This document shows, piece after piece, positions 1 through 64,000 of a stretch of 64,000 nucleotides of DNA. Within the stretch, counting starts at the first letter, position 1, and each line of letters opens with the position of its first letter. Under the pieces are notes generated by a model. It was not told where the DNA came from. It saw nothing but the letters and a program-made list of their open reading frames with translations, and searched no databases. This stretch comes from an uncultured delta proteobacterium (lineage in GTDB: Bacteria > Desulfobacterota > Desulfobacteria > Desulfobacterales > SG8-13). The position numbers and the translations under genes are program-made. The stretch lies in contig CAWKCK010000017.1 of NCBI GenBank assembly GCA_963848135.1, forward strand, positions 1,282,538-1,346,537. Reading direction: 5' to 3'.

Positions 1-23
1 CCGAATCTGATAACCGGGGTTCC

Positions 24-125
24 AGCTGTTCTTTCCCAAAGTTGCCTAATGCATTCGGACAGTGCACGCTTTCGCTGCTGATCACTCCCTCCGCTCTGGT
101 TCAGCATTTAAGGGAAAAACTCACC
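24..125 (-). repeat. ~100 bp segment homologous (inverted) to 43255-43356
   Basis: Reverse complement ggtgagtttttcccttaaATGCTGAACCAGAGCGGAGGGAGTGATCAGCAGCGAAAG... aligns with ggggaattttccccgcaaATGCTGCACCAGAACGGAGGGAATGATCAGCAGCGAAAG... at 43255; 72/84 nt identical from the ATG (manual count). Confidence 0.85.
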
Positions 126-155
126 AACCCCTGAATTAACCGTTTCTTAATGATT

Positions 156-193
156 GAACCGGGGTGGCAGGGGGAAACGCGCCGCCCCGGTTC
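156..193 (-). terminator. GC-rich hairpin just downstream of degP
   Basis: gaaccggggtggc ... gccgccccggttc inverted repeat 26 nt after the degP stop; no clear U-tract. Confidence 0.5.
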
Positions 194-218
194 GGTATGA
201 TGATGCCCTCGCCGTAGA

Positions 219-1652
219 TCAAGCCAAGGGTATCACCAACAGACCAGCATTCGGGCGTTTGACAAGCAGTTTGATCCCGTCACCCTTTTTGTTTTGGTCG
301 AGCAGTTGCTTGAATTGACTCACCGATTCGACACTCCCATGATTCACCTCGAGGATGAGATCGCCCGCTTTGACACCGGCCTTATCGGCCTTGCCGCCGG
401 ATTGCACACCGACCACGACGATACCGTTGGCGTTGCTGAGATTGTATTGCTCGGCCATCTCCGGTGTTAGTTCGGACACTTGAAAACCGTACTCGCCTTC
501 GCTTTTCTGATGACTGTCATCGGCTGCCGCCAAGGTTAGCGGTCGTTTTCCGATATTAACCGTCAGGGTCTTGGTGTCACCACCCCGCAGAATTTTGACT
601 TTGGCCCGGTCACCGACACCCAGACCGGCCACCAGTGTCGTCAGATCCCGGCTGGTTGTCATTTTTTTGCCGTTGACCTCCATGATGATGTCCTGGGCCT
701 GAATCCCGGCTTTATCTGCAGGATCTCCGGGGGTAACGGCGGCAACCAGCACACCGGTCTGCCCCTTGGCACCATAGTACGCCGCCAGCTCCCCTTTCAA
801 ATCCTGAATACTGACACCGAACCACCCGCGGGTGACCGAACCGTTTTGTTTCAACTGAGCGAGGACATTCTCTGCCAAGTCGATGGGAATCGCGAACCCG
901 ATTCCCTGCCCGCCGGCGATGATCATGGTGTTGATCCCAATAACCTCACCTTTCATGTTGAGCAGGGGGCCGCCACTGTTTCCCGGGTTGATGGATGCGT
1001 CTGTCTGGATATAATCGTCGTATGGCCCGGAACCGATGACGCGTCCTTTGGCGCTGACGATTCCGGCGGTCACGGTTTGTTCCAACCCGAACGGACTTCC
1101 AATGGCCATGACCCACTCCCCGACCCTGAGATTGTCGGAGCTACCTAAAGCCACGGTCGGTAAACTGTCTTTTGTTTCAACCTTGAGAAGGGCAATGTCA
1201 GTGACAGGATCCCGCCCGATGATCTCGGCGTCGTATTCCTTCTCATCTTTTAAAATGACCTTGATTTTATCGGCACCCTCGACCACATGATTATTGGTAA
1301 CGACATAACCGTCTTTGTCGATGACGAATCCGGATCCAGAACCGGGCTGTTTGAATTCCGGTCGGCCGTTCGGCCCGAAAAACTTTTCCGAATGGTCTTT
1401 GAACGGATTATTGTTGCCAAAGGGGTTCATCCCAAATGGCCCCATAGCCGGCCCGCTGGTCTTGACTGTTTTTTCCACCCGGATGTGGACGATAGCCGGG
1501 CTGACAGTGTCGGCCAGACCACTGAAATTTTCCGGAACCATCCGTACCGGTGCATTCGGGCTCGCATTTGCGATAAATAAACCCGATACCACCAAAAGCC
1601 CTGTCATCATCAGAATGATGATAGACCGTGTTAAATTGATTGTTCGCGTCAT
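219..1652 (-). CDS. degP: DegP/HtrA (Do-family) periplasmic serine endoprotease with two PDZ domains
   Basis: Signal peptide; TNNHVV, DIALLK and GNSGGPL catalytic triad motifs; two C-terminal PDZ repeats; RBS aggagg. Confidence 0.95.
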   Translation of the reverse strand: MTRTINLTRSIIILMMTGLLVVSGLFIANASPNAPVRMVPENFSGLADTVSPAIVHIRVEKTVKTSGPAMGPFGMNPFGNNNPFKDHSEKFFGPNGRPEFKQPGSGSGFVIDKDGYVVTNNHVVEGADKIKVILKDEKEYDAEIIGRDPVTDIALLKVETKDSLPTVALGSSDNLRVGEWVMAIGSPFGLEQTVTAGIVSAKGRVIGSGPYDDYIQTDASINPGNSGGPLLNMKGEVIGINTMIIAGGQGIGFAIPIDLAENVLAQLKQNGSVTRGWFGVSIQDLKGELAAYYGAKGQTGVLVAAVTPGDPADKAGIQAQDIIMEVNGKKMTTSRDLTTLVAGLGVGDRAKVKILRGGDTKTLTVNIGKRPLTLAAADDSHQKSEGEYGFQVSELTPEMAEQYNLSNANGIVVVGVQSGGKADKAGVKAGDLILEVNHGSVESVSQFKQLLDQNKKGDGIKLLVKRPNAGLLVIPLA

Positions 1653-1808
1653 GTGCTTGTCCTCCTTGCGATCGGTTTGTTGTCGACGCGCTCGTTCATT
1701 CGAACCTTAACAAATGGCTCCCTGCCGTCGACGGTTTGTTGGGTTGTTCGGTTCGATTTCATTTGCTGATACATTAATGCCCCAACCTTTCATGCGCCTT
1801 GCACGAAT

Positions 1809-1824
1809 ATTACAACCGTGTAAT
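1809..1824. promoter_or_regulatory. Palindrome resembling a CopR/CusR-family response-regulator box
   Basis: ATTACA-accg-TGTAAT in the degP/M16 divergent intergenic region; resembles the TTACA-N4-TGTAA cop box; a CusR-like regulator is encoded 3.5 kb away. Confidence 0.5.
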
Positions 1825-1932
1825 CCAGCAGAAAGGCTACGGAAAGATGACTGTATTATTATTTATGGACATTCTCCCATCGAGTTGGAGACAAGCCACG
1901 CAGAGCTTAAATTATAGGAAAGGAATTCACTC

Positions 1933-4872
1933 ATGAATAAAATAAAGAACCGTATCAAACGGCTCTTGAAATCGACTCTCTTGTGGGTCTTTGTTGCAAT
2001 CCTCGTTTCAAGCGCGGGTGCCGGTCATGACAGCCGCACCCCCAACGACGGTTTCGGCGATCTTTTGACAGCCCCGGTCAATGCCGCTGAAACGGATCAA
2101 TCCTTCCAAAAGCCGCTGACGCCCTCCTGGCCCCACGAAAATAGTGATCTTACGCCGGACCCTGCGGTCGTGTTCGGGGAACTCCCCAATGGATTCAGAT
2201 ATGCCCTCATGAAAAACCGCACGCCCAAGGACAGGGTCAGCATCAACCTGAAAGTCTTGAGCGGCAGCTTGAACGAAAACGACGATCAGAAGGGTGTGGC
2301 CCACTTTCTGGAACACATGCTCTTTAATGGATCAACCCATTTTGCACCCGGGGAACTGGTGAAGTATTTCCAAAGCATCGGCATGCAGTTCGGTGCCGAT
2401 GCAAACGCCTACACCGGCTTCGATGAAACGGTCTATGTGGTTCTTCTACCTGAAGGGAACGAGAAAAATCTCAGTGAGGGACTTCTGGTCATGAGGGACT
2501 ATGCCGACGGAGCTTCTTTGTTACCGTCCGAGATCGACCGCGAGCGAAAGGTCATCCTGGCGGAGATGCGCAGTCGGGACTCGGCATCCTATCGCACTTA
2601 TGTGGCCGGCCTCGGTTTCGAAGCCCCCGAAGCAAGGTTGTCGCAGAGGCTTCCCATCGGAAACACGGAAGTCATACGAAACACAGACCGCAAACTCCTC
2701 AAGGACTTCTACGATACCTGGTACAGACCGGATAACATGGTCTTAGTGATGGCCGGTGATTTCGATACCCGACTGGCCCAACGACTCATAAAAGATCAAT
2801 TCAGCGGCTTATCCGTCCGGGCGCCGCAAAGGATTAAACCCGAATTCGGCACTGTAAACCATGTCGGCATCAAACCCTTCTACCATTTCGAAAAGGAGGC
2901 GGGTAACACCACGGTTTCTATGGAAGTCATCGAAACGGTTCCTCACCGTCCCGATTCCACCACCCTTCAGGAGCAACTTCTTCTGGGAGAAATCGCCGAT
3001 CGAATTCTTCAACATCGTCTGGATGCTCTGGTCAAGGAACCCGATACGCCGTTTACAGATGCGTCCACCGGCTCGGGAATTTATCTGCGTCGTTTGAAAA
3101 CGGCCATGATCAGCGCCGAAGGCAACCCCGAAGACTGGGAGAAAATGCTCAATTCAATCGAGCAGACCCTCAGAAGCGCCCTTGACTATGGCTTCACCCA
3201 GACGGAACTGGAACGCGTCAAGAAAAGCTTGCTGGCAGAGTACGACGAAGCGGTGAAAACATCAAACACCCGCGACAGCCGCCATCTGGCAATGGAGATC
3301 CTCTCTTCGCTAAATCGAGACCGGGTTTTTCAATCCCCGCAGCAGAGAAAAGCACGGGTGGCACCGTTAGTTGGGGCCCTCACCCTCGACCGGGTAAACA
3401 CAGCCTTTCGGAACGTCTGGTCGCCCGCTCACAGGCTCGTCATGGTCACCGGAAATGTGGACTTGCCCACCGGTGACATTCCTCCCGAGCAACTGTTACT
3501 GGCCGCTTATGACCGCAGCCGGTTGGCAGCGGTCGCCCCCCACGTTGAGGCGAAACCCGTTCGCTTTCCTTACCTGCCTGAACCCTCATCCAAGGGTCGT
3601 ATTGTCAAGACGACATCTCATCCGGACCTCGGGATCACCCAGGTCGATTTCGCCAATGGGGTGCGCCTGAACCTCAAAAAGACCGATTTCAAGAAAAATG
3701 AGGTCTTGGTCAACATCACCTTCGGTAGCGGCCGGTCCGGTGAACCGCATGACCTGCCGGGCCTCTCCGCGTTCGGTCAGGCGGTGGTCAATGAAAGTGG
3801 TCTCGGCTCATTGAGTCGCGATGATATCGAACGGGCCATGGCCGGGAGTAACACCACGGTTGACTTTACCGTCGCAGAAGACCATTTTGCCCTTGAAGGC
3901 CAGACGGTGACGGAAGAGGTTCGTCTGCTGTTTCAACTGATGTACGCCCATTTAACCGATCCGGACTACAGCGAGCAGGCCTATGCCCTCTCGATGCAGC
4001 GATTCGGCCAGATGTACGCGGCGCTTTCCCAATCGATCGATGGGCAAATGCAACTTTCCGGATACCGGTTTCTGGCCGGCGGCGATCTGCGTTTCGGCCT
4101 TCCGCCTTTCGATTCTTTCGCGGCCCTGACGCTCAAAGACGTGCGTTCCTGGATTGATACCGCTTTAAAGAACGAGCCTTTGGAGGTATCCGTAGTCGGC
4201 GATTTTGACGAGATGGTTGTGGTCGATATCGTCGGCACCTATATCGGCAGCCTGCCCGGCCGGGCAGGTTTGGGCGGCGAGAAAAGATCTTCCGCGATCC
4301 GATTCCCGGCCTCGCAATCTTTAGACATACAGATTGAAACCGAAATCCCCAAAGCCTTGATCGTGGTCGCCTATCCCACCGAAGACATGTGGGATATCAA
4401 ACGCACGCGCCGTCTGGCCGTTTTGGGTGAGATCTTCTCGGACCGGCTGCGGGAAAGGCTACGGGAGAGTCTGGGGGCGACCTATTCCCCATACGCCTAC
4501 AACAGACCTTGGCGGGCCTATCCCGGCTACGGCTTTTTTCAGGCGGTTGCAATGGTTGACCCGACCCAGTCGGATGTTGTTTTGGATGAGGTCAGGCAGA
4601 TCATAGCCGACATGTCGCAAAACGGCATTCGCCCGGGCGAACTGAAAAGGGCTCTCGGCCCGAGCCTCACCGGAATAAAGGACCGCCTTCGAACCAACGC
4701 TTACTGGCTCGATACGGTGCTCACGGGGTCGAAACAATTCCCCCAGCAAATTGAATGGAGCCGGACGATCCAATCCGATTACGCCGGTATAAACAGCCAT
4801 GAATTGTCACAGCTGGCCGCTAAGTACCTGGATAATGGCAAGGCGGCCGCAATTGTCATCAAACCGTCATGA
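1933..4872 (+). CDS. M16 family zinc metalloprotease (PqqL-like), exported
   Basis: Inverted zincin GVAHFLEHMLFNGS; NAYTGFDET; WYRPDNM; duplicated M16 N/C architecture, 979 aa. Confidence 0.93.
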   Translation: MNKIKNRIKRLLKSTLLWVFVAILVSSAGAGHDSRTPNDGFGDLLTAPVNAAETDQSFQKPLTPSWPHENSDLTPDPAVVFGELPNGFRYALMKNRTPKDRVSINLKVLSGSLNENDDQKGVAHFLEHMLFNGSTHFAPGELVKYFQSIGMQFGADANAYTGFDETVYVVLLPEGNEKNLSEGLLVMRDYADGASLLPSEIDRERKVILAEMRSRDSASYRTYVAGLGFEAPEARLSQRLPIGNTEVIRNTDRKLLKDFYDTWYRPDNMVLVMAGDFDTRLAQRLIKDQFSGLSVRAPQRIKPEFGTVNHVGIKPFYHFEKEAGNTTVSMEVIETVPHRPDSTTLQEQLLLGEIADRILQHRLDALVKEPDTPFTDASTGSGIYLRRLKTAMISAEGNPEDWEKMLNSIEQTLRSALDYGFTQTELERVKKSLLAEYDEAVKTSNTRDSRHLAMEILSSLNRDRVFQSPQQRKARVAPLVGALTLDRVNTAFRNVWSPAHRLVMVTGNVDLPTGDIPPEQLLLAAYDRSRLAAVAPHVEAKPVRFPYLPEPSSKGRIVKTTSHPDLGITQVDFANGVRLNLKKTDFKKNEVLVNITFGSGRSGEPHDLPGLSAFGQAVVNESGLGSLSRDDIERAMAGSNTTVDFTVAEDHFALEGQTVTEEVRLLFQLMYAHLTDPDYSEQAYALSMQRFGQMYAALSQSIDGQMQLSGYRFLAGGDLRFGLPPFDSFAALTLKDVRSWIDTALKNEPLEVSVVGDFDEMVVVDIVGTYIGSLPGRAGLGGEKRSSAIRFPASQSLDIQIETEIPKALIVVAYPTEDMWDIKRTRRLAVLGEIFSDRLRERLRESLGATYSPYAYNRPWRAYPGYGFFQAVAMVDPTQSDVVLDEVRQIIADMSQNGIRPGELKRALGPSLTGIKDRLRTNAYWLDTVLTGSKQFPQQIEWSRTIQSDYAGINSHELSQLAAKYLDNGKAAAIVIKPS

Positions 4873-5011
4873 ACCCCGTTGGTAAAATAAATAGTCACCG
4901 CAAGGGCGCAAAGATCGTAGAGGTTATTCTTCTTTCTTTTCCCGCTGAGACGCCGGAAAGGAATGGGCCCTTGACGCCGCGTGGTTTTTCTCACTATTGC
5001 CTATGTTGGGC

Positions 5012-5191
5012 GGTTCAGGGTTCAACGTTCTGGGTTGAAAAGCCCTTAAACTCCTTATATATACATAGTTCTGGTTTTATGGTGTTAATAAAACCGTTTC
5101 ACTCAATGGGGTATGTTGGGTATTCCGGATCTTGAATATTAGGGTATGCCGTATCCATTGATAGTAACCTTTGAACCCTGAACCTGAAACC
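5012..5191. repeat. Inverted heptamer repeat arrays bracketing an AT-rich spacer
   Basis: ggttcag-ggttcaa-cgttctg at 5012 and the exact 14-bp inverse ttgaaccctgaacc at 5171-5184. Confidence 0.6.
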
Positions 5192-5286
5192 GATCAGTTT
5201 GGGTATTAGTACTTGCATAAAGCGTTTCGAAATTTTCAATAACGAAAACTTTCCAAGGGCACGAATAATAGGGAAAGATTGTCTCA

Positions 5287-5961
5287 ATGAGAATCCTGGT
5301 TGTTGAAGATGACAAGAAGATCGCCTCCTTTGTCGCCAAGGGCCTGAAGGAGGCCGGTTATGCGGTTGATATCGCGCATGACGGGTTGGACGGGCTGGAT
5401 CTCGGGCTCAGCGGGGTCTATGATGCCGCCGTTGTCGACATCATGCTCCCCGGCATAGACGGGTTGACCCTGATCGAACGGCTGCGGGCCAAAAAGGACA
5501 ATACCCCCGTGATAATCCTCAGCGCCAAGCGGACCGTGGATGATCGGGTGAAGGGATTGCAGGCCGGAGGGGACGACTACCTGACCAAGCCCTTTTCCTT
5601 TTCCGAATTGCTGGCTCGCGTTCAGGCATTGATCCGCAGAGACACGCGGGTGGCAGAGCCTTCGACGCTTACCGTCGGCGATCTCAGTGTCGACCTGTTG
5701 ACACGCGAAGCCAAACGCGAAGAAACGATTATCAGTCTACCGGCGCGGGAATTTGCGCTGCTGGAATACCTGATGCGCAATCCCGGCCGAATCATCTCCA
5801 AGACCTCCATTCTGGAAAATATTTACGACTACAGCTTCGATCCGCAAACAAACGTTGTCGATGTTTTGGTTTGCCGTCTGCGCAATAAAATCGACAAAGA
5901 TTTTGACCGCAAAATGCTCCATACGGTCAGGGGAATGGGGTATGTCCTTAAAGACCAATAG
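5287..5961 (+). CDS. OmpR-family response regulator (CusR/CopR/CzcR-like)
   Basis: MRILVVEDD receiver, DIMLP, GGDDYLTKPF, wHTH NVVDVLVCRLRNKID...HTVRGMGY. Confidence 0.95.
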   Translation: MRILVVEDDKKIASFVAKGLKEAGYAVDIAHDGLDGLDLGLSGVYDAAVVDIMLPGIDGLTLIERLRAKKDNTPVIILSAKRTVDDRVKGLQAGGDDYLTKPFSFSELLARVQALIRRDTRVAEPSTLTVGDLSVDLLTREAKREETIISLPAREFALLEYLMRNPGRIISKTSILENIYDYSFDPQTNVVDVLVCRLRNKIDKDFDRKMLHTVRGMGYVLKDQ

Positions 5962-7339
5962 GCGAACCGGCCTGACCTTCAGCCTGAAGTTGAGCATCTC
6001 GTACGCTGTTTTTTTCGTGTTCAGCTCCCTGGCGCTCTTCCTCGCTGCCTATTACCTGATTAACGGATTGGTCGGAGAAAAAGAACGGGAAGTCATCCGT
6101 GACCGCATCCAGGAGTACTCGGCCTGGTTTTCAGAAGGGGGTGTGGATGCCGTCCGTACACGGTTTGCAACGCAATCCCGGGGCTCCGGCGATATTTTCT
6201 TCATCCGGATCATCGGACCGCTCAACCAGGTGTTGTTCATCAGCCTCCCACCGGGCGCCGAAGAGTTTGATCGGCACCGGCTCAAAGCTCCTGCTCCGGG
6301 TCAAAAGGATCCCCTTTTTTTCGTAGAGGACGACGGAAAAGGTTCCTGGACAATCGGCAACAGCCGACTTCCCGGCGGACTGATTCTCCAAGTCGGCAAG
6401 AACTCAACCCGCAGCCAGGAGTTTTTGTCCTACTTTCGATCGGTATTCCTCAAAATTGTTCTTCCACTGCTTCTGCTCGGTATTATCGGTGGTGGTTTTT
6501 TGACCTTCCGCGCCATGCGCCCCGTCCGGCAATTGATCCTGACGGTAAGGAGAATACTTGACACCGGCGATACGAGCAGACGGGTGCCCACGCGTTCCGG
6601 ACGCGGCGAACTCGATGAACTCGTCAGTCTTTTCAACCAGATGCTGGATAAAAACGACGCGCTTATCCAGGCCATGCACGAATCCCTGGACAATGTCTCC
6701 CACGATTTGCGCACCCCCATGACCCGCCTGCGGGGAACAGCCGAACTGGCCCTGCAGCATAATCAGGATTCGGACCCTTGCCGGGAGGCACTGGCCGACT
6801 GTATGGAAGAATCCGACCGGGTCCTGACAATACTGAACACCCTGATGGACGTGGCCGAAGCAGAGACCGGCGCAATGCGGTTGAACAAAACCGATGTATC
6901 GGTACCGGAGATCGTGCACTCCGTGGCCGATCTCTACGAGATCATCGCAGAAGAATCGCAGATGACCATCCATACCCACCTGCCGGACGAACTTCTGATT
7001 CATGCCGATCGAAACCGCATCCAGCAGGTTACCGCCAACCTCCTTGACAACGCCATCAAATACAACCACCCGGGCAGCCCGATCGATATTTCGGCTCACG
7101 AAGACGGCCCGTTCGCTGTGATCAAAGTGGCCGACAAGGGCGTCGGGATTGCCCCGGAGGATATCAATCAGATCTGGGATCGGCTTTACCGCGGCGACCG
7201 CAGTCGCTCCAAACGCGGTCTGGGGTTGGGATTGAGCTTGGTCAGGGCCATCGTTGAAGCCCACGGCGGAAAGGTCAGAGTGGAAAGCCGGCCCGATGAG
7301 GGGGCAACGTTTTACGTCATGTTACCCAAAGCAGAATAA
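5942..7339 (+). CDS. HAMP-containing sensor histidine kinase
   Basis: Two TM helices, HAMP, H-box VSHDLRTPMTRL, N-box NLLDNAIKY, G-boxes DKGVGI/GLGLGL; ATG at 5942 overlaps regulator end. Confidence 0.93.
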   Translation: MSLKTNRRTGLTFSLKLSISYAVFFVFSSLALFLAAYYLINGLVGEKEREVIRDRIQEYSAWFSEGGVDAVRTRFATQSRGSGDIFFIRIIGPLNQVLFISLPPGAEEFDRHRLKAPAPGQKDPLFFVEDDGKGSWTIGNSRLPGGLILQVGKNSTRSQEFLSYFRSVFLKIVLPLLLLGIIGGGFLTFRAMRPVRQLILTVRRILDTGDTSRRVPTRSGRGELDELVSLFNQMLDKNDALIQAMHESLDNVSHDLRTPMTRLRGTAELALQHNQDSDPCREALADCMEESDRVLTILNTLMDVAEAETGAMRLNKTDVSVPEIVHSVADLYEIIAEESQMTIHTHLPDELLIHADRNRIQQVTANLLDNAIKYNHPGSPIDISAHEDGPFAVIKVADKGVGIAPEDINQIWDRLYRGDRSRSKRGLGLGLSLVRAIVEAHGGKVRVESRPDEGATFYVMLPKAE

Positions 7340-7362
7340 TCTACCCATCAAAGGAACAAAAC

Positions 7363-7893
7363 ATGGCATCACAAAAAACCGGGAAGAAAACAAAACCGAA
7401 CCGAAAGTCTGAGAAAAGAAAAAAAATGCCGGCCATGTCTTTGTTGATCGTCGGCATTGTTGCCGCCGTTGTCATCGGCGCTTTTTTCCTCAATAGATAC
7501 AACAATGAAACTAACCGGTTACCGACATTGAAGGATGCCGCATCGTCACGTCCGCCAGTAAAAAATCCTTCACCAGCGCAGGATACTTACGCCAAACTGC
7601 TCGGCCGCTGGCAGCGACCGGATGGCGGTTACGTCATCGACATTTCTTCTGTCAACACCGATGGTTCGCTTGAGGCCGCTTATTTTAATCCGCGTCCGAT
7701 CAATGTTTCACAGGCATCGGCAGCCATCGAGGAGGGAAAAATAAAAATATTTATCGAGCTTCGCGATGTCGGGTACCCGGGTGCAAGATATTCCCTGGCC
7801 TACACCCCTCAAAGCGACACGCTGAAAGGCCTCTATTATCAGCCCAGCGTTGGACAGAGTTTCGAGGTTGTCTTTGCGCGGATGAATCCGTGA
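7363..7893 (+). CDS. Membrane-anchored hypothetical protein
   Basis: RBS aagga; basic N-terminus, one TM helix, beta-rich domain GRWQRPDGGY...AAYFNPRPI. Confidence 0.75.
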   Translation: MASQKTGKKTKPNRKSEKRKKMPAMSLLIVGIVAAVVIGAFFLNRYNNETNRLPTLKDAASSRPPVKNPSPAQDTYAKLLGRWQRPDGGYVIDISSVNTDGSLEAAYFNPRPINVSQASAAIEEGKIKIFIELRDVGYPGARYSLAYTPQSDTLKGLYYQPSVGQSFEVVFARMNP

Positions 7894-8215
7894 TCAATTT
7901 ATGAAGCAAATCTAGACTTATGCTTTTTTGATTCGAATACCCCCCTTACCTCTTACAAAATAACTGAAAGCCTCTTAGACCTCTTTTCCTTATTTCAGGG
8001 GTAATTTTTGAAAAGCAGTATAAATCGATAAGCAATATCGAGCGACTCGATTTTTTTGCCTCGTTTTAGTTGACTTCCAGTTTTACAGCATTAGATTCAC
8101 TCAAACAAAAGCGGTTATTCCCCAGTTTCCTGCCTTAACTTCACTTACTCAACCATTCACTTAAATTATTCGCTGTAGACTGTTTGACTATTACTAAGAT
8201 GAAAAGGAGGTTTAA

Positions 8216-9325
8216 ATGAAAAGAAATGGATTTGTTTTGCTTCTGGTCGCCGCCCTGGCCTTATCGGGCGTGTTTGTTTCCGTATCTTCGGCTCTGGAGG
8301 TCGTGGTCGAGGAGGATATTAAAGAGAACATTATCGCTACAGAGAGCTTCGTGAAAGTCGTCGACAATTTCATCGTGCTCTTCGACGCGTCCCGGTCGAT
8401 GGCCGACACCTACCCGGCCAGCGGCACGCAAAAGATCGAAGCCGCCAAAGAGATCCTGCGTCAGCAAAATGCCATATTGCCGGATCTGGGTTGGAACGCC
8501 GGTCTTTACACCTACACGCCCTGGAAATCCTACTACGATATGGCCGCATACGACAAGGCCGCCTATGGTGGTGCCATCGATAGCCTGCCCTCGACCCGCA
8601 CCGCCGGCGAGTGGGTGCAGAATAGAACCCCACTGGCCGACGGCATCGACCGGCTCGATCCGGTGCTCTCTGGCCTGTCGGGCAAAACCGCCGTATTCAT
8701 TTTCACTGACGGCTCTTACCAGAGAATCGAGCCCAAAAAACTCTGGCCCATGGACGCCATTAAAAAGGTCGCCGAGAAGCATCCGGATACCTGTTTTTAT
8801 TTTGTCAGTTCCGCTAAACCCGGAAAGCAGTTGAACCTGTTGAACGAAATGGCTGGGGTCAACTCTTGTTCGCGGGTCATACCCTTTGACGATCTGTACA
8901 ATAATCCCGTATACGGTGCCGGCTTGCTCTACCTGGTAAAATCCGGCACGGAAGTGGTCACCACAACCGAGAAACGTTTCGTCGGGGTCGAGGTGGGCGA
9001 TGTCAACTTCGAATTCGCCAAGGCCGATATCGAGATGCAATACGCCAGCGAACTCGATAAGCTGGGTAAATTTCTGCAGGAACACCCGAAGGCCGCGGTC
9101 GCGTTGGCCGGTTTCACCGACAGTATCGGCACCGAGGAATACAATCTTTACCTCTCGCAACGGCGGGCGGAAAGTGTGGCCAACTACCTGAAACAAAACT
9201 TCAACATCGGCTCGGACCGTATTGCCACGTTCTGGTACGGGAAAACCAACCCGATTGCCGACAACAGCACACCCCAAGGCCGCGCCAAGAACCGGCGGGT
9301 GGAAGTCGCCATCGGTGGCATGTAA
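8216..9325 (+). CDS. OmpA-family protein with N-terminal vWA-like domain
   Basis: Signal peptide; MIDAS-like LFDASRSM and IFTDG; OmpA C-term GFTDSIG...NLYLSQRRA...NRRVEV; RBS aggagg. Confidence 0.92.
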   Translation: MKRNGFVLLLVAALALSGVFVSVSSALEVVVEEDIKENIIATESFVKVVDNFIVLFDASRSMADTYPASGTQKIEAAKEILRQQNAILPDLGWNAGLYTYTPWKSYYDMAAYDKAAYGGAIDSLPSTRTAGEWVQNRTPLADGIDRLDPVLSGLSGKTAVFIFTDGSYQRIEPKKLWPMDAIKKVAEKHPDTCFYFVSSAKPGKQLNLLNEMAGVNSCSRVIPFDDLYNNPVYGAGLLYLVKSGTEVVTTTEKRFVGVEVGDVNFEFAKADIEMQYASELDKLGKFLQEHPKAAVALAGFTDSIGTEEYNLYLSQRRAESVANYLKQNFNIGSDRIATFWYGKTNPIADNSTPQGRAKNRRVEVAIGGM

Positions 9326-9358
9326 TTAAAGAGACAAACACTTGACTACTGGGTGCCC

Positions 9359-9403
9359 AGCCAGCAGGTATCTGATATTCGCGAGAATAGATACCTGCTG
9401 GCT
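9359..9403 (+). terminator. Strong hairpin after the OmpA gene
   Basis: 15-bp perfect stem agccagcaggtatct / agatacctgctggct; only a short T-run. Confidence 0.6.
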
Positions 9404-9572
9404 TTACCAACCCGGGTTTGTAATGACCGTTCCCAATCGAAAAAGCAAAATGATCGCCGGCAGCGAATATCGAAATTAGTTGCCGGCTTTTTATTTTCCT
9501 GATAGACCGAAGTATCTCGATCGCAATTTTGAAGAGTATGCTTGCCAAGGACCTTAAATCAGGAGTTGTGAC

Positions 9573-10274
9573 ATGAAAAAAACGCGTCAGAGCCTTCTAT
9601 TGTTTCTATGTGCCCTCGTTATCGGCACCGGGGTGGCGGGTGTCGCTCCAGAAGTCAACGCATCCGAGCCCACGAAACAGCAGTTGCTCGTCGATCAGGC
9701 CCGTATCACTTTTCAAAGCATGATCACCGAGCACGGTATGACCTGGCTGCGGGACAATTTATACCAGGCCAAGGGCGTTTTGATCATACCGCGCCTGCTG
9801 AAAGGCGGTTTTATCTTCGGAGGCTCCGGCGGTTGGGGCGTTTTGCTTGTCAAAGACCCCGACACCGGTCAATGGAGTCAACCGGCTTTTTATTCTTTCG
9901 GCGGGGGAAGTATCGGATTTCAGATCGGCATCGAATCCGCAGAGGTAATCATGATGGTTAGAACCCAAAAGGGTGTGGACAAGTTTCTGGCCTCCTCATT
10001 TAAACTCGGGGGCGATGTTTCATTGACGGTCGGACCGGTCGGCCAGGGCGTCAGATCGAATGTCACCGCCGATATCTACTCCTTTTCCCGCTCCCAAGGC
10101 CTTTTCGGGGGTGTCGCTATAGATGGTGCCCTACTCAAAACCAGCGATGACAGGAATGCCGCCTATTACGGCCGGCCGGTCACACCGGCGGATATTCTCA
10201 TATCGAACTTGGTCAACAATCCCGGATCCACTGAACTTCGCAATGCAATATCCAGTGTTGCCATAAAAAAATAG
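9573..10274 (+). CDS. Lipid-binding SYLF (Ysc84-like) domain protein
   Basis: KGGFIFGGSGG.G, WSQPAF, SIGFQIG, FSRSQGLFGGVAIDG, NAAYYG motifs; signal peptide. Confidence 0.9.
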   Translation: MKKTRQSLLLFLCALVIGTGVAGVAPEVNASEPTKQQLLVDQARITFQSMITEHGMTWLRDNLYQAKGVLIIPRLLKGGFIFGGSGGWGVLLVKDPDTGQWSQPAFYSFGGGSIGFQIGIESAEVIMMVRTQKGVDKFLASSFKLGGDVSLTVGPVGQGVRSNVTADIYSFSRSQGLFGGVAIDGALLKTSDDRNAAYYGRPVTPADILISNLVNNPGSTELRNAISSVAIKK

Positions 10275-10396
10275 CCGGTAGCGACCTTGTCTGCGTAACT
10301 CGGTGTTACATCCGAACGGGATAGGTCTTGCCCTGTCGAGCAATATATAAAAATAGATAATAATTTATGCAGGTTGGTTATCAAGGAGGAGAATCC

Positions 10397-10654
10397 ATGG
10401 CGAAAAAGAAAATCCAGCACTTGACCTCAGTCATTGCGTCCGTATTTTCTCACGCAGGTCACATTACCAAGGAAGACGCCAAAGAAATCAGTGGACTTGA
10501 CGACCATGAATTTGAAAACGTCTACGCAAAAGCTGCCGACATCACCGATAAAGTGATGCATACCGAAGGCGACAAAATGGAGACATTCCTGGCGCACGTT
10601 GCCAAAGAAATCGATGCCTATGTCGCCCACTATGGCGGCAAATTATTTGAATAG
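10397..10654 (+). CDS. Small hypothetical protein (85 aa)
   Basis: RBS aggagg before ATG at 10397; helical, His/acidic-rich; lies between SYLF paralogs. Confidence 0.7.
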   Translation: MAKKKIQHLTSVIASVFSHAGHITKEDAKEISGLDDHEFENVYAKAADITDKVMHTEGDKMETFLAHVAKEIDAYVAHYGGKLFE

Positions 10655-10746
10655 TTACAATCATCAGATCATGATTCTGAAAAATATTGATCTCTGTCAG
10701 TGAAAGTAAGAAAAAAATAAAAAAACCCCACCTTAGGAGGTTCACC

Positions 10747-11436
10747 ATGAATAAAATTCATAATATTTACAGGATAATGTTAACTTCTGCGTTGGTCGGT
10801 ATGCTGGCCATCGGCTTGACCCTACCTGCCAGCGCAGCCGAGGAACAGGCGTTAGTGGAAAAGGCGCGCATTACCTTCGAGAGCTTCATGGCCGATCCCA
10901 ACATGACCTGGCTGAAGGAAAACCTGCACACAGCGAAAGGGCTCGTGATCGTTCCCAGCCTGCTGAAGGCCGGTTTCGTCTTTGGCGGTTCCGGCGGCAG
11001 CGGAGTTATGATCGTACCGGATGCAAAAACCGGAAAATGGAGCGAACCGGCCTTCTATACCATCGGCTCGGTCAGTTTCGGTCTGCAGATCGGTGGCGAA
11101 GCCGCCGAAGTGATCATGTATGTCAGAACCCAAAAAGCCGTGGATAGGATGCTTACCTCCTCTGCAAAACTCGGTGGAGACACCTCGGTCTCGGTCGGTC
11201 CCATGGGGGTCGGGGCGAAATCGAATGTCGTGGTCGACATTTTTTCCTTCTCACGAAGCAAGGGCGCGTTTGCCGGTCTGGCTCTCGATGGATCTGTGGT
11301 GGCGACACGGGATGAATGGAACAAGAATTACTATGGCAAGCCGGTGACGCCGGTTGACATTCTTGTCAAACATGCTGTCAGCAACCCCGGGGCCGCCGGA
11401 CTCCGTGAGGCGGTGACCAAAGCCGCCAAAAAGTAA
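10747..11436 (+). CDS. Lipid-binding SYLF domain protein (paralog 2)
   Basis: KAGFVFGGSGGSG, WSEPAFY, FSRSKGAFAGLALDG; RBS aggagg; clearly similar to 9573-10274. Confidence 0.9.
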   Translation: MNKIHNIYRIMLTSALVGMLAIGLTLPASAAEEQALVEKARITFESFMADPNMTWLKENLHTAKGLVIVPSLLKAGFVFGGSGGSGVMIVPDAKTGKWSEPAFYTIGSVSFGLQIGGEAAEVIMYVRTQKAVDRMLTSSAKLGGDTSVSVGPMGVGAKSNVVVDIFSFSRSKGAFAGLALDGSVVATRDEWNKNYYGKPVTPVDILVKHAVSNPGAAGLREAVTKAAKK

Positions 11437-11639
11437 CCGGCTTTTTGAAATATTGGACGGAAATTTGAGAGCGCCCGAAACCGATGCCAAACACTTTTTA
11501 ACCCGGTATGGTGGCCTTAAATTTCCGTCCTTGTTTTATAAAATATAGAGTGGGTTACGCATTATATCAACTATAAATGGGCGTCCACTCTAAACTAACG
11601 ATCTATACCATACAAACTGACAGCGGTAATTAAGATAGG

Positions 11640-11951
11640 GTGAAAATCAACTCCAACAAAAAGCTTTGGCTCTTACTCTTGATGGCCATTTTGCTGCTTG
11701 GCAGCGGGCACTTGTCTGCGGTGACCGCTTTCACAGATCTGGAAGTGCTCAATTACAGGGCCTGCTTTGACGGCGTGCCGTTGCGGGAACATCCGGACAA
11801 TTTCGCGCCCCGAACGACCACAATCCCGGAGGGTACCCTTGTGAAAGTCGACATCCAGCGCGGAAACTGGCTCAGGATTATCTACAAGGTGCCCGCGGGT
11901 TATTTCATCGGTTGGTCTCTGGCCTCGATGATGTGCCCGGTAAATCAATGA
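11640..11951 (+). CDS. Small secreted protein, SH3b-like
   Basis: Signal peptide; VPLREHP...IPEGTLVKV...GNWLRI...GW pattern of bacterial SH3 domains. Confidence 0.6.
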   Translation: MKINSNKKLWLLLLMAILLLGSGHLSAVTAFTDLEVLNYRACFDGVPLREHPDNFAPRTTTIPEGTLVKVDIQRGNWLRIIYKVPAGYFIGWSLASMMCPVNQ

Positions 11952-12158
11952 CCGCGAGTAAAGCTGGATGATTATTATGTCGCAATCCATCGGTCATCTT
12001 TCAATATCCGGATCCAAATCTCTCGAACCCTTCGCATCAAAGGTCTATTTATTCATCTCGACTCCCGGATGATTCGCTACGGGTAAGGAGCGGTGTGTCT
12101 TCAAACCGGATTCACCCGGAAAGCCTCCAAGCGATCTTCCGTCGATTAGGATTGTAAA

Positions 12159-15100
12159 ATGACGCCGGATACCCGCAAAAAACTCGGAATTGTCTTGGGC
12201 ATCCTGCTGTTCATTCTGGCGGTTGGCGTATTTACAGTACCCCGGCTGATCGATCTGAATCACTATAATGCAACGATCGTCACCGCCATCGAAAAAGCCG
12301 TGGGGGGAAAAGCGCAATTGGGTCGGATCACCTGGGGCCTGAACGCCGGTCTCTGGCTCGAGGCCGACGGATTCTCCCTCAACGGATCCCCCGGCATTCT
12401 CAATGATGTTGCCATAAAACGCGTTCGTACCGTCATTTCCCTACTTCCGCTACTGGCAAGAAAAATCGTGATAAACGATCTGCTCCTGGAAGCGCCCGAG
12501 TTGAGCCTCAATCTGGCCGCAACCGGCACAGACGGGAGTGATGACATCGGAAAAATCACGTCAGCGGATCAAAAGGGAAAGCTGGAGACCAAATCCGATA
12601 AGGCCGGCCAACCGGGGGTGCCATCCCCTGTAGATTCTCTTCCTCCAAAATCGGCGAGAACGGAAACCAGCGCAGGCAAGCCGCGAAAGATTATGATAAC
12701 CGGGGTCACCATCAAGCAGGGTCGCCTAACGTTGAACGACGCGCGGACGCTGCCCCCCCAGACCATTGCGCACACCTTCACCGATATAACCGTAACGGCC
12801 GATTATGCTGAAACCAACCGGGCAATTACTTTCGAATTGTCACTTCGGGACGAAAACCAAAACGGCTTCGGATCTTTGGTCGCAAAAGGGTCGTTTATCG
12901 GGCTGACGGAACAGTTTACGATCGAAAGCCCCCAATTGACGGTCAATGCGGCGATCAAGGACCAAAATATCGCCGCCATCAAACCTTATTTGAAAAACGA
13001 TCAGCTGGCCGAACACATGGGTGGATCGGTTAGCTTTGAAATAGACTACACTGGTGATTTCAGTCCGACAGGGCAAGCGTCCGGGTCTATCGACCTGACC
13101 CATCTGACTTATACCGACCCATCCTTGTGGAATGCCCCGCTGCCAGGAAGCGGCAACCGAACTGATTTTCACTACAACGTTCACTCCGGACGAGCTTGTC
13201 GTTGATAAAGTCAATTTGAGCGTCGGAAAGATCACCGTCGACGGTCGATCCCGAATGGAAAACTGGAAGGTCGCGCCTGTCTTCAAGGATATCGTCGTGT
13301 CGGCCAATATTCCGCTGGCGAGTCTAACGTCTCTGGTTCCCTGGCAGCAAGTGGGAAAACAAGCAGATTTACTAAAAGAAATGCTGGCGGGCGGCGGTAC
13401 GGTAAAGGTTGAGAAAGCATCTTTGGTTGAACTCGACCCGGCCAAGCTCCCTGAAAATTTGGCCAACCTATGGGCACAAGTCGAATTAACGGCAGGGATC
13501 TCCGCGGTATCGGTGCAGCCATCACCAACGCTGCCGAAAGTGCCGAAAGCGAGCAACATCAGTGCCGCCATCCGGCTGACCGACGGGATCTTCGATATCG
13601 ATCACCTAACCGCCGACATTGCCGCGGTCAGCCTGCCGGAAATATCGGTACAGATCACCCAATTACCGCATCAACCCCTGATAGACGTGAAACTCAAAGG
13701 CCCTATAGAAGTCGTCGACAGTCCCGATGAGTCACTGCATAAACTGTTGCGTGGTTTTGGTTTCGACAAACTGGCCTTCACGGGCGACCTCGACCTCGCG
13801 GTACACCTGGAAACCGCTCAATCCAAACATTTTGGCATCGAAGGCACAGGGAGCGTGCGGGATGGCCTGGTAAAAACGTCCTATTCACCGGTTGTATTGC
13901 AAGGCCTCAATGCCGATGTCACCCTGGCATCCGATATGGCGACCGTTGCCAATCTCGTGACGACCGTCTTATTGCCGACCGCTAAGAAATCTTCTGCAAA
14001 GCCGGTTTCTCTGGCACTGCAGGGACAGCTCAAAAATTTGAATCGCCGCCCGTCGCTGAACCTGCAGAGCTTGAAAACCTCCCCGATCTCTCTGACGGCC
14101 CTGGCTGCAGTGATTCCATGGGAAACAGCTCGACGATGCGTCCAAAGTCGTCAAGGATATATTGAATGGTGGTGGTACCATTGAAATCAACCAGCTGTCT
14201 CTGCCATATATCGATCTGGCCGAACCGTTCAATGACCCTGCCAAACTGTTATCCGCCGCAAAAGGTTCCGTGAAGCCTGGCAGGGGTTACAGTGAGACCT
14301 GATCCCGTCACTTCCCGCGATCGAAAGCATCAGCGGACATCCACGCCTGGAAAAGGGTGTGCTCACAACGACGGACCTCAAAGCACGGATCGGACCACTC
14401 ACAACCCCAACAATGACCATTCGTGTCACCGATTTATGGGGTCAACCAAAATTTACGGCCACTGCCAAAGGGCCAATGCGTGTGGCCGGAACCGAGGATG
14501 CGTCCATCGAAAAAATTCTCGAGAATTACGGCCTCAAGAGTTTTGATGGAAACGCTAATGTCGATTTTGACGTTTTTTACGACCACGCCAACCCGAACCA
14601 ATGGTCAGTAAACGGCTCGGCCACACTCGAAGGGATCCAGGCTGTCACTTACCCAGCGGAAGTCCGTTTGAAAAACCTTCGGGGCCGAATTTCCTTATCG
14701 AAGCAAAAATCGCATGAATGGGTTTTTGAAAATCTGAGTGCGGAAATTAACGCAGCGCCCATCCGGTTGAATGGAAAGATTTCGGGCAATAGCACCACCG
14801 ACCTGGCCGTCGACCTGAAAGCCGAAACCCGGCAGTTGGATCTTGCGGCCATGAGCGAGTTGATTCCTTCCATGAAAGACCTCGGCCTGCGGGGAAAAAT
14901 CGACCTGGACATGGACATATATCTTCCCCATGAAGCGCCCTTGCAGAGCCGCCTGACAGGCAGGTTGACAACCGATCGGTTTGAGTTGCACCACAAAGAA
15001 GCCGCCATCACTGTCGAAGACATCAACGCAGATCTTGATTTTAGCGGCCGCTCGGCCAACATAAACCGCTTGACAATGCGCCTCAATCAACAACTGGTTA

Positions 15101-16155
15101 ATGTCAGCGGACAAATGAAACGCCCCGAAGAACCGGCACTCGACCTCGTGATCACCTCGCCCAACCTGGACATCGATCGGCTGTTGTTCGCCAAAGACTC
15201 CCAAGAAAAACCACCGGAGCAAAACCAAGACAGTCCAGCGGGAGTTACGACCGGAGATTCAAAGGCAGACCAAGCTTCTGAAACTAAAAAACCGCGTTTC
15301 CTGCGCCTATCTTCGGCCAACATTCGCCTCGAGGCGCAAAAGGGGCGTTTCAGAGGACAAGACGTGGAGGATTTACGCATCACGGCAGACTATGAGAAAG
15401 GCGTTATCAAGGACTATACGCTAGATTTTAATACCGGGGGCGGTCATGCGGCCGCCAGGGGCATGATCGATATGAGACACCCGGATCACATCGCATTTAT
15501 CGTCGAACCCGACATCAAATCAGTGCAGCTGCAAACAATCGTTTCGATTCTCGGAGCGGACAATTTCTCCACGAACGGTCCGTTGACGGCATCGGGTCAA
15601 TTGAGAGCCCGCACGGGGACTAACCGTGAACTGCTTTCCAGTCTCAACGGCAGCCTGAATGCTGAAATGGGGCAAGGCTTAATAACGGTGCGTGATTCTT
15701 TTGGAATATCGCTGGTTAAAATGTTGCGGTTCATGAGTTTCAAAAGAATTCTGAGCGTACACCTGGAACGAAAGTTGGAAGGTGATGGATTGCCATTTAA
15801 TAGCGCCAAAACGACAGCCACCATCGAGGACGGTCGGATAAATATAGATGCACTCGAATACGATGGTGCCTCTTTTACCTTCGATGCCGACGGTTCAATA
15901 GACCTGCCGGGCCACCAGCTAAAGGTAAATGCCAAAATGGCCGTGTTCGAGGCTATCGGTACGGCGCTGAAGTTTGTCCCCATTGTCGGCAAAGCCGCTG
16001 ACGCTGCCAGCAGCCTCTATTTTACCATCGACGGCTCCTTGGATGACCCAAGCGTGCGGATCAACCCTGCCAGAGGAGTCGTCAAAGGCACCGAAGAGAT
16101 CATCACGGCACCCGAAAGGGCGATAAAGGATATAATGAAATTTGACAAAGAGTGA
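12159..16155 (+). CDS. AsmA-family/AsmA_2 large envelope protein, split by at least 4 frameshifts
   Basis: N-terminal TM + IDLNHY...IEKAVG, SLLPLL; C-terminal VPIVGK...YFTIDGSLDDPSVRINP; frame switches near 13147, 14125, 14277, 14306. Confidence 0.8.
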
Positions 16156-16203
16156 TTCCCGTCGCCGTAAGGACCGATAGTAAATCTCTTCGAAAGATTG
16201 CTC

Positions 16204-16424
16204 TATAGTGGTTGTCATAAATATGTTCCGATTGGCGGTTATGTGCGACACTACAAAATCCCCCCTGGCCCCCCTTCATTAAGGGGGGAGAGCATCCGCG
16301 CCGGTATCCTTTCTTGTCGCAAGAGTTGTTTTGGAACCACCTTAATCCGTTCCCCCTTTGTAAAAGGGGGACAGGGGGATTTTAAGACTGCGACAATCGG
16401 AATAAACTTCTGACGTTCGCTATA
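16204..16424. mobile_element. MITE-like element, copy 1 (221 bp) with TATAG...CTATA ends and internal C/G-run hairpins
   Basis: Arms tatagtggttgtcataaatatgttccgatt / aatcggaataaacttctgacgttcgctata; inner aaaatcccccctg ... cagggggatttt; homologous copies at 27327 and 27948. Confidence 0.7.
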
Positions 16425-16474
16425 TAATCTCGGTCTGTCCCGGCAAGAGGATATTGCTCCAAAGGGACAGGTCT

Positions 16475-17653
16475 CTAATCCGCGACCACCTTTTTAACGT
16501 GGCGCCAGGAAAGAACCTGTGCATCAGAGCGTCGCTGGGAATCATCGCCGCCATACACAACGTAGCTTCGAACACGATGTGTCTTTCCCGCGTCTGTCAC
16601 GCGTTCAGAGAAGCGCTTGAGGTTCTTGAAATAGTCCGCGGTTGTGGTGGCGCCCGATTTGATCTCGACGGCTGCAAGTTCCTCGCCCTGCTCGACGAGC
16701 AGATCGATTTCCGGTCCGCGGGCCTCCCGATAGTGAAATAAATTAGGCTGCACGCCGCTGTGCACCCAGGCTTTGTAGATTTCGGAGACCACCCAGCTTT
16801 CGAAAATTGCACCGCGCATGGGGTGGAGGCAAAGTTGGCCCGGTTCGCGGATACCCAACAGGTAACACGCCATTCCACTGTCGAAAAAATGCAGTTTAGG
16901 TGCTTTGACGACCTGCTTGCGGATGTTGGCATGCCATGCCGGCAGTCGATGGACGATGTAGCTGGTTTCCAAAACGGACAGCCAGGCGCGCGCCGTATTG
17001 TGCGTCACCCCGGCATCGTTGCCAAGTGCCGAAAGATTAATTTCCTGGGCTGTACGCCCGGCACAGAGTTTGAGGAACCCGCTGAAGGTTTGCAGGTCAC
17101 CGATATTGATGACCTGCCGAACGTCACGTTGCACATAAGTGGTAATGTAGTCCGCCAACCATTGGTGGGCCGGGATTTCGCGATCATAAATTCTGGGATA
17201 AGCACCTTGCCAGAGCAGAGGGAACAGGTCGGCAGGTGCGGTCGGAAAGGCGCGCAGTTCTTCCAGACTGGGTGGCAACAGCACCAGGATGCCGCAGCGC
17301 CCTGCCAGGGTCTGGGAAATGGAATGCGATAACCCAAAATGCTGCGAACCGGTCAAAATGAAGCGACCCGGTTCCGAACGGTCGTCAATGTCACTTTGCA
17401 TATAGCTGAGAAGTTCAGGAACATGTTGGATTTCATCGATAATGGCGCCATCGGCGTACTCAGCCAGAAATCCCCGTGGATCGCTACGGGCAAAATCGCG
17501 CATATCCAGTGACTCGAGCGACACATAACGTTTGTCCGGGTATGCCATCCGGCAAAGGGTGGTCTTGCCCGATTGCCGTGGCCCTGTAACCAACACAGCG
17601 GGGTAATAACCCGCCATTTCGTGCAGTTTCTTTTCGAGGGTGCGTGGAATCAT
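16475..17653 (-). CDS. AAA+ ATPase with DUF4143 and C-terminal PD-(D/E)XK-like domain
   Basis: Walker A GPRQSGKT, IIDEIQ, FILTGS, KAPKLHFFDSG, EIDLL...VEIKS. Confidence 0.92.
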   Translation of the reverse strand: MIPRTLEKKLHEMAGYYPAVLVTGPRQSGKTTLCRMAYPDKRYVSLESLDMRDFARSDPRGFLAEYADGAIIDEIQHVPELLSYMQSDIDDRSEPGRFILTGSQHFGLSHSISQTLAGRCGILVLLPPSLEELRAFPTAPADLFPLLWQGAYPRIYDREIPAHQWLADYITTYVQRDVRQVINIGDLQTFSGFLKLCAGRTAQEINLSALGNDAGVTHNTARAWLSVLETSYIVHRLPAWHANIRKQVVKAPKLHFFDSGMACYLLGIREPGQLCLHPMRGAIFESWVVSEIYKAWVHSGVQPNLFHYREARGPEIDLLVEQGEELAAVEIKSGATTTADYFKNLKRFSERVTDAGKTHRVRSYVVYGGDDSQRRSDAQVLSWRHVKKVVAD

Positions 17654-17674
17654 TAAGCTCAACCTGCCACACTA

Positions 17675-17709
17675 TTCATAAATTGTCAATTGTAATGACA
17701 AATTATGAA
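17675..17709. promoter_or_regulatory. Palindromic operator upstream of the DUF4143 ATPase
   Basis: ttcataaattgtca-N7-tgacaaattatgaa (13/14 inverted match) 22 nt upstream of the ATG. Confidence 0.55.
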
Positions 17710-18079
17710 AGTTACGGACCGGCAGCCCTAAAGAGCTCTTATCCAAGTTTGAAGGATAGCGTTTCCATCTATTTAAGGTGTACATGCAAACAATCGGGTT
17801 CTAAGATATACTATTGCATAGATTGTAAATATTCAGTAAAAAAATTTTTGCACATTATATCTATTAAACTCACTCAATATATATTATTTATATTGACTAT
17901 CTGGTTTCCGAGGCGTTTTCTATGTTAAATTTTGAGTGGTGAAGAAAGGGACGAGCTGCGAAAGCAATCCAGTCTGATCTCCCCTTCCGCTCCGAATTCT
18001 ACAGATCTCCTAACGGGTTCAATCCAAACACGACTCTCATGGGGATACCTTTATAAAAATCGTGGACAGATTCTTGCGC

Positions 18080-21000
18080 ATGCGACGAATTGAAAAAGTG
18101 ATTCTTTCTGGTAATACTGGCCTGGCTGGCGGCTGGTACATTTGCGTATGCTGCAGACGTGCAAGATGCAAAACCGAAGCGGGTTTTGGTAATTCTTAAC
18201 CGTGCAGATCTGCCGTGGCTAAACATTCTATCTCAAAGCCTGCAGGCGACCCTGCAGGCAATATCTCCTTACCCTGTCGATCTGCACATCGAATACACCG
18301 ACCAGGGACGCTATCCCGATGACATCTACCTCCAAAAGCTGACCGAATTATATCGCCTCAAATATGTCGATGCCCCAATGGACTTGGTCATCGGCGTGGG
18401 GGATGAGGTTGCAGATATGCTGGTTGAATACGGAGTGCGGTTATTCGGAGAAATTCCGATGATCATCATCTCTGCCAATCCAAAAACCCTGCAGCGAGAT
18501 TTCTTGAAACCTAACATGACGTCTCTTTTATGGGGCGCTGATATCCAAGGCAACGTCACTCTTATTGAAGAATTGATGCCCAATACCCGCAGGCTCTTTA
18601 TCGTTTCGGGTAGCTCTTTATCCGACCGCGAAGTGCAAAAATTGGCGCAGACAAGTTTGCGCGAGTATCAGGGACCACTCGAAATCAATTATATCGATGA
18701 TGACAGCCAAGCGGCGCTGCTTGAAAAAGTGGCCCAGCTGCCGGAAAACGCGGCGCTGCTTTATTTGGTCTTCAACCGTGATGCCAAGGGCGCCGCCTTC
18801 GTTTCGCGCGAGATGTTGTCTGCTATTTCCGCAAAAGCCAATGCACCCGTATTCGGTATTCTTGAAACCTATCTCGGGTTCGGCATCGTTGGCGGCAGCC
18901 TGCTCAGCGCCGAGGTTCAGGGGCGAAGGTGTGCTGAAGTTGCCGCACGCATCATGAGCGGCGTATCGCCCAAGGATGTCCATCCCGAACACGTTCTCAA
19001 TCATTTAATGTTCGATTGGCACCAGCTGAAACGCTGGAAAATCCCAGAGGATCGGCTCCCCCCCGGCAGCATCATTCGGTTTAAAACCCCCTCATTCTGG
19101 GACCTCTACCGCTGGTACGTCATAACCGCCATTTTTATTGTTCTTGTTCAAGGCGGCCTGATCTCTTTTCTGTTGAGACAACGGACGCTGCGCCACTATG
19201 CTCAGGCCGATCTTGCAGAACGATTGCGCTTTGAAAAGACGCTGTCCGCAGCTTTCGGCCCGTTTCGTGAATTTGCCCCCGGACCGGGTGGAATCACAGA
19301 TAGCGCACGAATTGAAAATACTCGCTAAATTCTTCGAGGTGGATCGGGTCACGGTATTTGAGATTTCAGAAATCGACCAAAGGCTGCATACCGTCCACTC
19401 GTTTACCAGATCCAATGTCGCACCGGCACCGTCGCAGATCGAATTCCACCGGCTCACCTGGGCCCAAAAAAAGCTATTCAACGGGGAAATGGTCATTTTT
19501 TCCGATCCAGGAGAATTGCCGCCAGATGCCGTTGCGGAGAAAGAATTCCTCCAGTCTCAAGGCGTCCGATCGGCAGTTGTGGTCCCCCTCAAGGCGGACC
19601 AGTCGACGCTGGGTTTACTGACCCTGACGATGCTGAGACGTCCCAAAGAATGGCAGCGAGATCTGACGCCTCGATTGGGTCTGGTGGCCGAGGTCTTCGC
19701 CAACGCCTTGGCTCGCAAACGGCATCAAATAGCCCTTTTGCAAAGCAAAAATTTCAATCGATCGATACTCGATTCTCTGAATTACCAAATAGCCGTGTTG
19801 GACCATGGGGGAAACATACTTGACGTCAATGAAAGCTGGAGGAAGTTTGCCAGTCAAAACGATGCGAAATCTCTGGATCGAATCGGTACCGGCCTCAACT
19901 ATATCGACGTTTGCCGTGAAAGCGCTTGTGCTGGTGACACGCTGGCTCAAACCGCACTGGAAGGGATACAAACCGTGTTAGACGGAAAACGGGCGCAATT
20001 TATGTTGGATTATCCCTGTGATTCGCCGGTCGAAGAGCGCTGGTTTTCGATGCGGGTGATCCCGTTTTCAGGGCGCAAAGGCGGGGCCATCGTTTCCCAT
20101 ATCGACATCACCGACCGCAAACAGGCGGAAAGCGATTTGCGCAAAGCCTACACGAAGATCGCGGGGCTGAAAGACCAGCTGGAAGCCGAAAGCGCTTACC
20201 TCCAGGAGGAAATCAAGCTGGAGCGCAATTTCGAGAGTATCATCGGCACCAGTGCCGCTATAAAATACGTTCTCTACAAAGTGGAGCAAGTCGCCGCCAC
20301 CGATACCACGGTTCTGATTCTTGGCGAAACCGGTACCGGTAAAGAACTGGTGGCCCGGGCCATCCACAACGATAGTGCGCGCAAGACCCGCGCCCTGGTG
20401 AAAGTGAACTGTGCCACCCTGCCGTCAAACCTCATCGAAAGCGAGCTGTTCGGCCATGAGCGCGGCGCCTTTACGGGGGCCCAGACCCGGCATATCGGTC
20501 GCTTTGAAGTCGCCGAAGGCAGCACCATATTTCTGGATGAGATCGGTGAATTGCCTTTGGAGCTGCAGACCAAGCTGCTGCAGGTGATTCAGGACGGGGA
20601 GTTCTCACGTTTGGGCAGCACCCGGACGATCAGGGTCAATGTCCGGGTGATTGCCGCCACCAACCGCGACCTGGAAGCGGAGGTTCGCGAGGGCCGTTTC
20701 CGGGAGGATCTGTTCTACCGCTTGAATGTTTTTCCAATTACGGTGCCGCCGCTGCGGGACCGCATGGAGGACATTCCCCTGCTTGCGCTATTTTTCACCG
20801 AAAAAGTGTCCAAAGGGGTGGGTAAGTCCATCGTACAAATCCCGCATAGCGTTATGAAAACCATGCAGGATTATCCCTGGCCCGGTAATGTACGCGAACT
20901 GCAAAACGTGATCGAGCGGGCGGTCATCAACAGCTCGGGACCCAAGCTGCGCTTGGCGGATGATCTCACCGAGCCGGCGCATAAAGCGATGCCGAACCAT

Positions 21001-21159
21001 CTGAGAACGCTTCAAGATATCGAAATCGACCACATCACCCGGGTGCTCGAGGAAACCGGCTGGCGCATCGAAGGCCCCAAAGGCGCGGCCGTGATCCTGG
21101 ACATCAATCCTTCCACCCTCCGCACCCGCATGCGCAAGCTGGGAATTAAGAAACCATAG
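18080..21159 (+). CDS. Membrane-anchored sigma54-dependent activator (periplasmic binding-protein-like sensor, TM, GAF, PAS, AAA+, Fis HTH); two frameshifts
   Basis: [35 protein letters not shown]-terminal signal peptide and TM ([12 protein letters not shown]); frame switches near 18105 and 19249. Confidence 0.85.
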
Positions 21160-21160
21160 A

Positions 21161-21605
21161 TCAATTCACCAGCGACGCGGGGTCGGCATGGAATGGATTG
21201 GTTACTCTCAGACTTCCAAACTCTTGATCTGCTTGCAGGTCTTCCGTGAGCAGATAGCGACAATCAGCCAACTGAGCAGCAGAAACAACCAGGGAATCCC
21301 ACCAGGAAAGTTGACACCTGTCCTGAATCAGCCATGCATTTTCCAAAACACGGTCGTTTACCACGATGGGGCGCCAGGCCAGCAAGGCGCGAACATCCTT
21401 TCGAGCATTTTCCGGATCAAGACCCGGTTGCAGTTTAGCGGTAACGGTTACGTAAAACTCCTGCAAAACCTGATAGCTCAATATACCCGTCTTGGTGCTG
21501 CCAGAGATGAGCCATCCAGGCCATGGCTTGCGCCTGCTTATGCGGCTCGGAAGCGTCACTGCTGTAAACAAGAACGTTAGTGTCAACGAAGACCTTTGCG
21601 GTCAT
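21161..21605 (-). CDS. vapC: PIN-domain (VapC-like) toxin; one frameshift near 21499
   Basis: MTAKVFVDTNVLVY in one frame joins SYQVLQEFY...SWWDSLVVSAA...LLTED in the next. Confidence 0.85.
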
Positions 21606-21826
21606 AAAGCGCCTCGCGCACGGGTAACTTTTCTCCCTGAGTTTTTCAACACTTTGGGTGATTGTGACAGATATTGCTGCATCGCAATCTGATAGTTTTG
21701 CTCTTCGAGCATTTTTTCGCGAAGCAACTCGCCGACCAGGCGTGAGACACTCGTGTTTTCTTTAGCCGCCATGATCCGCGCCCAGCGGGCCACTTCCTCC
21801 TCGAGTGTGATCGTTACGTTTTTCAT
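21602..21826 (-). CDS. RHH/CopG-type antitoxin (VapB-like)
   Basis: MKNVTITLEEEVARWARIMAA...SVSRLV; overlaps toxin start; alternate-frame tail GEKLPVREALYDRKGLR* (stop at 21583) suggests a +1 error near 21636. Confidence 0.85.
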   Translation of the reverse strand: MKNVTITLEEEVARWARIMAAKENTSVSRLVGELLREKMLEEQNYQIAMQQYLSQSPKVLKNSGRKVTRARGAL

Positions 21827-21832
21827 GACAAT

Positions 21833-21861
21833 AAATTAGTGCAACACGAAAGTCGTGTCAA
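21833..21861 (-). promoter_or_regulatory. sigma70 promoter of the TA operon with overlapping palindromic operator
   Basis: TTGACA-N17-TAATTT ending 6 nt before the ATG; palindrome ACACGA-aag-TCGTGT at 21844-21858. Confidence 0.7.
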
Positions 21862-21943
21862 GAAAAATGGTAAGTGATTCTTTGAAATGACCTTTACAGA
21901 AATGGTTCTAAACATATTCCGTATTGAATGAAGACATAGTTAT

Positions 21944-21979
21944 TTCCGCGGTATCCCACGGTTCCTCGGTATCCCACGG
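21944..21979 (+). promoter_or_regulatory. Tandem 18-bp quasi-palindromic repeat, candidate enhancer (UAS)
   Basis: ttccgcggtatcccacgg + ttcctcggtatcccacgg, ~100 bp upstream of a -24/-12-like element. Confidence 0.55.
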
Positions 21980-22077
21980 AAAATCTCATCCTGCCAAACA
22001 CTCTCCAAAATCCTATCATATTTAATTCTAATAATAATATCAATTATATATAAAAAATGCGGTGCTATTTTCGCTAT

Positions 22078-22092
22078 TGGTATGAATCTTGG
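22078..22092 (+). promoter_or_regulatory. Non-canonical sigma54 (-24/-12)-like promoter
   Basis: TGGTAT-GAATC-TTGG: correct spacing but GG instead of GC at -12; preceded by an AT-rich tract. Confidence 0.4.
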
Positions 22093-22191
22093 AATCTGGT
22101 TATCATAAAAGCCGTTTCGTTCTTTAACCCATGTCACGAATTTTTCATGCGGGCTAAATCCATGACATGGTTTCCAGAATAGGGAAATCGA

Positions 22192-22509
22192 ATGATTCTT
22201 ACCTTCATTAAAATGAACGTGCGTCCTGAAAAACGCAAAGAGCTTCGTCAAACCATCCGCTCGATCGTTCAGGAGGTGCGAAAGGAGAACGGATGTGTGG
22301 ATTCGACCTTCTATCAGAATTCTGAAAATGAATGTGATTTCTTTTTGTTTGAAGAGTGGGAGAACCGGCAAGTGTTGGATGACCACCTGCGGTCGGCCGG
22401 ATTCACGGTGTTGATGGGAGCCAGGAGTCTTTTAAGCCGACCGCCGGAAATTATGATTCACTCGGTTTCCCACTCGTCGGGATTGGAGGCAGGGAGCCAT
22501 AAAACGTAA
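22192..22509 (+). CDS. ABM (antibiotic biosynthesis monooxygenase) domain protein
   Basis: VRPEKRKEL...KENGC...FEEWENRQVLDDHLRS dimeric alpha/beta barrel pattern. Confidence 0.85.
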   Translation: MILTFIKMNVRPEKRKELRQTIRSIVQEVRKENGCVDSTFYQNSENECDFFLFEEWENRQVLDDHLRSAGFTVLMGARSLLSRPPEIMIHSVSHSSGLEAGSHKT

Positions 22510-22698
22510 AGTTTAGCAATACCTCTGGCCGCCGCCTCCAGTTTGATCGAAGAAATAATGTTTAAGTTTCGGTGAAAAATTCCAAATCGCAAATAACAAA
22601 CAAATCACAATGACCAAAATCCAAAATGTCAATCCGATTTGGGTCATTTTTTTAACAGGGGGTGTTGACACACCGCAAACGAATGAAAGGAGTCAAAA

Positions 22699-24417
22699 AT
22701 GAAAGCATCAACAATGAAACCCTTTGTACTCGCCTTTGTGGCGCTCGCAGTGGTGTTGGCCTTGACGGTCGCTCCAACAGTCGCGGCCGACAAGAAGCCC
22801 AACATCCTGTTCATCATGGGCGACGACATTGGCATCATGAACGTGGGTGCTTACCATCAGGGCCTGATGGTCGGCGAAACGCCGAACATCGATCGCATCG
22901 GCAAGGAAGGTGCGAGATTCATGACCTATTATGCCGAGCAGAGCTGCACGGCCGGTCGCACCGCCTTCTTTACCGGCATGCATCCGTTGCGGGCGGGCAT
23001 GGTCATGCCGCAGCTTCCGGGTGCCAGAAGTTCGCTGTTGCCGGGCACGCCCGCGCTGGCGAAATTCCTGCTGGATCTCGGCTACAACACCGGCGAGTTC
23101 GGCAAGAACCACCTCGGCGATAAAGCCGCGTCGCTGCCAACGGCACACGGCTTCCAGGAATTCTGGGGCTACTTGTATCACCTCGACGCGATGCAGGGGG
23201 TGAGCTTCCCGGATATCAACAAGACGCCGACCGATCAGGCCGTTGTTCCGCCCTGTAAGAACACCCCGGTCAAGGGTCTCAAAGAGGTCCCCGGTGCCGT
23301 GGACCCGGAGACCACGCTCTGTATGACCCCACCGCGGCCGGTCCTTGCGTGTACTTCTTCGGACGGCACCGAGAAGAACCAGAGCTGCACGGACGAAGGG
23401 CCGCTGACGCTGGAACGTTCCAAGACCGTGGACGAGGAAATCTCCGCCAAGGTCATCGACTTCCTCGACCGCAACGACCCCGAGAAAACCGGCAAGCCGT
23501 TCTTCGTCTGGTATAACCCGGCGCGCATGCACGTCACCACCATGCTCTCGGACAAGTACCTGGACATGCTGGGCGAGAAAGGCGGCAAGGACTGGGGTAT
23601 CAACGAAGCCGGCATGAAGCAGATGGACGACAACATCGGCTACGTGCTGAAGAAGCTGGAGGACATGGGCGAGCTCGACAACACCATCGTCGTCTTTACC
23701 ACCGACAACGGCGCCGAGGGGATCACCTATCCTGATGGCGGCATAACGCCCTTCAGGGGCGGCAAGCTCACCACCTGGGAAGGCGGTATGCGGGCGCCGA
23801 TGCTCATGCGCTGGCCGGGGCACGTCAAGGCTGGCACGAATCCGGACCAGATATTTTCCTCACTGGACTGGGTGCCCACCTTCGTCAATATCGCCGGCGG
23901 GCCTTCGGGTGATGGCCTGAAGAAGCAGATTGAGGCCGGCAAGTACCCCGGCATCGTCAAGACCACGCTCGACGGCTTCGACCAGCGGGACTATCTCGAA
24001 GGCAAGTCGGATTCGGCACGCGACACGTTCTTCTACTACACCGGTGCACAGCCTTCGGCGGTGCGGCACAAGAACTGGAAGTTTTACTACACGATGGTTT
24101 CTTCCAATGCGCTGGAGTCGTTCAATTCCCCAAGCACCTATCACTGGACCCAGGTCAACAACCTCAAGCGTGATCCCTTCGAGAGGTCGGTCGCGTCGGC
24201 TGAAGGTACCCTGCTGGGCTACGGCGGCGCACTGGCCGCCCCGAGCACCGCGTTCATCTATGACTGGAACCTGCTGCCCATCGGACAGTTGCTGTGGCTG
24301 AAGGAACTCGAGACGTACAGGACCTTCCCGTCGCTGCAGACTCCGGCGAGCTACAACCTGGATAACATTATCAAGGCGATGCAGGATGCGTCACACATCA
24401 GCCACGCGGGTCAGTAA
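22699..24417 (+). CDS. Exported arylsulfatase (formylglycine-dependent S1 family)
   Basis: Signal peptide, KPNILFIMGDD, SCTAGR active-site motif, GKNHLG, TTDNG, WEGGMRAP. Confidence 0.93.
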   Translation: MKASTMKPFVLAFVALAVVLALTVAPTVAADKKPNILFIMGDDIGIMNVGAYHQGLMVGETPNIDRIGKEGARFMTYYAEQSCTAGRTAFFTGMHPLRAGMVMPQLPGARSSLLPGTPALAKFLLDLGYNTGEFGKNHLGDKAASLPTAHGFQEFWGYLYHLDAMQGVSFPDINKTPTDQAVVPPCKNTPVKGLKEVPGAVDPETTLCMTPPRPVLACTSSDGTEKNQSCTDEGPLTLERSKTVDEEISAKVIDFLDRNDPEKTGKPFFVWYNPARMHVTTMLSDKYLDMLGEKGGKDWGINEAGMKQMDDNIGYVLKKLEDMGELDNTIVVFTTDNGAEGITYPDGGITPFRGGKLTTWEGGMRAPMLMRWPGHVKAGTNPDQIFSSLDWVPTFVNIAGGPSGDGLKKQIEAGKYPGIVKTTLDGFDQRDYLEGKSDSARDTFFYYTGAQPSAVRHKNWKFYYTMVSSNALESFNSPSTYHWTQVNNLKRDPFERSVASAEGTLLGYGGALAAPSTAFIYDWNLLPIGQLLWLKELETYRTFPSLQTPASYNLDNIIKAMQDASHISHAGQ

Positions 24418-24509
24418 CTAAGTGAAGGCAGTATGATGTGACAAAGAAGTGGGTACTCCGCAAAAGGGGTGCCCACTTCAACCCACAGGACAACAAGAAG
24501 GGGGACTCG

Positions 24510-25523
24510 GTGCGAAATGTAAAACGTGCTTTCGTATTCCTATGTGTCTTAATGGTTGCGGCCTCAACGGCAGCGGCCGATCCCGATGCGCTCCCGTCTT
24601 GGAACGACGGGCCGGCAAAGTCGGCGATCATGGAGTTCGTGCAAGCCACCACCGACAAGTCGAGTCCGAAGTTCGTGCCGCCGGCAGAGCGCATCGCCAC
24701 CTTCGACCAGGACGGGACCTTGTGGGTCTCGCACCCAATGTACGCCCAGGTGGTTTACTGCCTGGACCGGGTGCCGGCGGTCGTCAAGTCAAAGCCGGAA
24801 CTCGCCAAGGTCGAGCCGTTCAAGACCGTCCTGTCAGGCAACCGCGAAGCGATCGCCAAGCTCTCGATGGACGACCTCTTCAAGATCCTTGCCGCCACGC
24901 TCACCGGCATGAGCGTCGAGGAGTTCAGAGCCGAGGCGAAGAAGTGGCTCGACACTGCCAGGCACCCGCGCTGGAAGCGACTCCACACCGAACTCACCTA
25001 CCTGCCCATGCAGGAGCTGCTGAAATACCTGCGCGCCAACGGCTACAAGACCTGGATCGTCACCGGCGGCGGTCAGGACTTCGTGCGGATTTACTCCGAG
25101 CAGGTGTACGGCATTCCGCCCGAGCAGGTGGTCGGTACCGCCGCCGGCACGAAGTACGGATATGACAAGAACGGAAAACCGTTTCTCACCAAGGAGCCGA
25201 AGCTGCTCCTGAACGACAACGACGCCGGCAAGCCCGAGGGCATCCACCTGATGATCGGACGCCGGCCGTATGCAGCATTCGGCAACTCGACCGGCGACCG
25301 TCAGATGCTGGAATACACGAAGGCCGGTGACGGAGCGCGGCTCGCAATGCTTTTGCTGCACGACGATTCCGAGCGCGAGTATGCGTACGGGCCGGCCCAG
25401 GGGCTGCCCGATACCAAGGTCGGTGCCTTCACCCAGGCGCTTTACGACGAGGCGAAGAAGCAGGGCTGGGTCGTTATCAGTATGAAGAAAGATTGGGCGC
25501 GTATTTTTGCGTTTGATAATTAG
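24510..25523 (+). CDS. Exported HAD-superfamily phosphatase
   Basis: Signal peptide, LPSWNDG, ATFDQDGTLW, FGNSTGDRQML, HDD..REYAY; GTG start after ggggga. Confidence 0.9.
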   Translation: MRNVKRAFVFLCVLMVAASTAAADPDALPSWNDGPAKSAIMEFVQATTDKSSPKFVPPAERIATFDQDGTLWVSHPMYAQVVYCLDRVPAVVKSKPELAKVEPFKTVLSGNREAIAKLSMDDLFKILAATLTGMSVEEFRAEAKKWLDTARHPRWKRLHTELTYLPMQELLKYLRANGYKTWIVTGGGQDFVRIYSEQVYGIPPEQVVGTAAGTKYGYDKNGKPFLTKEPKLLLNDNDAGKPEGIHLMIGRRPYAAFGNSTGDRQMLEYTKAGDGARLAMLLLHDDSEREYAYGPAQGLPDTKVGAFTQALYDEAKKQGWVVISMKKDWARIFAFDN

Positions 25524-25660
25524 TGCCCATCCATCTGTTGTTTAATTATTTCATAATAATCATCTTCTCAGTTATTGGTTAACTTCTGGAACTGTCAAAC
25601 TTTGGGAGTCTCCCCAGAAAAGCTGGGGATTTATCGATGATTATTATAAAGGAGAGGATA

Positions 25661-27314
25661 ATGAAAAGGCGATGGTGGCAAGCAAGGCTTGTCCTGTATG
25701 CGGGCATGGTGATGTTGATAATGGGTTTGGGTGCGACGGGTTTCGTCGGCGTCAGCCCTTGCGGCAGATAAACCCAACATCCTGGTCATCTTCGGTGACG
25801 ATGTCGGCATGTGGAACGTCGGGGCTTACACCCACGGCATGATGGGCCGCACGCCCAACATCGATCGGATCGCCAAGGAGGGCATGCTCTTTACCGACCA
25901 TTACGCACAGCCGAGTTGCACGGCCGGACGCGCGGCGTTTATCACCGGGCAGATGCCGATCCGCACGGGGATGACGACCATCGGTATTCCCGGATCGACC
26001 CTGGGGCTCCAGAAGGAGGACCCCACCCTGGCCGAAGTGCTGAAGCCGCTCGGGTACACCGCCGGTCAGTTCGGCAAGAACCATCTCGGCGACCGCAACG
26101 AGTTTCTGCCGACGGTGCACGGATTTGACGAGTTCTACGGCAATCTCTATCACCTCAATGCCGAGGAGGAGCCCGAGCAGCTCGACTACCCCGGCGTGAA
26201 GAACCCGGCCTTCAAAGAAAAGTTCGGGCCGCGCGGCGTGCTGCACTGCTGGGCGACCGACAAAGACGACCCGGCCGAAGATCCCAAATTCGGCCGGATG
26301 GGCAAGCAGCGCTGCGAGAATACCGGGCCGCTCACCCGCGAGCGCATGAAGACCGTGGACGCCGAGTTCCTGAAAGCCACCGAGAATTTCATCGATCGCA
26401 GCGTCAAGGACGACAAGCCCTTTTTCGTCTGGTTCAACCCCACCCGGATGCACATCTGGACGCACGTTCCCCAGGAATACATCCAGAAGGCCGTGGATGA
26501 AGGACGCCCCGAAATCGATGTCTACCGGGCCGGCATGATCCAGCACGATGAACAGGTCGGTCAGCTTTTGAAGAAACTGGACGACCTCGGGATTGCCGAC
26601 AACACCATCGTGGTCTATTCCACCGACAACGGTTATGAGCTGCTGTTCTGGCCGGACGGTGGGTATTCACCCTTCCGGGGCGAAAAGGGCACCACCTGGG
26701 AAGGCGGCGTGCGCGTTCCTCTCGTTGTGCGCTGGCCCGGCAAGATTCCGGCCGGAAGTGCCGCAAACGGTATACAGAGTCACGAGGACCTCTATGTGAC
26801 GCTTGCCGCCGCCGCCGGCGCAGCAGAAATCAAGGAGGAGCTGCTCAAGGGCAAGAAGATCGGTGGGATGACCTACAAGGTGCACCTCGACGGATACAAC
26901 AACCTGGATCTCTGGACCGGCAAGACCGAGAAGTCGGCCCGCAACCGCTACTATTACTATGACGAGTCGGATCTGACCGGCGTGCGGGTCGGCGACTGGA
27001 AGATGTCCTTCGCGGTCAAGGAAGAAGGCCTCTGGTGGGACCCACTGGTCTACCCGCGGGTGCCCTACCTATTTAATCTGCGCATGGACCCCATGGAACT
27101 TTTCGATCCGCATTCGCCCGAATGGGGCTACATGGGTCGCAAGCTCTTCGCCGAGAAGTTGTGGACCTTAATCCCGGCCCAGGGGATTATCGCCGAGCAC
27201 ATCAAAAGCTTGCAGGAGTGGCCGCCGAGACAGCGCGCAGAGTCTCTGAGCATGCAAAAGGCCATGGAGACCGTTATGCAGGCTATCGAAAGATCACCGG
27301 GCGGAATGCAGTAG
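25661..27314 (+). CDS. Second exported arylsulfatase; frameshift in signal-peptide region near 25738
   Basis: RBS + ATG at 25661 (MKRRWWQARLVL...) shifts to ALAADKPNILVIFGDD, SCTAGR, GKNHLGD, STDNG, WEGGVRVP. Confidence 0.9.
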
Positions 27315-27326
27315 CCGGCGGCGGGT

Positions 27327-27464
27327 TATAGGGATTTCAGAAATCTATTCCGATTGGTCGTTTTATAAAATCCCCCTGACGCCCTTTAACAAAGGGGGGT
27401 CAGGGGGGATTTTATACTAGCGCACACTCCTTCCAACCGGATCAGATTTATGACAATTGCTATA
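27327..27464. mobile_element. MITE-like element, copy 2 (138 bp, opposite orientation)
   Basis: Reverse complement tatagcaattgtcataaatctgatccggttgg...aaaatcccccctga...cagggggatttt...caatcggaatagatttctgaaatccctata matches copy 1. Confidence 0.7.
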
Positions 27465-27516
27465 AACAGAAAATTTCAACAAATCTTATTAGGTACTAAA
27501 AAGGAGGGTTATCGTT

Positions 27517-27906
27517 ATGAAAGATCGAATGACTTGGTTAAAATCTATCGCGGTCATCATGGTTTTGGGCATCGCGCTTGCCGGATGTGCGGCGATGGAA
27601 AAGAGTGATGCAACCGATACGGAACAATTGTTGGCAGCCGCGGGGTTCATTATGAAGCCGGCAGATACCCCCGAGAAACTTGCACATTTAAAAACCCTGA
27701 CCCAGCTGAAGGTTGTTCCCCATGATCGTAATGGCAAAGTGTATTACGTTTATGCGGACTCAGAATTTTGCAAATGCCTATACGCGGGCAACCAGGAGGC
27801 CTATCAGCGCTACGAGAACCTGACAGTAAAACAAAATATTGCGGAAATGAACGAAGACGCGTCGATGAATTGGGGCATGTGGGGTCCGTGGGGGATGGGG
27901 TGGTAA
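27517..27906 (+). CDS. Lipoprotein, hypothetical (CxC-containing family)
   Basis: Lipobox LAGC; AAGF..KPADT...YAD...CKCLY.G...AYQRY; paralog of 31389. Confidence 0.85.
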   Translation: MKDRMTWLKSIAVIMVLGIALAGCAAMEKSDATDTEQLLAAAGFIMKPADTPEKLAHLKTLTQLKVVPHDRNGKVYYVYADSEFCKCLYAGNQEAYQRYENLTVKQNIAEMNEDASMNWGMWGPWGMGW

Positions 27907-27947
27907 AAAGCCGCATGGCTTCGCAACCGATTTACGGGCCATTCCAC

Positions 27948-28017
27948 CGTAGCAAATATCAGAAGTATATTCCGATTCGTTCCTTCTAATCGGAACATAA
28001 TCATGACAACAGCTGTA
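27948..28017. mobile_element. MITE-like element, copy 3 (70 bp, arms only)
   Basis: Reverse complement tacagctgttgtcatgattatgttccgatt-N10-aatcggaatatacttctgatatttgctacg matches both arms of copy 1. Confidence 0.65.
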
Positions 28018-28045
28018 ACGATTTAGAATGTCAAGGAGAAGATCA

Positions 28046-28648
28046 ATGAAAACAAAACCACACTACTTTTGTGTATCCCTGATGGCTGTCCTGCTGACAG
28101 CTATACCGATGACTTTCGCCCAGACCTCGGTCGGTGACTTTACGGACGATCCCGACAAGTCGATGGCGGCGGCCAACGAAGCCTACCTCAAGAAAGACTA
28201 TGACAAAGCGGCAGAACATATCCACAAGGCAGCAGACTACTTTCGCAAGGAGTCGGACGAGGTCGCAAGCAGTGGTAAAAAGTATATGAAAGAAGCCGGC
28301 GACGGCCTGGACAAACTGGGAGATGACGTCAAGAAGGGCGCTGTGAAGTCTGATGACGATCTCAAGAAAGCATTTGCCAAGGCGGACCATTTGAGTGCGA
28401 AGGCGTGGCACGAGACGATGGCGGCCTCCAAGAAAGCGGGTAAAGACGTGACCAAGGCCTTCAAGAAGGCTGGTACCAGCCTGGACGGCGCCGCCCGATG
28501 GTCAGGCACCAAACTGAAAGAAGGGGGTCAGATGACGGTGGACGCTGCCAAGAAAGTCGGTCAGGGCACAAAGGTCGTGGGTGAGGACGTCGACAAAATG
28601 TTTAAGGGTATCGGCGACGGCATCGAGGATGTGGGCCGCAATATGTAA
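28046..28648 (+). CDS. Secreted helical hypothetical protein
   Basis: RBS aggag; signal peptide; Ala/Lys/Asp-rich amphipathic helices. Confidence 0.8.
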   Translation: MKTKPHYFCVSLMAVLLTAIPMTFAQTSVGDFTDDPDKSMAAANEAYLKKDYDKAAEHIHKAADYFRKESDEVASSGKKYMKEAGDGLDKLGDDVKKGAVKSDDDLKKAFAKADHLSAKAWHETMAASKKAGKDVTKAFKKAGTSLDGAARWSGTKLKEGGQMTVDAAKKVGQGTKVVGEDVDKMFKGIGDGIEDVGRNM

Positions 28649-28787
28649 TAAAATGGATTGATTCACAATAAAAATTGTGACAATTAATCATATCAACGGT
28701 TTGCCCCTTTATATATGTTATTATAGGCATTTAGTGTCAGGCGAAAATGATCTTGAATCGCCCGCTTTCCGGCAGGAAAATCATGCA

Positions 28788-29180
28788 ATGACGATCGACA
28801 AGTCGTCGGCAAAAGAAATAACCACTGAGTTCGCCCGCGAACGAAGTAGTGAAGCGACCGAACGGACGCTCATGGCCTGGATCCGCACGTCCCTGGCGAT
28901 GATAGGCTTCGGGTTCGGCATCGGCAAAGTCCAGGACTATATGGAAATGATCCATCCAGCACGCGTAATCGATCCGATCCACGGTGCGCGATTATTTGGC
29001 GGGGCCTTTATCACCATCGGTATCCTGGCCGTATTGTTGGCTATTATTCAGTATCGGCGACGGCTGAGTCAGATCAGGCAGGATGTGTTTGTCTACAGCT
29101 CCCCCTTGCCCCTGTCCGAAGTTGTGGCCTTTCTGCTACTGATTATCGGACTGTTCGGGCTTGTTCATCTTTTTCTTTGA
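28788..29180 (+). CDS. DUF202/YidH family membrane protein
   Basis: ERTLMAWIRTSLAMIGFGF signature; three TM helices. Confidence 0.9.
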   Translation: MTIDKSSAKEITTEFARERSSEATERTLMAWIRTSLAMIGFGFGIGKVQDYMEMIHPARVIDPIHGARLFGGAFITIGILAVLLAIIQYRRRLSQIRQDVFVYSSPLPLSEVVAFLLLIIGLFGLVHLFL

Positions 29181-29216
29181 GACTGCCATCATCCTTAAAG
29201 AGGAACTAAATTGAGC

Positions 29217-29356
29217 GATTGTCGAGTTTGCTGCAGATGAGCAAGTTGAGCGTAGCGAAATCCCGCCCAACGGGAGAAGATGCCGTTCCGCTATAGTTTA
29301 TCATGCGGGACGACATCTGACGCCGTGGATGCGGTAAGATCGACAATCCCGAAGGG
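29217..29356 (+). other. Multi-branched structured intergenic element (REP-like or ncRNA candidate)
   Basis: Outer 19-bp stem 29217-29235/29330-29348, inner stems 29261-29265/29271-29275 and 29278-29291/29305-29318, cccgaaggg hairpin. Confidence 0.55.
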
Positions 29357-29456
29357 CTTCAAATTTTAAAAATTAAAAACGATAGAATTCCAAATAAATA
29401 AAAATCGTTTCCCATCCTTTTAAAATTTTAAATGCTCAGTTTAGGTAGGAGGTAGA

Positions 29457-29861
29457 ATGAATACTCGCAGACAAATAATAATTTGGGGGTTGCTTTTTGT
29501 GTTGACCCTATACGGCTGCGGAGGGGCATCCCTGCCTCAAGGTGGTCAGAAAATCGGCCGCTACGAGGGCACCTTTACGAGTGCTTTGCTTTATGGGCCT
29601 TGCCAGGTGGACCTTTACCGGCTCCCAAGCGGCAACAGAACATTTGAAGGCTATTTTCAGGGGACCGAAGAAGACGTCTTCCTCACGATTAAAGGACAGA
29701 TGACAGGCAACAATCTCGAGGGCACGTTTCTCGGTGAAGGCGTCTTTGCAGGAAGTACGATTTCGGGGACTCTGACCGACGACGAAAACAGCATGAGTGG
29801 CACTTTCAGCCTGAATACGGCCTATTCAGTCAAAGGAACCTGGAAAGCCCAAAGGAAATAG
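29457..29861 (+). CDS. Lipoprotein, hypothetical (beta-rich)
   Basis: RBS aggagg; lipobox LYGC; repeated G.F.G motifs, ends GTWKAQRK. Confidence 0.8.
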   Translation: MNTRRQIIIWGLLFVLTLYGCGGASLPQGGQKIGRYEGTFTSALLYGPCQVDLYRLPSGNRTFEGYFQGTEEDVFLTIKGQMTGNNLEGTFLGEGVFAGSTISGTLTDDENSMSGTFSLNTAYSVKGTWKAQRK

Positions 29862-29880
29862 CGGTATAAAAGGAAAAAAG

Positions 29881-30435
29881 ATGACTGACACAGAAACGGA
29901 AAGCCTTCCCCAAAAAACGGGAATCGGTAATACCTTAAAGCGGTATTTGGGCCCTGACGGCGTCATCATGATTCTGCTGGCGCTGCTCGCCATTGTGGGT
30001 ATCGGAATAACGGATTATTCTCCGCAACGCAGTCACTTGTACTGGATTGCAATGGTCGTCGTTACAGGGATTGCCTGCGTCGTCATGGAGTGGTCCCGCT
30101 CCCGGAAAACGGGTCACAGCATAGGGGCCATTCTTAAAAGCGAGGGGCTCTTTTGGCTCAGTATCCTTATCGCGGTCTATCTGGTGTACTTCCTCTTACG
30201 CGCGGGCCGTCTCGACAGTGAGAACACCGGGCTGGTCATCCTCTTGATACTGGCCTTGGCCACCTTCCTTGCCGGACTGCGCCTGGGTTGGCGGCTATGC
30301 ATTCTGGGGGTCTTATTAGGGTGCACCCTGATTATGGCCACCTATCTGGAAGAGTTCCTCTGGATTGTTCTAATGGTGGTGATGTTCGCCGCGGCAGCCG
30401 TATATTTCATGGCGAGATTCAAATCTGCCCCCTGA
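29881..30435 (+). CDS. Multi-pass membrane hypothetical protein
   Basis: About six hydrophobic segments, co-oriented 19 nt after the previous gene. Confidence 0.8.
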   Translation: MTDTETESLPQKTGIGNTLKRYLGPDGVIMILLALLAIVGIGITDYSPQRSHLYWIAMVVVTGIACVVMEWSRSRKTGHSIGAILKSEGLFWLSILIAVYLVYFLLRAGRLDSENTGLVILLILALATFLAGLRLGWRLCILGVLLGCTLIMATYLEEFLWIVLMVVMFAAAAVYFMARFKSAP

Positions 30436-30584
30436 GTCCGGATACCGGCTAACGAATCGCCACCCTGTTAATTATGACACAGTCGCTGTTCATTTCGAAT
30501 CTTGGGTACGTGGTGGAAACCAGGTAGAATTATGGATTCGAAGATGAACCCAAAATACTGCCATAAGCAGGTAAAGGAGGATAC

Positions 30585-31214
30585 ATGTCTGAAATCCCAT
30601 TGAACGCAGCGGTCGAATGCTTGGACGGACCTTGCGGCAAAACGATTTCGATTGTCATCAATCCCGCCAGTAAGAGCGTCACGCACATTGTTGTCCTTGA
30701 CAAGACACTTGGCAACGACGAACGGATGATTCCGATTGAACACCTCGGAGAAGCCACAGAAACGCAAGTCAAGTTGAACATTCGCAGAGACGAAATGGTC
30801 GGCATGGATCCGTTTATCAAAACCCGCTATCACAAGACAAAAACTGTCGACTTCATGGAAAGCTACATCGGTCACGATTTCGATTTTTACCTCTTGCCCT
30901 ACGCGACCCCCATGAAAACCGTATACACCTCGATCGATGAAGAACAAATTCCACCGGGCGAACTGGCGATTCACCGTGGCGCACGCGTGGAAGCCACGGA
31001 TGGTAAGGTTGGTATGCTGGGTGAGTTCCTCGTCAACCCGTTAACCGGCCATATCTCACGCTTGATTTTAATGGAAGGACACCTGTGGGAAAAAAAAGAA
31101 GTATCGATACCCGTATCGGCCATTCACCGCATCGAGGAGGGTTCCGTATACCTCAAGCTCGACAAAAAAGCCGTTGAATCGCTGCCTTCGGTACCGGTTC
31201 AGCGGCTCTGGTAA
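30585..31214 (+). CDS. Tandem PRC-barrel domain protein
   Basis: Two repeats: VECLDGPCG...VTHIVV...IPIE and VEATDGKVG...ISRLIL...IPVSAI; RBS aggagg. Confidence 0.85.
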   Translation: MSEIPLNAAVECLDGPCGKTISIVINPASKSVTHIVVLDKTLGNDERMIPIEHLGEATETQVKLNIRRDEMVGMDPFIKTRYHKTKTVDFMESYIGHDFDFYLLPYATPMKTVYTSIDEEQIPPGELAIHRGARVEATDGKVGMLGEFLVNPLTGHISRLILMEGHLWEKKEVSIPVSAIHRIEEGSVYLKLDKKAVESLPSVPVQRLW

Positions 31215-31237
31215 ATTAAACCCAGTGCACCGGGTTA

Positions 31238-31301
31238 GTGTTCAGGTGTCGGGTTTCTATATTTTGGAGTTTGCTGAAACCTGACACTCGAAACCTGACA
31301 C
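31238..31301. repeat. Inverted heptamer repeat array
   Basis: gtgttcag-gtgtcgg-gtttc ... ctgaaac-ctgacac-tcgaaac-ctgacac. Confidence 0.6.
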
Positions 31302-31388
31302 CCATTACTGCGCATCTTTGCATCTCGCGGAGAAGTAACGATCTTAATTTCACATAAATCGATATCGATTAATTAAAAGGAAAAATGA

Positions 31389-31835
31389 ATGGAAGAGAGA
31401 GAAAGGCGATTGGTTCTGGCCGGAATGGCACTTTTCGTCGCGTTCTACTTGTTGGGCTGTGCCATAACGAGCCAAAAGGAAAAGGACTTCGATGCGGAAA
31501 ATCTTCTTGTGTCCGCCGGTTTCACGTTCAAGGTCGCAGATACTGCCGAAAAACTCGAAAAGTTGAACAAACTACCGCAGCGCAAACTGTTGCGACATAA
31601 GCGGCAGGACAAGGTGACCTATTTCTATGCCGATGTTGTTGATTGCAAATGCGTTTACATGGGAGATGAAGCCGCATATCAACGCCTCCGACGGTTGTCG
31701 TACAGTGATAAATTGACGTCCAAACAGGAAAAAGGCATCTGGTCGACAACCAGGGTTAGCGAAGCGGCTGATTTAGCTTCATTCTATGATGCTGTCGATT
31801 TCGAAGATGTAATCGACCCTATTTATAACTACTAA
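31389..31835 (+). CDS. Lipoprotein, hypothetical (paralog of 27517)
   Basis: Lipobox LLGC; SAGF.FKVADT...YAD...CKCVY.G...AYQRL. Confidence 0.85.
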   Translation: MEERERRLVLAGMALFVAFYLLGCAITSQKEKDFDAENLLVSAGFTFKVADTAEKLEKLNKLPQRKLLRHKRQDKVTYFYADVVDCKCVYMGDEAAYQRLRRLSYSDKLTSKQEKGIWSTTRVSEAADLASFYDAVDFEDVIDPIYNY

Positions 31836-31945
31836 TGCGGATATAAAAATTAAAACATCGTTTCTTAATTGTATCCCAAAATTCCAAATAGCACGGGGTG
31901 ACCAAGCCTGCATAGGCGCCATTGAATGACCTCCGGCAAGACCAG

Positions 31946-32083
31946 AGCAAGCGAATCGGGCCGCAAGGGGTCGACGCCGCCACCCGCATCGTCGGTTTTT
32001 TCGTATCCGCCATGGGTATGGCACTGATTTTCCATGGCATTGTTGAGGTTATGCAACAATATGGTGTCATACCCAAGTCATAA
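31946..32083 (+). pseudogene. 3' remnant of a MarC-family membrane protein
   Basis: Manual translation KRIGPQGVDAATRIVGFFVSAMGMALIFHGIVEVMQQYGVIPKS*, resembling the MarC C-terminus; in-frame stop at 31913 and no N-terminal part. Confidence 0.65.
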
Positions 32084-32138
32084 GGGGCTTCACGGAGTGA
32101 CGATGGAGAAACACCCACACCGTTGAAAGGATTGATCT

Positions 32139-32336
32139 ATGAAACAAAATATACGCAAACATTCGGGGGTCGCAAAGAAGACTCAGACAGAGAGCCGCGG
32201 GTCTAAGGGAAAAAAGCTGCACAAGGACTGGCGGGTCTGGGTGGCGGTCATCCTGATGCTGGCCGCGATGGTCATCTACGTTCTGAGTTTAGATGACTCA
32301 CTTCTGGTGCTTGGCATCGGTCCTTTCTTTTGCTGA
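32139..32336 (+). CDS. Small single-TM protein
   Basis: RBS aagga; basic N-terminus then HKDWRVWVAVILMLAAMVIYVLSLDDS. Confidence 0.65.
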   Translation: MKQNIRKHSGVAKKTQTESRGSKGKKLHKDWRVWVAVILMLAAMVIYVLSLDDSLLVLGIGPFFC

Positions 32337-32415
32337 ATGATGAAAGATAATTATTATACAAAGGACGTTTGTGAATACGTCCACAATGCTGCAAAAATCC
32401 ATAAGGAGAAACGTC

Positions 32416-32703
32416 ATGAGTAAAAAAGGCATCATTCTCACTGTTTCGATTTTCGTACTGACTCTGATCATGGGTGGTTTACCTGTCATTGCATCTGAAG
32501 ATGCTTCTTCGATGATGTGTGACAACGGCGTGGTTGAAAAAGGGGACTTTTCCCAAACCGTGCAGGATAAATGCGGCGAACCCGACAAAAAAGAAGGAAA
32601 TTTTTGGCGCTATAATTTCGGTCCGGATTTACCGGTCTACACGGTTGAGTTTGACGGAAACGGCAATGTGGTCAGAATGATTGAAGATCAAAGCGGCAGT
32701 TGA
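32416..32703 (+). CDS. DUF2845-like secreted protein
   Basis: RBS aggag; signal peptide; MMCDNGVVEKGD...DKCGEP...WRYNFGP. Confidence 0.8.
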   Translation: MSKKGIILTVSIFVLTLIMGGLPVIASEDASSMMCDNGVVEKGDFSQTVQDKCGEPDKKEGNFWRYNFGPDLPVYTVEFDGNGNVVRMIEDQSGS

Positions 32704-32822
32704 TCCGTACCTGCGCAAGCATTCTAAAACGTTGAGACGCCGAAATTAGGACCTGACTGGTCCTTGCGTTTCCAGCAAACAATCCTGTTTCCGAAATAGA
32801 AAAGGTTAGAGGGAAACAGTCG

Positions 32823-33926
32823 ATGCAAAATAAGAAAAAATTGTGCCGATGTCTGGCCCTATTGATCGGTGTTTTTATTCTGGCACATCTTCCGGGTTGC
32901 AGCCATGTGGGCCCGGCCTCTTTGAGTCGCGGCCGTGCGGCCTACAATGATGTTCTCTCAGAGACAAATTCCGAGCAGAGTTTGGCCTATATCGTCAAGT
33001 TGCGGTATGGCGTGCAGCCGAGTATGCTCGCTGTTTCGAGCATCACCGCCGGTGTCAAGTTCGTTGCCGGTGCCGGTGTCAATATCGGTGTGGGTCCCAG
33101 TAGTGGATATGAAGGCAATCTCGTTCCGTTAAGCGGCGGTGTGGCCTATGAGGATAACCCGACCATCACGTACTTGCCGGTTCAGGGCGAAACGCATATC
33201 AGGGCTTTGATGGCGCCCGTTCCCGTTGACTTTCTCATTTTACTACTCAACAATAATATCGCCATTGATCCTGCCCAATATTTGACTTTGCTTATATCAA
33301 ATATCAACCGGATACCGAACCGCGGTTTTATACCCGTGTCGGAGGCCACCAGTGATGACCGCTTTGCGAAATTCACCTCTCTGGTGAGAGTATTGCGGCA
33401 AGCACAGGCTTTAGATATCGTTCAGTCCGACGAAAAAAAAGGTACCTTTCTGTTTTGGATTCACGATTACACACCATCCTACAATGAGCAGGTCCGTCGG
33501 CTGTTAAACCTTTTGGAAATTGCCGGAGTGTCCACAGATGGCAAGGATATTTTTTTGCCACTTTCAAACCGATTTCATGACCCCACCGCCAAATCTGTTT
33601 CTATACAGACGCGCTCCGTCCACCGCCTTGCGAAAATTTTAGCGGCGGCTGTGGATGTCCCCGAAGAGGATCGCGCAAGCCGCATAGCGTTTGAGTACCC
33701 GCCGCTCGGGCTGGTCGGCGATTTCATCAAGATCCGGCGTTCTGCCAAACGCCCCGCGAATGCCGTATCGGCAGCCAGGTACAGGGGCTGGTGGTACTAC
33801 ATCGACGGCAGCGATCCGAAGAGTAAAATTTCTTTTGATCTCTTCCATTTGCTGATGGCCACCCGACTGGCCGAGACAGCCAAAACCTTCAACGCGGCAC
33901 CTTTGTTGACAGTTCCCGTGAAATAA
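32823..33926 (+). CDS. Lipoprotein, hypothetical; its 3' end is duplicated at 43355
   Basis: Lipobox LPGC; YNDVL...VKLRY, PTITYLP, RYRGWWYYIDGSD..SK, PLLTVPV. Confidence 0.85.
   Translation: MQNKKKLCRCLALLIGVFILAHLPGCSHVGPASLSRGRAAYNDVLSETNSEQSLAYIVKLRYGVQPSMLAVSSITAGVKFVAGAGVNIGVGPSSGYEGNLVPLSGGVAYEDNPTITYLPVQGETHIRALMAPVPVDFLILLLNNNIAIDPAQYLTLLISNINRIPNRGFIPVSEATSDDRFAKFTSLVRVLRQAQALDIVQSDEKKGTFLFWIHDYTPSYNEQVRRLLNLLEIAGVSTDGKDIFLPLSNRFHDPTAKSVSIQTRSVHRLAKILAAAVDVPEEDRASRIAFEYPPLGLVGDFIKIRRSAKRPANAVSAARYRGWWYYIDGSDPKSKISFDLFHLLMATRLAETAKTFNAAPLLTVPVK
33769..33922 (+). repeat. 154-bp direct repeat, left copy
   Basis: cggcagccaggtacaggggctggtgg...cctttgttgacagttcccgtgaa; 150/154 identical to 43355-43508 by manual alignment. 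Confidence 0.95.
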
Positions 33927-34096
33927 TAAAGTCTTTAAAATGGTTCCTTCATAAGTGTGAACAAGAATAATGGAGATTTTTCATTCGCAGGCAGGATCAC
34001 CGAAAGTATATCTCCCTGTTCACGCCAAATCACGGCCCATCAAAAGATGCTGTCTTCGATACCAATGGTAAAATTCACGCCCTTGCGTGCAGGGCG

Positions 34097-35362
34097 CTAT
34101 ACCATCAGGTTCATCAATTTATCGTGAAGCACCTCATAGGAATAGTATTTTTCGGCGAGTGAATAATTGACCGCTACCATTTTTTCCCGAAGTTTTTCGT
34201 CCTGTAGCAATGCCCGGGTTTGATCCACCGCCTCATCGGTTATATATCCATCAATTTCAACGGCTGAGAAGCCTTTGGGCTTAATGTCGAATGTATAGAT
34301 CGAATAACGGTTGACTAGAATTGGTTTGCGAAAATAAACCGCTTCTAAAAAGGCGTTACCAAAACCTTCGATGGTGGATGGATAGGTGATGAAATCGGCG
34401 TGGTGATAGATGTCGTAAAGCGTGTAAATTTTTCGCCCGTCCGGAGTCGTTCCCCGGCGGTCGTTGATGATGTCCGAAACGAATAGGGTATTGACCTGCA
34501 TGCGCTGTGAGAAGTCGATGACCCGCTGTTCATATTCGTGCCCCTCGTCTCCGGAAGCATGTGAGATGACCAACCGCGCTTTCATGCCCAGTCGGCTGAC
34601 CAGCTCAATGGCGTTTTCGATTCCCTTGCGTTTGACCACCCGGGTGGGCTGAAGAATCATTTTCTCATCTGGATCGAGCCCAAGGGCAGCACGGACATCT
34701 TCGGTATAAGCATCCGGTGGCGGAGGCGGGTTTTTGAAATCCATCACGTTGGGAACAATGGTTGCGGAGATCCCGGTCCTGAGACTCAGCTGATTGTCAG
34801 CTGATGAATTGATGACCACATGGCGAATTGGTGGCAGGTGGGGGGGAAAGGACATGTTGAGATAGTCCCACACGGCATTGGTTTTGAATTGTTGGCGTTC
34901 CCAGAAAAAATCGTGGTGGTGTGCGATGGTCAGAAGGCCGGTTTCGGCAATGACTTGAGTGATGGCCAGGCCGAGAGGGATGTTGAGGGGGATGGTCACC
35001 GCATTTTCGGGAACGAGAAGGTCAATGTTGAATTTTTCAATGAATTCATATAGTTGATCCTTAAGATGCTCCTTGATTTCTTCAATGATATCCGTCAGGC
35101 TGCGTTCCCGCACACCGTTGGCGTGAGAAGCAAACGCGGTGTTGAATATCATCCGGATCTCCGGATTCATGAAGTGGGCTTTGGGAACCAGGAAGGCCTG
35201 TGCCGGGTTGCGGTCCAGTTCTCCGGCGAAGTAGAAGCATTTAAACCCCTCTTGTTCGAATACCTGGGCCCATTTTTCCGTTTCCAGGGACACACCATCT
35301 GTTCCGGCGAATCGGGTAGAGATGAATCCGATGTTATGAATCTTGTCGAAAGGGATATACAT
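34097..35362 (-). CDS. GT4 glycosyltransferase, MggS-like
   Basis: FAGTDGVSLETEKW, HHHDFFWER, QPTRVVKRKGIE, YPSTIEGFGNAFLEA. Confidence 0.88.
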   Translation of the reverse strand: MYIPFDKIHNIGFISTRFAGTDGVSLETEKWAQVFEQEGFKCFYFAGELDRNPAQAFLVPKAHFMNPEIRMIFNTAFASHANGVRERSLTDIIEEIKEHLKDQLYEFIEKFNIDLLVPENAVTIPLNIPLGLAITQVIAETGLLTIAHHHDFFWERQQFKTNAVWDYLNMSFPPHLPPIRHVVINSSADNQLSLRTGISATIVPNVMDFKNPPPPPDAYTEDVRAALGLDPDEKMILQPTRVVKRKGIENAIELVSRLGMKARLVISHASGDEGHEYEQRVIDFSQRMQVNTLFVSDIINDRRGTTPDGRKIYTLYDIYHHADFITYPSTIEGFGNAFLEAVYFRKPILVNRYSIYTFDIKPKGFSAVEIDGYITDEAVDQTRALLQDEKLREKMVAVNYSLAEKYYSYEVLHDKLMNLMV

Positions 35363-35677
35363 ATCAACGCCTTCACGTATGAAGAAAACAGGGCAATTCA
35401 GGGTCAAACGGTCAAATAATTAATGGTTTTTCATTTAGAAGACATCAAAAAAATGAAGATGTCAACGGCCTATGGTCGAAGAAAAAATAGTTTGACCTGA
35501 AATGCCGCCGGATGTTGGTTCAGGACAAGGCGCGTCAATAATTTCAGTCAGGCACTGGGGGGCCATTGACGCAGCGCCGCGGCCAGCCCATAATACAAGT
35601 AAATGTGACAATAAATTTTTTTTCGGGCTTTAATCCTTAACTCGGGCAAAGGGTCTAACTTTTCCAAGGATAACCGG

Positions 35678-37375
35678 ATGAAATCGATATTACACCGGAT
35701 ATATGGTCGGGAAAAAGGGGATGCGGCCTATATAAGGCTTTCGGCCGTGCTGGATTCTTTTTCACACAAGCCATCGGCCCGGGGAAGAAACCTCTTCACA
35801 GAGGCCGATATCATCCTCATTACATACGGAGACACGCTTTTCCGAAAAGGAGAACCACCGCTCCAAGTACTTCACCGATTTTCCTGCGATCATTTCAAGG
35901 ATGTATTTTCCTGCATTCACATCTTACCCTTTTTCCCTTTTTCCTCAGACGACGGGTTTTCTGTCACAGATTTTCAGGCGGTGAGAGCCGACATGGGCAG
36001 CTGGAATGACATACAGGCCATCGGCGGAAAGTTCAAGCTGATGGTCGATCTCGTGGCCAATCATGTGTCTGCTGAAAGCCGGTGGTTCCAATCCTATCTG
36101 GCAGATGAAAAAGGATTCAGGGAACTGGCAATCGAGACCGATCCAGCGGCAGACCTTTCTGGTGTGACCCGGCCACGCACCCTACCCCTTTTGACCGCAT
36201 TCGAAAAGCTATCCGGCCGTCAGGTGCACCTGTGGACGACCTTCAGCGCCGATCAGATCGACCTCAATTACCACAGCCTGGACGTGCTAGAAAGCATGGT
36301 GCGGACAATGCTCTTTTACGTTGCCAGGAGAGCGCGCATTATCCGTCTGGACGCCATCGCCTACCTGTGGAAACAGATTGGCACACCCTGCATCCATCTG
36401 CCACAGGCCCACGACATGGTCAGGTTGTTTCGCAGAATCCTTGATCTGACGGCACCCGGAGTGACGCTGGTCACTGAAACCAACGTGCCTCACGTTGAAA
36501 ACATCAGCTATTTCGGCAACGGTACCGACGAAGCCCAGATGGTCTATAATTTCACCTTGCCGCCGTTGCTGCTTTATTCACTGTCCACTGGCAGCGCCCG
36601 CGTTTTTTCCGATTGGGCCCGGATGCTGGCAACTCCCACGGAACGAACCGCTTTTTTAAATTTCACCGCTTCCCATGACGGCATCGGGGTGCGCCCCCTG
36701 GAAGGGATATTGCCGTCATCGCAGATTGAATGGCTGGCCGATCGGATTCGCCTAAATGGCGGGCAGGTTTCCGAAAGGCGCAATCTTGACGGATCCAACA
36801 GTCCCTATGAGTTGAATGTCACCTATCTGGACGCGCTGAAAGATCCAACATGCCTGGAAGATCAGCTTCATATTTCCCGATTCCTGGCTTCACAGGCAGT
36901 GGCTCTGTCTCTTACCGGGATTCCGGCCGTATACATCCACAGCATATTGGGATCGCAGAACTGGATTGATGGGGTGCGCTTGACAGGGCGGGCCCGGACG
37001 ATCAACCGCGCAAGATTGTCGGACGAAGCCGTCGGCAAAGAATTGGCCGATCGAAGGGGCCTCCGGGCGCGGATTTTTTATCCCTATCTGAAAATGGTCC
37101 GCATTCGTAAGCGCCAGCCGGCTTTTCATCCCTCCGCCGGCATGCAGGTTCTCAACCTGGACGACCGGGTTTTCGCGGTTAAACGATTTTGTCCCAAACA
37201 GACCCTTTTCGCCGTTTCCAATTTTTCCGCCGACCCCCTGACTGTCGCCCTGCCTGCCAGAAAAGACTCAACCTTCATATGCGATCTTCTCAGCGGTGAG
37301 CGGTTCGGTGCAGGTTCGATTCCTTTGTCTGCATATCAAACCGTTTGGCTGACCCGAAATGCCTCTAATGATTGA
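35678..37375 (+). CDS. GH13_18 phosphorylase, probably glucosylglycerate phosphorylase (YcjM-like)
   Basis: LITYGD, SSDDGFSV, RLDAIAY nucleophile, TETN acid/base with Asn, ASHDGIG, SPYELN loop (Glu) rather than sucrose-type YQ. Confidence 0.85.
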   Translation: MKSILHRIYGREKGDAAYIRLSAVLDSFSHKPSARGRNLFTEADIILITYGDTLFRKGEPPLQVLHRFSCDHFKDVFSCIHILPFFPFSSDDGFSVTDFQAVRADMGSWNDIQAIGGKFKLMVDLVANHVSAESRWFQSYLADEKGFRELAIETDPAADLSGVTRPRTLPLLTAFEKLSGRQVHLWTTFSADQIDLNYHSLDVLESMVRTMLFYVARRARIIRLDAIAYLWKQIGTPCIHLPQAHDMVRLFRRILDLTAPGVTLVTETNVPHVENISYFGNGTDEAQMVYNFTLPPLLLYSLSTGSARVFSDWARMLATPTERTAFLNFTASHDGIGVRPLEGILPSSQIEWLADRIRLNGGQVSERRNLDGSNSPYELNVTYLDALKDPTCLEDQLHISRFLASQAVALSLTGIPAVYIHSILGSQNWIDGVRLTGRARTINRARLSDEAVGKELADRRGLRARIFYPYLKMVRIRKRQPAFHPSAGMQVLNLDDRVFAVKRFCPKQTLFAVSNFSADPLTVALPARKDSTFICDLLSGERFGAGSIPLSAYQTVWLTRNASND

Positions 37376-38606
37376 CGCCGAAAAAGTTGGCCATCAGGTT
37401 GTCCAATTGACGCTGTAGTGTGGCGTAGGAGTAATGACGTGTAGCCACGGCGTAATTGTGGGCCGTCATCCGTTCCCGCAACTTCGGCTTTTCGAGTACT
37501 TCCCGGACCCTCTGGACGTTTTTCTTGGTCAGAAAACCATCCATGACAATCAGGTCGAAACCCTTGGGTTCGATGTCCCGCACAAAGATGGCATAGCGAT
37601 TGATTAGCAGGGGCTTTTTGAAATATACCGCCTCCAGAAAGGCATTGCCGAAACCTTCGTAGAGGCTGGGGTAGGTAATGAAATCGGCGTGCGCATACAG
37701 CTCCCATAAAGTCGGCCGGCCCGGTGCCTCTGGAACACGCGTACCGATCAAGCGAAGATCCACTCCACGCTCCCGCGCATGATCGGTTAGCCATTCGGCG
37801 TACTCGAAGCCCTCGTCACCAGCCTCGTGGGAGACCAGGAGTTTGAAGTGCTGATTCCCCAGTTCGTGGACCAGTTCGATAGCGTGCTCGATCCCTTTGC
37901 GCTGAACGATACGCGTCGGCTGGAGGATCAAAAAGTCTTCCGTTTTCAGGCCGATCCGTTGTCTGAATGCATGGGTATCCTTTTCGTGAACCGCCGGTCG
38001 ATTATCGAAATCCAGCACATTGGGAATGATCACTGCTGCGATGCCCGTTCGCAGGGCCAATTCCTCCTGGGCTGCCGAGTTGATGACCACGTGCTCGATG
38101 TTTGGCAGGTTGGGCGGAAACGCCATACGAAGGTAATCGCCCACGGCATTGACGGAAAAGCGGGTTCGTTCCCAGTAGAAGTCGTGGTGGTGGGCCACTG
38201 TGGGAATCAGCGTCTCTGCGATGACTTCGGTCATGGCCAGACCCAGCGGCAGGTGCATGGGAATGGTCAGCAGGTTTTGCGCCACCAGCATGTCGATCTG
38301 GAACCGGTCGATAAATTCATATAGTCTCTTTTTCAGGCGTGCCCTGAGAGCATGTATAGCCTGGGTCGTTTCACGGCTTCGTCGTCTCCGGCCAAAAACT
38401 TCCACATCGATGGCTTTATTCGTTTCATGCTTGAAAAAGGCCTCCGGAACCATGAGGCTCCGTTCCGGGTCACGGTCAAGGTTACCGGCAAACCAGAAAC
38501 AGCGATGTCCGCTTCGCTCTAAGATTTCCGACCATTTGCCCGCCTCCAGAGACACCCCGTCGGTTCCTGCGAAACGGGTGGAAACGAAACCGATATGTTT
38601 ACCCAT
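37365..38606 (-). CDS. GT4 glycosyltransferase, MggS-like (paralog of 34097)
   Basis: FAGTDGVSLEAGKW, HHHDFYWER, QPTRIVQRKGIE, YPSLYEGFGNAFLEA. Confidence 0.88.
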   Translation of the reverse strand: MGKHIGFVSTRFAGTDGVSLEAGKWSEILERSGHRCFWFAGNLDRDPERSLMVPEAFFKHETNKAIDVEVFGRRRRSRETTQAIHALRARLKKRLYEFIDRFQIDMLVAQNLLTIPMHLPLGLAMTEVIAETLIPTVAHHHDFYWERTRFSVNAVGDYLRMAFPPNLPNIEHVVINSAAQEELALRTGIAAVIIPNVLDFDNRPAVHEKDTHAFRQRIGLKTEDFLILQPTRIVQRKGIEHAIELVHELGNQHFKLLVSHEAGDEGFEYAEWLTDHARERGVDLRLIGTRVPEAPGRPTLWELYAHADFITYPSLYEGFGNAFLEAVYFKKPLLINRYAIFVRDIEPKGFDLIVMDGFLTKKNVQRVREVLEKPKLRERMTAHNYAVATRHYSYATLQRQLDNLMANFFGVNH

Positions 38607-38750
38607 TGCACCTCCTGCTGACCTGGTCATAGGCGGTTGACAAACCGCCTATGTTAATTAACTATAAAAATACATGACAAAATTTAGAAATGGATCCCAG
38701 GATTGTTCCGCCAAGCGGATGTTGATCATCTGTTCCGCAACTGAGACACC

Positions 38751-40157
38751 GTGAAGATCGCTTTTGTTCACTACCATCTGAAAACGGGGGGCGTCACCAC
38801 TGTCCTGAGGCGGCAGATTGCGGCCATCCAAGGGGCCTGCGATGCCCTCGTACTGACAGGCGACCGGGCGAAATCCGAATTGCCTTGCAAGGTGATGGAG
38901 ATCCCCGAATTGGGTTACGATCAGCCGGGCGTTTCCCCGCCGGCTCCGGACAGGATTGCCGAGCGGATGCTCAAGGCGTTGTCCGATATATGGCCAGGTG
39001 GATGCGACGTCATGCATGTCCACAACCCGACCCTTGCCAAGAACCGGCAATTTCTTCAAATCATTAAACGGCTGCAGCAGGCCGGGGTCAACCTTTTTCT
39101 GCAAATCCATGATTTCGCCGAAGACGGCCGGCCCGATGTCTATTTCGAGGAGGATTATCCGGCGAATTGCCATTACGGCGTCATCAACGCCCGGGATGCG
39201 GCAATTCTTATGGGGGTGGGGCTGGATGGCGCAGGCATTCATCACATTCCCAACGCCGTCGAAGGTCTTTCTGTCAACGGGAGCCGAGACCCGAAGCCGC
39301 GGATTTTATACCCGGTTCGCGCCCTTCGGCGCAAGAATCTGGGCGAGGCTATCCTGCTATCCATGTTTTTCAACGCCGGACGGCGGTTAGCTGTCACCCA
39401 GCCGCCGAACAGCCCAACGGATACAGTCAGCTACCGGGACTGGATCTGTTGGGTGAGGAAAAACCGATTGCATGTCGATTTCGAGGTCGGGAAAAATGTC
39501 GACTTTCCCACGCTCGTAGGTACCTCGGAGTCAGTGATTACCACGAGCGTTGCCGAAGGATTCGGCTTCTCCTTTCTCGAGACTTGGTTGGCCGGCAAGA
39601 TGTTATGGGGGCGACGACTCGGTGATATCTGTGCGGATTTCGAGGACAACGGCATCCGTCTGGATTCCCTTTACGACCGGCTCGACGTTCCCCTGGCCTG
39701 GATCGATGCAGACGCCTTCTCCCGCAAGTGGCACGAGGCGGTCTTAAACGCCGCCGAGCATTACGGCCACATTGTTGCAGCCGATGCGATAGACCGTGCC
39801 TTTGCCCGATTGACCCATGGCGACAGGATTGATTTCGGTTTGTTGGGCGAGAAATTTCAACGGCAAGTCCTCGTGCGCCTGATCTCCGACCCAGTGACCA
39901 AAGCGGAATTGATCTCGCTGAATCCCTGGTTTTCCCATCCTGGAGCGGTTTCGGACCCATCGGCAATGATTGAAAGCAACCGGCGGGCTGTTGAGCAGCA
40001 CTATGGCACGCAGCAATACCGGAATCGCCTCATGGCAATATACGATAGGATTGTCAACCACCCGGTTTGCCATCATATCGACAAGGGTGCCTTGCTGGAC
40101 GCGTTTTTCGATCTCGACCGATTCTCACTGCTCAAATGGGGCGCATATGACGGGTAA
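38751..40157 (+). CDS. GT4-like glycosyltransferase
   Basis: HYHLKTGGVTTV, HNPTLAKN, IHDFAEDGRP, YPVRALRRKN, TTSVAEGFGFSFLE. Confidence 0.82.
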   Translation: MKIAFVHYHLKTGGVTTVLRRQIAAIQGACDALVLTGDRAKSELPCKVMEIPELGYDQPGVSPPAPDRIAERMLKALSDIWPGGCDVMHVHNPTLAKNRQFLQIIKRLQQAGVNLFLQIHDFAEDGRPDVYFEEDYPANCHYGVINARDAAILMGVGLDGAGIHHIPNAVEGLSVNGSRDPKPRILYPVRALRRKNLGEAILLSMFFNAGRRLAVTQPPNSPTDTVSYRDWICWVRKNRLHVDFEVGKNVDFPTLVGTSESVITTSVAEGFGFSFLETWLAGKMLWGRRLGDICADFEDNGIRLDSLYDRLDVPLAWIDADAFSRKWHEAVLNAAEHYGHIVAADAIDRAFARLTHGDRIDFGLLGEKFQRQVLVRLISDPVTKAELISLNPWFSHPGAVSDPSAMIESNRRAVEQHYGTQQYRNRLMAIYDRIVNHPVCHHIDKGALLDAFFDLDRFSLLKWGAYDG

Positions 40158-41019
40158 TGACAGTGACGCCATATTCGAACGGCATATCCGTCCCCTGGTG
40201 CCGATTCCCACCGGGATTGCCCCGGATCTATCTAAAATGCAGCGGTTTTCGGCGATGCTCTTCGACGTCTACGGCACCCTGCTGATCAGCAGTGCAGGGG
40301 ATATCGGGCTGAATCGGAGGCCAGTGGAGAGGATGGACGACTTGCAGGGGCTGCTGAAACGCTGGGATATCGACCGCACACCACAAAGCCTTGTCGATGC
40401 GTTGGACCGGGCCATAGAAAAGGCACACCGCATCCGGCGGAAGCAGGGAATCAATTACCCCGAGGTAGATATCGTCCGGGTCTGGCAGCAGGCGTTTGGT
40501 ATAGATAACATCACCTGGTTGAAAGCTTTTGCCCTGGAGTACGAATTGCTGGTAAACCCAGTCTACCCGATGCCAGGTGTTGAGGAGTTGCTGTTGACTT
40601 GCAAAAGCCGCAAGATGCCGATGGGGATTATCTCCAATGCCCAGTATTACACCATTGATTTGCTTGAACAGTTCTTGGGGGCTACCCTTGAAAAGCAAGG
40701 ACTTGATCGTCGGTTGCTTTTTTTTTCCTGGCGTGAGGAACATGCCAAGCCATCGACCGTTATGTTCAAGCGAGCCAAAGCGGTCCTCTTTGGCATGGGG
40801 ATTCCCGCTGCGTCTGTGCTGTATGTAGGCAATGATATGCGCAACGACATTCTGCCGGCCAAGTCAGTGGGGTTCAAAACGGCACTTTTTGCCGGGGACC
40901 GGCGATCGTTGCGCCTGAGAGAATCCGATGGCCGGTGCAGGCATCTATCTCCGGATTTGATCGTCACCGATCTACGGCAATTGATCGCTACAACCGGCGA
41001 TCCTTATTCGAGAGGATAG
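40147..41019 (+). CDS. HAD-family hydrolase (candidate glucosyl-phosphoglycerate phosphatase)
   Basis: LFDVYGTLL, GIISNAQ, AKPS, YVGNDMRND; overlaps GT4 stop. Confidence 0.85.
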   Translation: MTGNDSDAIFERHIRPLVPIPTGIAPDLSKMQRFSAMLFDVYGTLLISSAGDIGLNRRPVERMDDLQGLLKRWDIDRTPQSLVDALDRAIEKAHRIRRKQGINYPEVDIVRVWQQAFGIDNITWLKAFALEYELLVNPVYPMPGVEELLLTCKSRKMPMGIISNAQYYTIDLLEQFLGATLEKQGLDRRLLFFSWREEHAKPSTVMFKRAKAVLFGMGIPAASVLYVGNDMRNDILPAKSVGFKTALFAGDRRSLRLRESDGRCRHLSPDLIVTDLRQLIATTGDPYSRG

Positions 41020-41020
41020 T

Positions 41021-42178
41021 ATGGAAAAATATCTTGACGTCCTGCCGATGTTTACGGATCAAATCCGTAGGATTCGTGAAATCATCATCAGCAATATCGT
41101 AATGGTCGGGCAGATTCCTGCCCCCACATTTCACGAGAGAAGGCGTGCACAGTATCTGGTTGAACGCCTAGCCGATTTCCGGGTGGATGAATGCACCATC
41201 GATGATTTCGGCAACCCGATCGGTGTGATCCGCGGAGCGTCTTCCGAAAAACAGCCCATCTTTGTCGTCGCCCATCTCGACACATTTTCAGAGGTGGCGG
41301 TAGACCAGCACTACGAGGTGACGGATAAAATCATCAAGGGCATCGGTGTTTCGGACAACTCGGCTGCCGTAGGCGTCCTGGCATCCCTACCGGAGATCTT
41401 CGATCAACTGGCGCTGACCTTTGAATCGGATATCGTTCTGGTTGCGCCTGTCCAAACTCTCGGCAGAGGAAACCTCAAGGGCATCCGCCAGCTTCTCGAG
41501 GCATGGCAGACGCCGATCCATGGTGCCATCTGTCTGGAGAGCGTGGAACTGGGGCGACTCAATTACTCTTCCAACGGCATGATTCGGGGCGAGATTAGTT
41601 GCAGTATCGCCACCGAAAAGCAAAGCGGCAGACATCACACGCCGAACGCGATTCTGGTGATCAACGAGGTGATCAACGCGATCCTTGGACTGCGCTTGCC
41701 CCAGAAACCCCGAACGCAGATCGTCATCGGGAAGATTGCCGGCGGGTTCAACCATGGAAAGATCGCCTATGACGCCAATATCGGTTTCGAAATTCTTAGC
41801 GACGCCGATGAGATGGTCAAAGCGCTCTATAGCGATATCCGAGATATTGTCGATGGAATCAACAAGGCCTTTGCCGTTAAACTAAAGCTCAACCGCATCA
41901 GCAACCTCAACGCCACCCGTTTGCCATACAATCACCCACTGGTTAAATGTGCCTCGCGGATTTTGGATCGTTTGGGTGTAGATACAGTGAGCGAGCCCAG
42001 TGAATCGGCCTTGTCGATCTTTTTACAACGCAAGATTCCGGCTGTCATGCTAGGATTGACCTATGGGGACAATTTCCACCAGGATGGCTCCATGATCGAA
42101 ATTGAACCGATATTCAAAGGCATCTCTCAAATTCCGTCATTGATCATGGCCATGGACAATGGGGTGTGCGATGAATAA
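41021..42178 (+). CDS. M20/M25/M40 peptidase-fold protein with degenerate EE motif
   Basis: IPAPTFHE..RA, VVAHLDT, GVSDNS, dimerization NAI...IGKIAGG, terminal H; usual GEEG is PVQTLG. Confidence 0.8.
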   Translation: MEKYLDVLPMFTDQIRRIREIIISNIVMVGQIPAPTFHERRRAQYLVERLADFRVDECTIDDFGNPIGVIRGASSEKQPIFVVAHLDTFSEVAVDQHYEVTDKIIKGIGVSDNSAAVGVLASLPEIFDQLALTFESDIVLVAPVQTLGRGNLKGIRQLLEAWQTPIHGAICLESVELGRLNYSSNGMIRGEISCSIATEKQSGRHHTPNAILVINEVINAILGLRLPQKPRTQIVIGKIAGGFNHGKIAYDANIGFEILSDADEMVKALYSDIRDIVDGINKAFAVKLKLNRISNLNATRLPYNHPLVKCASRILDRLGVDTVSEPSESALSIFLQRKIPAVMLGLTYGDNFHQDGSMIEIEPIFKGISQIPSLIMAMDNGVCDE

Positions 42179-43157
42179 GAACTGGATCGAATCGAATACC
42201 TTTCACCATGCTGAATTTAAGGATATCGATCGCCTGGTTAAAGCCAAACAACAGAAGAATCTCACCATTTCCCTATGCCTGCCCACGCTTAACGAGGAAA
42301 AGACCATTGCCAAAGAGATCGTCATCATGAAATCGGAACTCATGACCCTTTATCCCCTTTTGGATGAGATCGTGGTCATCGATTCTGGATCGATGGATGA
42401 TACCCGCAAAATCGCCAGATCATATGGAGCGACGGTTGTGGAAGCCAACGACATCCTGCCGCACCTGGAAACATTCAAGGGAAAAGGGGAGAACCTGTGG
42501 AAGGCGCTGTATGTGGCCAGAGGAGACATCATCATCTATATCGACGCGGACATTAAAAACATTCACCATCGTTTTGCATATGGCCTGTTGGGACCGCTGC
42601 TGCTTTCGGATCATATCCGGTTTACCAAGGCGTTCTACGACCGGCCGATCTCCGTGGGAAAAAACAAGTGGCGTGCCACCGGCGGTGGTCGGGTGACGGA
42701 ACTGGTGACACGACCGCTGTTTTCGATCTTCATGCCGGACCTGACCCAGTTTCTGCAGCCGCTCTCCGGAGAGTACGCTGGATATCGCAGCATCTTCGAA
42801 AACATCCCCTTTCACATCGGCTACGGCATAGAAACCGGCATGCTGATCGACATTCTGGAAAAATGGGGTCTTGATGTGATGGCCCAAGTCGATCTTGACC
42901 GACGGGTCCACAAAAATCAGGATACGAAGGCGCTGGGACGGATGGCCTTCGTAATCATCAAAACGTTCTTGAACCGTGTCCAGAAATTGAAGAGAGTGGA
43001 CATCAAGCAGGAAATTTTCGATGAAATGATCCAGTACCGCCTGATCAGAGACACACTTCAACCTGATATACACCTGCTCGAGCAGCACGAGCGGCCGCCG
43101 ATAATTCAAATCCCTGTGTATCTGGAAAAATTCTCCACCAGGGAACCTGATCCATAG
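42171..43157 (+). CDS. gpgS: Glucosyl-3-phosphoglycerate synthase (GT81)
   Basis: LPTLNEEKTI, IDSGSMDDT, GKGENLWK, IDAD, KAFYDRP, GGGRVTELVTRP, QPLSGEYAG, GYGIETG, RVHKNQ. Confidence 0.92.
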   Translation: MNKNWIESNTFHHAEFKDIDRLVKAKQQKNLTISLCLPTLNEEKTIAKEIVIMKSELMTLYPLLDEIVVIDSGSMDDTRKIARSYGATVVEANDILPHLETFKGKGENLWKALYVARGDIIIYIDADIKNIHHRFAYGLLGPLLLSDHIRFTKAFYDRPISVGKNKWRATGGGRVTELVTRPLFSIFMPDLTQFLQPLSGEYAGYRSIFENIPFHIGYGIETGMLIDILEKWGLDVMAQVDLDRRVHKNQDTKALGRMAFVIIKTFLNRVQKLKRVDIKQEIFDEMIQYRLIRDTLQPDIHLLEQHERPPIIQIPVYLEKFSTREPDP

Positions 43158-43272
43158 ACCATTTTTATTCTTATGGGCTTCATTTGAACTCAAAATATAC
43201 CGCACGCAAATTATTTCTAATGGTCGTGCAGACGCTGTAAATAGTTTAGCAGTCGGGGAATTTTCCCCGCAA

Positions 43273-43512
43273 ATGCTGCACCAGAACGGAGGGAATGATC
43301 AGCAGCGAAAGCAAGCACTGTCTGAATGCTTTAAGCAGCCTTGGGAAAGAAAAGCGGCAGCCAGGTACAGGGGCTGGTGGTACTACATCGACGGCAGCGA
43401 TCCGAAGAGTAAAATTTCTTTTGATCTCTTCCATTTGCTGATGGCAACCCGACTGGCCGAGACCGCCAAGACCTTCAGCGCGGCACCTTTGTTGACAGTT
43501 CCCGTGAATTGA
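43273..43512 (+). pseudogene. Chimeric remnant ORF: 5' part homologous to 24-107 (minus), 3' part a copy of the 32823 gene's C-terminus
   Basis: MLHQNGGNDQQRKQALSEC... vs MLNQSGGSDQQRKRALSEC...; then AARYRGWWYYIDGSDPKSK...PLLTVPV. Confidence 0.75.
43355..43508 (+). repeat. 154-bp direct repeat, right copy
   Basis: Matches 33769-33922 with 4 substitutions, all in the 3' part. Confidence 0.95.
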
Positions 43513-43517
43513 ATGGG

Positions 43518-43556
43518 AAATGAATCTCCCCGCACAAGCTGCAGGGAGATTCATTT
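43518..43556 (+). terminator. Hairpin after the right repeat
   Basis: aaatgaatctccc ... gggagattcattt 13-bp stem. Confidence 0.55.
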
Positions 43557-43659
43557 GATGGATTTACTTTTCAACTTATAAAGGGCGTCGTATGCGATTT
43601 TAATTTTTTACCCGAAGATTCGTGCACAGTTACAGGCATCGGTAAGGAAAGGGGGCACT

Positions 43660-45027
43660 ATGCTGAAACTTATGGCCCAAGCGTCACGCGTGGGATATCT
43701 CTTCCTGGTTCCGGGTCTTGTTCTGGCGATAACGGCCTGTGCCAATTTTTCTGCAGTCGACAAACCCATCTCTAAAGTGACCCCGATTTTTTCAAAGCAG
43801 ATTACGGGCGATCGCTCGCCCGAGCTGCTTGTTCTGGTGGCCTTCTCGGGCGGAGGAACCCGCGCGGCCGCTTTCGCCTATGGCGTGCTCAAGGCGCTCG
43901 CCGACACCGAAGTGAAGACCGAAAAGGGCCGACGATCTTTGCTGCACGAAGTGGACGCGATTTCCTCGGTTTCCGGCGGCAGCTTCACCTCGACCTACTA
44001 CGGTCTGCGGGGCGACAAGATCTTCGATGAGTTCGAAGACCGTTTTCTGCGCAAAAATGTCGAGGGCGCCCTGATCTGGCAGGTTCTCAGTCCGCTCAAC
44101 TTTTTTCCGCAGATGAGTACAATATACGGCCGCGGCGATGTGGCGGCCGAGTACTACGACAAGCATATATTTGACGGCGCGACGTTTGCGGATCTCAAGC
44201 GGCCGGGAGCCCCTGAGGTGATTATCAACGCCACCGATCTGGCCACCGGAATGCGATTTTCTTTCGTCGACGGCTTCTTTGACATGCTCTGCGCCGATCT
44301 TGATCAATACCCGCTATCGCGGGCAGTGACTGCCTCCTCGGCGGTTCCGATTCTCTTTACCCCCATCACGGTCAAGAGCTATGCCGGAACCTGCGGGTTC
44401 CAACCGCCGCCATGGCTGTTAAAAGCTGCGAAGGATACAAATAACACCACTCGCAAAGTCGAGGCTCGCACCCTGGAGGATTATATGGATCGCGAAAAAC
44501 GGCCGTGGCTCCACCTGGTGGACGGCGGCATTGCCGACAATCTCGGCTTACGGTCGTTTTACACCGCGTATAGCCTCCTGGGAGACGCCCGGGAGACCTT
44601 TCGAGATCTCGGCCACCCGGACGTGCGCCACGTTATCATCATCTCGGTCAATTCGTTTGCACACAAGGCGGAGAAATGGCCCCTGAGGAGGGCTGCCCCG
44701 GGACTCGCGGAGACGATAGGCAGCATCAGCTCGGATCAGATCGGTCGGTATAATTACGATACCATCGATATCGTACGGTATTCCTTCAATTACTGGACTC
44801 AACAGATCTCGACCCCTCAGCGCCCTGTGACCTTCGATTTTGTAGAAGTAAGCTTCAACCAGATCCACGACAAAGATCAGCGCCAGGCGCTCAACAACAT
44901 CGGCACGAACTTCGACCTCAAGGGCGACGAGGTAGATCTGCTCATCAAGTCTGCCGGCGAGGTGCTACGCGGGGACACCGAATTTCAGGCTTTTTTGAAA
45001 CGAACCAACGGACAAATTAAACCCTAA
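43660..45027 (+). CDS. Patatin-like phospholipase lipoprotein
   Basis: Lipobox ITAC; SGGGTRAA, SSVSGGS nucleophile, ASSAVP, DGGIADN. Confidence 0.9.
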   Translation: MLKLMAQASRVGYLFLVPGLVLAITACANFSAVDKPISKVTPIFSKQITGDRSPELLVLVAFSGGGTRAAAFAYGVLKALADTEVKTEKGRRSLLHEVDAISSVSGGSFTSTYYGLRGDKIFDEFEDRFLRKNVEGALIWQVLSPLNFFPQMSTIYGRGDVAAEYYDKHIFDGATFADLKRPGAPEVIINATDLATGMRFSFVDGFFDMLCADLDQYPLSRAVTASSAVPILFTPITVKSYAGTCGFQPPPWLLKAAKDTNNTTRKVEARTLEDYMDREKRPWLHLVDGGIADNLGLRSFYTAYSLLGDARETFRDLGHPDVRHVIIISVNSFAHKAEKWPLRRAAPGLAETIGSISSDQIGRYNYDTIDIVRYSFNYWTQQISTPQRPVTFDFVEVSFNQIHDKDQRQALNNIGTNFDLKGDEVDLLIKSAGEVLRGDTEFQAFLKRTNGQIKP

Positions 45028-45053
45028 CAATCAATTAAAAAGAAGGTTGCGAT

Positions 45054-46593
45054 ATGGTAAAAGACCGACTGTCAGCGACAGCAAGCAGGCCTCGCAAAGG
45101 CCTCGCACGCGTTATCGGCTGGTTCGTACGGGCCATTGCACTTACAGGGCTTATCACCATTACATTATTACTCGTCTGGGCCTTCGAGTCCCGAAAAATG
45201 CCGCCGCTATACATCTGGCACACCACACCTTTAACGAGTGAGTTCACGGCTCAAGATGCGGGACCCCACAGTACCCTAAAAGATTATCTTGAACAGGAAG
45301 AGCGGCTATTTCGCGAGCTTCAGGTGAAAATTTACGACAAGGTATCGCCGACAGCTGAGATGGCCACCAGCCGCTATCGCACCGGGGGCCTGCAGGATCC
45401 GGCGCAACTGCCGCGCAATTGGAACCGGACCTTCGAACTCGTGCCGGAAAGCATTCAGGGGGGCGCCCTGCTCCTGCATGGTCTCACCGATTCGCCCTAC
45501 AGCCTGCGCCGCATCGGTGAGATCCTCCACGACAAAGGGTTTTTACGTTCTTGGTCTGCGCCTGCCTGGTCATGGAACGATACCGGGCGCCCTGACGGAG
45601 GTGAACTGGGAAGATTGGGTGGCGGCCAGCCGCATTGCTGCAAGGCATGTCCGCGAACGGATCGGTCCGGACAAGCCCTTTGTGATGGCCGGATACTCCA
45701 ACGGCGGGGCTCTAACAGTCAAATATAGCTTAGACGCATTGGTTGATCCAAGTTTGCCACCGGCTGACAGACTGCTGCTTTTCTCGCCCGAAATCGGCAT
45801 CACACCGTTTTCAGCTATTGCCAACGCACACAAACTCTTTAGCTACCTGCCATACTTCTCGCAATCCAAGTGGCTATCTATCCAGCCCGAATTCGACCCT
45901 TTCAAATATAACTCGTTCCCGAAAAATGCGGCCCAAGAAGCATACGAAATAACGTCCGCTTTGCAAGATCAATTGAAGGAATTGCGTACCGCCGGCAAAC
46001 TGGCCAATTTTCCCCCGGTGATCACCTTTCTTTCCTGGATCGATGCCACGGTTGAAACATCCATGACCATCGATCGTTTTTACGGACAACTCGAAAACCA
46101 GGGCAACGAGCTGGTCATTTTCGACGTGAACCGTTTCGACCAGTTGACACCTTTTTATCCGGCCGGGGACGCCGCCACGCTCGAAGCCTTAGAGAACCGC
46201 TCCGACCTGCCTTACCGATTGACGATCATCGCCAACGCCGCTCCGGATACCTCAGATGTCGCCCAACGGACAAAGGCACCCCGCTCACCAGATGTCGAGG
46301 TGTCGGCCCTGGGCATGGCATGGCCGTCCGGCGTGTACTCACTGGCTCACGTTGCTATCCCGTTCCCTCTCGATGACCCGGTCTACGGCGCCGCTGAAGA
46401 CCCTAACGGGTTCTACAGGGGTGTGCCATTCGGCAGATTGCAACCACGGGGTGAGACCCACTACCTGACCGTGCCGCTGAGCCAATTCTTGCGGATCCGC
46501 CACAACCCGTTCTTCACTTATATCGAACAGCGTGTTATAGATGCGACCGACGAGATGCTGGGGCGAAGTCATGGCGCAACGCCTGGTACATGA
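45054..46593 (+). CDS. Membrane-anchored alpha/beta hydrolase; frameshift near 45540
   Basis: N-terminal TM; LLHGLTDSPY in frame 1; LPGHGT, GYSNGG, SLAH in frame 2; shift in gggttttt run. Confidence 0.85.
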
Positions 46594-46684
46594 TGGTGTC
46601 TATAGAGGATCCGCATAACTTAAGCTTCTGCAGTTATCAAACGGCAGTCTGCAAGTAGAGCGAATATCTGGGTTATTTTTTAGA

Positions 46685-47060
46685 AAGGATTAACACAACC
46701 ATCTGCAACAGCGCTCCAAGCGAATTTCTGGCACCACTGGCGCTGCGGTATACTGAGACCGTTGTCCACCTGAAACCCACAGTTCAATCGAGACAATCTC
46801 GATCGCCTCGAGAGTTTTTCCATAGCTCACAGGGAATTGTTGGCCTGGCATCGACCCAGGGCAGGATCCATGGTATTCCCCCTGCTGTTGAAGGAAGCGG
46901 TTGACGCCTTTTGCGACAACCTCGTATAGGATCCAGGATCTTTATTGGTTTCCGGTAACCTTTACGGCCCGGGATACGATGCCTTCCGTGGGGGCTTCGG
47001 GCGCACAAATCGGCCGGATGCACTCGCCAGGCTTGATGCCTATATCGAAAATAAAAAGAA
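46685..47060 (+). pseudogene. Decayed 3' half of a class I/II PLP aminotransferase
   Basis: Manual translation TTICNSAPSEFLA.LALR...DNLDRL...WHRPRAGSMVFP...FCDNLV*...G.LYGPGY..FR.GFGR; internal TAG at 46927 plus frameshifts. Confidence 0.7.
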
Positions 47061-47073
47061 CAGCGGAGGAATA

Positions 47074-47683
47074 ATGAAAATTCTGATCATCGGCGGATAT
47101 GGGACCATTGGTAAAACGGTCAGCGGGCAATTATCAAAGAAACATGACATTATCGTTGCCGGAAGGAGTTCCGGGGATGTTTCGGTGGACATAACCGATA
47201 GCCAATCGATCGAAGCCATGTTCGAATCCATCGGCAATGTTGATGCCGTTGTCTGTATTGCCGGCGAGGCCAAATGGGCCGCTTTTGAATGACCTGACCG
47301 AGGAAGATTTTTATATCGGTTTGAAAAGTAAGTTAATGGGACAGGTGAATGTGGTAAGAATTGGCCAGAAGTATCTGAATGCCGGCGGCTCGTTTACCCT
47401 TTCCACGGGAATACTGGCCGATCATCCTGTGGAATTTACCACAAGCGCTGCCATGGTTAACGGCGGTATCCACAGTTTCGTCAAAGCGGCCTGCTTAGAA
47501 TTGAAAAAAGGCATCCGAATCAATGTCGTCTCATCAGGTCTGGCGGCAGATGCTGTTGAGAAATATGAGGCGTATTTCCCTGGCCATAATCCCATACCTA
47601 TGAAAAAAGTAATAAATGGCTATGTAAAAAGTGTTGAAGGAAAAGGAACAGGCGAAATAATAAGAATGTATGACAATTGTTGA
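47074..47683 (+). CDS. Short-chain dehydrogenase; frameshift near 47287
   Basis: RBS ggagga; MKILIIGGYGTIG; SKLMGQVN, GSFTLSTG, RINVVS in next frame. Confidence 0.85.
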
Positions 47684-47808
47684 TGGGCACTATAGTAATT
47701 TATGAAATATTAGAACAATGTTTATGTGCGATTACGCGTTAGGGCCCATACATACATGGAAGGGCATTAACCAAAAACGATTCGAGCCGTTCTCCATCGA
47801 ACCCTGGC

Positions 47809-49197
47809 ATGCCGAAAAATAAAGACCTTTTGACTGAAAAGCCTTCCCGCCGTCATGGTGTTTGGCGATCCATTTTTCCGGATCCTCTCATCCCTCATTC
47901 CGACCGCGAACGGAAACGGTATCTCCTCAAAAACCTGATACTGCATTTCCGACCGTTGAGTGTCCCCGAAAAGACGCTCATGTTTTCGCTGACATGGGGG
48001 CTGGGTGGAATGGCGGCCGTTCTGATCCTTCTCCAATTCGGAACCGGGTTGTTGCTGAAATTTGCTTACGAACCCAATCCGGTAACCGCCTATTCGTCTA
48101 TTCAGGTATTACAAAATGACGTCACGTTCGGGCAGTTGATCCGTAACCTGCACCACTGGGGTGCAAACCTCTTGGTGTTGATCGTGTTCCTGCACATGTT
48201 GCGGGTGTATTTCACAGGGGCGTTTCTGCCACCGAAGCAATTTAACTGGATAATCGGTCTGGGTCTCTTTGGCCTGGTGCTGTTCGCCAATCTCACCGGT
48301 TATTTACTGCCGTACGATCAATTGGCGTTTTGGGCGGTAACCGTATCGACCGGCATGCTGGAGTACATCCCAGCCATCGGCGTCCGGCTGCAGGAAGTGA
48401 TCCGGGGCGGATCAGAAATCGGGCCGGCGTCTCTGCGGATCTTCTACGCCCTGCACACAGCCGTCGTGCCTGCGGTGTTTGTCTTTTTGATGGCTTTTCA
48501 CTTCTGGCGGATCAGAAAAGCCGGCGGCCTGGTCATCCCCCGGAAACCGGGCGAAGCCATCGAGACTGCGCCGACCCGCGTGCCGACCGTACCGAACCTT
48601 CTCTTACGTGAATCCGTTGTCGCCGTGATGCTTATTGCCGTTGTGATGCTGATGGCGGTTTTCTTCGATGCACCGCTCGGGGATCCGGCCAATCCCGGCT
48701 TGAGCCCCAATCCGACAAAAGCACCGTGGTATTTTGCCGGTCTGCAGGAGATGCTGCTGCATCTTCATCCCATGTTTTCGGTGTTTTTTATCCCCTTGCT
48801 GATTGTAACCGGTCTCTTGTGTCTGCCTTACATACGCTACCAGTCCGACACGCAGGGGATCTGGTTTGTCTCCTCCACTGGACGCCGGTTGGCCGTTTGG
48901 GCCTCAATTAGCACAGCGATCGTTACACCACTGCTGATTCTGATAGACGATCTTATCATCGAAACCGGAAACCTGCATTTCGGGCTACCGCCGCAGATCA
49001 GCAACGGGTTGATACCCGTCGCGCTTATTTCATTTGCCGTGTCGGGAGTTTATTTCATTGCGAAGCGTCGCTTCGCGACCGCGAACAACGAGGCGATTCA
49101 AACCGTGGTGATCGTGTTGCTCACCGCGTTTATCGTGCTGACCGCCACCAGCGTATGGTTCCGGGGGCAAGGAATGATTCTTGTGTGGTTGTTTTAA
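47809..49197 (+). CDS. petB: Cytochrome b of a Rieske/cyt b complex (b6-like + subunit IV fused, extra C-terminal TMs)
   Basis: Heme b His pairs H-x13-H and H-x14-H; TGYLLPYDQLAFWA; Qo motif variant KAPWYF. Confidence 0.9.
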   Translation: MPKNKDLLTEKPSRRHGVWRSIFPDPLIPHSDRERKRYLLKNLILHFRPLSVPEKTLMFSLTWGLGGMAAVLILLQFGTGLLLKFAYEPNPVTAYSSIQVLQNDVTFGQLIRNLHHWGANLLVLIVFLHMLRVYFTGAFLPPKQFNWIIGLGLFGLVLFANLTGYLLPYDQLAFWAVTVSTGMLEYIPAIGVRLQEVIRGGSEIGPASLRIFYALHTAVVPAVFVFLMAFHFWRIRKAGGLVIPRKPGEAIETAPTRVPTVPNLLLRESVVAVMLIAVVMLMAVFFDAPLGDPANPGLSPNPTKAPWYFAGLQEMLLHLHPMFSVFFIPLLIVTGLLCLPYIRYQSDTQGIWFVSSTGRRLAVWASISTAIVTPLLILIDDLIIETGNLHFGLPPQISNGLIPVALISFAVSGVYFIAKRRFATANNEAIQTVVIVLLTAFIVLTATSVWFRGQGMILVWLF

Positions 49198-49238
49198 GTT
49201 TATACCCCGAAAATCGGTAAAGAAAGATACCAAGCGAT

Positions 49239-49754
49239 ATGAAAAACAAGAATGATGCAGAGCAAACCGAACCGTCAGCTTCGAGGCGAAGCGTCTTGTC
49301 GATGATATGGGTGGGACTCGGTGCGGCGGCCCTGATTGAATTCGGTTGGCTGGTTTTCACCTTTTTTCGTCCCGCAAAGCCGCCGACCGCTGCAGGAGAC
49401 ATGAGCGCAGAGTTCGAAGCCGGCCCGGTGGGTCACTTTAAACCGGATACCGTGACAGCGTTTCCCAGGGGGCAATTTTACCTTGCCTGCCTCCAGGATG
49501 GCGGTTTTCTGGCCCTCTCCCGCCGCTGCACACATTTAGGCTGCACTGTTCCCTGGATTGAGGCGGAAAATCAGTTTATCTGTCCCTGTCATTCATCTGC
49601 CTTCGACATCAGGGGAGATGCCGTCAAACCGCCGGCGTCGCGCCCCCTGGACCTTTTCAAGGTCAGGATCGAAAACAACATTGTTAGGGTAAATACGGCC
49701 GATCGAATCAAGCGAACCGCATTCCGCGACAACCAGGCCGTTTACGCTAAATGA
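49239..49754 (+). CDS. petC: Rieske [2Fe-2S] protein
   Basis: Tat-like SRRSVL + TM; CTHLGC and CPCHSS boxes; PPASRPL. Confidence 0.93.
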   Translation: MKNKNDAEQTEPSASRRSVLSMIWVGLGAAALIEFGWLVFTFFRPAKPPTAAGDMSAEFEAGPVGHFKPDTVTAFPRGQFYLACLQDGGFLALSRRCTHLGCTVPWIEAENQFICPCHSSAFDIRGDAVKPPASRPLDLFKVRIENNIVRVNTADRIKRTAFRDNQAVYAK

Positions 49755-49791
49755 AGACAGAGAAACCCGTACCCCATTGAACACAAAAGAA

Positions 49792-52098
49792 ATGACAACC
49801 TGGAAAATAATCGGCATCGTCGCCACCACGGTGATCGTGCTCTCGATACCGCTCTACACCCTCAAAACCGCACGCGACGGCGGATCGGCTGAAAAGGGGG
49901 AAATTGCAGCCAAGGTTGAATTCGCAGGTAGTGACACATGCAAGGACTGCCACAAACCAGAGTACGACAAGTGGCTGACGTCCCACCACCAAATGGCCAT
50001 GGCTGTCGCCACCGACAAGACCGTGTTGGGCGATTTTGACGGCGCCGAATTCGAACTCTTCGGTGTAACCTCCCGTTTTTTTCGCAAGGACGGCAAATTT
50101 TTCGTCAATACGATAGGGCCGGGCGGCAAAATGGAAGACCTCGAAATTACCTATACCTTCGGCTGGTACCCGCTGCAGCAATACCTGGTGCCGTTTCCCG
50201 GCGGCCGCCTGCAATGTCTTCCGATTGCCTGGGATGTGAAAAATAAAAAATGGTATCATCTTTATCCCGACCGCCCGTTGGCCCCCGATGACTGGCTCTA
50301 TTGGACCAACAACGGCCAGAATTGGAACGGCATGTGCGCCGAATGCCACTCCACCGACCTCAAAAAAAATTATGACCCCGAAACCGACACCTATCAGACC
50401 ACCTGGTCTGAAATTAGCGTCGGGTGCGAAGCCTGCCACGGCCCGGGCTCGGCTCACGTCAAATGGGCCCAACTGCCGGATATGGCCCGCCCCGCATTGG
50501 AAAATGATGCGCTGATCGTCAAGACCAGCGGTCTCGATGCTCGCCAGCAGATCGAGTTATGTGCCCCGTGCCACTCCCGCCGCATGTCCCTGGAGGACAA
50601 CATTCATGCCCATGCCGATTTTCTGGATTACGGAATTCCGCAACTGTTAAACGAGGGCATGTATTTTGCTGACGGCCAGATTCTCGATGAGGTCTACGTC
50701 TACGGATCTTTTATGCAAAGCAAGATGTACGCACGCGGCGTCCGCTGCAGCGACTGCCACGACGTGCATAGCACAAAGCGCGTCAAGGAAGGCAATGCGC
50801 TTTGCCTGCAGTGCCACAAAGCCAGCGTCTACGATACCAAGGACCACCACTTCCACAAGCGTGAGGGCGAAAAAGGCGAACCGATCAAATCCGAAACCGG
50901 AGAGATCCTGTTCGAGGTCGGCTCGGGTGCCCTTTGCGAACAATGCCACATGCCGGGACGAAACTACATGGGCATCGATTACCGACCAGACCACAGTTTC
51001 CGGATCCCGCGCCCGGATCTCAGCGCGAGTAACGGCACACCCAATGCCTGCAACCGTTGCCACAGCGATAAAAGCAACCAGTGGTCAGTGGAATACATGA
51101 CAAAATGGTACGGTCAGAAAAAGCGCCCTCATTACGGAACGGTGTTGAATGCCGGCCGTCTGGGACAACCGACGGCCCTTACGGACCTGATCCGTCTGGC
51201 CGATGACCGGCTCTATCCCGCGATTGTCAGAGCCACGGCCCTGATGCACCTCGCAACATATGGAGGCATCGACAGCCGGCAGAGCCTCGAGCGTGCCCTG
51301 ACTGACGAAGAGGCCCTCATTCGCCAGACGGCCGTGCGTCATCTACCAGCCTCCGATCCACAGACAGATCTGGCGCGTTTCGGTCCGCTGCTTTATGACC
51401 CGGTGAAGGCCGTACGGATCGAAGCCGCGCAGAAATTGACGTCGATTCCCACCGAAAATATGACATCGGACTTGAAAACCAAATTTCAATCCGCACTGGA
51501 TGAGTACATATCGGCGATGGAGCGCACGGGCGATTTTGCGGCTTCCCGGCATAATCTCGGCAACCTGTATGCCAACCTGGGAGATTCGGAAGCGGCCATT
51601 GCCAACTACCGCAAAGCGATTGAAATCGACCGCTTGTTTTACCCGGCCAAGGTCAACCTGGCCATGCTCTATAGTCGCATGCAGGATAGCGATCGGGCCG
51701 AGACGCTATTGCGGGAGGTGGTTGGGGAATTCCCCGATCTGTATGAAATCAAATACTCCCTCGGACTGCTGCTGGCTGAAAAAAAGCAATACGAGGAAGC
51801 GACCGGGTACCTGGCGCAAGCGGCCGAAGGCCTGCCGCAGCGGGCCCGCATCCAATACAACCTCGGCCTGCTGCTTCAATTCCTTCAAAGAGATCAGGCA
51901 GCCGAGATCGCACTGCAGAAAGCCATTGACATCGAATCCGATAATTTGGACTTTCTTTATGCCCTAGCTGACTTCTATCTGAAACGAAATCGCTGGGATG
52001 ATGCCGGTCGCATCGCCGAATCGATGGTTGCCAAACATCCAAACCAGAAAATCGGGCACGACATTCTTGAATTCATTAAAGGAAAACGGCGTTCATAG
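49792..52098 (+). CDS. Membrane-anchored octaheme cytochrome c with HEAT and TPR repeats
   Basis: 8 CxxCH (CKDCH, CAECH, CEACH, CAPCH, CSDCH, CLQCH, CEQCH, CNRCH); LIRQTAV and AVRIEAA HEAT-like; NLGNLY, YSLGLLL, YNLGLLL TPR. Confidence 0.92.
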   Translation: MTTWKIIGIVATTVIVLSIPLYTLKTARDGGSAEKGEIAAKVEFAGSDTCKDCHKPEYDKWLTSHHQMAMAVATDKTVLGDFDGAEFELFGVTSRFFRKDGKFFVNTIGPGGKMEDLEITYTFGWYPLQQYLVPFPGGRLQCLPIAWDVKNKKWYHLYPDRPLAPDDWLYWTNNGQNWNGMCAECHSTDLKKNYDPETDTYQTTWSEISVGCEACHGPGSAHVKWAQLPDMARPALENDALIVKTSGLDARQQIELCAPCHSRRMSLEDNIHAHADFLDYGIPQLLNEGMYFADGQILDEVYVYGSFMQSKMYARGVRCSDCHDVHSTKRVKEGNALCLQCHKASVYDTKDHHFHKREGEKGEPIKSETGEILFEVGSGALCEQCHMPGRNYMGIDYRPDHSFRIPRPDLSASNGTPNACNRCHSDKSNQWSVEYMTKWYGQKKRPHYGTVLNAGRLGQPTALTDLIRLADDRLYPAIVRATALMHLATYGGIDSRQSLERALTDEEALIRQTAVRHLPASDPQTDLARFGPLLYDPVKAVRIEAAQKLTSIPTENMTSDLKTKFQSALDEYISAMERTGDFAASRHNLGNLYANLGDSEAAIANYRKAIEIDRLFYPAKVNLAMLYSRMQDSDRAETLLREVVGEFPDLYEIKYSLGLLLAEKKQYEEATGYLAQAAEGLPQRARIQYNLGLLLQFLQRDQAAEIALQKAIDIESDNLDFLYALADFYLKRNRWDDAGRIAESMVAKHPNQKIGHDILEFIKGKRRS

Positions 52099-52251
52099 CG
52101 AATGACGCTTTATAACCGTTGATATTTTGTCGTTGTCAGCATATTCTGGAGCAAAACAAACGACGAATTGCCTTATGGTAGCGACAACGGTTGAACTCAC
52201 CGGCAGGCCGAAAACATTTATAATGTCAATGTTGAGGAAAGGAGATTACCC

Positions 52252-52749
52252 ATGAAACATCTGCGGCTGGCCCTGATTCTTCTACTGGCAACCGGGCTCC
52301 TGTACAACTGCACACCCAAACCCTTGGTGTACAATACGACCTATGACTTCGACATCAATGCCGGATTCACCGATCAAAAACGCTATGCCTGGCTGCCCCT
52401 TCCGATAACCTCGACAATTGATCCCTTGAGTATCGAAAGGATCAAATATTATGCCGATGCCGCTCTGCGGTCGAAAGGGCTGGTTGAGGTCTACGAAAAC
52501 CCTGATTTTGTGGTTGAAACCTACATCGGCTTTCAGAGCAAACTGGATACCACCGGCGGCCCGAAAGACTATGGGTTGTATAGAGAAGGAAAACTGCTTT
52601 TCACTTTCCTGAAACCGAAAACCAAGTTGCTCGTCTGGCGGGGATCAACCCGGGTGAGAATCCACCCGGCGCTGGAACCGGCTGAAGCGGACAAACTTAT
52701 CAGTGGTGCTGTCACCGCTATTTTGAACAACTATCCGCCGCCCAAGTAG
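52252..52749 (+). CDS. DUF4136-like lipoprotein
   Basis: Lipobox LYNC; YDFD...YAW, L.SKG...PDF, YREGKL...LVWRG, ILNNYPP. Confidence 0.85.
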   Translation: MKHLRLALILLLATGLLYNCTPKPLVYNTTYDFDINAGFTDQKRYAWLPLPITSTIDPLSIERIKYYADAALRSKGLVEVYENPDFVVETYIGFQSKLDTTGGPKDYGLYREGKLLFTFLKPKTKLLVWRGSTRVRIHPALEPAEADKLISGAVTAILNNYPPPK

Positions 52750-52890
52750 TGTTATCCTTAATTGGTGGGGATGGACGAAAAGCAACTGCGGCTTGCAACC
52801 AGCGCATGATAAACCACGATAATCGCACAATTGGGGTGTAGGACAGATTTAAGGGTTCGGGTAAATTCAAGAAAAGTCGGAACCGGTCGC

Positions 52891-53148
52891 TCAGGCATAG
52901 ATATCGATCAGCGCGCCCACGGAAACGCCGACGCTGCCGGTAACGCGGCTAACCCGTGTATACGTCTGCGCCTCCCGGTGGTGCACGTGGCGCGTCGTTT
53001 GAAGGCGGTGTGATCGCTCCTCAATGAGAGACAGATGGACAATTCTGTCTGCCTCTCCCCTGGCAGCCTGGCTGCCATGGTGGAAGGAATCGTCACGATA
53101 GTCGTGCAGCAGGTATGGTAGCAGTTTTAGGCTTGAAGGCTTCACCAT
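52891..53148 (-). CDS. Possible small hypothetical protein ending GALIDIYA
   Basis: 85-aa ORF downstream of a consensus sigma54 promoter; weak RBS. Confidence 0.4.
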   Translation of the reverse strand: MVKPSSLKLLPYLLHDYRDDSFHHGSQAARGEADRIVHLSLIEERSHRLQTTRHVHHREAQTYTRVSRVTGSVGVSVGALIDIYA

Positions 53149-53358
53149 ATAAAAGTTGCCGTTCCGAATCGTCGTCAATCGATAGGTTCAAAATTTGAAT
53201 TCAACCGCGCTGCTCCGGTTCTAATATCCTTGCAGCGCACCGACGAAAAGCGGGGAATTCGAATTTGGATTTTAAAAACGGCAAAGAGAAAAGTACCGCA
53301 TTAAAAATAATTCATCCGGATGTCCACAGCATGGGCACCGTCCCCGATTAATTTCCTC

Positions 53359-53374
53359 AGCAAGTTTTGTACCA
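53359..53374 (-). promoter_or_regulatory. sigma54 (-24/-12) promoter
   Basis: Minus strand TGGTAC-AAAAC-TTGCT, with AT-rich tract upstream. Confidence 0.6.
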
Positions 53375-53747
53375 GCCGTTAAATAAAATTTTAGCTTATA
53401 TTTCAGGGTGTTGAATAAGTTATGACACTCTGAAATGGTAAAGTATTACCCACCCTTCTGAAATAAGATTCTCATTCCCAAAACGTTGTATTGATTCTAT
53501 ACTGCAAATGTATTCACATGGAATACAAAAGGGAAAGCGAAACCGAACAAAGAATGACTCGCCAAGAATTTATCGTGCTATACCGTTTTTCAAAAATATC
53601 TTCCGGCATGCGAAAGGATGGTATAAATGGTTGTAGAAAAAACGATCCTGTAACCGAACGTTTTTTGACAACCACTATAACAACACCACATTCGGCCCTG
53701 GGGGGATCGGCAACGACGCCCCAGGTAAGCGAGGAATCGAGGGAAAG

Positions 53748-54557
53748 ATGGGATCGTTGAAAAATTCGGGCCACCGGGTTGCAACGTCCGTCAACCTGTC
53801 CCGTTCGGCAAACGCCGCCAGGATAGTGACCGGCATATTGCTTGCTCTCATGCTTGGTTTGGGTGGCTGTAAATCCGTCTACGAATTCGGTAATCCCCCC
53901 CGCGAGCAGGTCATTCTGCTGCATGGCCTTGGTCGAACGGACCGTGCGATGTCCTTTTTGCAGAAACGGATCAGTGAGGCGGGGTATACGACACATAATA
54001 TAGAATACCGTTCATTGAAGGATACCCCAGATGAGATTATAAACAAGGTTGGAGAAGAAATTGCGCGCTGTTGTAAAAACAACGGCCGCCCTGTTCACTT
54101 CGTCGGGCACTCCCTCGGGGGGCTGGTTGTCCGCGCCTACCTGGAGCGGCAGCCATTGAATAATCTTGGCCGCGTGGTTCTCATTGGAACACCGAACCAG
54201 GGCAGTGAGTTGGTCGACAGGTATGGAGATGATTGGTTTTTTGGGCTCCTTGGCCCAACAGCGCGTGAGCTCGGTACGGATCGTTCCGACTTGCCCAAAC
54301 GGATCGCACCACCATACTACCCGCTGGGAATCGTTGCGGGCGCTTCAAGTTTTCGTCCGATCTTTTCCAGGATTCTGCCGGGGCCGGATGACGGAATGGT
54401 GGCCGTGGAAAGCACAAAAATAGAGGGAATGGCCGATTTTCTTCTCGTGGACACCTCCCACGGCATGTTACGGTACAACAAAACAGTCGCCGAAGAAGCC
54501 ATATACTTCATACGCCACGGAAAATTTTCGCACGCATCGGCAGCCCTTCCTCCCTGA
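53748..54557 (+). CDS. Alpha/beta-fold lipase/esterase lipoprotein
   Basis: LGGC lipobox, LLHGLGR, VGHSLGG, GTPNQGS, DDGMV, SH. Confidence 0.88.
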   Translation: MGSLKNSGHRVATSVNLSRSANAARIVTGILLALMLGLGGCKSVYEFGNPPREQVILLHGLGRTDRAMSFLQKRISEAGYTTHNIEYRSLKDTPDEIINKVGEEIARCCKNNGRPVHFVGHSLGGLVVRAYLERQPLNNLGRVVLIGTPNQGSELVDRYGDDWFFGLLGPTARELGTDRSDLPKRIAPPYYPLGIVAGASSFRPIFSRILPGPDDGMVAVESTKIEGMADFLLVDTSHGMLRYNKTVAEEAIYFIRHGKFSHASAALPP

Positions 54558-54623
54558 CGGTACTGTCGGTCGGCTTTGACGGTGGCCAAGTCTTCTAAAA
54601 TAGCGCATGAGGAACGCTGCGGC

Positions 54624-54989
54624 TTAAGGCTTCGAGACGAGCAACCGGGTGACCTTTTTTTCAAGGTCTTCATTGTCGATCGGTTTGACGCAGTATTCAG
54701 CCGCACCCAGTTGGAAGGATTCCTGGGCGGTTTCGATGGTGGGATAACCGGTGAGAATGATGGCACGGGTGGCCGGCGCGATCCGTTTTAATTCCGCCAG
54801 CACTTCCACACCACTCATATATTTCAAGTTGAGGTCCAAAATTGCCAAATCGACAGGGTTTTCAGCGGCAAACGACAGCGCCTCTTGTTCTTCGGTAAAT
54901 GGGAAGACGGTATGTCCGGTCTCCTCCAAAATGCGACGTATCAGATTCACAGCATCCGCAACGTCGTCGAGTACGAGGATTTTCGCCAT
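54624..54989 (-). CDS. Stand-alone response regulator receiver
   Basis: MAKILVLDD, LAILD, LTGY, YCVKP; 121 aa. Confidence 0.9.
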   Translation of the reverse strand: MAKILVLDDVADAVNLIRRILEETGHTVFPFTEEQEALSFAAENPVDLAILDLNLKYMSGVEVLAELKRIAPATRAIILTGYPTIETAQESFQLGAAEYCVKPIDNEDLEKKVTRLLVSKP

Positions 54990-55000
54990 CTGTGTCCCCT

Positions 55001-55060
55001 TATAGTGGTTGTCAAAAAAACGTTCCCTTCTTCGAACGTTTTTTCCACCAACCACTTATA
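55001..55060. repeat. Imperfect palindrome with MITE-family terminus (copy 4, divergent)
   Basis: tatagtggttgtcaaaaaaacgttc-N8-gaacgttttttccaccaaccacttata; first 14 nt identical to the 16204 end. Confidence 0.55.
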
Positions 55061-55100
55061 CCACCCTTCCGTATTTCGGAATTTATTATTGAAAAGCGGT

Positions 55101-55862
55101 CTATTTTCGTGTCCGGTCACTCACCGATTTGATGCGATCGGAAAAAAGTTTTGTACAGGTCGGACAGTAGTTGTGGTGGGACTTCACATCCGTATGGCCC
55201 AATGTCCGCTCGTGAATATGTTCCAGAAATCGCGGGGTGGCATACAGTCGGCCGCAACCTTCACAGCGTTCCAGCGGGTGTCTTCCGATGATCTCGCCTC
55301 GAATGGTGATGGTTCGAACATTGTCTTTGTCTTCGATAAGAATGACGTCGGTCGGGCATATATTGGCACAGGTGCCGCAACCGATGCATTTCCCTTCCAC
55401 AGGAACGACGAAATTCTGTCCAATACGCTTCTCCATTCTGAGAGCACCGGGACCGACAATTTCCTTACACACCCGGATACAAAGCCGGCAGCGGATGCAT
55501 CCATCGGGAGGCGCGCCCGTATGAACGCCGTATTTTTCGGCCAGAGTGGTGATCGCTGCAGATTGCGGCGCCATCCGCAACAAATCCCGGAACGCACGCA
55601 TGCGCGCGTTGTCCACAACCTTGCCACCGGTCTTCACCGTCAATCCTTCGCTCACCTTGAGTATGCAGGCCAGCATGGTGATCGGTTTTCCGGAAGACCG
55701 GCCCGACACCTCCACAGCGCACAACTTGCACGCCCCCGAAGGTTTAAGCGCCGGGTGATAGCATAGTGTCGGAATGTTCACACCGTGTTGCTTGAGCACT
55801 TCAAGAACGGTTTGACCCTCCTGTGCCTCGATATTCTTCCCATCGATTTCAATGGCTACCAT
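55101..55862 (-). CDS. [2Fe-2S] + [4Fe-4S] electron-transfer protein (NuoG/HndD N-terminus-like)
   Basis: IPTLC...GACKLC...AC; CIRCRLCIRVC; CIGCGTCANICP; CEGCG...CPTC. Confidence 0.9.
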   Translation of the reverse strand: MVAIEIDGKNIEAQEGQTVLEVLKQHGVNIPTLCYHPALKPSGACKLCAVEVSGRSSGKPITMLACILKVSEGLTVKTGGKVVDNARMRAFRDLLRMAPQSAAITTLAEKYGVHTGAPPDGCIRCRLCIRVCKEIVGPGALRMEKRIGQNFVVPVEGKCIGCGTCANICPTDVILIEDKDNVRTITIRGEIIGRHPLERCEGCGRLYATPRFLEHIHERTLGHTDVKSHHNYCPTCTKLFSDRIKSVSDRTRK

Positions 55863-55946
55863 TTAACTCCTCCATGCGAGAGGGTTCGCCGTCCGCAATG
55901 ATCGAGAACTGGTCCGCTCGGCCGCAGTATAAAAATCTATCTCGGA

Positions 55947-56396
55947 TCAATCCCTACCGGCTTCATGCAGATCGTCGATGTAGTTCTTCAAGTGGCGAAG
56001 CTCATCTTCGAGGGTTCGTATGTGTTCCATCATCAGTTCCCTCGCGTTGAGAACGCCGTTTAACTGTCCGTCCTCAATCACCGGCAAATGACCGATGTTC
56101 GCCCGAAACATCATCTCCATGGCCGTTTCGCGCTCTGCATCAGGGCCGACGATAATCAGATTGTTGCTCATTGCCGCCCCCAGTGTTATCCCACCAAAGA
56201 CGGCCGGCTTCTCTTTGAGGCAAAACCGAAGGCAATCTCTGGTTGAAAATATACCCACCGGGCGATCTTCCTCTACAACGATCAACGCGCCCACCTTCTC
56301 TTTGTCCATCAGGATAATGGCATCCTCGATGGATAAATGAGCGGGTGCCGTCACAACCGATCGTGCCGTTTTTTTCAACAAGTCGCGTACCGCCAT
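55947..56396 (-). CDS. CBS-domain pair protein
   Basis: VGALIVV...VGIFSTRD; IGHLPVI...GVLNAREL; C-terminal coiled coil. Confidence 0.88.
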   Translation of the reverse strand: MAVRDLLKKTARSVVTAPAHLSIEDAIILMDKEKVGALIVVEEDRPVGIFSTRDCLRFCLKEKPAVFGGITLGAAMSNNLIIVGPDAERETAMEMMFRANIGHLPVIEDGQLNGVLNARELMMEHIRTLEDELRHLKNYIDDLHEAGRD

Positions 56397-56431
56397 GGGA
56401 TCTCTCTCCCGGCAGGGGCAAGGTCTTTTTA

Positions 56432-56641
56432 CTATTCCAGCAGCCTGAGGCAATCCTGGGGGAATCGATGGGTCCCTTTGCCCACGAGGCTGACCTCAAC
56501 CAGAGCATCGGGATCATTGATGGCGGTGTCCGGATCGGTGATCATACCGTGGAGTCCGATGTATTCATCCATATAGCTTTCCCAGCTTTCGTCGGATGAC
56601 CGGCGATAGACTTCTACTTTCTGGCCGCGACGGAATTCCAT
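56432..56641 (-). CDS. Small hypothetical protein, SH3/KOW-like
   Basis: In operon with RBS; FRRGQKVEV...MDEYIG..G.I....FP..CL. Confidence 0.7.
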   Translation of the reverse strand: MEFRRGQKVEVYRRSSDESWESYMDEYIGLHGMITDPDTAINDPDALVEVSLVGKGTHRFPQDCLRLLE

Positions 56642-56650
56642 GGTCTTCTC

Positions 56651-58822
56651 CTATTTTTGGTTCAATAGTGCCGGGGTGTCGTCGCCGCTGCGCCGGGCGG
56701 TTGACTTCCGGGCACACGCCTCGCACAGCCGCTGGTTTCCTTTAATCCGGGCCACAGTGCTGGTTCTTTTGCGAACGAAATCCAGGTAGCGAACCGGTCC
56801 TAAAACAGCGCCGCAGTCTTCACAATATAACAGCTTTTGACGATTCAATATAGTGCCGCATAGGGAAAGTATTCTCTCCCCACCCGTGTCTTCCATCCGC
56901 ATGGCGCCAGTGGGGCAGTTGGCGGCGCAAGCCCCGCACGCAATACAGCGCTCCGCCGTCATCCGGAATTCGGTTTTCACCGGATGATCGAAGTCAAAAT
57001 ATCCCATCTGCAAGGCATCTACCATCATTTTGTCCCTACAAATTTCGACACACTTTCCGCACCGCAGGCAGATATCGCACCGCAGACACCTTCGCGCCTC
57101 TTCACGAACTTCGTTTTCTGAATAGCCCAATTCCACCTGCTGGAATGTCGTCCGCCGACGATCGATGTTGAGCAAGGGCATTTCCGGACGTTTGAGGGTC
57201 ATCTTCGTACTTGCCGGTACCTCCAGCCATTTGACCCGCCCTCTTCTAACAGGTACCGGCGGCATGCTGGGCTGCGGAATGCCTCTGAAATATCGATCGA
57301 TGGATTCCGCTGCCCGTTTCCCGGCCCCGATGGCCTCGATGACGGTCGCCGGACCGGTAACGGCATCTCCACCTGCGAAAACGCCGGCCATATCGGTTTC
57401 CATGGTGGCCATATTGACATGAATGGTGTTTCGTCTCGTCCATTCAACTGTCGATAGTTCCTGCATGCATGAATTATCGACGCGCTGCCCGATCGCACAG
57501 ATGATGACGTCGGCTTCCAGCAGGAACTCGCTGCCGTCAATGGGCTTGGGAACCTTGCGGTTCCTGCCTTCCATTTGTACCATTTTGGCCCGGAGGCATT
57601 GCAATCCGTCTATAGCGCTATCGTTCCGGCCGACGCCGATGGGAACGGTTAAAAATTCGAGATGAATGCCCTCTTCCTCGGCCTGTTCGACTTCCTCCTC
57701 GTCGGCCGGCATCTCGGTGCGGGTGCGCCGATAGGCGATGGTGACTTCCTGGCAGCCCAGCCGCAGCGATGTTCGAGCGGCATCGATGGCCACATTTCCA
57801 CCGCCGATGACAACCACCCGTTTACCGGGTATCGTACGGTCCCCTAAAGCAACCCTTCGCAACAGGTCGACAGCCTCGATGACCTGCGGGCAATCCTCTT
57901 CCCCCGGTATCCCCAACTTGAACGACCGTTGGGCGCCGATGGCAAAGAAAAAGGCATCAAATCCTTCCTTCTTCAAGGCCTGGAAAGTGGCATCCTTTCC
58001 AAAACGGGTGTTGAATTGAAACGCAACACCGAGTTCCGTGAGTTTTGCAACCTCCCGATCGATGACTTCCCGCGGCAGGCGGTAACGGGGAATGCCGAGT
58101 AACAGCATACCACCGGCCACCGGTTGATGCTCGATCACCCGCACGCTGTAACCCTTCAGGACCAGGTAGTAGGCCGCACTCATTCCACCGGGACCGGCAC
58201 CGACCACACACACTTTTTTCCCCTGGTCCGGGGCCTTTTCCGGATTGTGGTAGGTCCTTTCGGACATGGACCGTTCGGCGGCAAATCCCTTGAGGAATTT
58301 AATCGATATCGGTGTATCGATCCGCGCCCGGACACACATGTACTCGCAGGGCCGCGTACAAACCAGCCCGCATACCCAGGGAAACGGGCAGTCTTTTCTG
58401 ATGACATCGATCGCCTCCCCATCCTGCCCCATCCCGATCAGAGTCAGATAGGTTGGAATGTCCAGCCCGGCCGGACAGGTCATCTGACAAGGCGCCGGGG
58501 CCAGTCGCAGGCAGTCACCGCCGGCACAGTTATGGGTCTCGATGTGACTGACGAACACTTCCCTGTGGGCATCGAGGGCGTCGCTAAGCGTCCGGGCCAC
58601 GTTCATCGAGGCCTCTCCAAACTCTTTGCTCACCAGTTGTCCGACCAGGGATTCGATCGCCGAAATATGCTCACCGCCGGCTCTTCCCAGGGCGATATCT
58701 TCCAAAAGCCGTAGTACTTCCTCCGCAATCCTGCGGCTTCTGGGATGCGACAGACCTCCGGAGCCGATGACGCTCTTCAGGTCGGCAATGCTTTTATTAA
58801 CCGGACAGACGTCTTCGGTCAT
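56651..58822 (-). CDS. NfnB/GltD-like FAD/NAD(P) oxidoreductase with extra Fe-S domains
   Basis: PCQMTCP...CGLVCTRPCEYMC; GAGPGG; GIPRYRLP; GGGNVAID; YRRT; FAGGDAV; CLRCGKCVEIC, CIACGACAANCP, CEDCG...CEAC. Confidence 0.92.
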   Translation of the reverse strand: MTEDVCPVNKSIADLKSVIGSGGLSHPRSRRIAEEVLRLLEDIALGRAGGEHISAIESLVGQLVSKEFGEASMNVARTLSDALDAHREVFVSHIETHNCAGGDCLRLAPAPCQMTCPAGLDIPTYLTLIGMGQDGEAIDVIRKDCPFPWVCGLVCTRPCEYMCVRARIDTPISIKFLKGFAAERSMSERTYHNPEKAPDQGKKVCVVGAGPGGMSAAYYLVLKGYSVRVIEHQPVAGGMLLLGIPRYRLPREVIDREVAKLTELGVAFQFNTRFGKDATFQALKKEGFDAFFFAIGAQRSFKLGIPGEEDCPQVIEAVDLLRRVALGDRTIPGKRVVVIGGGNVAIDAARTSLRLGCQEVTIAYRRTRTEMPADEEEVEQAEEEGIHLEFLTVPIGVGRNDSAIDGLQCLRAKMVQMEGRNRKVPKPIDGSEFLLEADVIICAIGQRVDNSCMQELSTVEWTRRNTIHVNMATMETDMAGVFAGGDAVTGPATVIEAIGAGKRAAESIDRYFRGIPQPSMPPVPVRRGRVKWLEVPASTKMTLKRPEMPLLNIDRRRTTFQQVELGYSENEVREEARRCLRCDICLRCGKCVEICRDKMMVDALQMGYFDFDHPVKTEFRMTAERCIACGACAANCPTGAMRMEDTGGERILSLCGTILNRQKLLYCEDCGAVLGPVRYLDFVRKRTSTVARIKGNQRLCEACARKSTARRSGDDTPALLNQK

Positions 58823-59023
58823 TTCTTCCTCATCACTCTATTGGCGGCAGCCTTTATATTTCACAAATTTGAGGCTTGCATAGCCCTTGGCCAAGTCTTC
58901 GTCCTTCTACCAGGTGCCTCAAATAATGCGGACCAATAGACACGAACGTCCTCGTTTGGCCCAGAGAGTGAAACTTTTCGGATCGCCAATGCGTCTCTAA
59001 TATGTCTTCCATTTGCGGCAATA

Positions 59024-59533
59024 TCACACCTGGTCCAGGGCCGCGACGGCCCGTGCATGACGCTCCCGTCGGATCTGGGTCGTGTCCTCAACCTTGCCGA
59101 AGCTCAGACAGTGCGTTGTGCAAACTGTGACACAGGCCGGTTTGAGACCTTGATCGATACGATCCATGCAGTAGTCGCACTTGACAGCTTTTCCGGTTTC
59201 TGAGTTCCACTGAGGCGCTCCCCAGGGACAAGCTGTAATGCAAGCCTTGCAACCAACGCAGCGTTCCGACTCTACAAATACGATCCCGTCTTTGACCCTT
59301 TTCTGCATGGCACCCGTCGGGCAGGCCGCCACGCACCAGGGATCTTCGCAATGAAAGCAGGGCATGAAAATGTATGACGCCTTGGGAAGTCCACCAACAA
59401 ACTTCGGCCCGACTGTTATAATCTGAGATATCCGGGGTCCAACCGGCAGGTTCTTGTTGCTCTTGCACTGGATGGTGCAGGTGTGGCAGCCGATGCATTT
59501 TTTTGAATCCTGAAACAGGTAGTAATTACTCAT
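59024..59533 (-). CDS. 4x[4Fe-4S] subunit (PsrB/PhsB/DmsB-like)
   Basis: CIGCHTCTIQC, CFHCEDPWCVAACP, CVGCKACITACP, CDYC...PACVTVC. Confidence 0.93.
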   Translation of the reverse strand: MSNYYLFQDSKKCIGCHTCTIQCKSNKNLPVGPRISQIITVGPKFVGGLPKASYIFMPCFHCEDPWCVAACPTGAMQKRVKDGIVFVESERCVGCKACITACPWGAPQWNSETGKAVKCDYCMDRIDQGLKPACVTVCTTHCLSFGKVEDTTQIRRERHARAVAALDQV

Positions 59534-59566
59534 TTAAATCCTCCAGAGTTGTCATTCGCTTTCGCG

Positions 59567-61651
59567 TTATGCCGGGTTGACCGTGACAAAGGTTTCATGC
59601 AGAGCAGGGCTGCCGCCGATTTTATCCATTACATTTTCCTGAAGCAGGCTATCCGACACCCCTTTGTTGAAACTGCGCGTAGCCGCTTTGGCTTGATGGC
59701 CAAAACCGTGCAGCATAAACACGGTCTCAGGGTGAATCAGGTCAGTAACGAACGCCTTGATGGTTCCCTTGCCGCAACTGGATGCCACTTCGACAACATC
59801 GCCGGTTTTGATCCCCAGTTCAGCCGCCTTTCCGGAATTGAGCCATAGGACGTTCTCCGGAACAATTTCGTTCAAATAGGGATTGTTCTGGGTGGAGACA
59901 TGAGTGTGCAGGGCGACCCTGCCGGTGACGAGACGAAATTCGTTGCCCATCGGTCTTTTGACGGGTTCGTATTCCGGAAAAGATTTGAATCCTGCTTCCT
60001 CCAGCAGGGATGACTTGAATTCAATTTTCCCGGAGGGTGATTTGAGTTTCAAACCGTCGTTGCGGTCCCAGAAGATCTGATTCTTGCCGTAGGCCACAAA
60101 TCCCTTGGCATTGAAATCTTCCGCGCTGAAACCGGTGCCCTCCAGCTGCCAGGCGACCAATTCATCCATGGTCTTGTATGGGAAGTATTTTCCGATACCG
60201 ATGCGCTCGCCAATCTGTTTCAGAATGATGGCCCCCTCCCGGGTATCGTAACGCGGTGCAACCGCCTGGCGCCGTAAAAACATCTGCGGTTTCAAGCCGT
60301 TGGCCTGCTGAATGCAGTCGGTTCGTTCGAGATAGGAAGATTCCGGCAGCACAACATCAGAGTAACTGGCAATATCGCTGTGGTTGATGTCGATGGTCAC
60401 GATCAGGTCGAGTTTGTCCAATGCCTTACGGGTCAAACCAGAATCGGGAATCGATCCCAACGGTTCGAAGCGGAAAGCAATGAGTGCCTTGATCGGATAC
60501 GGATCCTCATTGAGGATGGCATGGGGCAAAATTTGCGGTACCCCGTGACTGGGATCCGGCAGCGGCAAGTCGGGCGTACCCGCCTTGTCGAACCGCGGAA
60601 GATCAATTTTCGGAAATTTCTGTTCGACCAGTTTGCGGGCCGCCTTGCCGCCGGCCTCGCCCGGCCCTTTTTTGAAGAACAGGCCGCCCTTGTTTTCGAT
60701 ACTGCCCATCAGCGCGTTTAGCATCAGTATTGAGCGACGCTGATAAATTTCGTTGGTGTAGTGGGCGCCACGATAACCGTAGTGAAACACCACGGATGGT
60801 TTGTCCCGGCTGATTTCCCTGGCCAGGTTCACGATTTCATCCGCTGCAATACCGGTTTCCCCTGCCGCCCAATCCGGTGTGTATGGCCTGACAAAATCCT
60901 GCAATTCGGAAAGTCCGTGCACCCAACGATCGACATAAGCGGCATCGTACAGACGCTCTTTCAAAATCACGTGTATCAGGGCATAGTTCAAGGCCAGGTC
61001 GGTTCCCGGCCGTATCATCCAGTACCGGTGCGCCTTTGTCGCCGTGACAGTGACCCGGGGATCGATGTAGGTCAGCTTGGCCCCGTTTTCAATGGCACTC
61101 ATCAGGTTGTTAACCTCTTTGACCGAGACGGCCTCGAATATATTGCGACCGTAAAGGACGATGTGCTTGGTGTTTTTGTAATCGATCCCGACCTGACCAT
61201 CGGTCAGCCCGAACAGGGACCGGCAGGCGGTATTCACCGATCCCTTACACAGGGCGTCGTGAGTGAAATGGTTGGGGCTTTTTATCGCCTTCAGGAAGGT
61301 CTTGCTCACGTGAGTGGCCAGTTGCGTCCGCTCGCCTAAGACGACGCTATGACCGCCGTGCTTGTCGATAATGGCCTGCAGTTTTTCGCCAATGTAGTCA
61401 AGAGCTTCGTCCCAGCTGACCTTGCGCCACTTACCGGCGCCACGTTCGCCTTCACGGATCATCGGTGACTGAAGCCGCTCGTGATCGTAAAGCATGTTGA
61501 TGCCGGCCGCACCTCGGGGACACAAACTTCCTTCCATTCCGGGAACATGGGGATTGCCCTCGATCCAGCGGACCTGACCGTCTTGTGCCAGAACCTTGAT
61601 CGGACAGCGGATCGAACACATGAAACAAAGACTGAAAACTGAATTCTCCAT
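59567..61651 (-). CDS. Mo/W-bisPGD oxidoreductase catalytic subunit, PsrA/PhsA-like, no Tat signal
   Basis: FS0 CFMCSIRC...LCPRG; probable Cys ligand HDALC; IRPGTDLAL; SDVVLPESSYLER; HGFGH; RBS aggagg. Confidence 0.92.
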   Translation of the reverse strand: MENSVFSLCFMCSIRCPIKVLAQDGQVRWIEGNPHVPGMEGSLCPRGAAGINMLYDHERLQSPMIREGERGAGKWRKVSWDEALDYIGEKLQAIIDKHGGHSVVLGERTQLATHVSKTFLKAIKSPNHFTHDALCKGSVNTACRSLFGLTDGQVGIDYKNTKHIVLYGRNIFEAVSVKEVNNLMSAIENGAKLTYIDPRVTVTATKAHRYWMIRPGTDLALNYALIHVILKERLYDAAYVDRWVHGLSELQDFVRPYTPDWAAGETGIAADEIVNLAREISRDKPSVVFHYGYRGAHYTNEIYQRRSILMLNALMGSIENKGGLFFKKGPGEAGGKAARKLVEQKFPKIDLPRFDKAGTPDLPLPDPSHGVPQILPHAILNEDPYPIKALIAFRFEPLGSIPDSGLTRKALDKLDLIVTIDINHSDIASYSDVVLPESSYLERTDCIQQANGLKPQMFLRRQAVAPRYDTREGAIILKQIGERIGIGKYFPYKTMDELVAWQLEGTGFSAEDFNAKGFVAYGKNQIFWDRNDGLKLKSPSGKIEFKSSLLEEAGFKSFPEYEPVKRPMGNEFRLVTGRVALHTHVSTQNNPYLNEIVPENVLWLNSGKAAELGIKTGDVVEVASSCGKGTIKAFVTDLIHPETVFMLHGFGHQAKAATRSFNKGVSDSLLQENVMDKIGGSPALHETFVTVNPA

Positions 61652-61779
61652 ACTGTAAACCCTCCTAATAACCAATTGTATAAAACAACACCGTTTTTAT
61701 CTGTCCGCTCGACCGCTGAGAATTTGTTGATCAGACGGTCTACCGAAACGTACCATTTGGCTGTGACACCAAAAATGAT

Positions 61780-61795
61780 AGCAATATCCATACCA
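61780..61795 (-). promoter_or_regulatory. sigma54 promoter for the molybdoenzyme operon
   Basis: Minus strand TGGTAT-GGATA-TTGCT, ~130 nt upstream of the ATG. Confidence 0.7.
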
Positions 61796-62019
61796 TTGTA
61801 TAGCTCAAATGGAAACCGGTGAAAGCATCTGCGAACCCCAAGGAATGTCCAATAATAACAAATCGTAATAGACCCCACACGCCAGCCGAACAAAAAGGCG
61901 AAACGGCGCCTCCAGCAAAAACCGCATCAAATTTAATGCAATGCAATAATTATACTGCACCATTGTCAAGGATTTATATTTATTACATTTTTTAACTTTA
62001 ACCCGGTTTAACGAATGGT

Positions 62020-62053
62020 GCCCACCAAGATTGGGCCACCGGTAACAGTGGCC
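62020..62053. promoter_or_regulatory. Two overlapping palindromes, candidate shared enhancer
   Basis: gccca-N7-tgggc and ggccac-N8-gtggcc between the divergent sigma54 promoters. Confidence 0.4.
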
Positions 62054-62180
62054 ATTGAATCCAACCGCCTTTTCGCGATCCATTGGATCAAAGACACGCT
62101 TTTAAGTTATTTAATTGAAATCGTTACGTTTTTTTCCCTGAAGCGCCAGATATATCTAAAATCACCCTAACCGGGTCGAG

Positions 62181-62196
62181 TGGCACACGGCTTGCT
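62181..62196 (+). promoter_or_regulatory. sigma54 promoter for the tauE operon
   Basis: TGGCAC-ACGGC-TTGCT, perfect -24/-12 consensus. Confidence 0.8.
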
Positions 62197-62392
62197 TAAC
62201 ACCATTGCATCTTTTGAACATTGTGCGATCTTAGGTTGCACGGTCGCAATCGACGATACCGCGATGATAAGCAGCCAACGGACTGACAGCGGTCACCTTG
62301 TCATCGAAAGCGACCGGGAATTTTAAACACGCACAGGACAATCCTTAGCCGGAGCCTGCTGCGACGAATAAACCATATTGAGGAGGTCGTGT

Positions 62393-63553
62393 ATGAAGAA
62401 GAGTCTGAAAATCGCGAGTTTATTGCTCCTGGTGGTCATGGTGGCAGTACCGTTGCTGCTGACGGGCACCGCGGTGGCAGAAACACTGGAAGAAGCAATT
62501 GCCAAGACCCCGGCGGGCACCGAGGCCGGACAGATCGATCCTGAAGCGAAAACCGGTTTTCTCGGTATCCCTGGAGCACCGGACCCCAGCTTGGTCGTCG
62601 GGTTTTTTTGGGCCGTATGGGTCGGTTGGATCTTTTCCACGGTCGGTGCATTCGGCGGTATCATGGCAGGTGTCGGCCACATCACGGTTTTCGGCCTGGC
62701 CGATTATGGCAAAACTTTCAAAAAGACATCCCCCGCTCTGAACAAACTCATAACTGACAGTATCCGGGTCTCCAACCAGTGGCTGGTCGGACTGAGCGCG
62801 GCGGTATCCAGTTTCAACTATTACAAAATGGGTCGCCTGGTGCTGCCTCTCGGCATTGCATTGGCCATCGGTTCCGTGGCCGGCAGCATATTGATACCGA
62901 TCATCACGGCCGGTAAAATATCTCTTAAGGCTTACCTGGGTTATTTTGGCCTGTGCGTGTTTGTTATCGGCGCGTTTCTCTTCTATGAAACCACTCCCAA
63001 GGGTCAGGCCGGTAAAAAAGAAGCCAAAGCGGCAGCCAAAGCTTTTGAGGACGCGAACATAAAGAAATCCTCCTCCCTCGCCGAAGAAGATCGGGGGGTC
63101 AGGGTTCACCAATGGGGTATCGGCCGCGTTACTTTTTCCTTTTATGGCGTGGAATTCAGCTTTCGGCCCATCATCCCGATCATTGGTGGTTTTTTTATTG
63201 CCGCCCTGGCATCCTTTCTGGGCATCGGTGGCGGCTTCCTGTTCGTCCCCTTCCTGACCAGTATTGCCGGCCTGCCCATGTTCCTCGTCGCCGGCACCTC
63301 GGCCCTGACGGTTCTGGTTGGGATGATCATCAGCGTCTTCACCTATATGCTGGTTAAAGGAGTCCCTGTATACTGGTCCCTCATCGGCATTGAGCTGATC
63401 GGTATCTTCGTCGGTTCCATGATCGGCCCGCGAACCTCCAAGTACATTCCGGACATCTGGCTCAAACGCTTGTTCGTCGTTCTGGCGCTCTATGTCGGAC
63501 TGCGGTATACCACAAAGGGGTTTCTGGGCTACAGCATCGTTCCACCGTTCTGA
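62393..63553 (+). CDS. tauE: TauE/SafE-family sulfite/sulfur-compound transporter
   Basis: STVGAFGGIM, LGIGGGFLFVPFL, VAGTSAL, GSMIGP..S; many TMs; RBS aggagg. Confidence 0.9.
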   Translation: MKKSLKIASLLLLVVMVAVPLLLTGTAVAETLEEAIAKTPAGTEAGQIDPEAKTGFLGIPGAPDPSLVVGFFWAVWVGWIFSTVGAFGGIMAGVGHITVFGLADYGKTFKKTSPALNKLITDSIRVSNQWLVGLSAAVSSFNYYKMGRLVLPLGIALAIGSVAGSILIPIITAGKISLKAYLGYFGLCVFVIGAFLFYETTPKGQAGKKEAKAAAKAFEDANIKKSSSLAEEDRGVRVHQWGIGRVTFSFYGVEFSFRPIIPIIGGFFIAALASFLGIGGGFLFVPFLTSIAGLPMFLVAGTSALTVLVGMIISVFTYMLVKGVPVYWSLIGIELIGIFVGSMIGPRTSKYIPDIWLKRLFVVLALYVGLRYTTKGFLGYSIVPPF

Positions 63554-63614
63554 TGCGCAACCGGCCACCTTGTGCCCGGATGCCCAATAGATGCATCGGA
63601 CAAACGCGATAGGA

Positions 63615-63644
63615 CCTGCTCCCGGATCACGAATCGGGAGCAGG
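63615..63644 (+). terminator. Hairpin after tauE
   Basis: cctgctcccg ... cgggagcagg 10-bp stem; no U-tract. Confidence 0.4.
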
Positions 63645-63701
63645 ACAACAAATCCAGACCGGCGGGATAAATAAAATAATTTGCCACCCAGAGGGCTTGC
63701 T

Positions 63702-64000
63702 ATGGCTATGATGAATACATTATATTTACACATTGATCGTTTTCTGATCGGATTCTATCGGATCAGCGAAGTTCCCATTTTTGGTTACCTTTTTGGATCG
63801 GCCATTCTGGGTCTCCTGTGTGTTGTGTTGGGCCAGTTCACCCTATCTCTCGCCTACAGGGCCAACCGGAAAAATCTCAACAGCAACAACAAAGAGATGG
63901 TCCGGATGCACAACCTTTCGATTTACGCGTTGCTGGCAAAAAATAAAAAGGCCTATAAGAGCTGCAACAAAGAGGCCAACGACGCATTCGGAAAATATTT
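63702..64000 (+). CDS. Membrane protein, runs off window end
   Basis: Open frame MAMMNTLYLHIDRFLIGFYRISEVPIFGYLFG...KAYKSCNKEANDAFGKY, co-oriented after tauE. Confidence 0.75.
   Translation, partial: MAMMNTLYLHIDRFLIGFYRISEVPIFGYLFGSAILGLLCVVLGQFTLSLAYRANRKNLNSNNKEMVRMHNLSIYALLAKNKKAYKSCNKEANDAFGKY

Follow-up and report, generated by a model that had tools for sequence, protein, structure and literature searches.

A conserved operon for a candidate soluble, NADPH-linked inorganic-sulfur reductase in a sulfate-reducing bacterium

Gene content of the locus

The window, which is the whole stretch of 64,000 nucleotides analysed here, comes from a sulfate-reducing bacterium and carries an operon of seven minus-strand genes (ORF calls, Pfam, NCBIfam). 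From MoA to the receiver, these encode a Mo/W-bisPGD catalytic subunit (MoA), a four-[4Fe-4S] subunit (FeSB), an iron-sulfur flavoprotein (Flav), an SH3-like 69-aa protein (small69), a CBS protein, a [2Fe-2S]/[4Fe-4S] protein (Fer2Fe4) and a response-regulator receiver. The tauE gene and the gene for its membrane partner diverge from the operon on the plus strand. All genes named in the initial annotation were present at the coordinates given there.

Catalytic and iron-sulfur subunits

MoA (694 aa, 59567..61651, minus strand) contains PF04879, PF00384 and PF01568, and its best NCBIfam model was PhsA (NF012032, 607.7 bits, from model position 38), although the score was below the equivalog cut-off of 694 bits. 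Assignment to the formate or nitrate clades was rejected, as PhsA scored 608 bits against 251 bits for the next-best model, Fdh-alpha. The closest solved structure was Thermus PsrA (PDB 2vpw, E 1.3e-113), which also agrees with the PsrA/PhsA type proposed at first. In this alignment the Mo-ligand Cys173 of PsrA is kept, and residue 3 of MoA lies against chain residue 38, i.e. after the Tat leader. MoA starts with an ATG at 61651 that has AGGAGG 8 nt ahead of it, and the first Cys motif runs from residue 9; a start at the TTG at 61675, which gives the longest frame, would add only 8 residues.

FeSB (169 aa, 59024..59533, minus strand) is a PsrB/DmsB-like protein with a Fer4_11 match and no leader. 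It reached 154.9 bits with the NCBIfam model DMSO_dmsB, which is under the model cut-off, and all 16 of its Cys were invariant among 30 sequences. The window region holds no NrfD anchor gene; genome-wide there were eight NrfD matches, each at least 760 kb away or on another contig. MoA without Tat leader, FeSB without leader and no gene for an anchor: this matches the cytoplasmic location in the initial annotation.

By eye, the twin-arginine leader was absent in all 25 fetched MoA relatives with at least 40% identity and present in all 12 with 34-37% identity. A tree of 50 rows gave the same picture, with the leaderless PhsA relatives forming one clade split from the twin-arginine forms with SH-aLRT 100.

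The literature already covers PhsAB without an anchor in sulfate reducers and disproportionators, and proteomic and fitness results support a thiosulfate role for it in relatives; the initial premise that Psr/Phs are periplasmic overlooked this. According to PMC13490349, a leaderless and anchor-less PhsAB-like pair of Dissulfuribacter thermophilus was among the proteins most raised under thiosulfate disproportionation, and a TauE/SafE protein and a co-occurring membrane protein were also up. PhsAB mutants of Desulfovibrio alaskensis G20 are reported to have had their lowest fitness on thiosulfate, yet the values were mild (-0.79 and -0.30; PMC4215793). In Desulfolithobacter, PhsA proteins were low in abundance under thiosulfate disproportionation. 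By analogy with the PhsAB of Dissulfuribacter and G20, a thiosulfate role would be most likely for the MoA operon.

Flavoprotein and electron donor

Flav (723 aa, 56651..58822, minus strand) is a FAD/NADP(H) iron-sulfur flavoprotein with Fer4_20, Pyr_redox_2 and Fer4_7 matches, and it scored 522 bits with NF009410 (cut-off 516). It has an NfnL/GltD-like core (Fer4_20, Pyr_redox_2), a C-terminal 2x[4Fe-4S] domain (Fer4 pair) and a Cys4 tail; like DsrL, it ends in a ferredoxin-like docking domain. Its best solved relatives were 9bov_A, 9n5u_A and 8oh5_C. Y364-R365-R366 and K178 were invariant (26 sequences for YRR). The YRR motif is described as binding the 2'-phosphate in NfnB and as a mark of the NADP(H)-specific DsrL-2 (PMC7596348). 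From the sequence, we infer NADPH as the electron donor of Flav.

The motif also bears on whether the enzyme runs reductively or oxidatively. A sulfite or thiosulfate dehydrogenase in the cytoplasm, passing electrons to NADP+ like cytoplasm-facing SoeABC or DsrL-1 of sulfur oxidisers, would fit the leaderless and cytoplasmic nature of MoA. SoeABC faces the cytoplasm, and its SoeAB part is leaderless and cytoplasmic. DsrL-type flavoproteins are also reported to run both ways in vitro, but the YRR (NADPH-type) motif accompanies the reductive DsrL-2 (PMC7596348). The host carries genes of reductive sulfur metabolism, and MoA falls with the Psr/Phs reductases by its best NCBIfam model and its best solved relative. 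NADP+ could be reduced by sulfite-to-sulfate electrons, yet the surroundings of MoA showed no sulfite-oxidising relative. We consider the oxidative direction extremely improbable.

The initial annotation described the enzyme as possibly bifurcating, and this part was not supported. The invariant Lys178 of Flav is located where NfnSL has a Glu ligand, and it matches the Lys ligand of NfnA. In NfnABC, NfnA is the module where NADPH enters without bifurcation, and its FAD is described as having a single electron path and not as the bifurcation site (PMC12018979). Because Flav resembles this entry module, bifurcation at the Flav FAD in this operon appears unlikely. Moreover, the window operon has neither an NfnS/NfnA-type FAD subunit nor the HydB/NuoF-like or HydC/NuoE-like subunits of a HydBC core (Pfam, NCBIfam).

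A wider form of this proposal is that the same complex bifurcates or confurcates, with NADPH electrons split between a low-potential thiosulfate site and a higher-potential acceptor via Fer2Fe4, or with reduced ferredoxin and NADPH used jointly. It would give a role to the extra [2Fe-2S] subunit, Fer2Fe4, which has no obvious one, and it accords with the NfnL/GltD-like fold of Flav. Flavoproteins of other lineages are fused to a NuoF-like FMN module (L098, L100, L101), and the close relative L115 carries a HydB/NuoF-like gene instead, which also speaks for coupling. A further argument comes from energetics. The standard potentials are about -402 mV for thiosulfate/(HS- + HSO3-) and -320 mV for NADP+/NADPH; the reaction from NADPH to thiosulfate is uphill at standard potentials, and therefore sulfite removal is needed. 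The same genome contains dsrA (611 bits), and coupling would be unnecessary if Dsr keeps sulfite low. Together with Lys178 and the missing subunits, it makes the bifurcating complex improbable in our view.

Conservation of gene order

The core order is conserved across Desulfobacterales: all five core genes were colinear in 42 of 80 fetched loci (coverage at least 93%). Among the 80 loci, FeSB was matched in 76, Flav in 74, small69 in 60 and Fer2Fe4 in 66. In a sample of 401 genomes of the phylum, 32 of 40 MoA matches with at least 59% identity had a Flav-like match on the same contig within ~5 kb, as read off the match tables. MoA, FeSB, Flav and small69 are closely packed in an order that recurs from genus to genus and was also found with another MoA subclade (43-44% identity) in L134 and L135. 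Conservation in many genomes puts the gene arrangement far beyond chance, and this synteny survey bears out the proposed link of MoA with an NfnB/GltD-like flavoprotein.

Two further genes belong to this conserved set. Small69 (56432..56641, minus strand) is likely an accessory subunit; its AF2 model has a pLDDT of 83.8. It showed 64-87% identity in 24 relatives and no Pfam family, and each of its 982 database clusters was hypothetical or unnamed. The fold matches were weak, and every one was a barrel of the SH3/KOW type (PetP, the FTR variable chain and PsaE among them). Fer2Fe4 (253 aa, 55101..55862, minus strand) has a [2Fe-2S] and two [4Fe-4S] motifs (Fer2_4, Fer4_9) and a CxxC...CxxC tail. 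It is HoxU/NuoG-N-like by its NCBIfam matches to HoxU and the NuoG N-terminus, and its C-terminal part shares 31% identity with Flav 583-708.

Complex prediction for Flav with FeSB gave a score of 0.54, against 0.01 for the best of three controls, which was graded as weak support. Of 157 solved complexes, 116 reached the mark used, as did 2 of 215 mismatched pairs; passing scores of 0.60 or less were given by only 18 of the solved complexes and by both of these mismatched pairs. Contact agreement between runs was at least 0% and partner pLDDT at least 79.

The same PhsAB module is combined with other electron modules in relatives, namely NuoF-fused flavoproteins or complex I genes without NuoEFG. 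The nuo genes lie beside the PhsAB-like pair in L105-L107, and a lipoamide-dehydrogenase-like gene does so in L114; no electron-module neighbour was seen in L113, L130, L131 and L137. In genome G264 (L136), Flav-small69-Fer2Fe4 is beside tauE and its partner, with no MoA or FeSB there and an MoA relative ~2 Mb away, and in four of the sampled genomes a close MoA relative had another partner or none seen. Therefore the MoA-Flav pairing is not obligatory.

These very different neighbours and the G264 arrangement suggest another reading, in which Flav, small69, Fer2Fe4 and TauE are a separate unit, e.g. an NADPH-dependent reductase of the transported compound, and PhsAB is fed elsewhere. We consider it very improbable. 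The Flav set encodes no other catalytic subunit, the tight order recurs even with the second MoA subclade, and Flav has a C-terminal docking domain as in DsrL. The Flav-FeSB interface score, though weak, is also far above the controls.

Transporter and regulation

The tauE gene (62393..63553, plus strand; GAGGAGG before the ATG at 62393) encodes a TauE/SafE-family (TSUP) membrane transporter (PF01925, E 2.4e-22) with an N-terminal signal-like segment. Within the fetched flank, 32 of 80 loci have a copy with at least 56% identity. The membrane protein associated with this type of TauE (63681..64000, plus strand) is cut by the window end; it has 202 aa in the genome and no Pfam family. Its match adjoins tauE in 21 of the 80 loci and was also found in L099, L103, L105, L132, L134 and L136. 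TauE-family carriers are tied to sulfite-type anions by name only.

A sigma-54-type -24/-12 element, TGGTATGGATATTGC (61781..61795, minus strand), lies ~130 nt before the MoA start with 2 mismatches to TGGCAC-N5-TTGC. The element TGGCACACGGCTTGC (62181..62195, plus strand), ~200 nt before tauE, is the only exact copy of this consensus in the 64-kb window. An element like the former precedes MoA in 33 of 77 related loci, at a density of 1.07 per kb vs 0.019 per kb elsewhere in the loci. Genes for a histidine kinase and a sigma-54 activator are located downstream of tauE, just past the window end, and such a set is upstream of tauE-MoA in L105. The recurrent adjacency and the paired sigma-54 promoters support a dedicated TauE transporter, as the initial annotation had it.

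Proposed function

On balance, we favour a soluble cytoplasmic NADPH-linked inorganic-sulfur reductase as the product of the minus-strand operon, with thiosulfate as the likeliest substrate and polysulfide as the second. The FAD of Flav would oxidise NADPH, and electrons would pass through the two N-domain [4Fe-4S] clusters and then the C-terminal 2x[4Fe-4S] domain of Flav. From there they may reach the four clusters of FeSB and the FS0 cluster of MoA through predicted subunit contacts. The Cys-ligated Mo-bisPGD site of MoA would split thiosulfate into sulfide and sulfite, the predicted direction, and DsrAB of the same genome would consume the sulfite. Small69 and Fer2Fe4 may be further subunits of the complex, the latter perhaps a second electron entry or exit. 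The putative cargo of the TauE-type transporter and its membrane partner is an anionic substrate or product, and the histidine kinase and NtrC-type activator past tauE might switch on both transcription units through sigma-54. If this is true, a hitherto unknown electron supplier of cytoplasmic thiosulfate reduction in the sulfur cycle can be named, NADPH. Anchor-less PhsAB is known, and we came across no publication that names its flavoprotein partner, the small subunit or the link to TauE and sigma-54.

An NADPH-linked reductase might also act on another Psr/Phs/Sre/Ttr-like substrate (polysulfide or sulfane sulfur, tetrathionate, or a selenium or arsenic oxyanion), with thiosulfate at most a side activity. 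This is unlikely, but it has a real chance. Polysulfide reduction by NADPH is downhill, a polysulfide reductase is the best solved relative of MoA, and MoA scored under the PhsA equivalog cut-off. According to PMC13047784, sequence does not allow substrate specificity to be inferred in this group, and thiosulfate and sulfur are both reduced by PsrABC of Shewanella. Against it, the experimental hints on leaderless PhsAB in relatives, as given in the papers cited above, concern thiosulfate, the neighbourhood genes hold no selenium or arsenic pointer, and the TauE family points by its name to sulfite-type anions.

CBS protein and receiver

The stand-alone CBS-pair protein (55947..56396, minus strand; 149 aa counted from an internal ATG) has PF00571 in two stretches, and a CBS match was present in only 31 of 80 related loci. 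The adenylate sensing proposed for it in the initial annotation is putative. The single-domain receiver (PF00072, 54624..54992, minus strand) was found directly downstream, with 53-68% identity, only in the closest relatives (L003, L057, L063, L070, L071).

Genes of the operon and their surroundings

All of the genes named in the initial annotation are present, as seen from the list of open reading frames (ORFs), their translations and the Pfam and NCBIfam scans. The minus strand carries the genes for MoA, the PsrA/PhsA-like Mo/W-bisPGD subunit (59567-61651), FeSB, a ferredoxin-like subunit with four clusters (59024-59533), Flav, a flavoprotein of 723 aa (56651-58822), small69, a protein of 69 aa without a family (56432-56641), a protein with a CBS pair (55947-56396), Fer2Fe4, a protein with one 2Fe-2S and two [4Fe-4S] clusters (55101-55862), and a receiver (54624-54992). 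On the plus strand are the genes for a TauE/SafE-family protein (62393-63553) and for its membrane partner, which starts at 63681, is cut by the window end and has 202 aa once the DNA beyond the window is included. Beyond the window end, after this partner, come genes for a histidine kinase and for a sigma-54 activator of NtrC type (ORFs, Pfam). Between the partner and the kinase there is a 196-aa ORF with hydrophobic stretches (contig C17, positions 2778-3368 of the fetched region L097). It had no Pfam match and overlaps the start of the kinase ORF, and it may form part of a membrane sensor or be a small membrane protein on its own.

Two further ORFs were dismissed: a 92-aa ORF (61805-62083) without a match in the best 80 of 313 related loci, and a 437-aa ORF (62420-63733, minus strand) which overlaps tauE on the opposite strand. 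Terminator-like sites (6 found, 9.2 expected) and sigma-70 promoter-like sites (5 found, 5.9 expected) were at chance level, and these scans speak neither for nor against a single transcript. Among public sequencing runs, none of RNA was listed as containing the stretch, and the best DNA runs contained at most 0.30 of the sampled words.

About 2.5 kb from the operon end, three genes stand in a row on the plus strand (47809-52098), for cytochrome b, a Rieske protein and a multihaem cytochrome of 773 aa that has TPR and HEAT repeats. They make up a complex of the bc type whose cytochrome partner is unusual. At 46945-47683, also on the plus strand, two overlapping ORFs (115 aa and 148 aa) cover a short-chain dehydrogenase/epimerase fold in its N-terminal and middle parts, and may be one frameshifted gene.

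Family and cellular location of MoA

MoA carries PF04879, PF00384 and PF01568. Its best NCBIfam model is PhsA (NF012032) with 607.7 bits, which is below the 694-bit curated cut-off of this equivalog model though best by a wide margin (Fdh-alpha 251 bits, DmsA 218 bits), and its best solved relative is PsrA of Thermus thermophilus (PDB 2vpw, E 1.3e-113). The formate or nitrate clade, which the initial annotation had named as the placement that would contradict a sulfur enzyme, is not where MoA belongs, and its identity as formate dehydrogenase or nitrate reductase was rejected with scores far lower than those for PhsA and PsrA. A cysteine of MoA aligns to PsrA Cys173 in 2vpw, which we take to be the Mo ligand. 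Because this residue is kept, MoA would be active as a pterin enzyme.

An AGGAGG site lies 8 nt upstream of the MoA ATG at 61651, and the N-terminus reads MENSVFSLCFMC. The FS0 motif CxxCxxxC begins at residue 9, and with 8 residues before it there is no room for a signal peptide. Residue 3 of MoA corresponds to residue 38 of the 2vpw chain, which is past the leader, and the alignment to the PhsA model also begins at position 38. MoA thus lacks the twin-arginine (Tat) leader of PsrABC/PhsABC. Domain scans revealed no NrfD/PsrC anchor in the operon or its flanks. Without Tat leader and without anchor, MoA therefore faces the cytoplasm and receives no quinol electrons via PsrC. An NrfD anchor encoded elsewhere in the genome may act in trans on MoA and FeSB, and there are eight NrfD matches in the source genome (6.03 Mb, 98.65% complete). 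These are at least 760 kb from the operon or on other contigs; several have a more distant Mo-enzyme match as a neighbour, a few kb away at most, and none is near the operon. MoA itself is the sole protein of its kind in this genome, the next best match being 28% identical.

Compared with PsrABC/PhsABC (Thermus 2vpw; Salmonella PhsABC, NF012032), MoA is alike in the FS0 cysteine motif and the position of the Mo-ligand cysteine, and FeSB is alike in its 16 conserved cysteines for four [4Fe-4S] clusters. The system differs in having neither leader nor anchor, in scoring below the PhsA cut-off, and in that the MoA clade is separate from the Tat-bearing forms of the same phylum. This last point comes from a sample of 401 genomes of the phylum, 145 of which had a MoA match at E <= 1e-80; 40 regions were fetched. 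Judged by eye, all relatives of at least 40% identity (25 of 25) begin a few residues before the cysteine motif, and those leaderless relatives whose longest frame is longer are still without a hydrophobic leader. The relatives of 34-37% identity (L118-L129) had RRxFL-type leaders in 12 of 12 fetched regions, and 9 of these 12 encode, beside the B subunit, a protein for which hydropathy predicts 4 to 9 membrane segments. A quick maximum-likelihood tree was made from 50 chosen rows: besides the window it held 13 loci out of the 80, and the 40 fetched regions contributed 36 ORFs. With the root placed on the Tat rows, 39 leaderless rows were split from 11 Tat rows with SH-aLRT 100, and the leaderless rows fell into two subclades of 20 (including the window) and 19, so in this tree the leaderless PhsA forms are one clade. 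The MoA family is widespread: 313 related stretches were found in one-genome-per-species contigs, and 2440 protein clusters match MoA at E <= 1e-100.

The flavoprotein as probable entry for NADPH

Flav shows the Pfam domains Fer4_20 and Pyr_redox_2 and a C-terminal 4Fe-4S pair, and passes NF009410 (522 bits, cut-off 516). Among solved chains, the NfnL-like modules in NfnA/StnC of NfnABC, a Bfu-type enzyme (9bov_A, 1.8e-120; 9n5u_A; 8oh5_C), come closest with E from 1.8e-120 to 5e-103, ahead of Thermotoga NfnB (4ylf_B, 3e-83) and GltD. In an alignment of 26 sequences, Y364-R365-R366 of Flav is invariant; passages of PMC7596348 connect this YRR motif with 2'-phosphate binding in NfnB and with DsrL-2 being specific for NADP(H). 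The cysteines aligned to NfnB Cys47, 51, 86, 90, 96 and 100 are invariant too. The equivalent of the NfnB Cys39/Cys42 pair is RRC579LRC582, located after the FAD domain as in NfnA. Lys178 is invariant and aligns to Glu117 of T. maritima NfnB, the non-Cys ligand of the proximal cluster (PMC7596348, in part of its text). A Cys4 tail (C667, C670, C700, C703, all invariant) follows the ferredoxin domain, and the C-terminus of Fer2Fe4 is a similar ferredoxin with tail, 31% identical to Flav 583-708.

Like DsrL, Flav is an iron-sulfur flavoprotein of NfnB/GltD kind whose C-terminal 2x[4Fe-4S] ferredoxin domain hangs on a linker, and it carries the YRR motif known from DsrL-2, the NADP(H)-specific type (PMC7596348). 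According to passages of the same paper, DsrL is an NAD(P)H:acceptor oxidoreductase which docks on DsrAB and serves as the pyridine-nucleotide port of a sulfur-compound reductase, a role that Flav would share. The overall domain order of DsrL (N-terminal 2x[4Fe-4S], an FAD domain enclosing the NAD(P) domain, about 100 aa of linker, C-terminal 2x[4Fe-4S]) is the same in Flav by Pfam and alignment, yet in Flav two ligands of the N-domain cluster, equivalent to the NfnB Cys39/Cys42 pair, come after the FAD domain and not before it, and there are extra parts at both ends, an N-terminal domain of about 100 aa and the Cys4 tail. Flav also differs in having no dsr context; its partner would be PhsAB-like. 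DsrL was rejected as the identity of Flav with this absence of dsr context, as dsrAB (DsrA 611 bits, with an adjoining dsrB-like match) are on another contig of the source genome, C3.

Flav is also like NfnA/StnC of NfnABC (9bov, 9n5u, 8oh5; PMC12018979), with which it shares the order of NfnL-like module, permuted cysteine segment and 2x[4Fe-4S] domain, and the Lys at the position of the proximal-cluster ligand, which sets Flav apart from the large subunit of NfnSL (NfnAB) with its Glu. NfnA carries its own N-terminal domain and a NuoG/Fdh-like domain in one chain and feeds the bifurcating NfnBC (FMN) core, whereas in the window two separate proteins take these places, one with the 2Fe-2S domain and the other a PhsA-like enzyme as pterin subunit. 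This likeness bears on whether the complex bifurcates or confurcates electrons, with Fer2Fe4, which could be a ferredoxin-facing side branch, as the second exit. We regard such a function as rather improbable. The NfnL-like module of NfnA is a plain NADPH entry, and its FAD is the start of a single electron path and not the bifurcating site (both from passages of PMC12018979). The operon has no NfnBC-like genes; Pfam and NCBIfam revealed no FAD/NAD-binding small subunit such as the NfnS/NfnA partner of NfnSL, which has [2Fe-2S] and a second FAD; and no operon protein matched Complex1_51K, NADH_4Fe-4S or a NuoE-type family, as the Bfu core would (BfuB, NuoF/HydB-like with FMN; BfuC, NuoE/HydC-like). 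NuoF-like modules are fused to or beside the flavoprotein in other lineages (L098, L100, L101, L115). In the Bfu catalogue of PMC9304861, no word beginning with "molybd" was found.

FeSB and the small subunits

FeSB matches Fer4_11, and its 16 cysteines in four motifs are invariant in 30 sequences. Complex prediction for Flav with FeSB gave "weak support" with a score of 0.54 (best of 3 controls 0.01, partner pLDDT at least 79, contact agreement between runs at least 0%). Of 157 solved complexes, 116 attain the mark used, as do 2 of 215 mismatched pairs; at scores of up to 0.60 it was attained by only 18 of the 157 together with both mismatches that passed.

The small69 protein is 64-87% identical across 24 relatives. 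It belongs to 982 database clusters, none named beyond "hypothetical", has no Pfam family, and would thus add a subunit family without annotation. In its AlphaFold model (pLDDT 83.8) it folds as a small beta-barrel that has a single short helix. Foldseek against PDB found nothing at E <= 0.001; the best rows, which were weak, were SH3/KOW-type barrels only, including PetP of cytochrome b6f (TM 0.71), the variable chain of ferredoxin:thioredoxin reductase (FTR) and PsaE. Independently, the protein Atlas listed the PetP and FTR variable-chain families for small69 at 0.91. We call small69 SH3-like because these weak matches are consistent with one another and with the Atlas leads. Since PetP, the FTR variable chain and PsaE are accessory subunits on iron-sulfur proteins, the model suggests that small69 may be such an accessory subunit.

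The combination of pterin subunit, four-cluster subunit and flavoprotein follows a logic known from AorABC and "type N" tungsten aldehyde oxidoreductases (WorSL with a FAD, NAD(P)-reducing subunit), likened here by their description in passages of PMC12318220. In these, a pterin catalytic subunit, a four-cluster polyferredoxin and a FAD/NAD(P) subunit make a soluble pyridine-nucleotide-linked enzyme, including three-subunit NAD(P)-linked forms, and in WorABCSL it is the C-terminus of WorA, a Zn-finger and a helix, that plugs into the polyferredoxin. By analogy, the Cys4 ends of Flav and Fer2Fe4 could play a WorA-like docking part. The tungsten enzymes differ in pterin family (AOR-type against Mo-bisPGD), substrate and reaction direction.

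Conservation of the operon

From 313 related loci the best 80 were kept, all 66-85% identical and nearly all from Desulfobacterales, Desulfobacula, Desulfotignum, Desulfosarcina or similar. In tblastn of the window proteins against these best 80 of 313 loci, many of which are cut at contig ends, FeSB had a match in 76, Flav in 74, Fer2Fe4 in 66, small69 in 60, the TauE-family protein in 49 and its membrane partner in 21. The CBS protein (31 loci) and the receiver (29 loci, mostly unrelated receivers of about 30% identity) are kept less widely than the core genes. MoA, FeSB, Flav, small69 and Fer2Fe4 were colinear at a coverage of at least 93% in 42 of these 80 loci, and in 42 the Flav gene sits between the PhsB-like and small69 genes. 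The sample of 401 genomes gave a similar picture, with a Flav-like match on the same contig within about 5 kb or less for 32 of 40 MoA matches of at least 59% identity; this proximity was compared by hand with two candidates scored per genome, so that misses are possible. Four of the other eight are at contig edges, and four have another neighbour or none. The operon is real and conserved.

TauE and proposed sigma-54 dependent regulation

TauE matches PF01925 with 80.2 bits (gathering cut-off 32.6), and the TSUP family name alone gives no tested cargo. A TauE at least 56% identical is present within the fetched flank of 32 of the best 80 of 313 loci. In the relatives tauE is mostly divergent and upstream as in the window, or a few kb downstream in Desulfotignum loci. 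In one locus (L103) tauE, its partner, MoA, FeSB and Flav are all on one strand, and in another (L134) the whole set from MoA to tauE and partner is so arranged.

The sigma-54 (-24/-12) consensus TGGCAC-N5-TTGC has one exact match in the 64-kb window, at 62181-62195, upstream of tauE. On the opposite strand, TGGTATGGATATTGC is located at 61781-61795, about 130 nt upstream of MoA. The relaxed motif TGG[CT]A[CTG]-N5-TTGC occurred within 400 nt upstream of MoA in 33 of the 77 loci having enough upstream DNA, with a density of 1.07 per kb upstream of MoA against 0.019 per kb in the rest of the loci (both strands). The kinase and sigma-54 activator genes are downstream of tauE in the source genome and upstream of tauE-MoA in L105, which points to one regulon of the tauE and MoA units; the two regulators presumably act on these promoters. 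According to passages of PMC13490349, the increase of PhsAB in Dissulfuribacter thermophilus is accompanied by that of a TauE/SafE protein and of a "transmembrane protein co-occurring with TauE/SafE".

Proposed reaction and anchor-less PhsAB of other bacteria

We think it somewhat probable that the operon encodes a cytoplasmic NADPH:thiosulfate or polysulfide reductase. NADPH most likely reduces the FAD of Flav, from where electrons would reach the Mo site by way of about nine [4Fe-4S] clusters: the N- and C-domains of Flav hold two each, FeSB has four, and MoA adds FS0. The standard potentials are about -402 mV for thiosulfate/(HS- + HSO3-), -320 mV for NADP+/NADPH and about -260 mV for polysulfide. 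Polysulfide would be reduced by NADPH outright, and thiosulfate reduction by NADPH is uphill by about 16 kJ/mol at these values. With sulfite near micromolar (DsrAB) and thiosulfate and sulfide millimolar, a Nernst calculation shifts the thiosulfate couple by roughly +180 mV, therefore NADPH-driven thiosulfate reduction would require no coupling device such as bifurcation. The cytoplasmic site is sensible in a Dsr organism because sulfite is set free where it is consumed.

Two-subunit enzymes without PhsC, likened to ours by description, were reported for D. thermophilus (DITHS69_2028/2027), Desulfolithobacter and Desulfovibrio alaskensis G20 (Dde_1076:1075). According to passages of PMC13490349, the D. 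thermophilus PhsAB-like enzyme has neither PhsC nor Tat leader, is predicted to be cytoplasmic and was strongly increased under thiosulfate disproportionation. The reaction proposed for anchor-less PhsAB is thiosulfate to sulfide and sulfite (passages of PMC13490349, PMC9751629 and PMC4215793), and PhsAB mutants of D. alaskensis G20 had a mild fitness loss on thiosulfate (PMC4215793, same passages). Parts of two further papers tell that Desulfobulbaceae encode PhsAB without an NrfD-like subunit (PMC13047784) and that PhsAB of Desulfurella is Tat-bearing and periplasmic (PMC6378623). No functional analysis of PhsAB exists according to a passage of PMC9751629, and passages of this paper and PMC13490349 call the electron source of the anchor-less form unknown; the authors of the latter suggest electrons from sulfite oxidation and call for functional study. 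In the passages on anchor-less PhsAB in these papers, the electron donor is not named and there is no mention of a flavoprotein, a small subunit or a sigma-54/TauE unit. A literature search of main texts, with few subscription journals, gave no paper joining PhsAB to an NfnB/GltD/DsrL-like flavoprotein.

The published "PhsAB without C" is less specific than our description of the operon, which comprises a putative thiosulfate/polysulfide reductase catalytic pair with a DsrL/NfnA-like module presumably fed by NADPH and in contact with it, a small subunit that is new, the TauE pair and putative control by sigma-54. Thiosulfate is one of the main intermediates in the sulfur cycle of sediments, and it is reduced or disproportionated by many sulfate reducers. 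The operon offers a testable answer to the electron source of PhsAB in a large set of marine Desulfobacterales: an NADPH-fed cytoplasmic enzyme that would pass sulfite directly to Dsr, together with a candidate transporter and a candidate regulator.

Different putative electron partners of leaderless PhsAB

The genes next to leaderless PhsAB vary, and the partner types are mixed over both leaderless subclades of the 50-row tree. A flavoprotein of the window type (650-770 aa) was found in L103, L104, L108, L110, L134 and L135, and a larger one of 994-1231 aa in L098, L099, L100, L101, L102, L111 and L112. In the three of the latter that were scanned, the N-terminal part is NuoF-like (Complex1_51K, SLBB and NADH_4Fe-4S in L098; SLBB in L100 and L101). 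Residues 39-103 of the window Flav align to the end of this NuoF-like part, as if Flav were a shortened version of the NuoF-fused flavoprotein. In L115, where MoA is 74% identical, a 593-aa NuoF/HydB-like protein stands instead; L114 has a lipoamide-dehydrogenase-like gene, and nothing recognisable was found in L113, L116, L130, L131, L133 and L137.

In three small genomes of the phylum (G383, G257 and G337, loci L105, L106 and L107) the genes right behind MoA-FeSB are of nuoA, B, C, D, H, I, J, K and L type, and NuoE, F and G are absent. Here PhsAB may stand in for the NADH module in a pump like complex I, a layout that would fit thiosulfate reduction from menaquinol driven by proton motive force. 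It also fits published listings, in which PhsA-1 (GF1_30490), PhsB-1 (GF1_30500) and NuoB (GF1_30520) of Desulfolithobacter have neighbouring locus tags (a table of PMC9751629), and NuoABCDHIJKLM is named next to PhsAB in a figure legend on expressed genes (PMC7117923).

A wider proposal, which we hold to be possible if doubtful, is that leaderless PhsAB serves Desulfobacterota as a plug-in module for cytoplasmic thiosulfate reduction and that its electron supply was repeatedly swapped, with the TauE pair as thiosulfate/sulfite carrier and the sigma-54 two-component system as switch. It would exist in three versions. The first, in the window, would use the NADPH flavoprotein with the SH3-like and 2Fe-2S subunits. 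The second, in other families, would use the NuoF-fused flavoprotein and could couple NADPH oxidation to the reduction of NAD+ and thiosulfate in an Nfn-like bifurcation. The third, in Thermodesulfobacteria-like genomes, would use the NuoEFG-less complex I and could push menaquinol electrons uphill to thiosulfate by proton motive force. If true, the three together are the missing electron-input routes for thiosulfate respiration and disproportionation. One catalytic module with quite different electron modules also bears on the energy conserved or spent in thiosulfate metabolism.

In genome G264, tauE, its partner, Flav, small69 and Fer2Fe4 are together without MoA and FeSB (L136), and the only MoA relative (44% identity, L117) is about 2 Mb away beside an aldehyde dehydrogenase gene. 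In L098, a second flavoprotein of 900 aa (2498-5200, minus strand) is encoded downstream of the NuoF-fused one with a CAP-domain gene in between; it has Fer4_20, Pyr_redox_2 and a CCG domain as in HdrD, which hints at a link to a disulfide-type acceptor.
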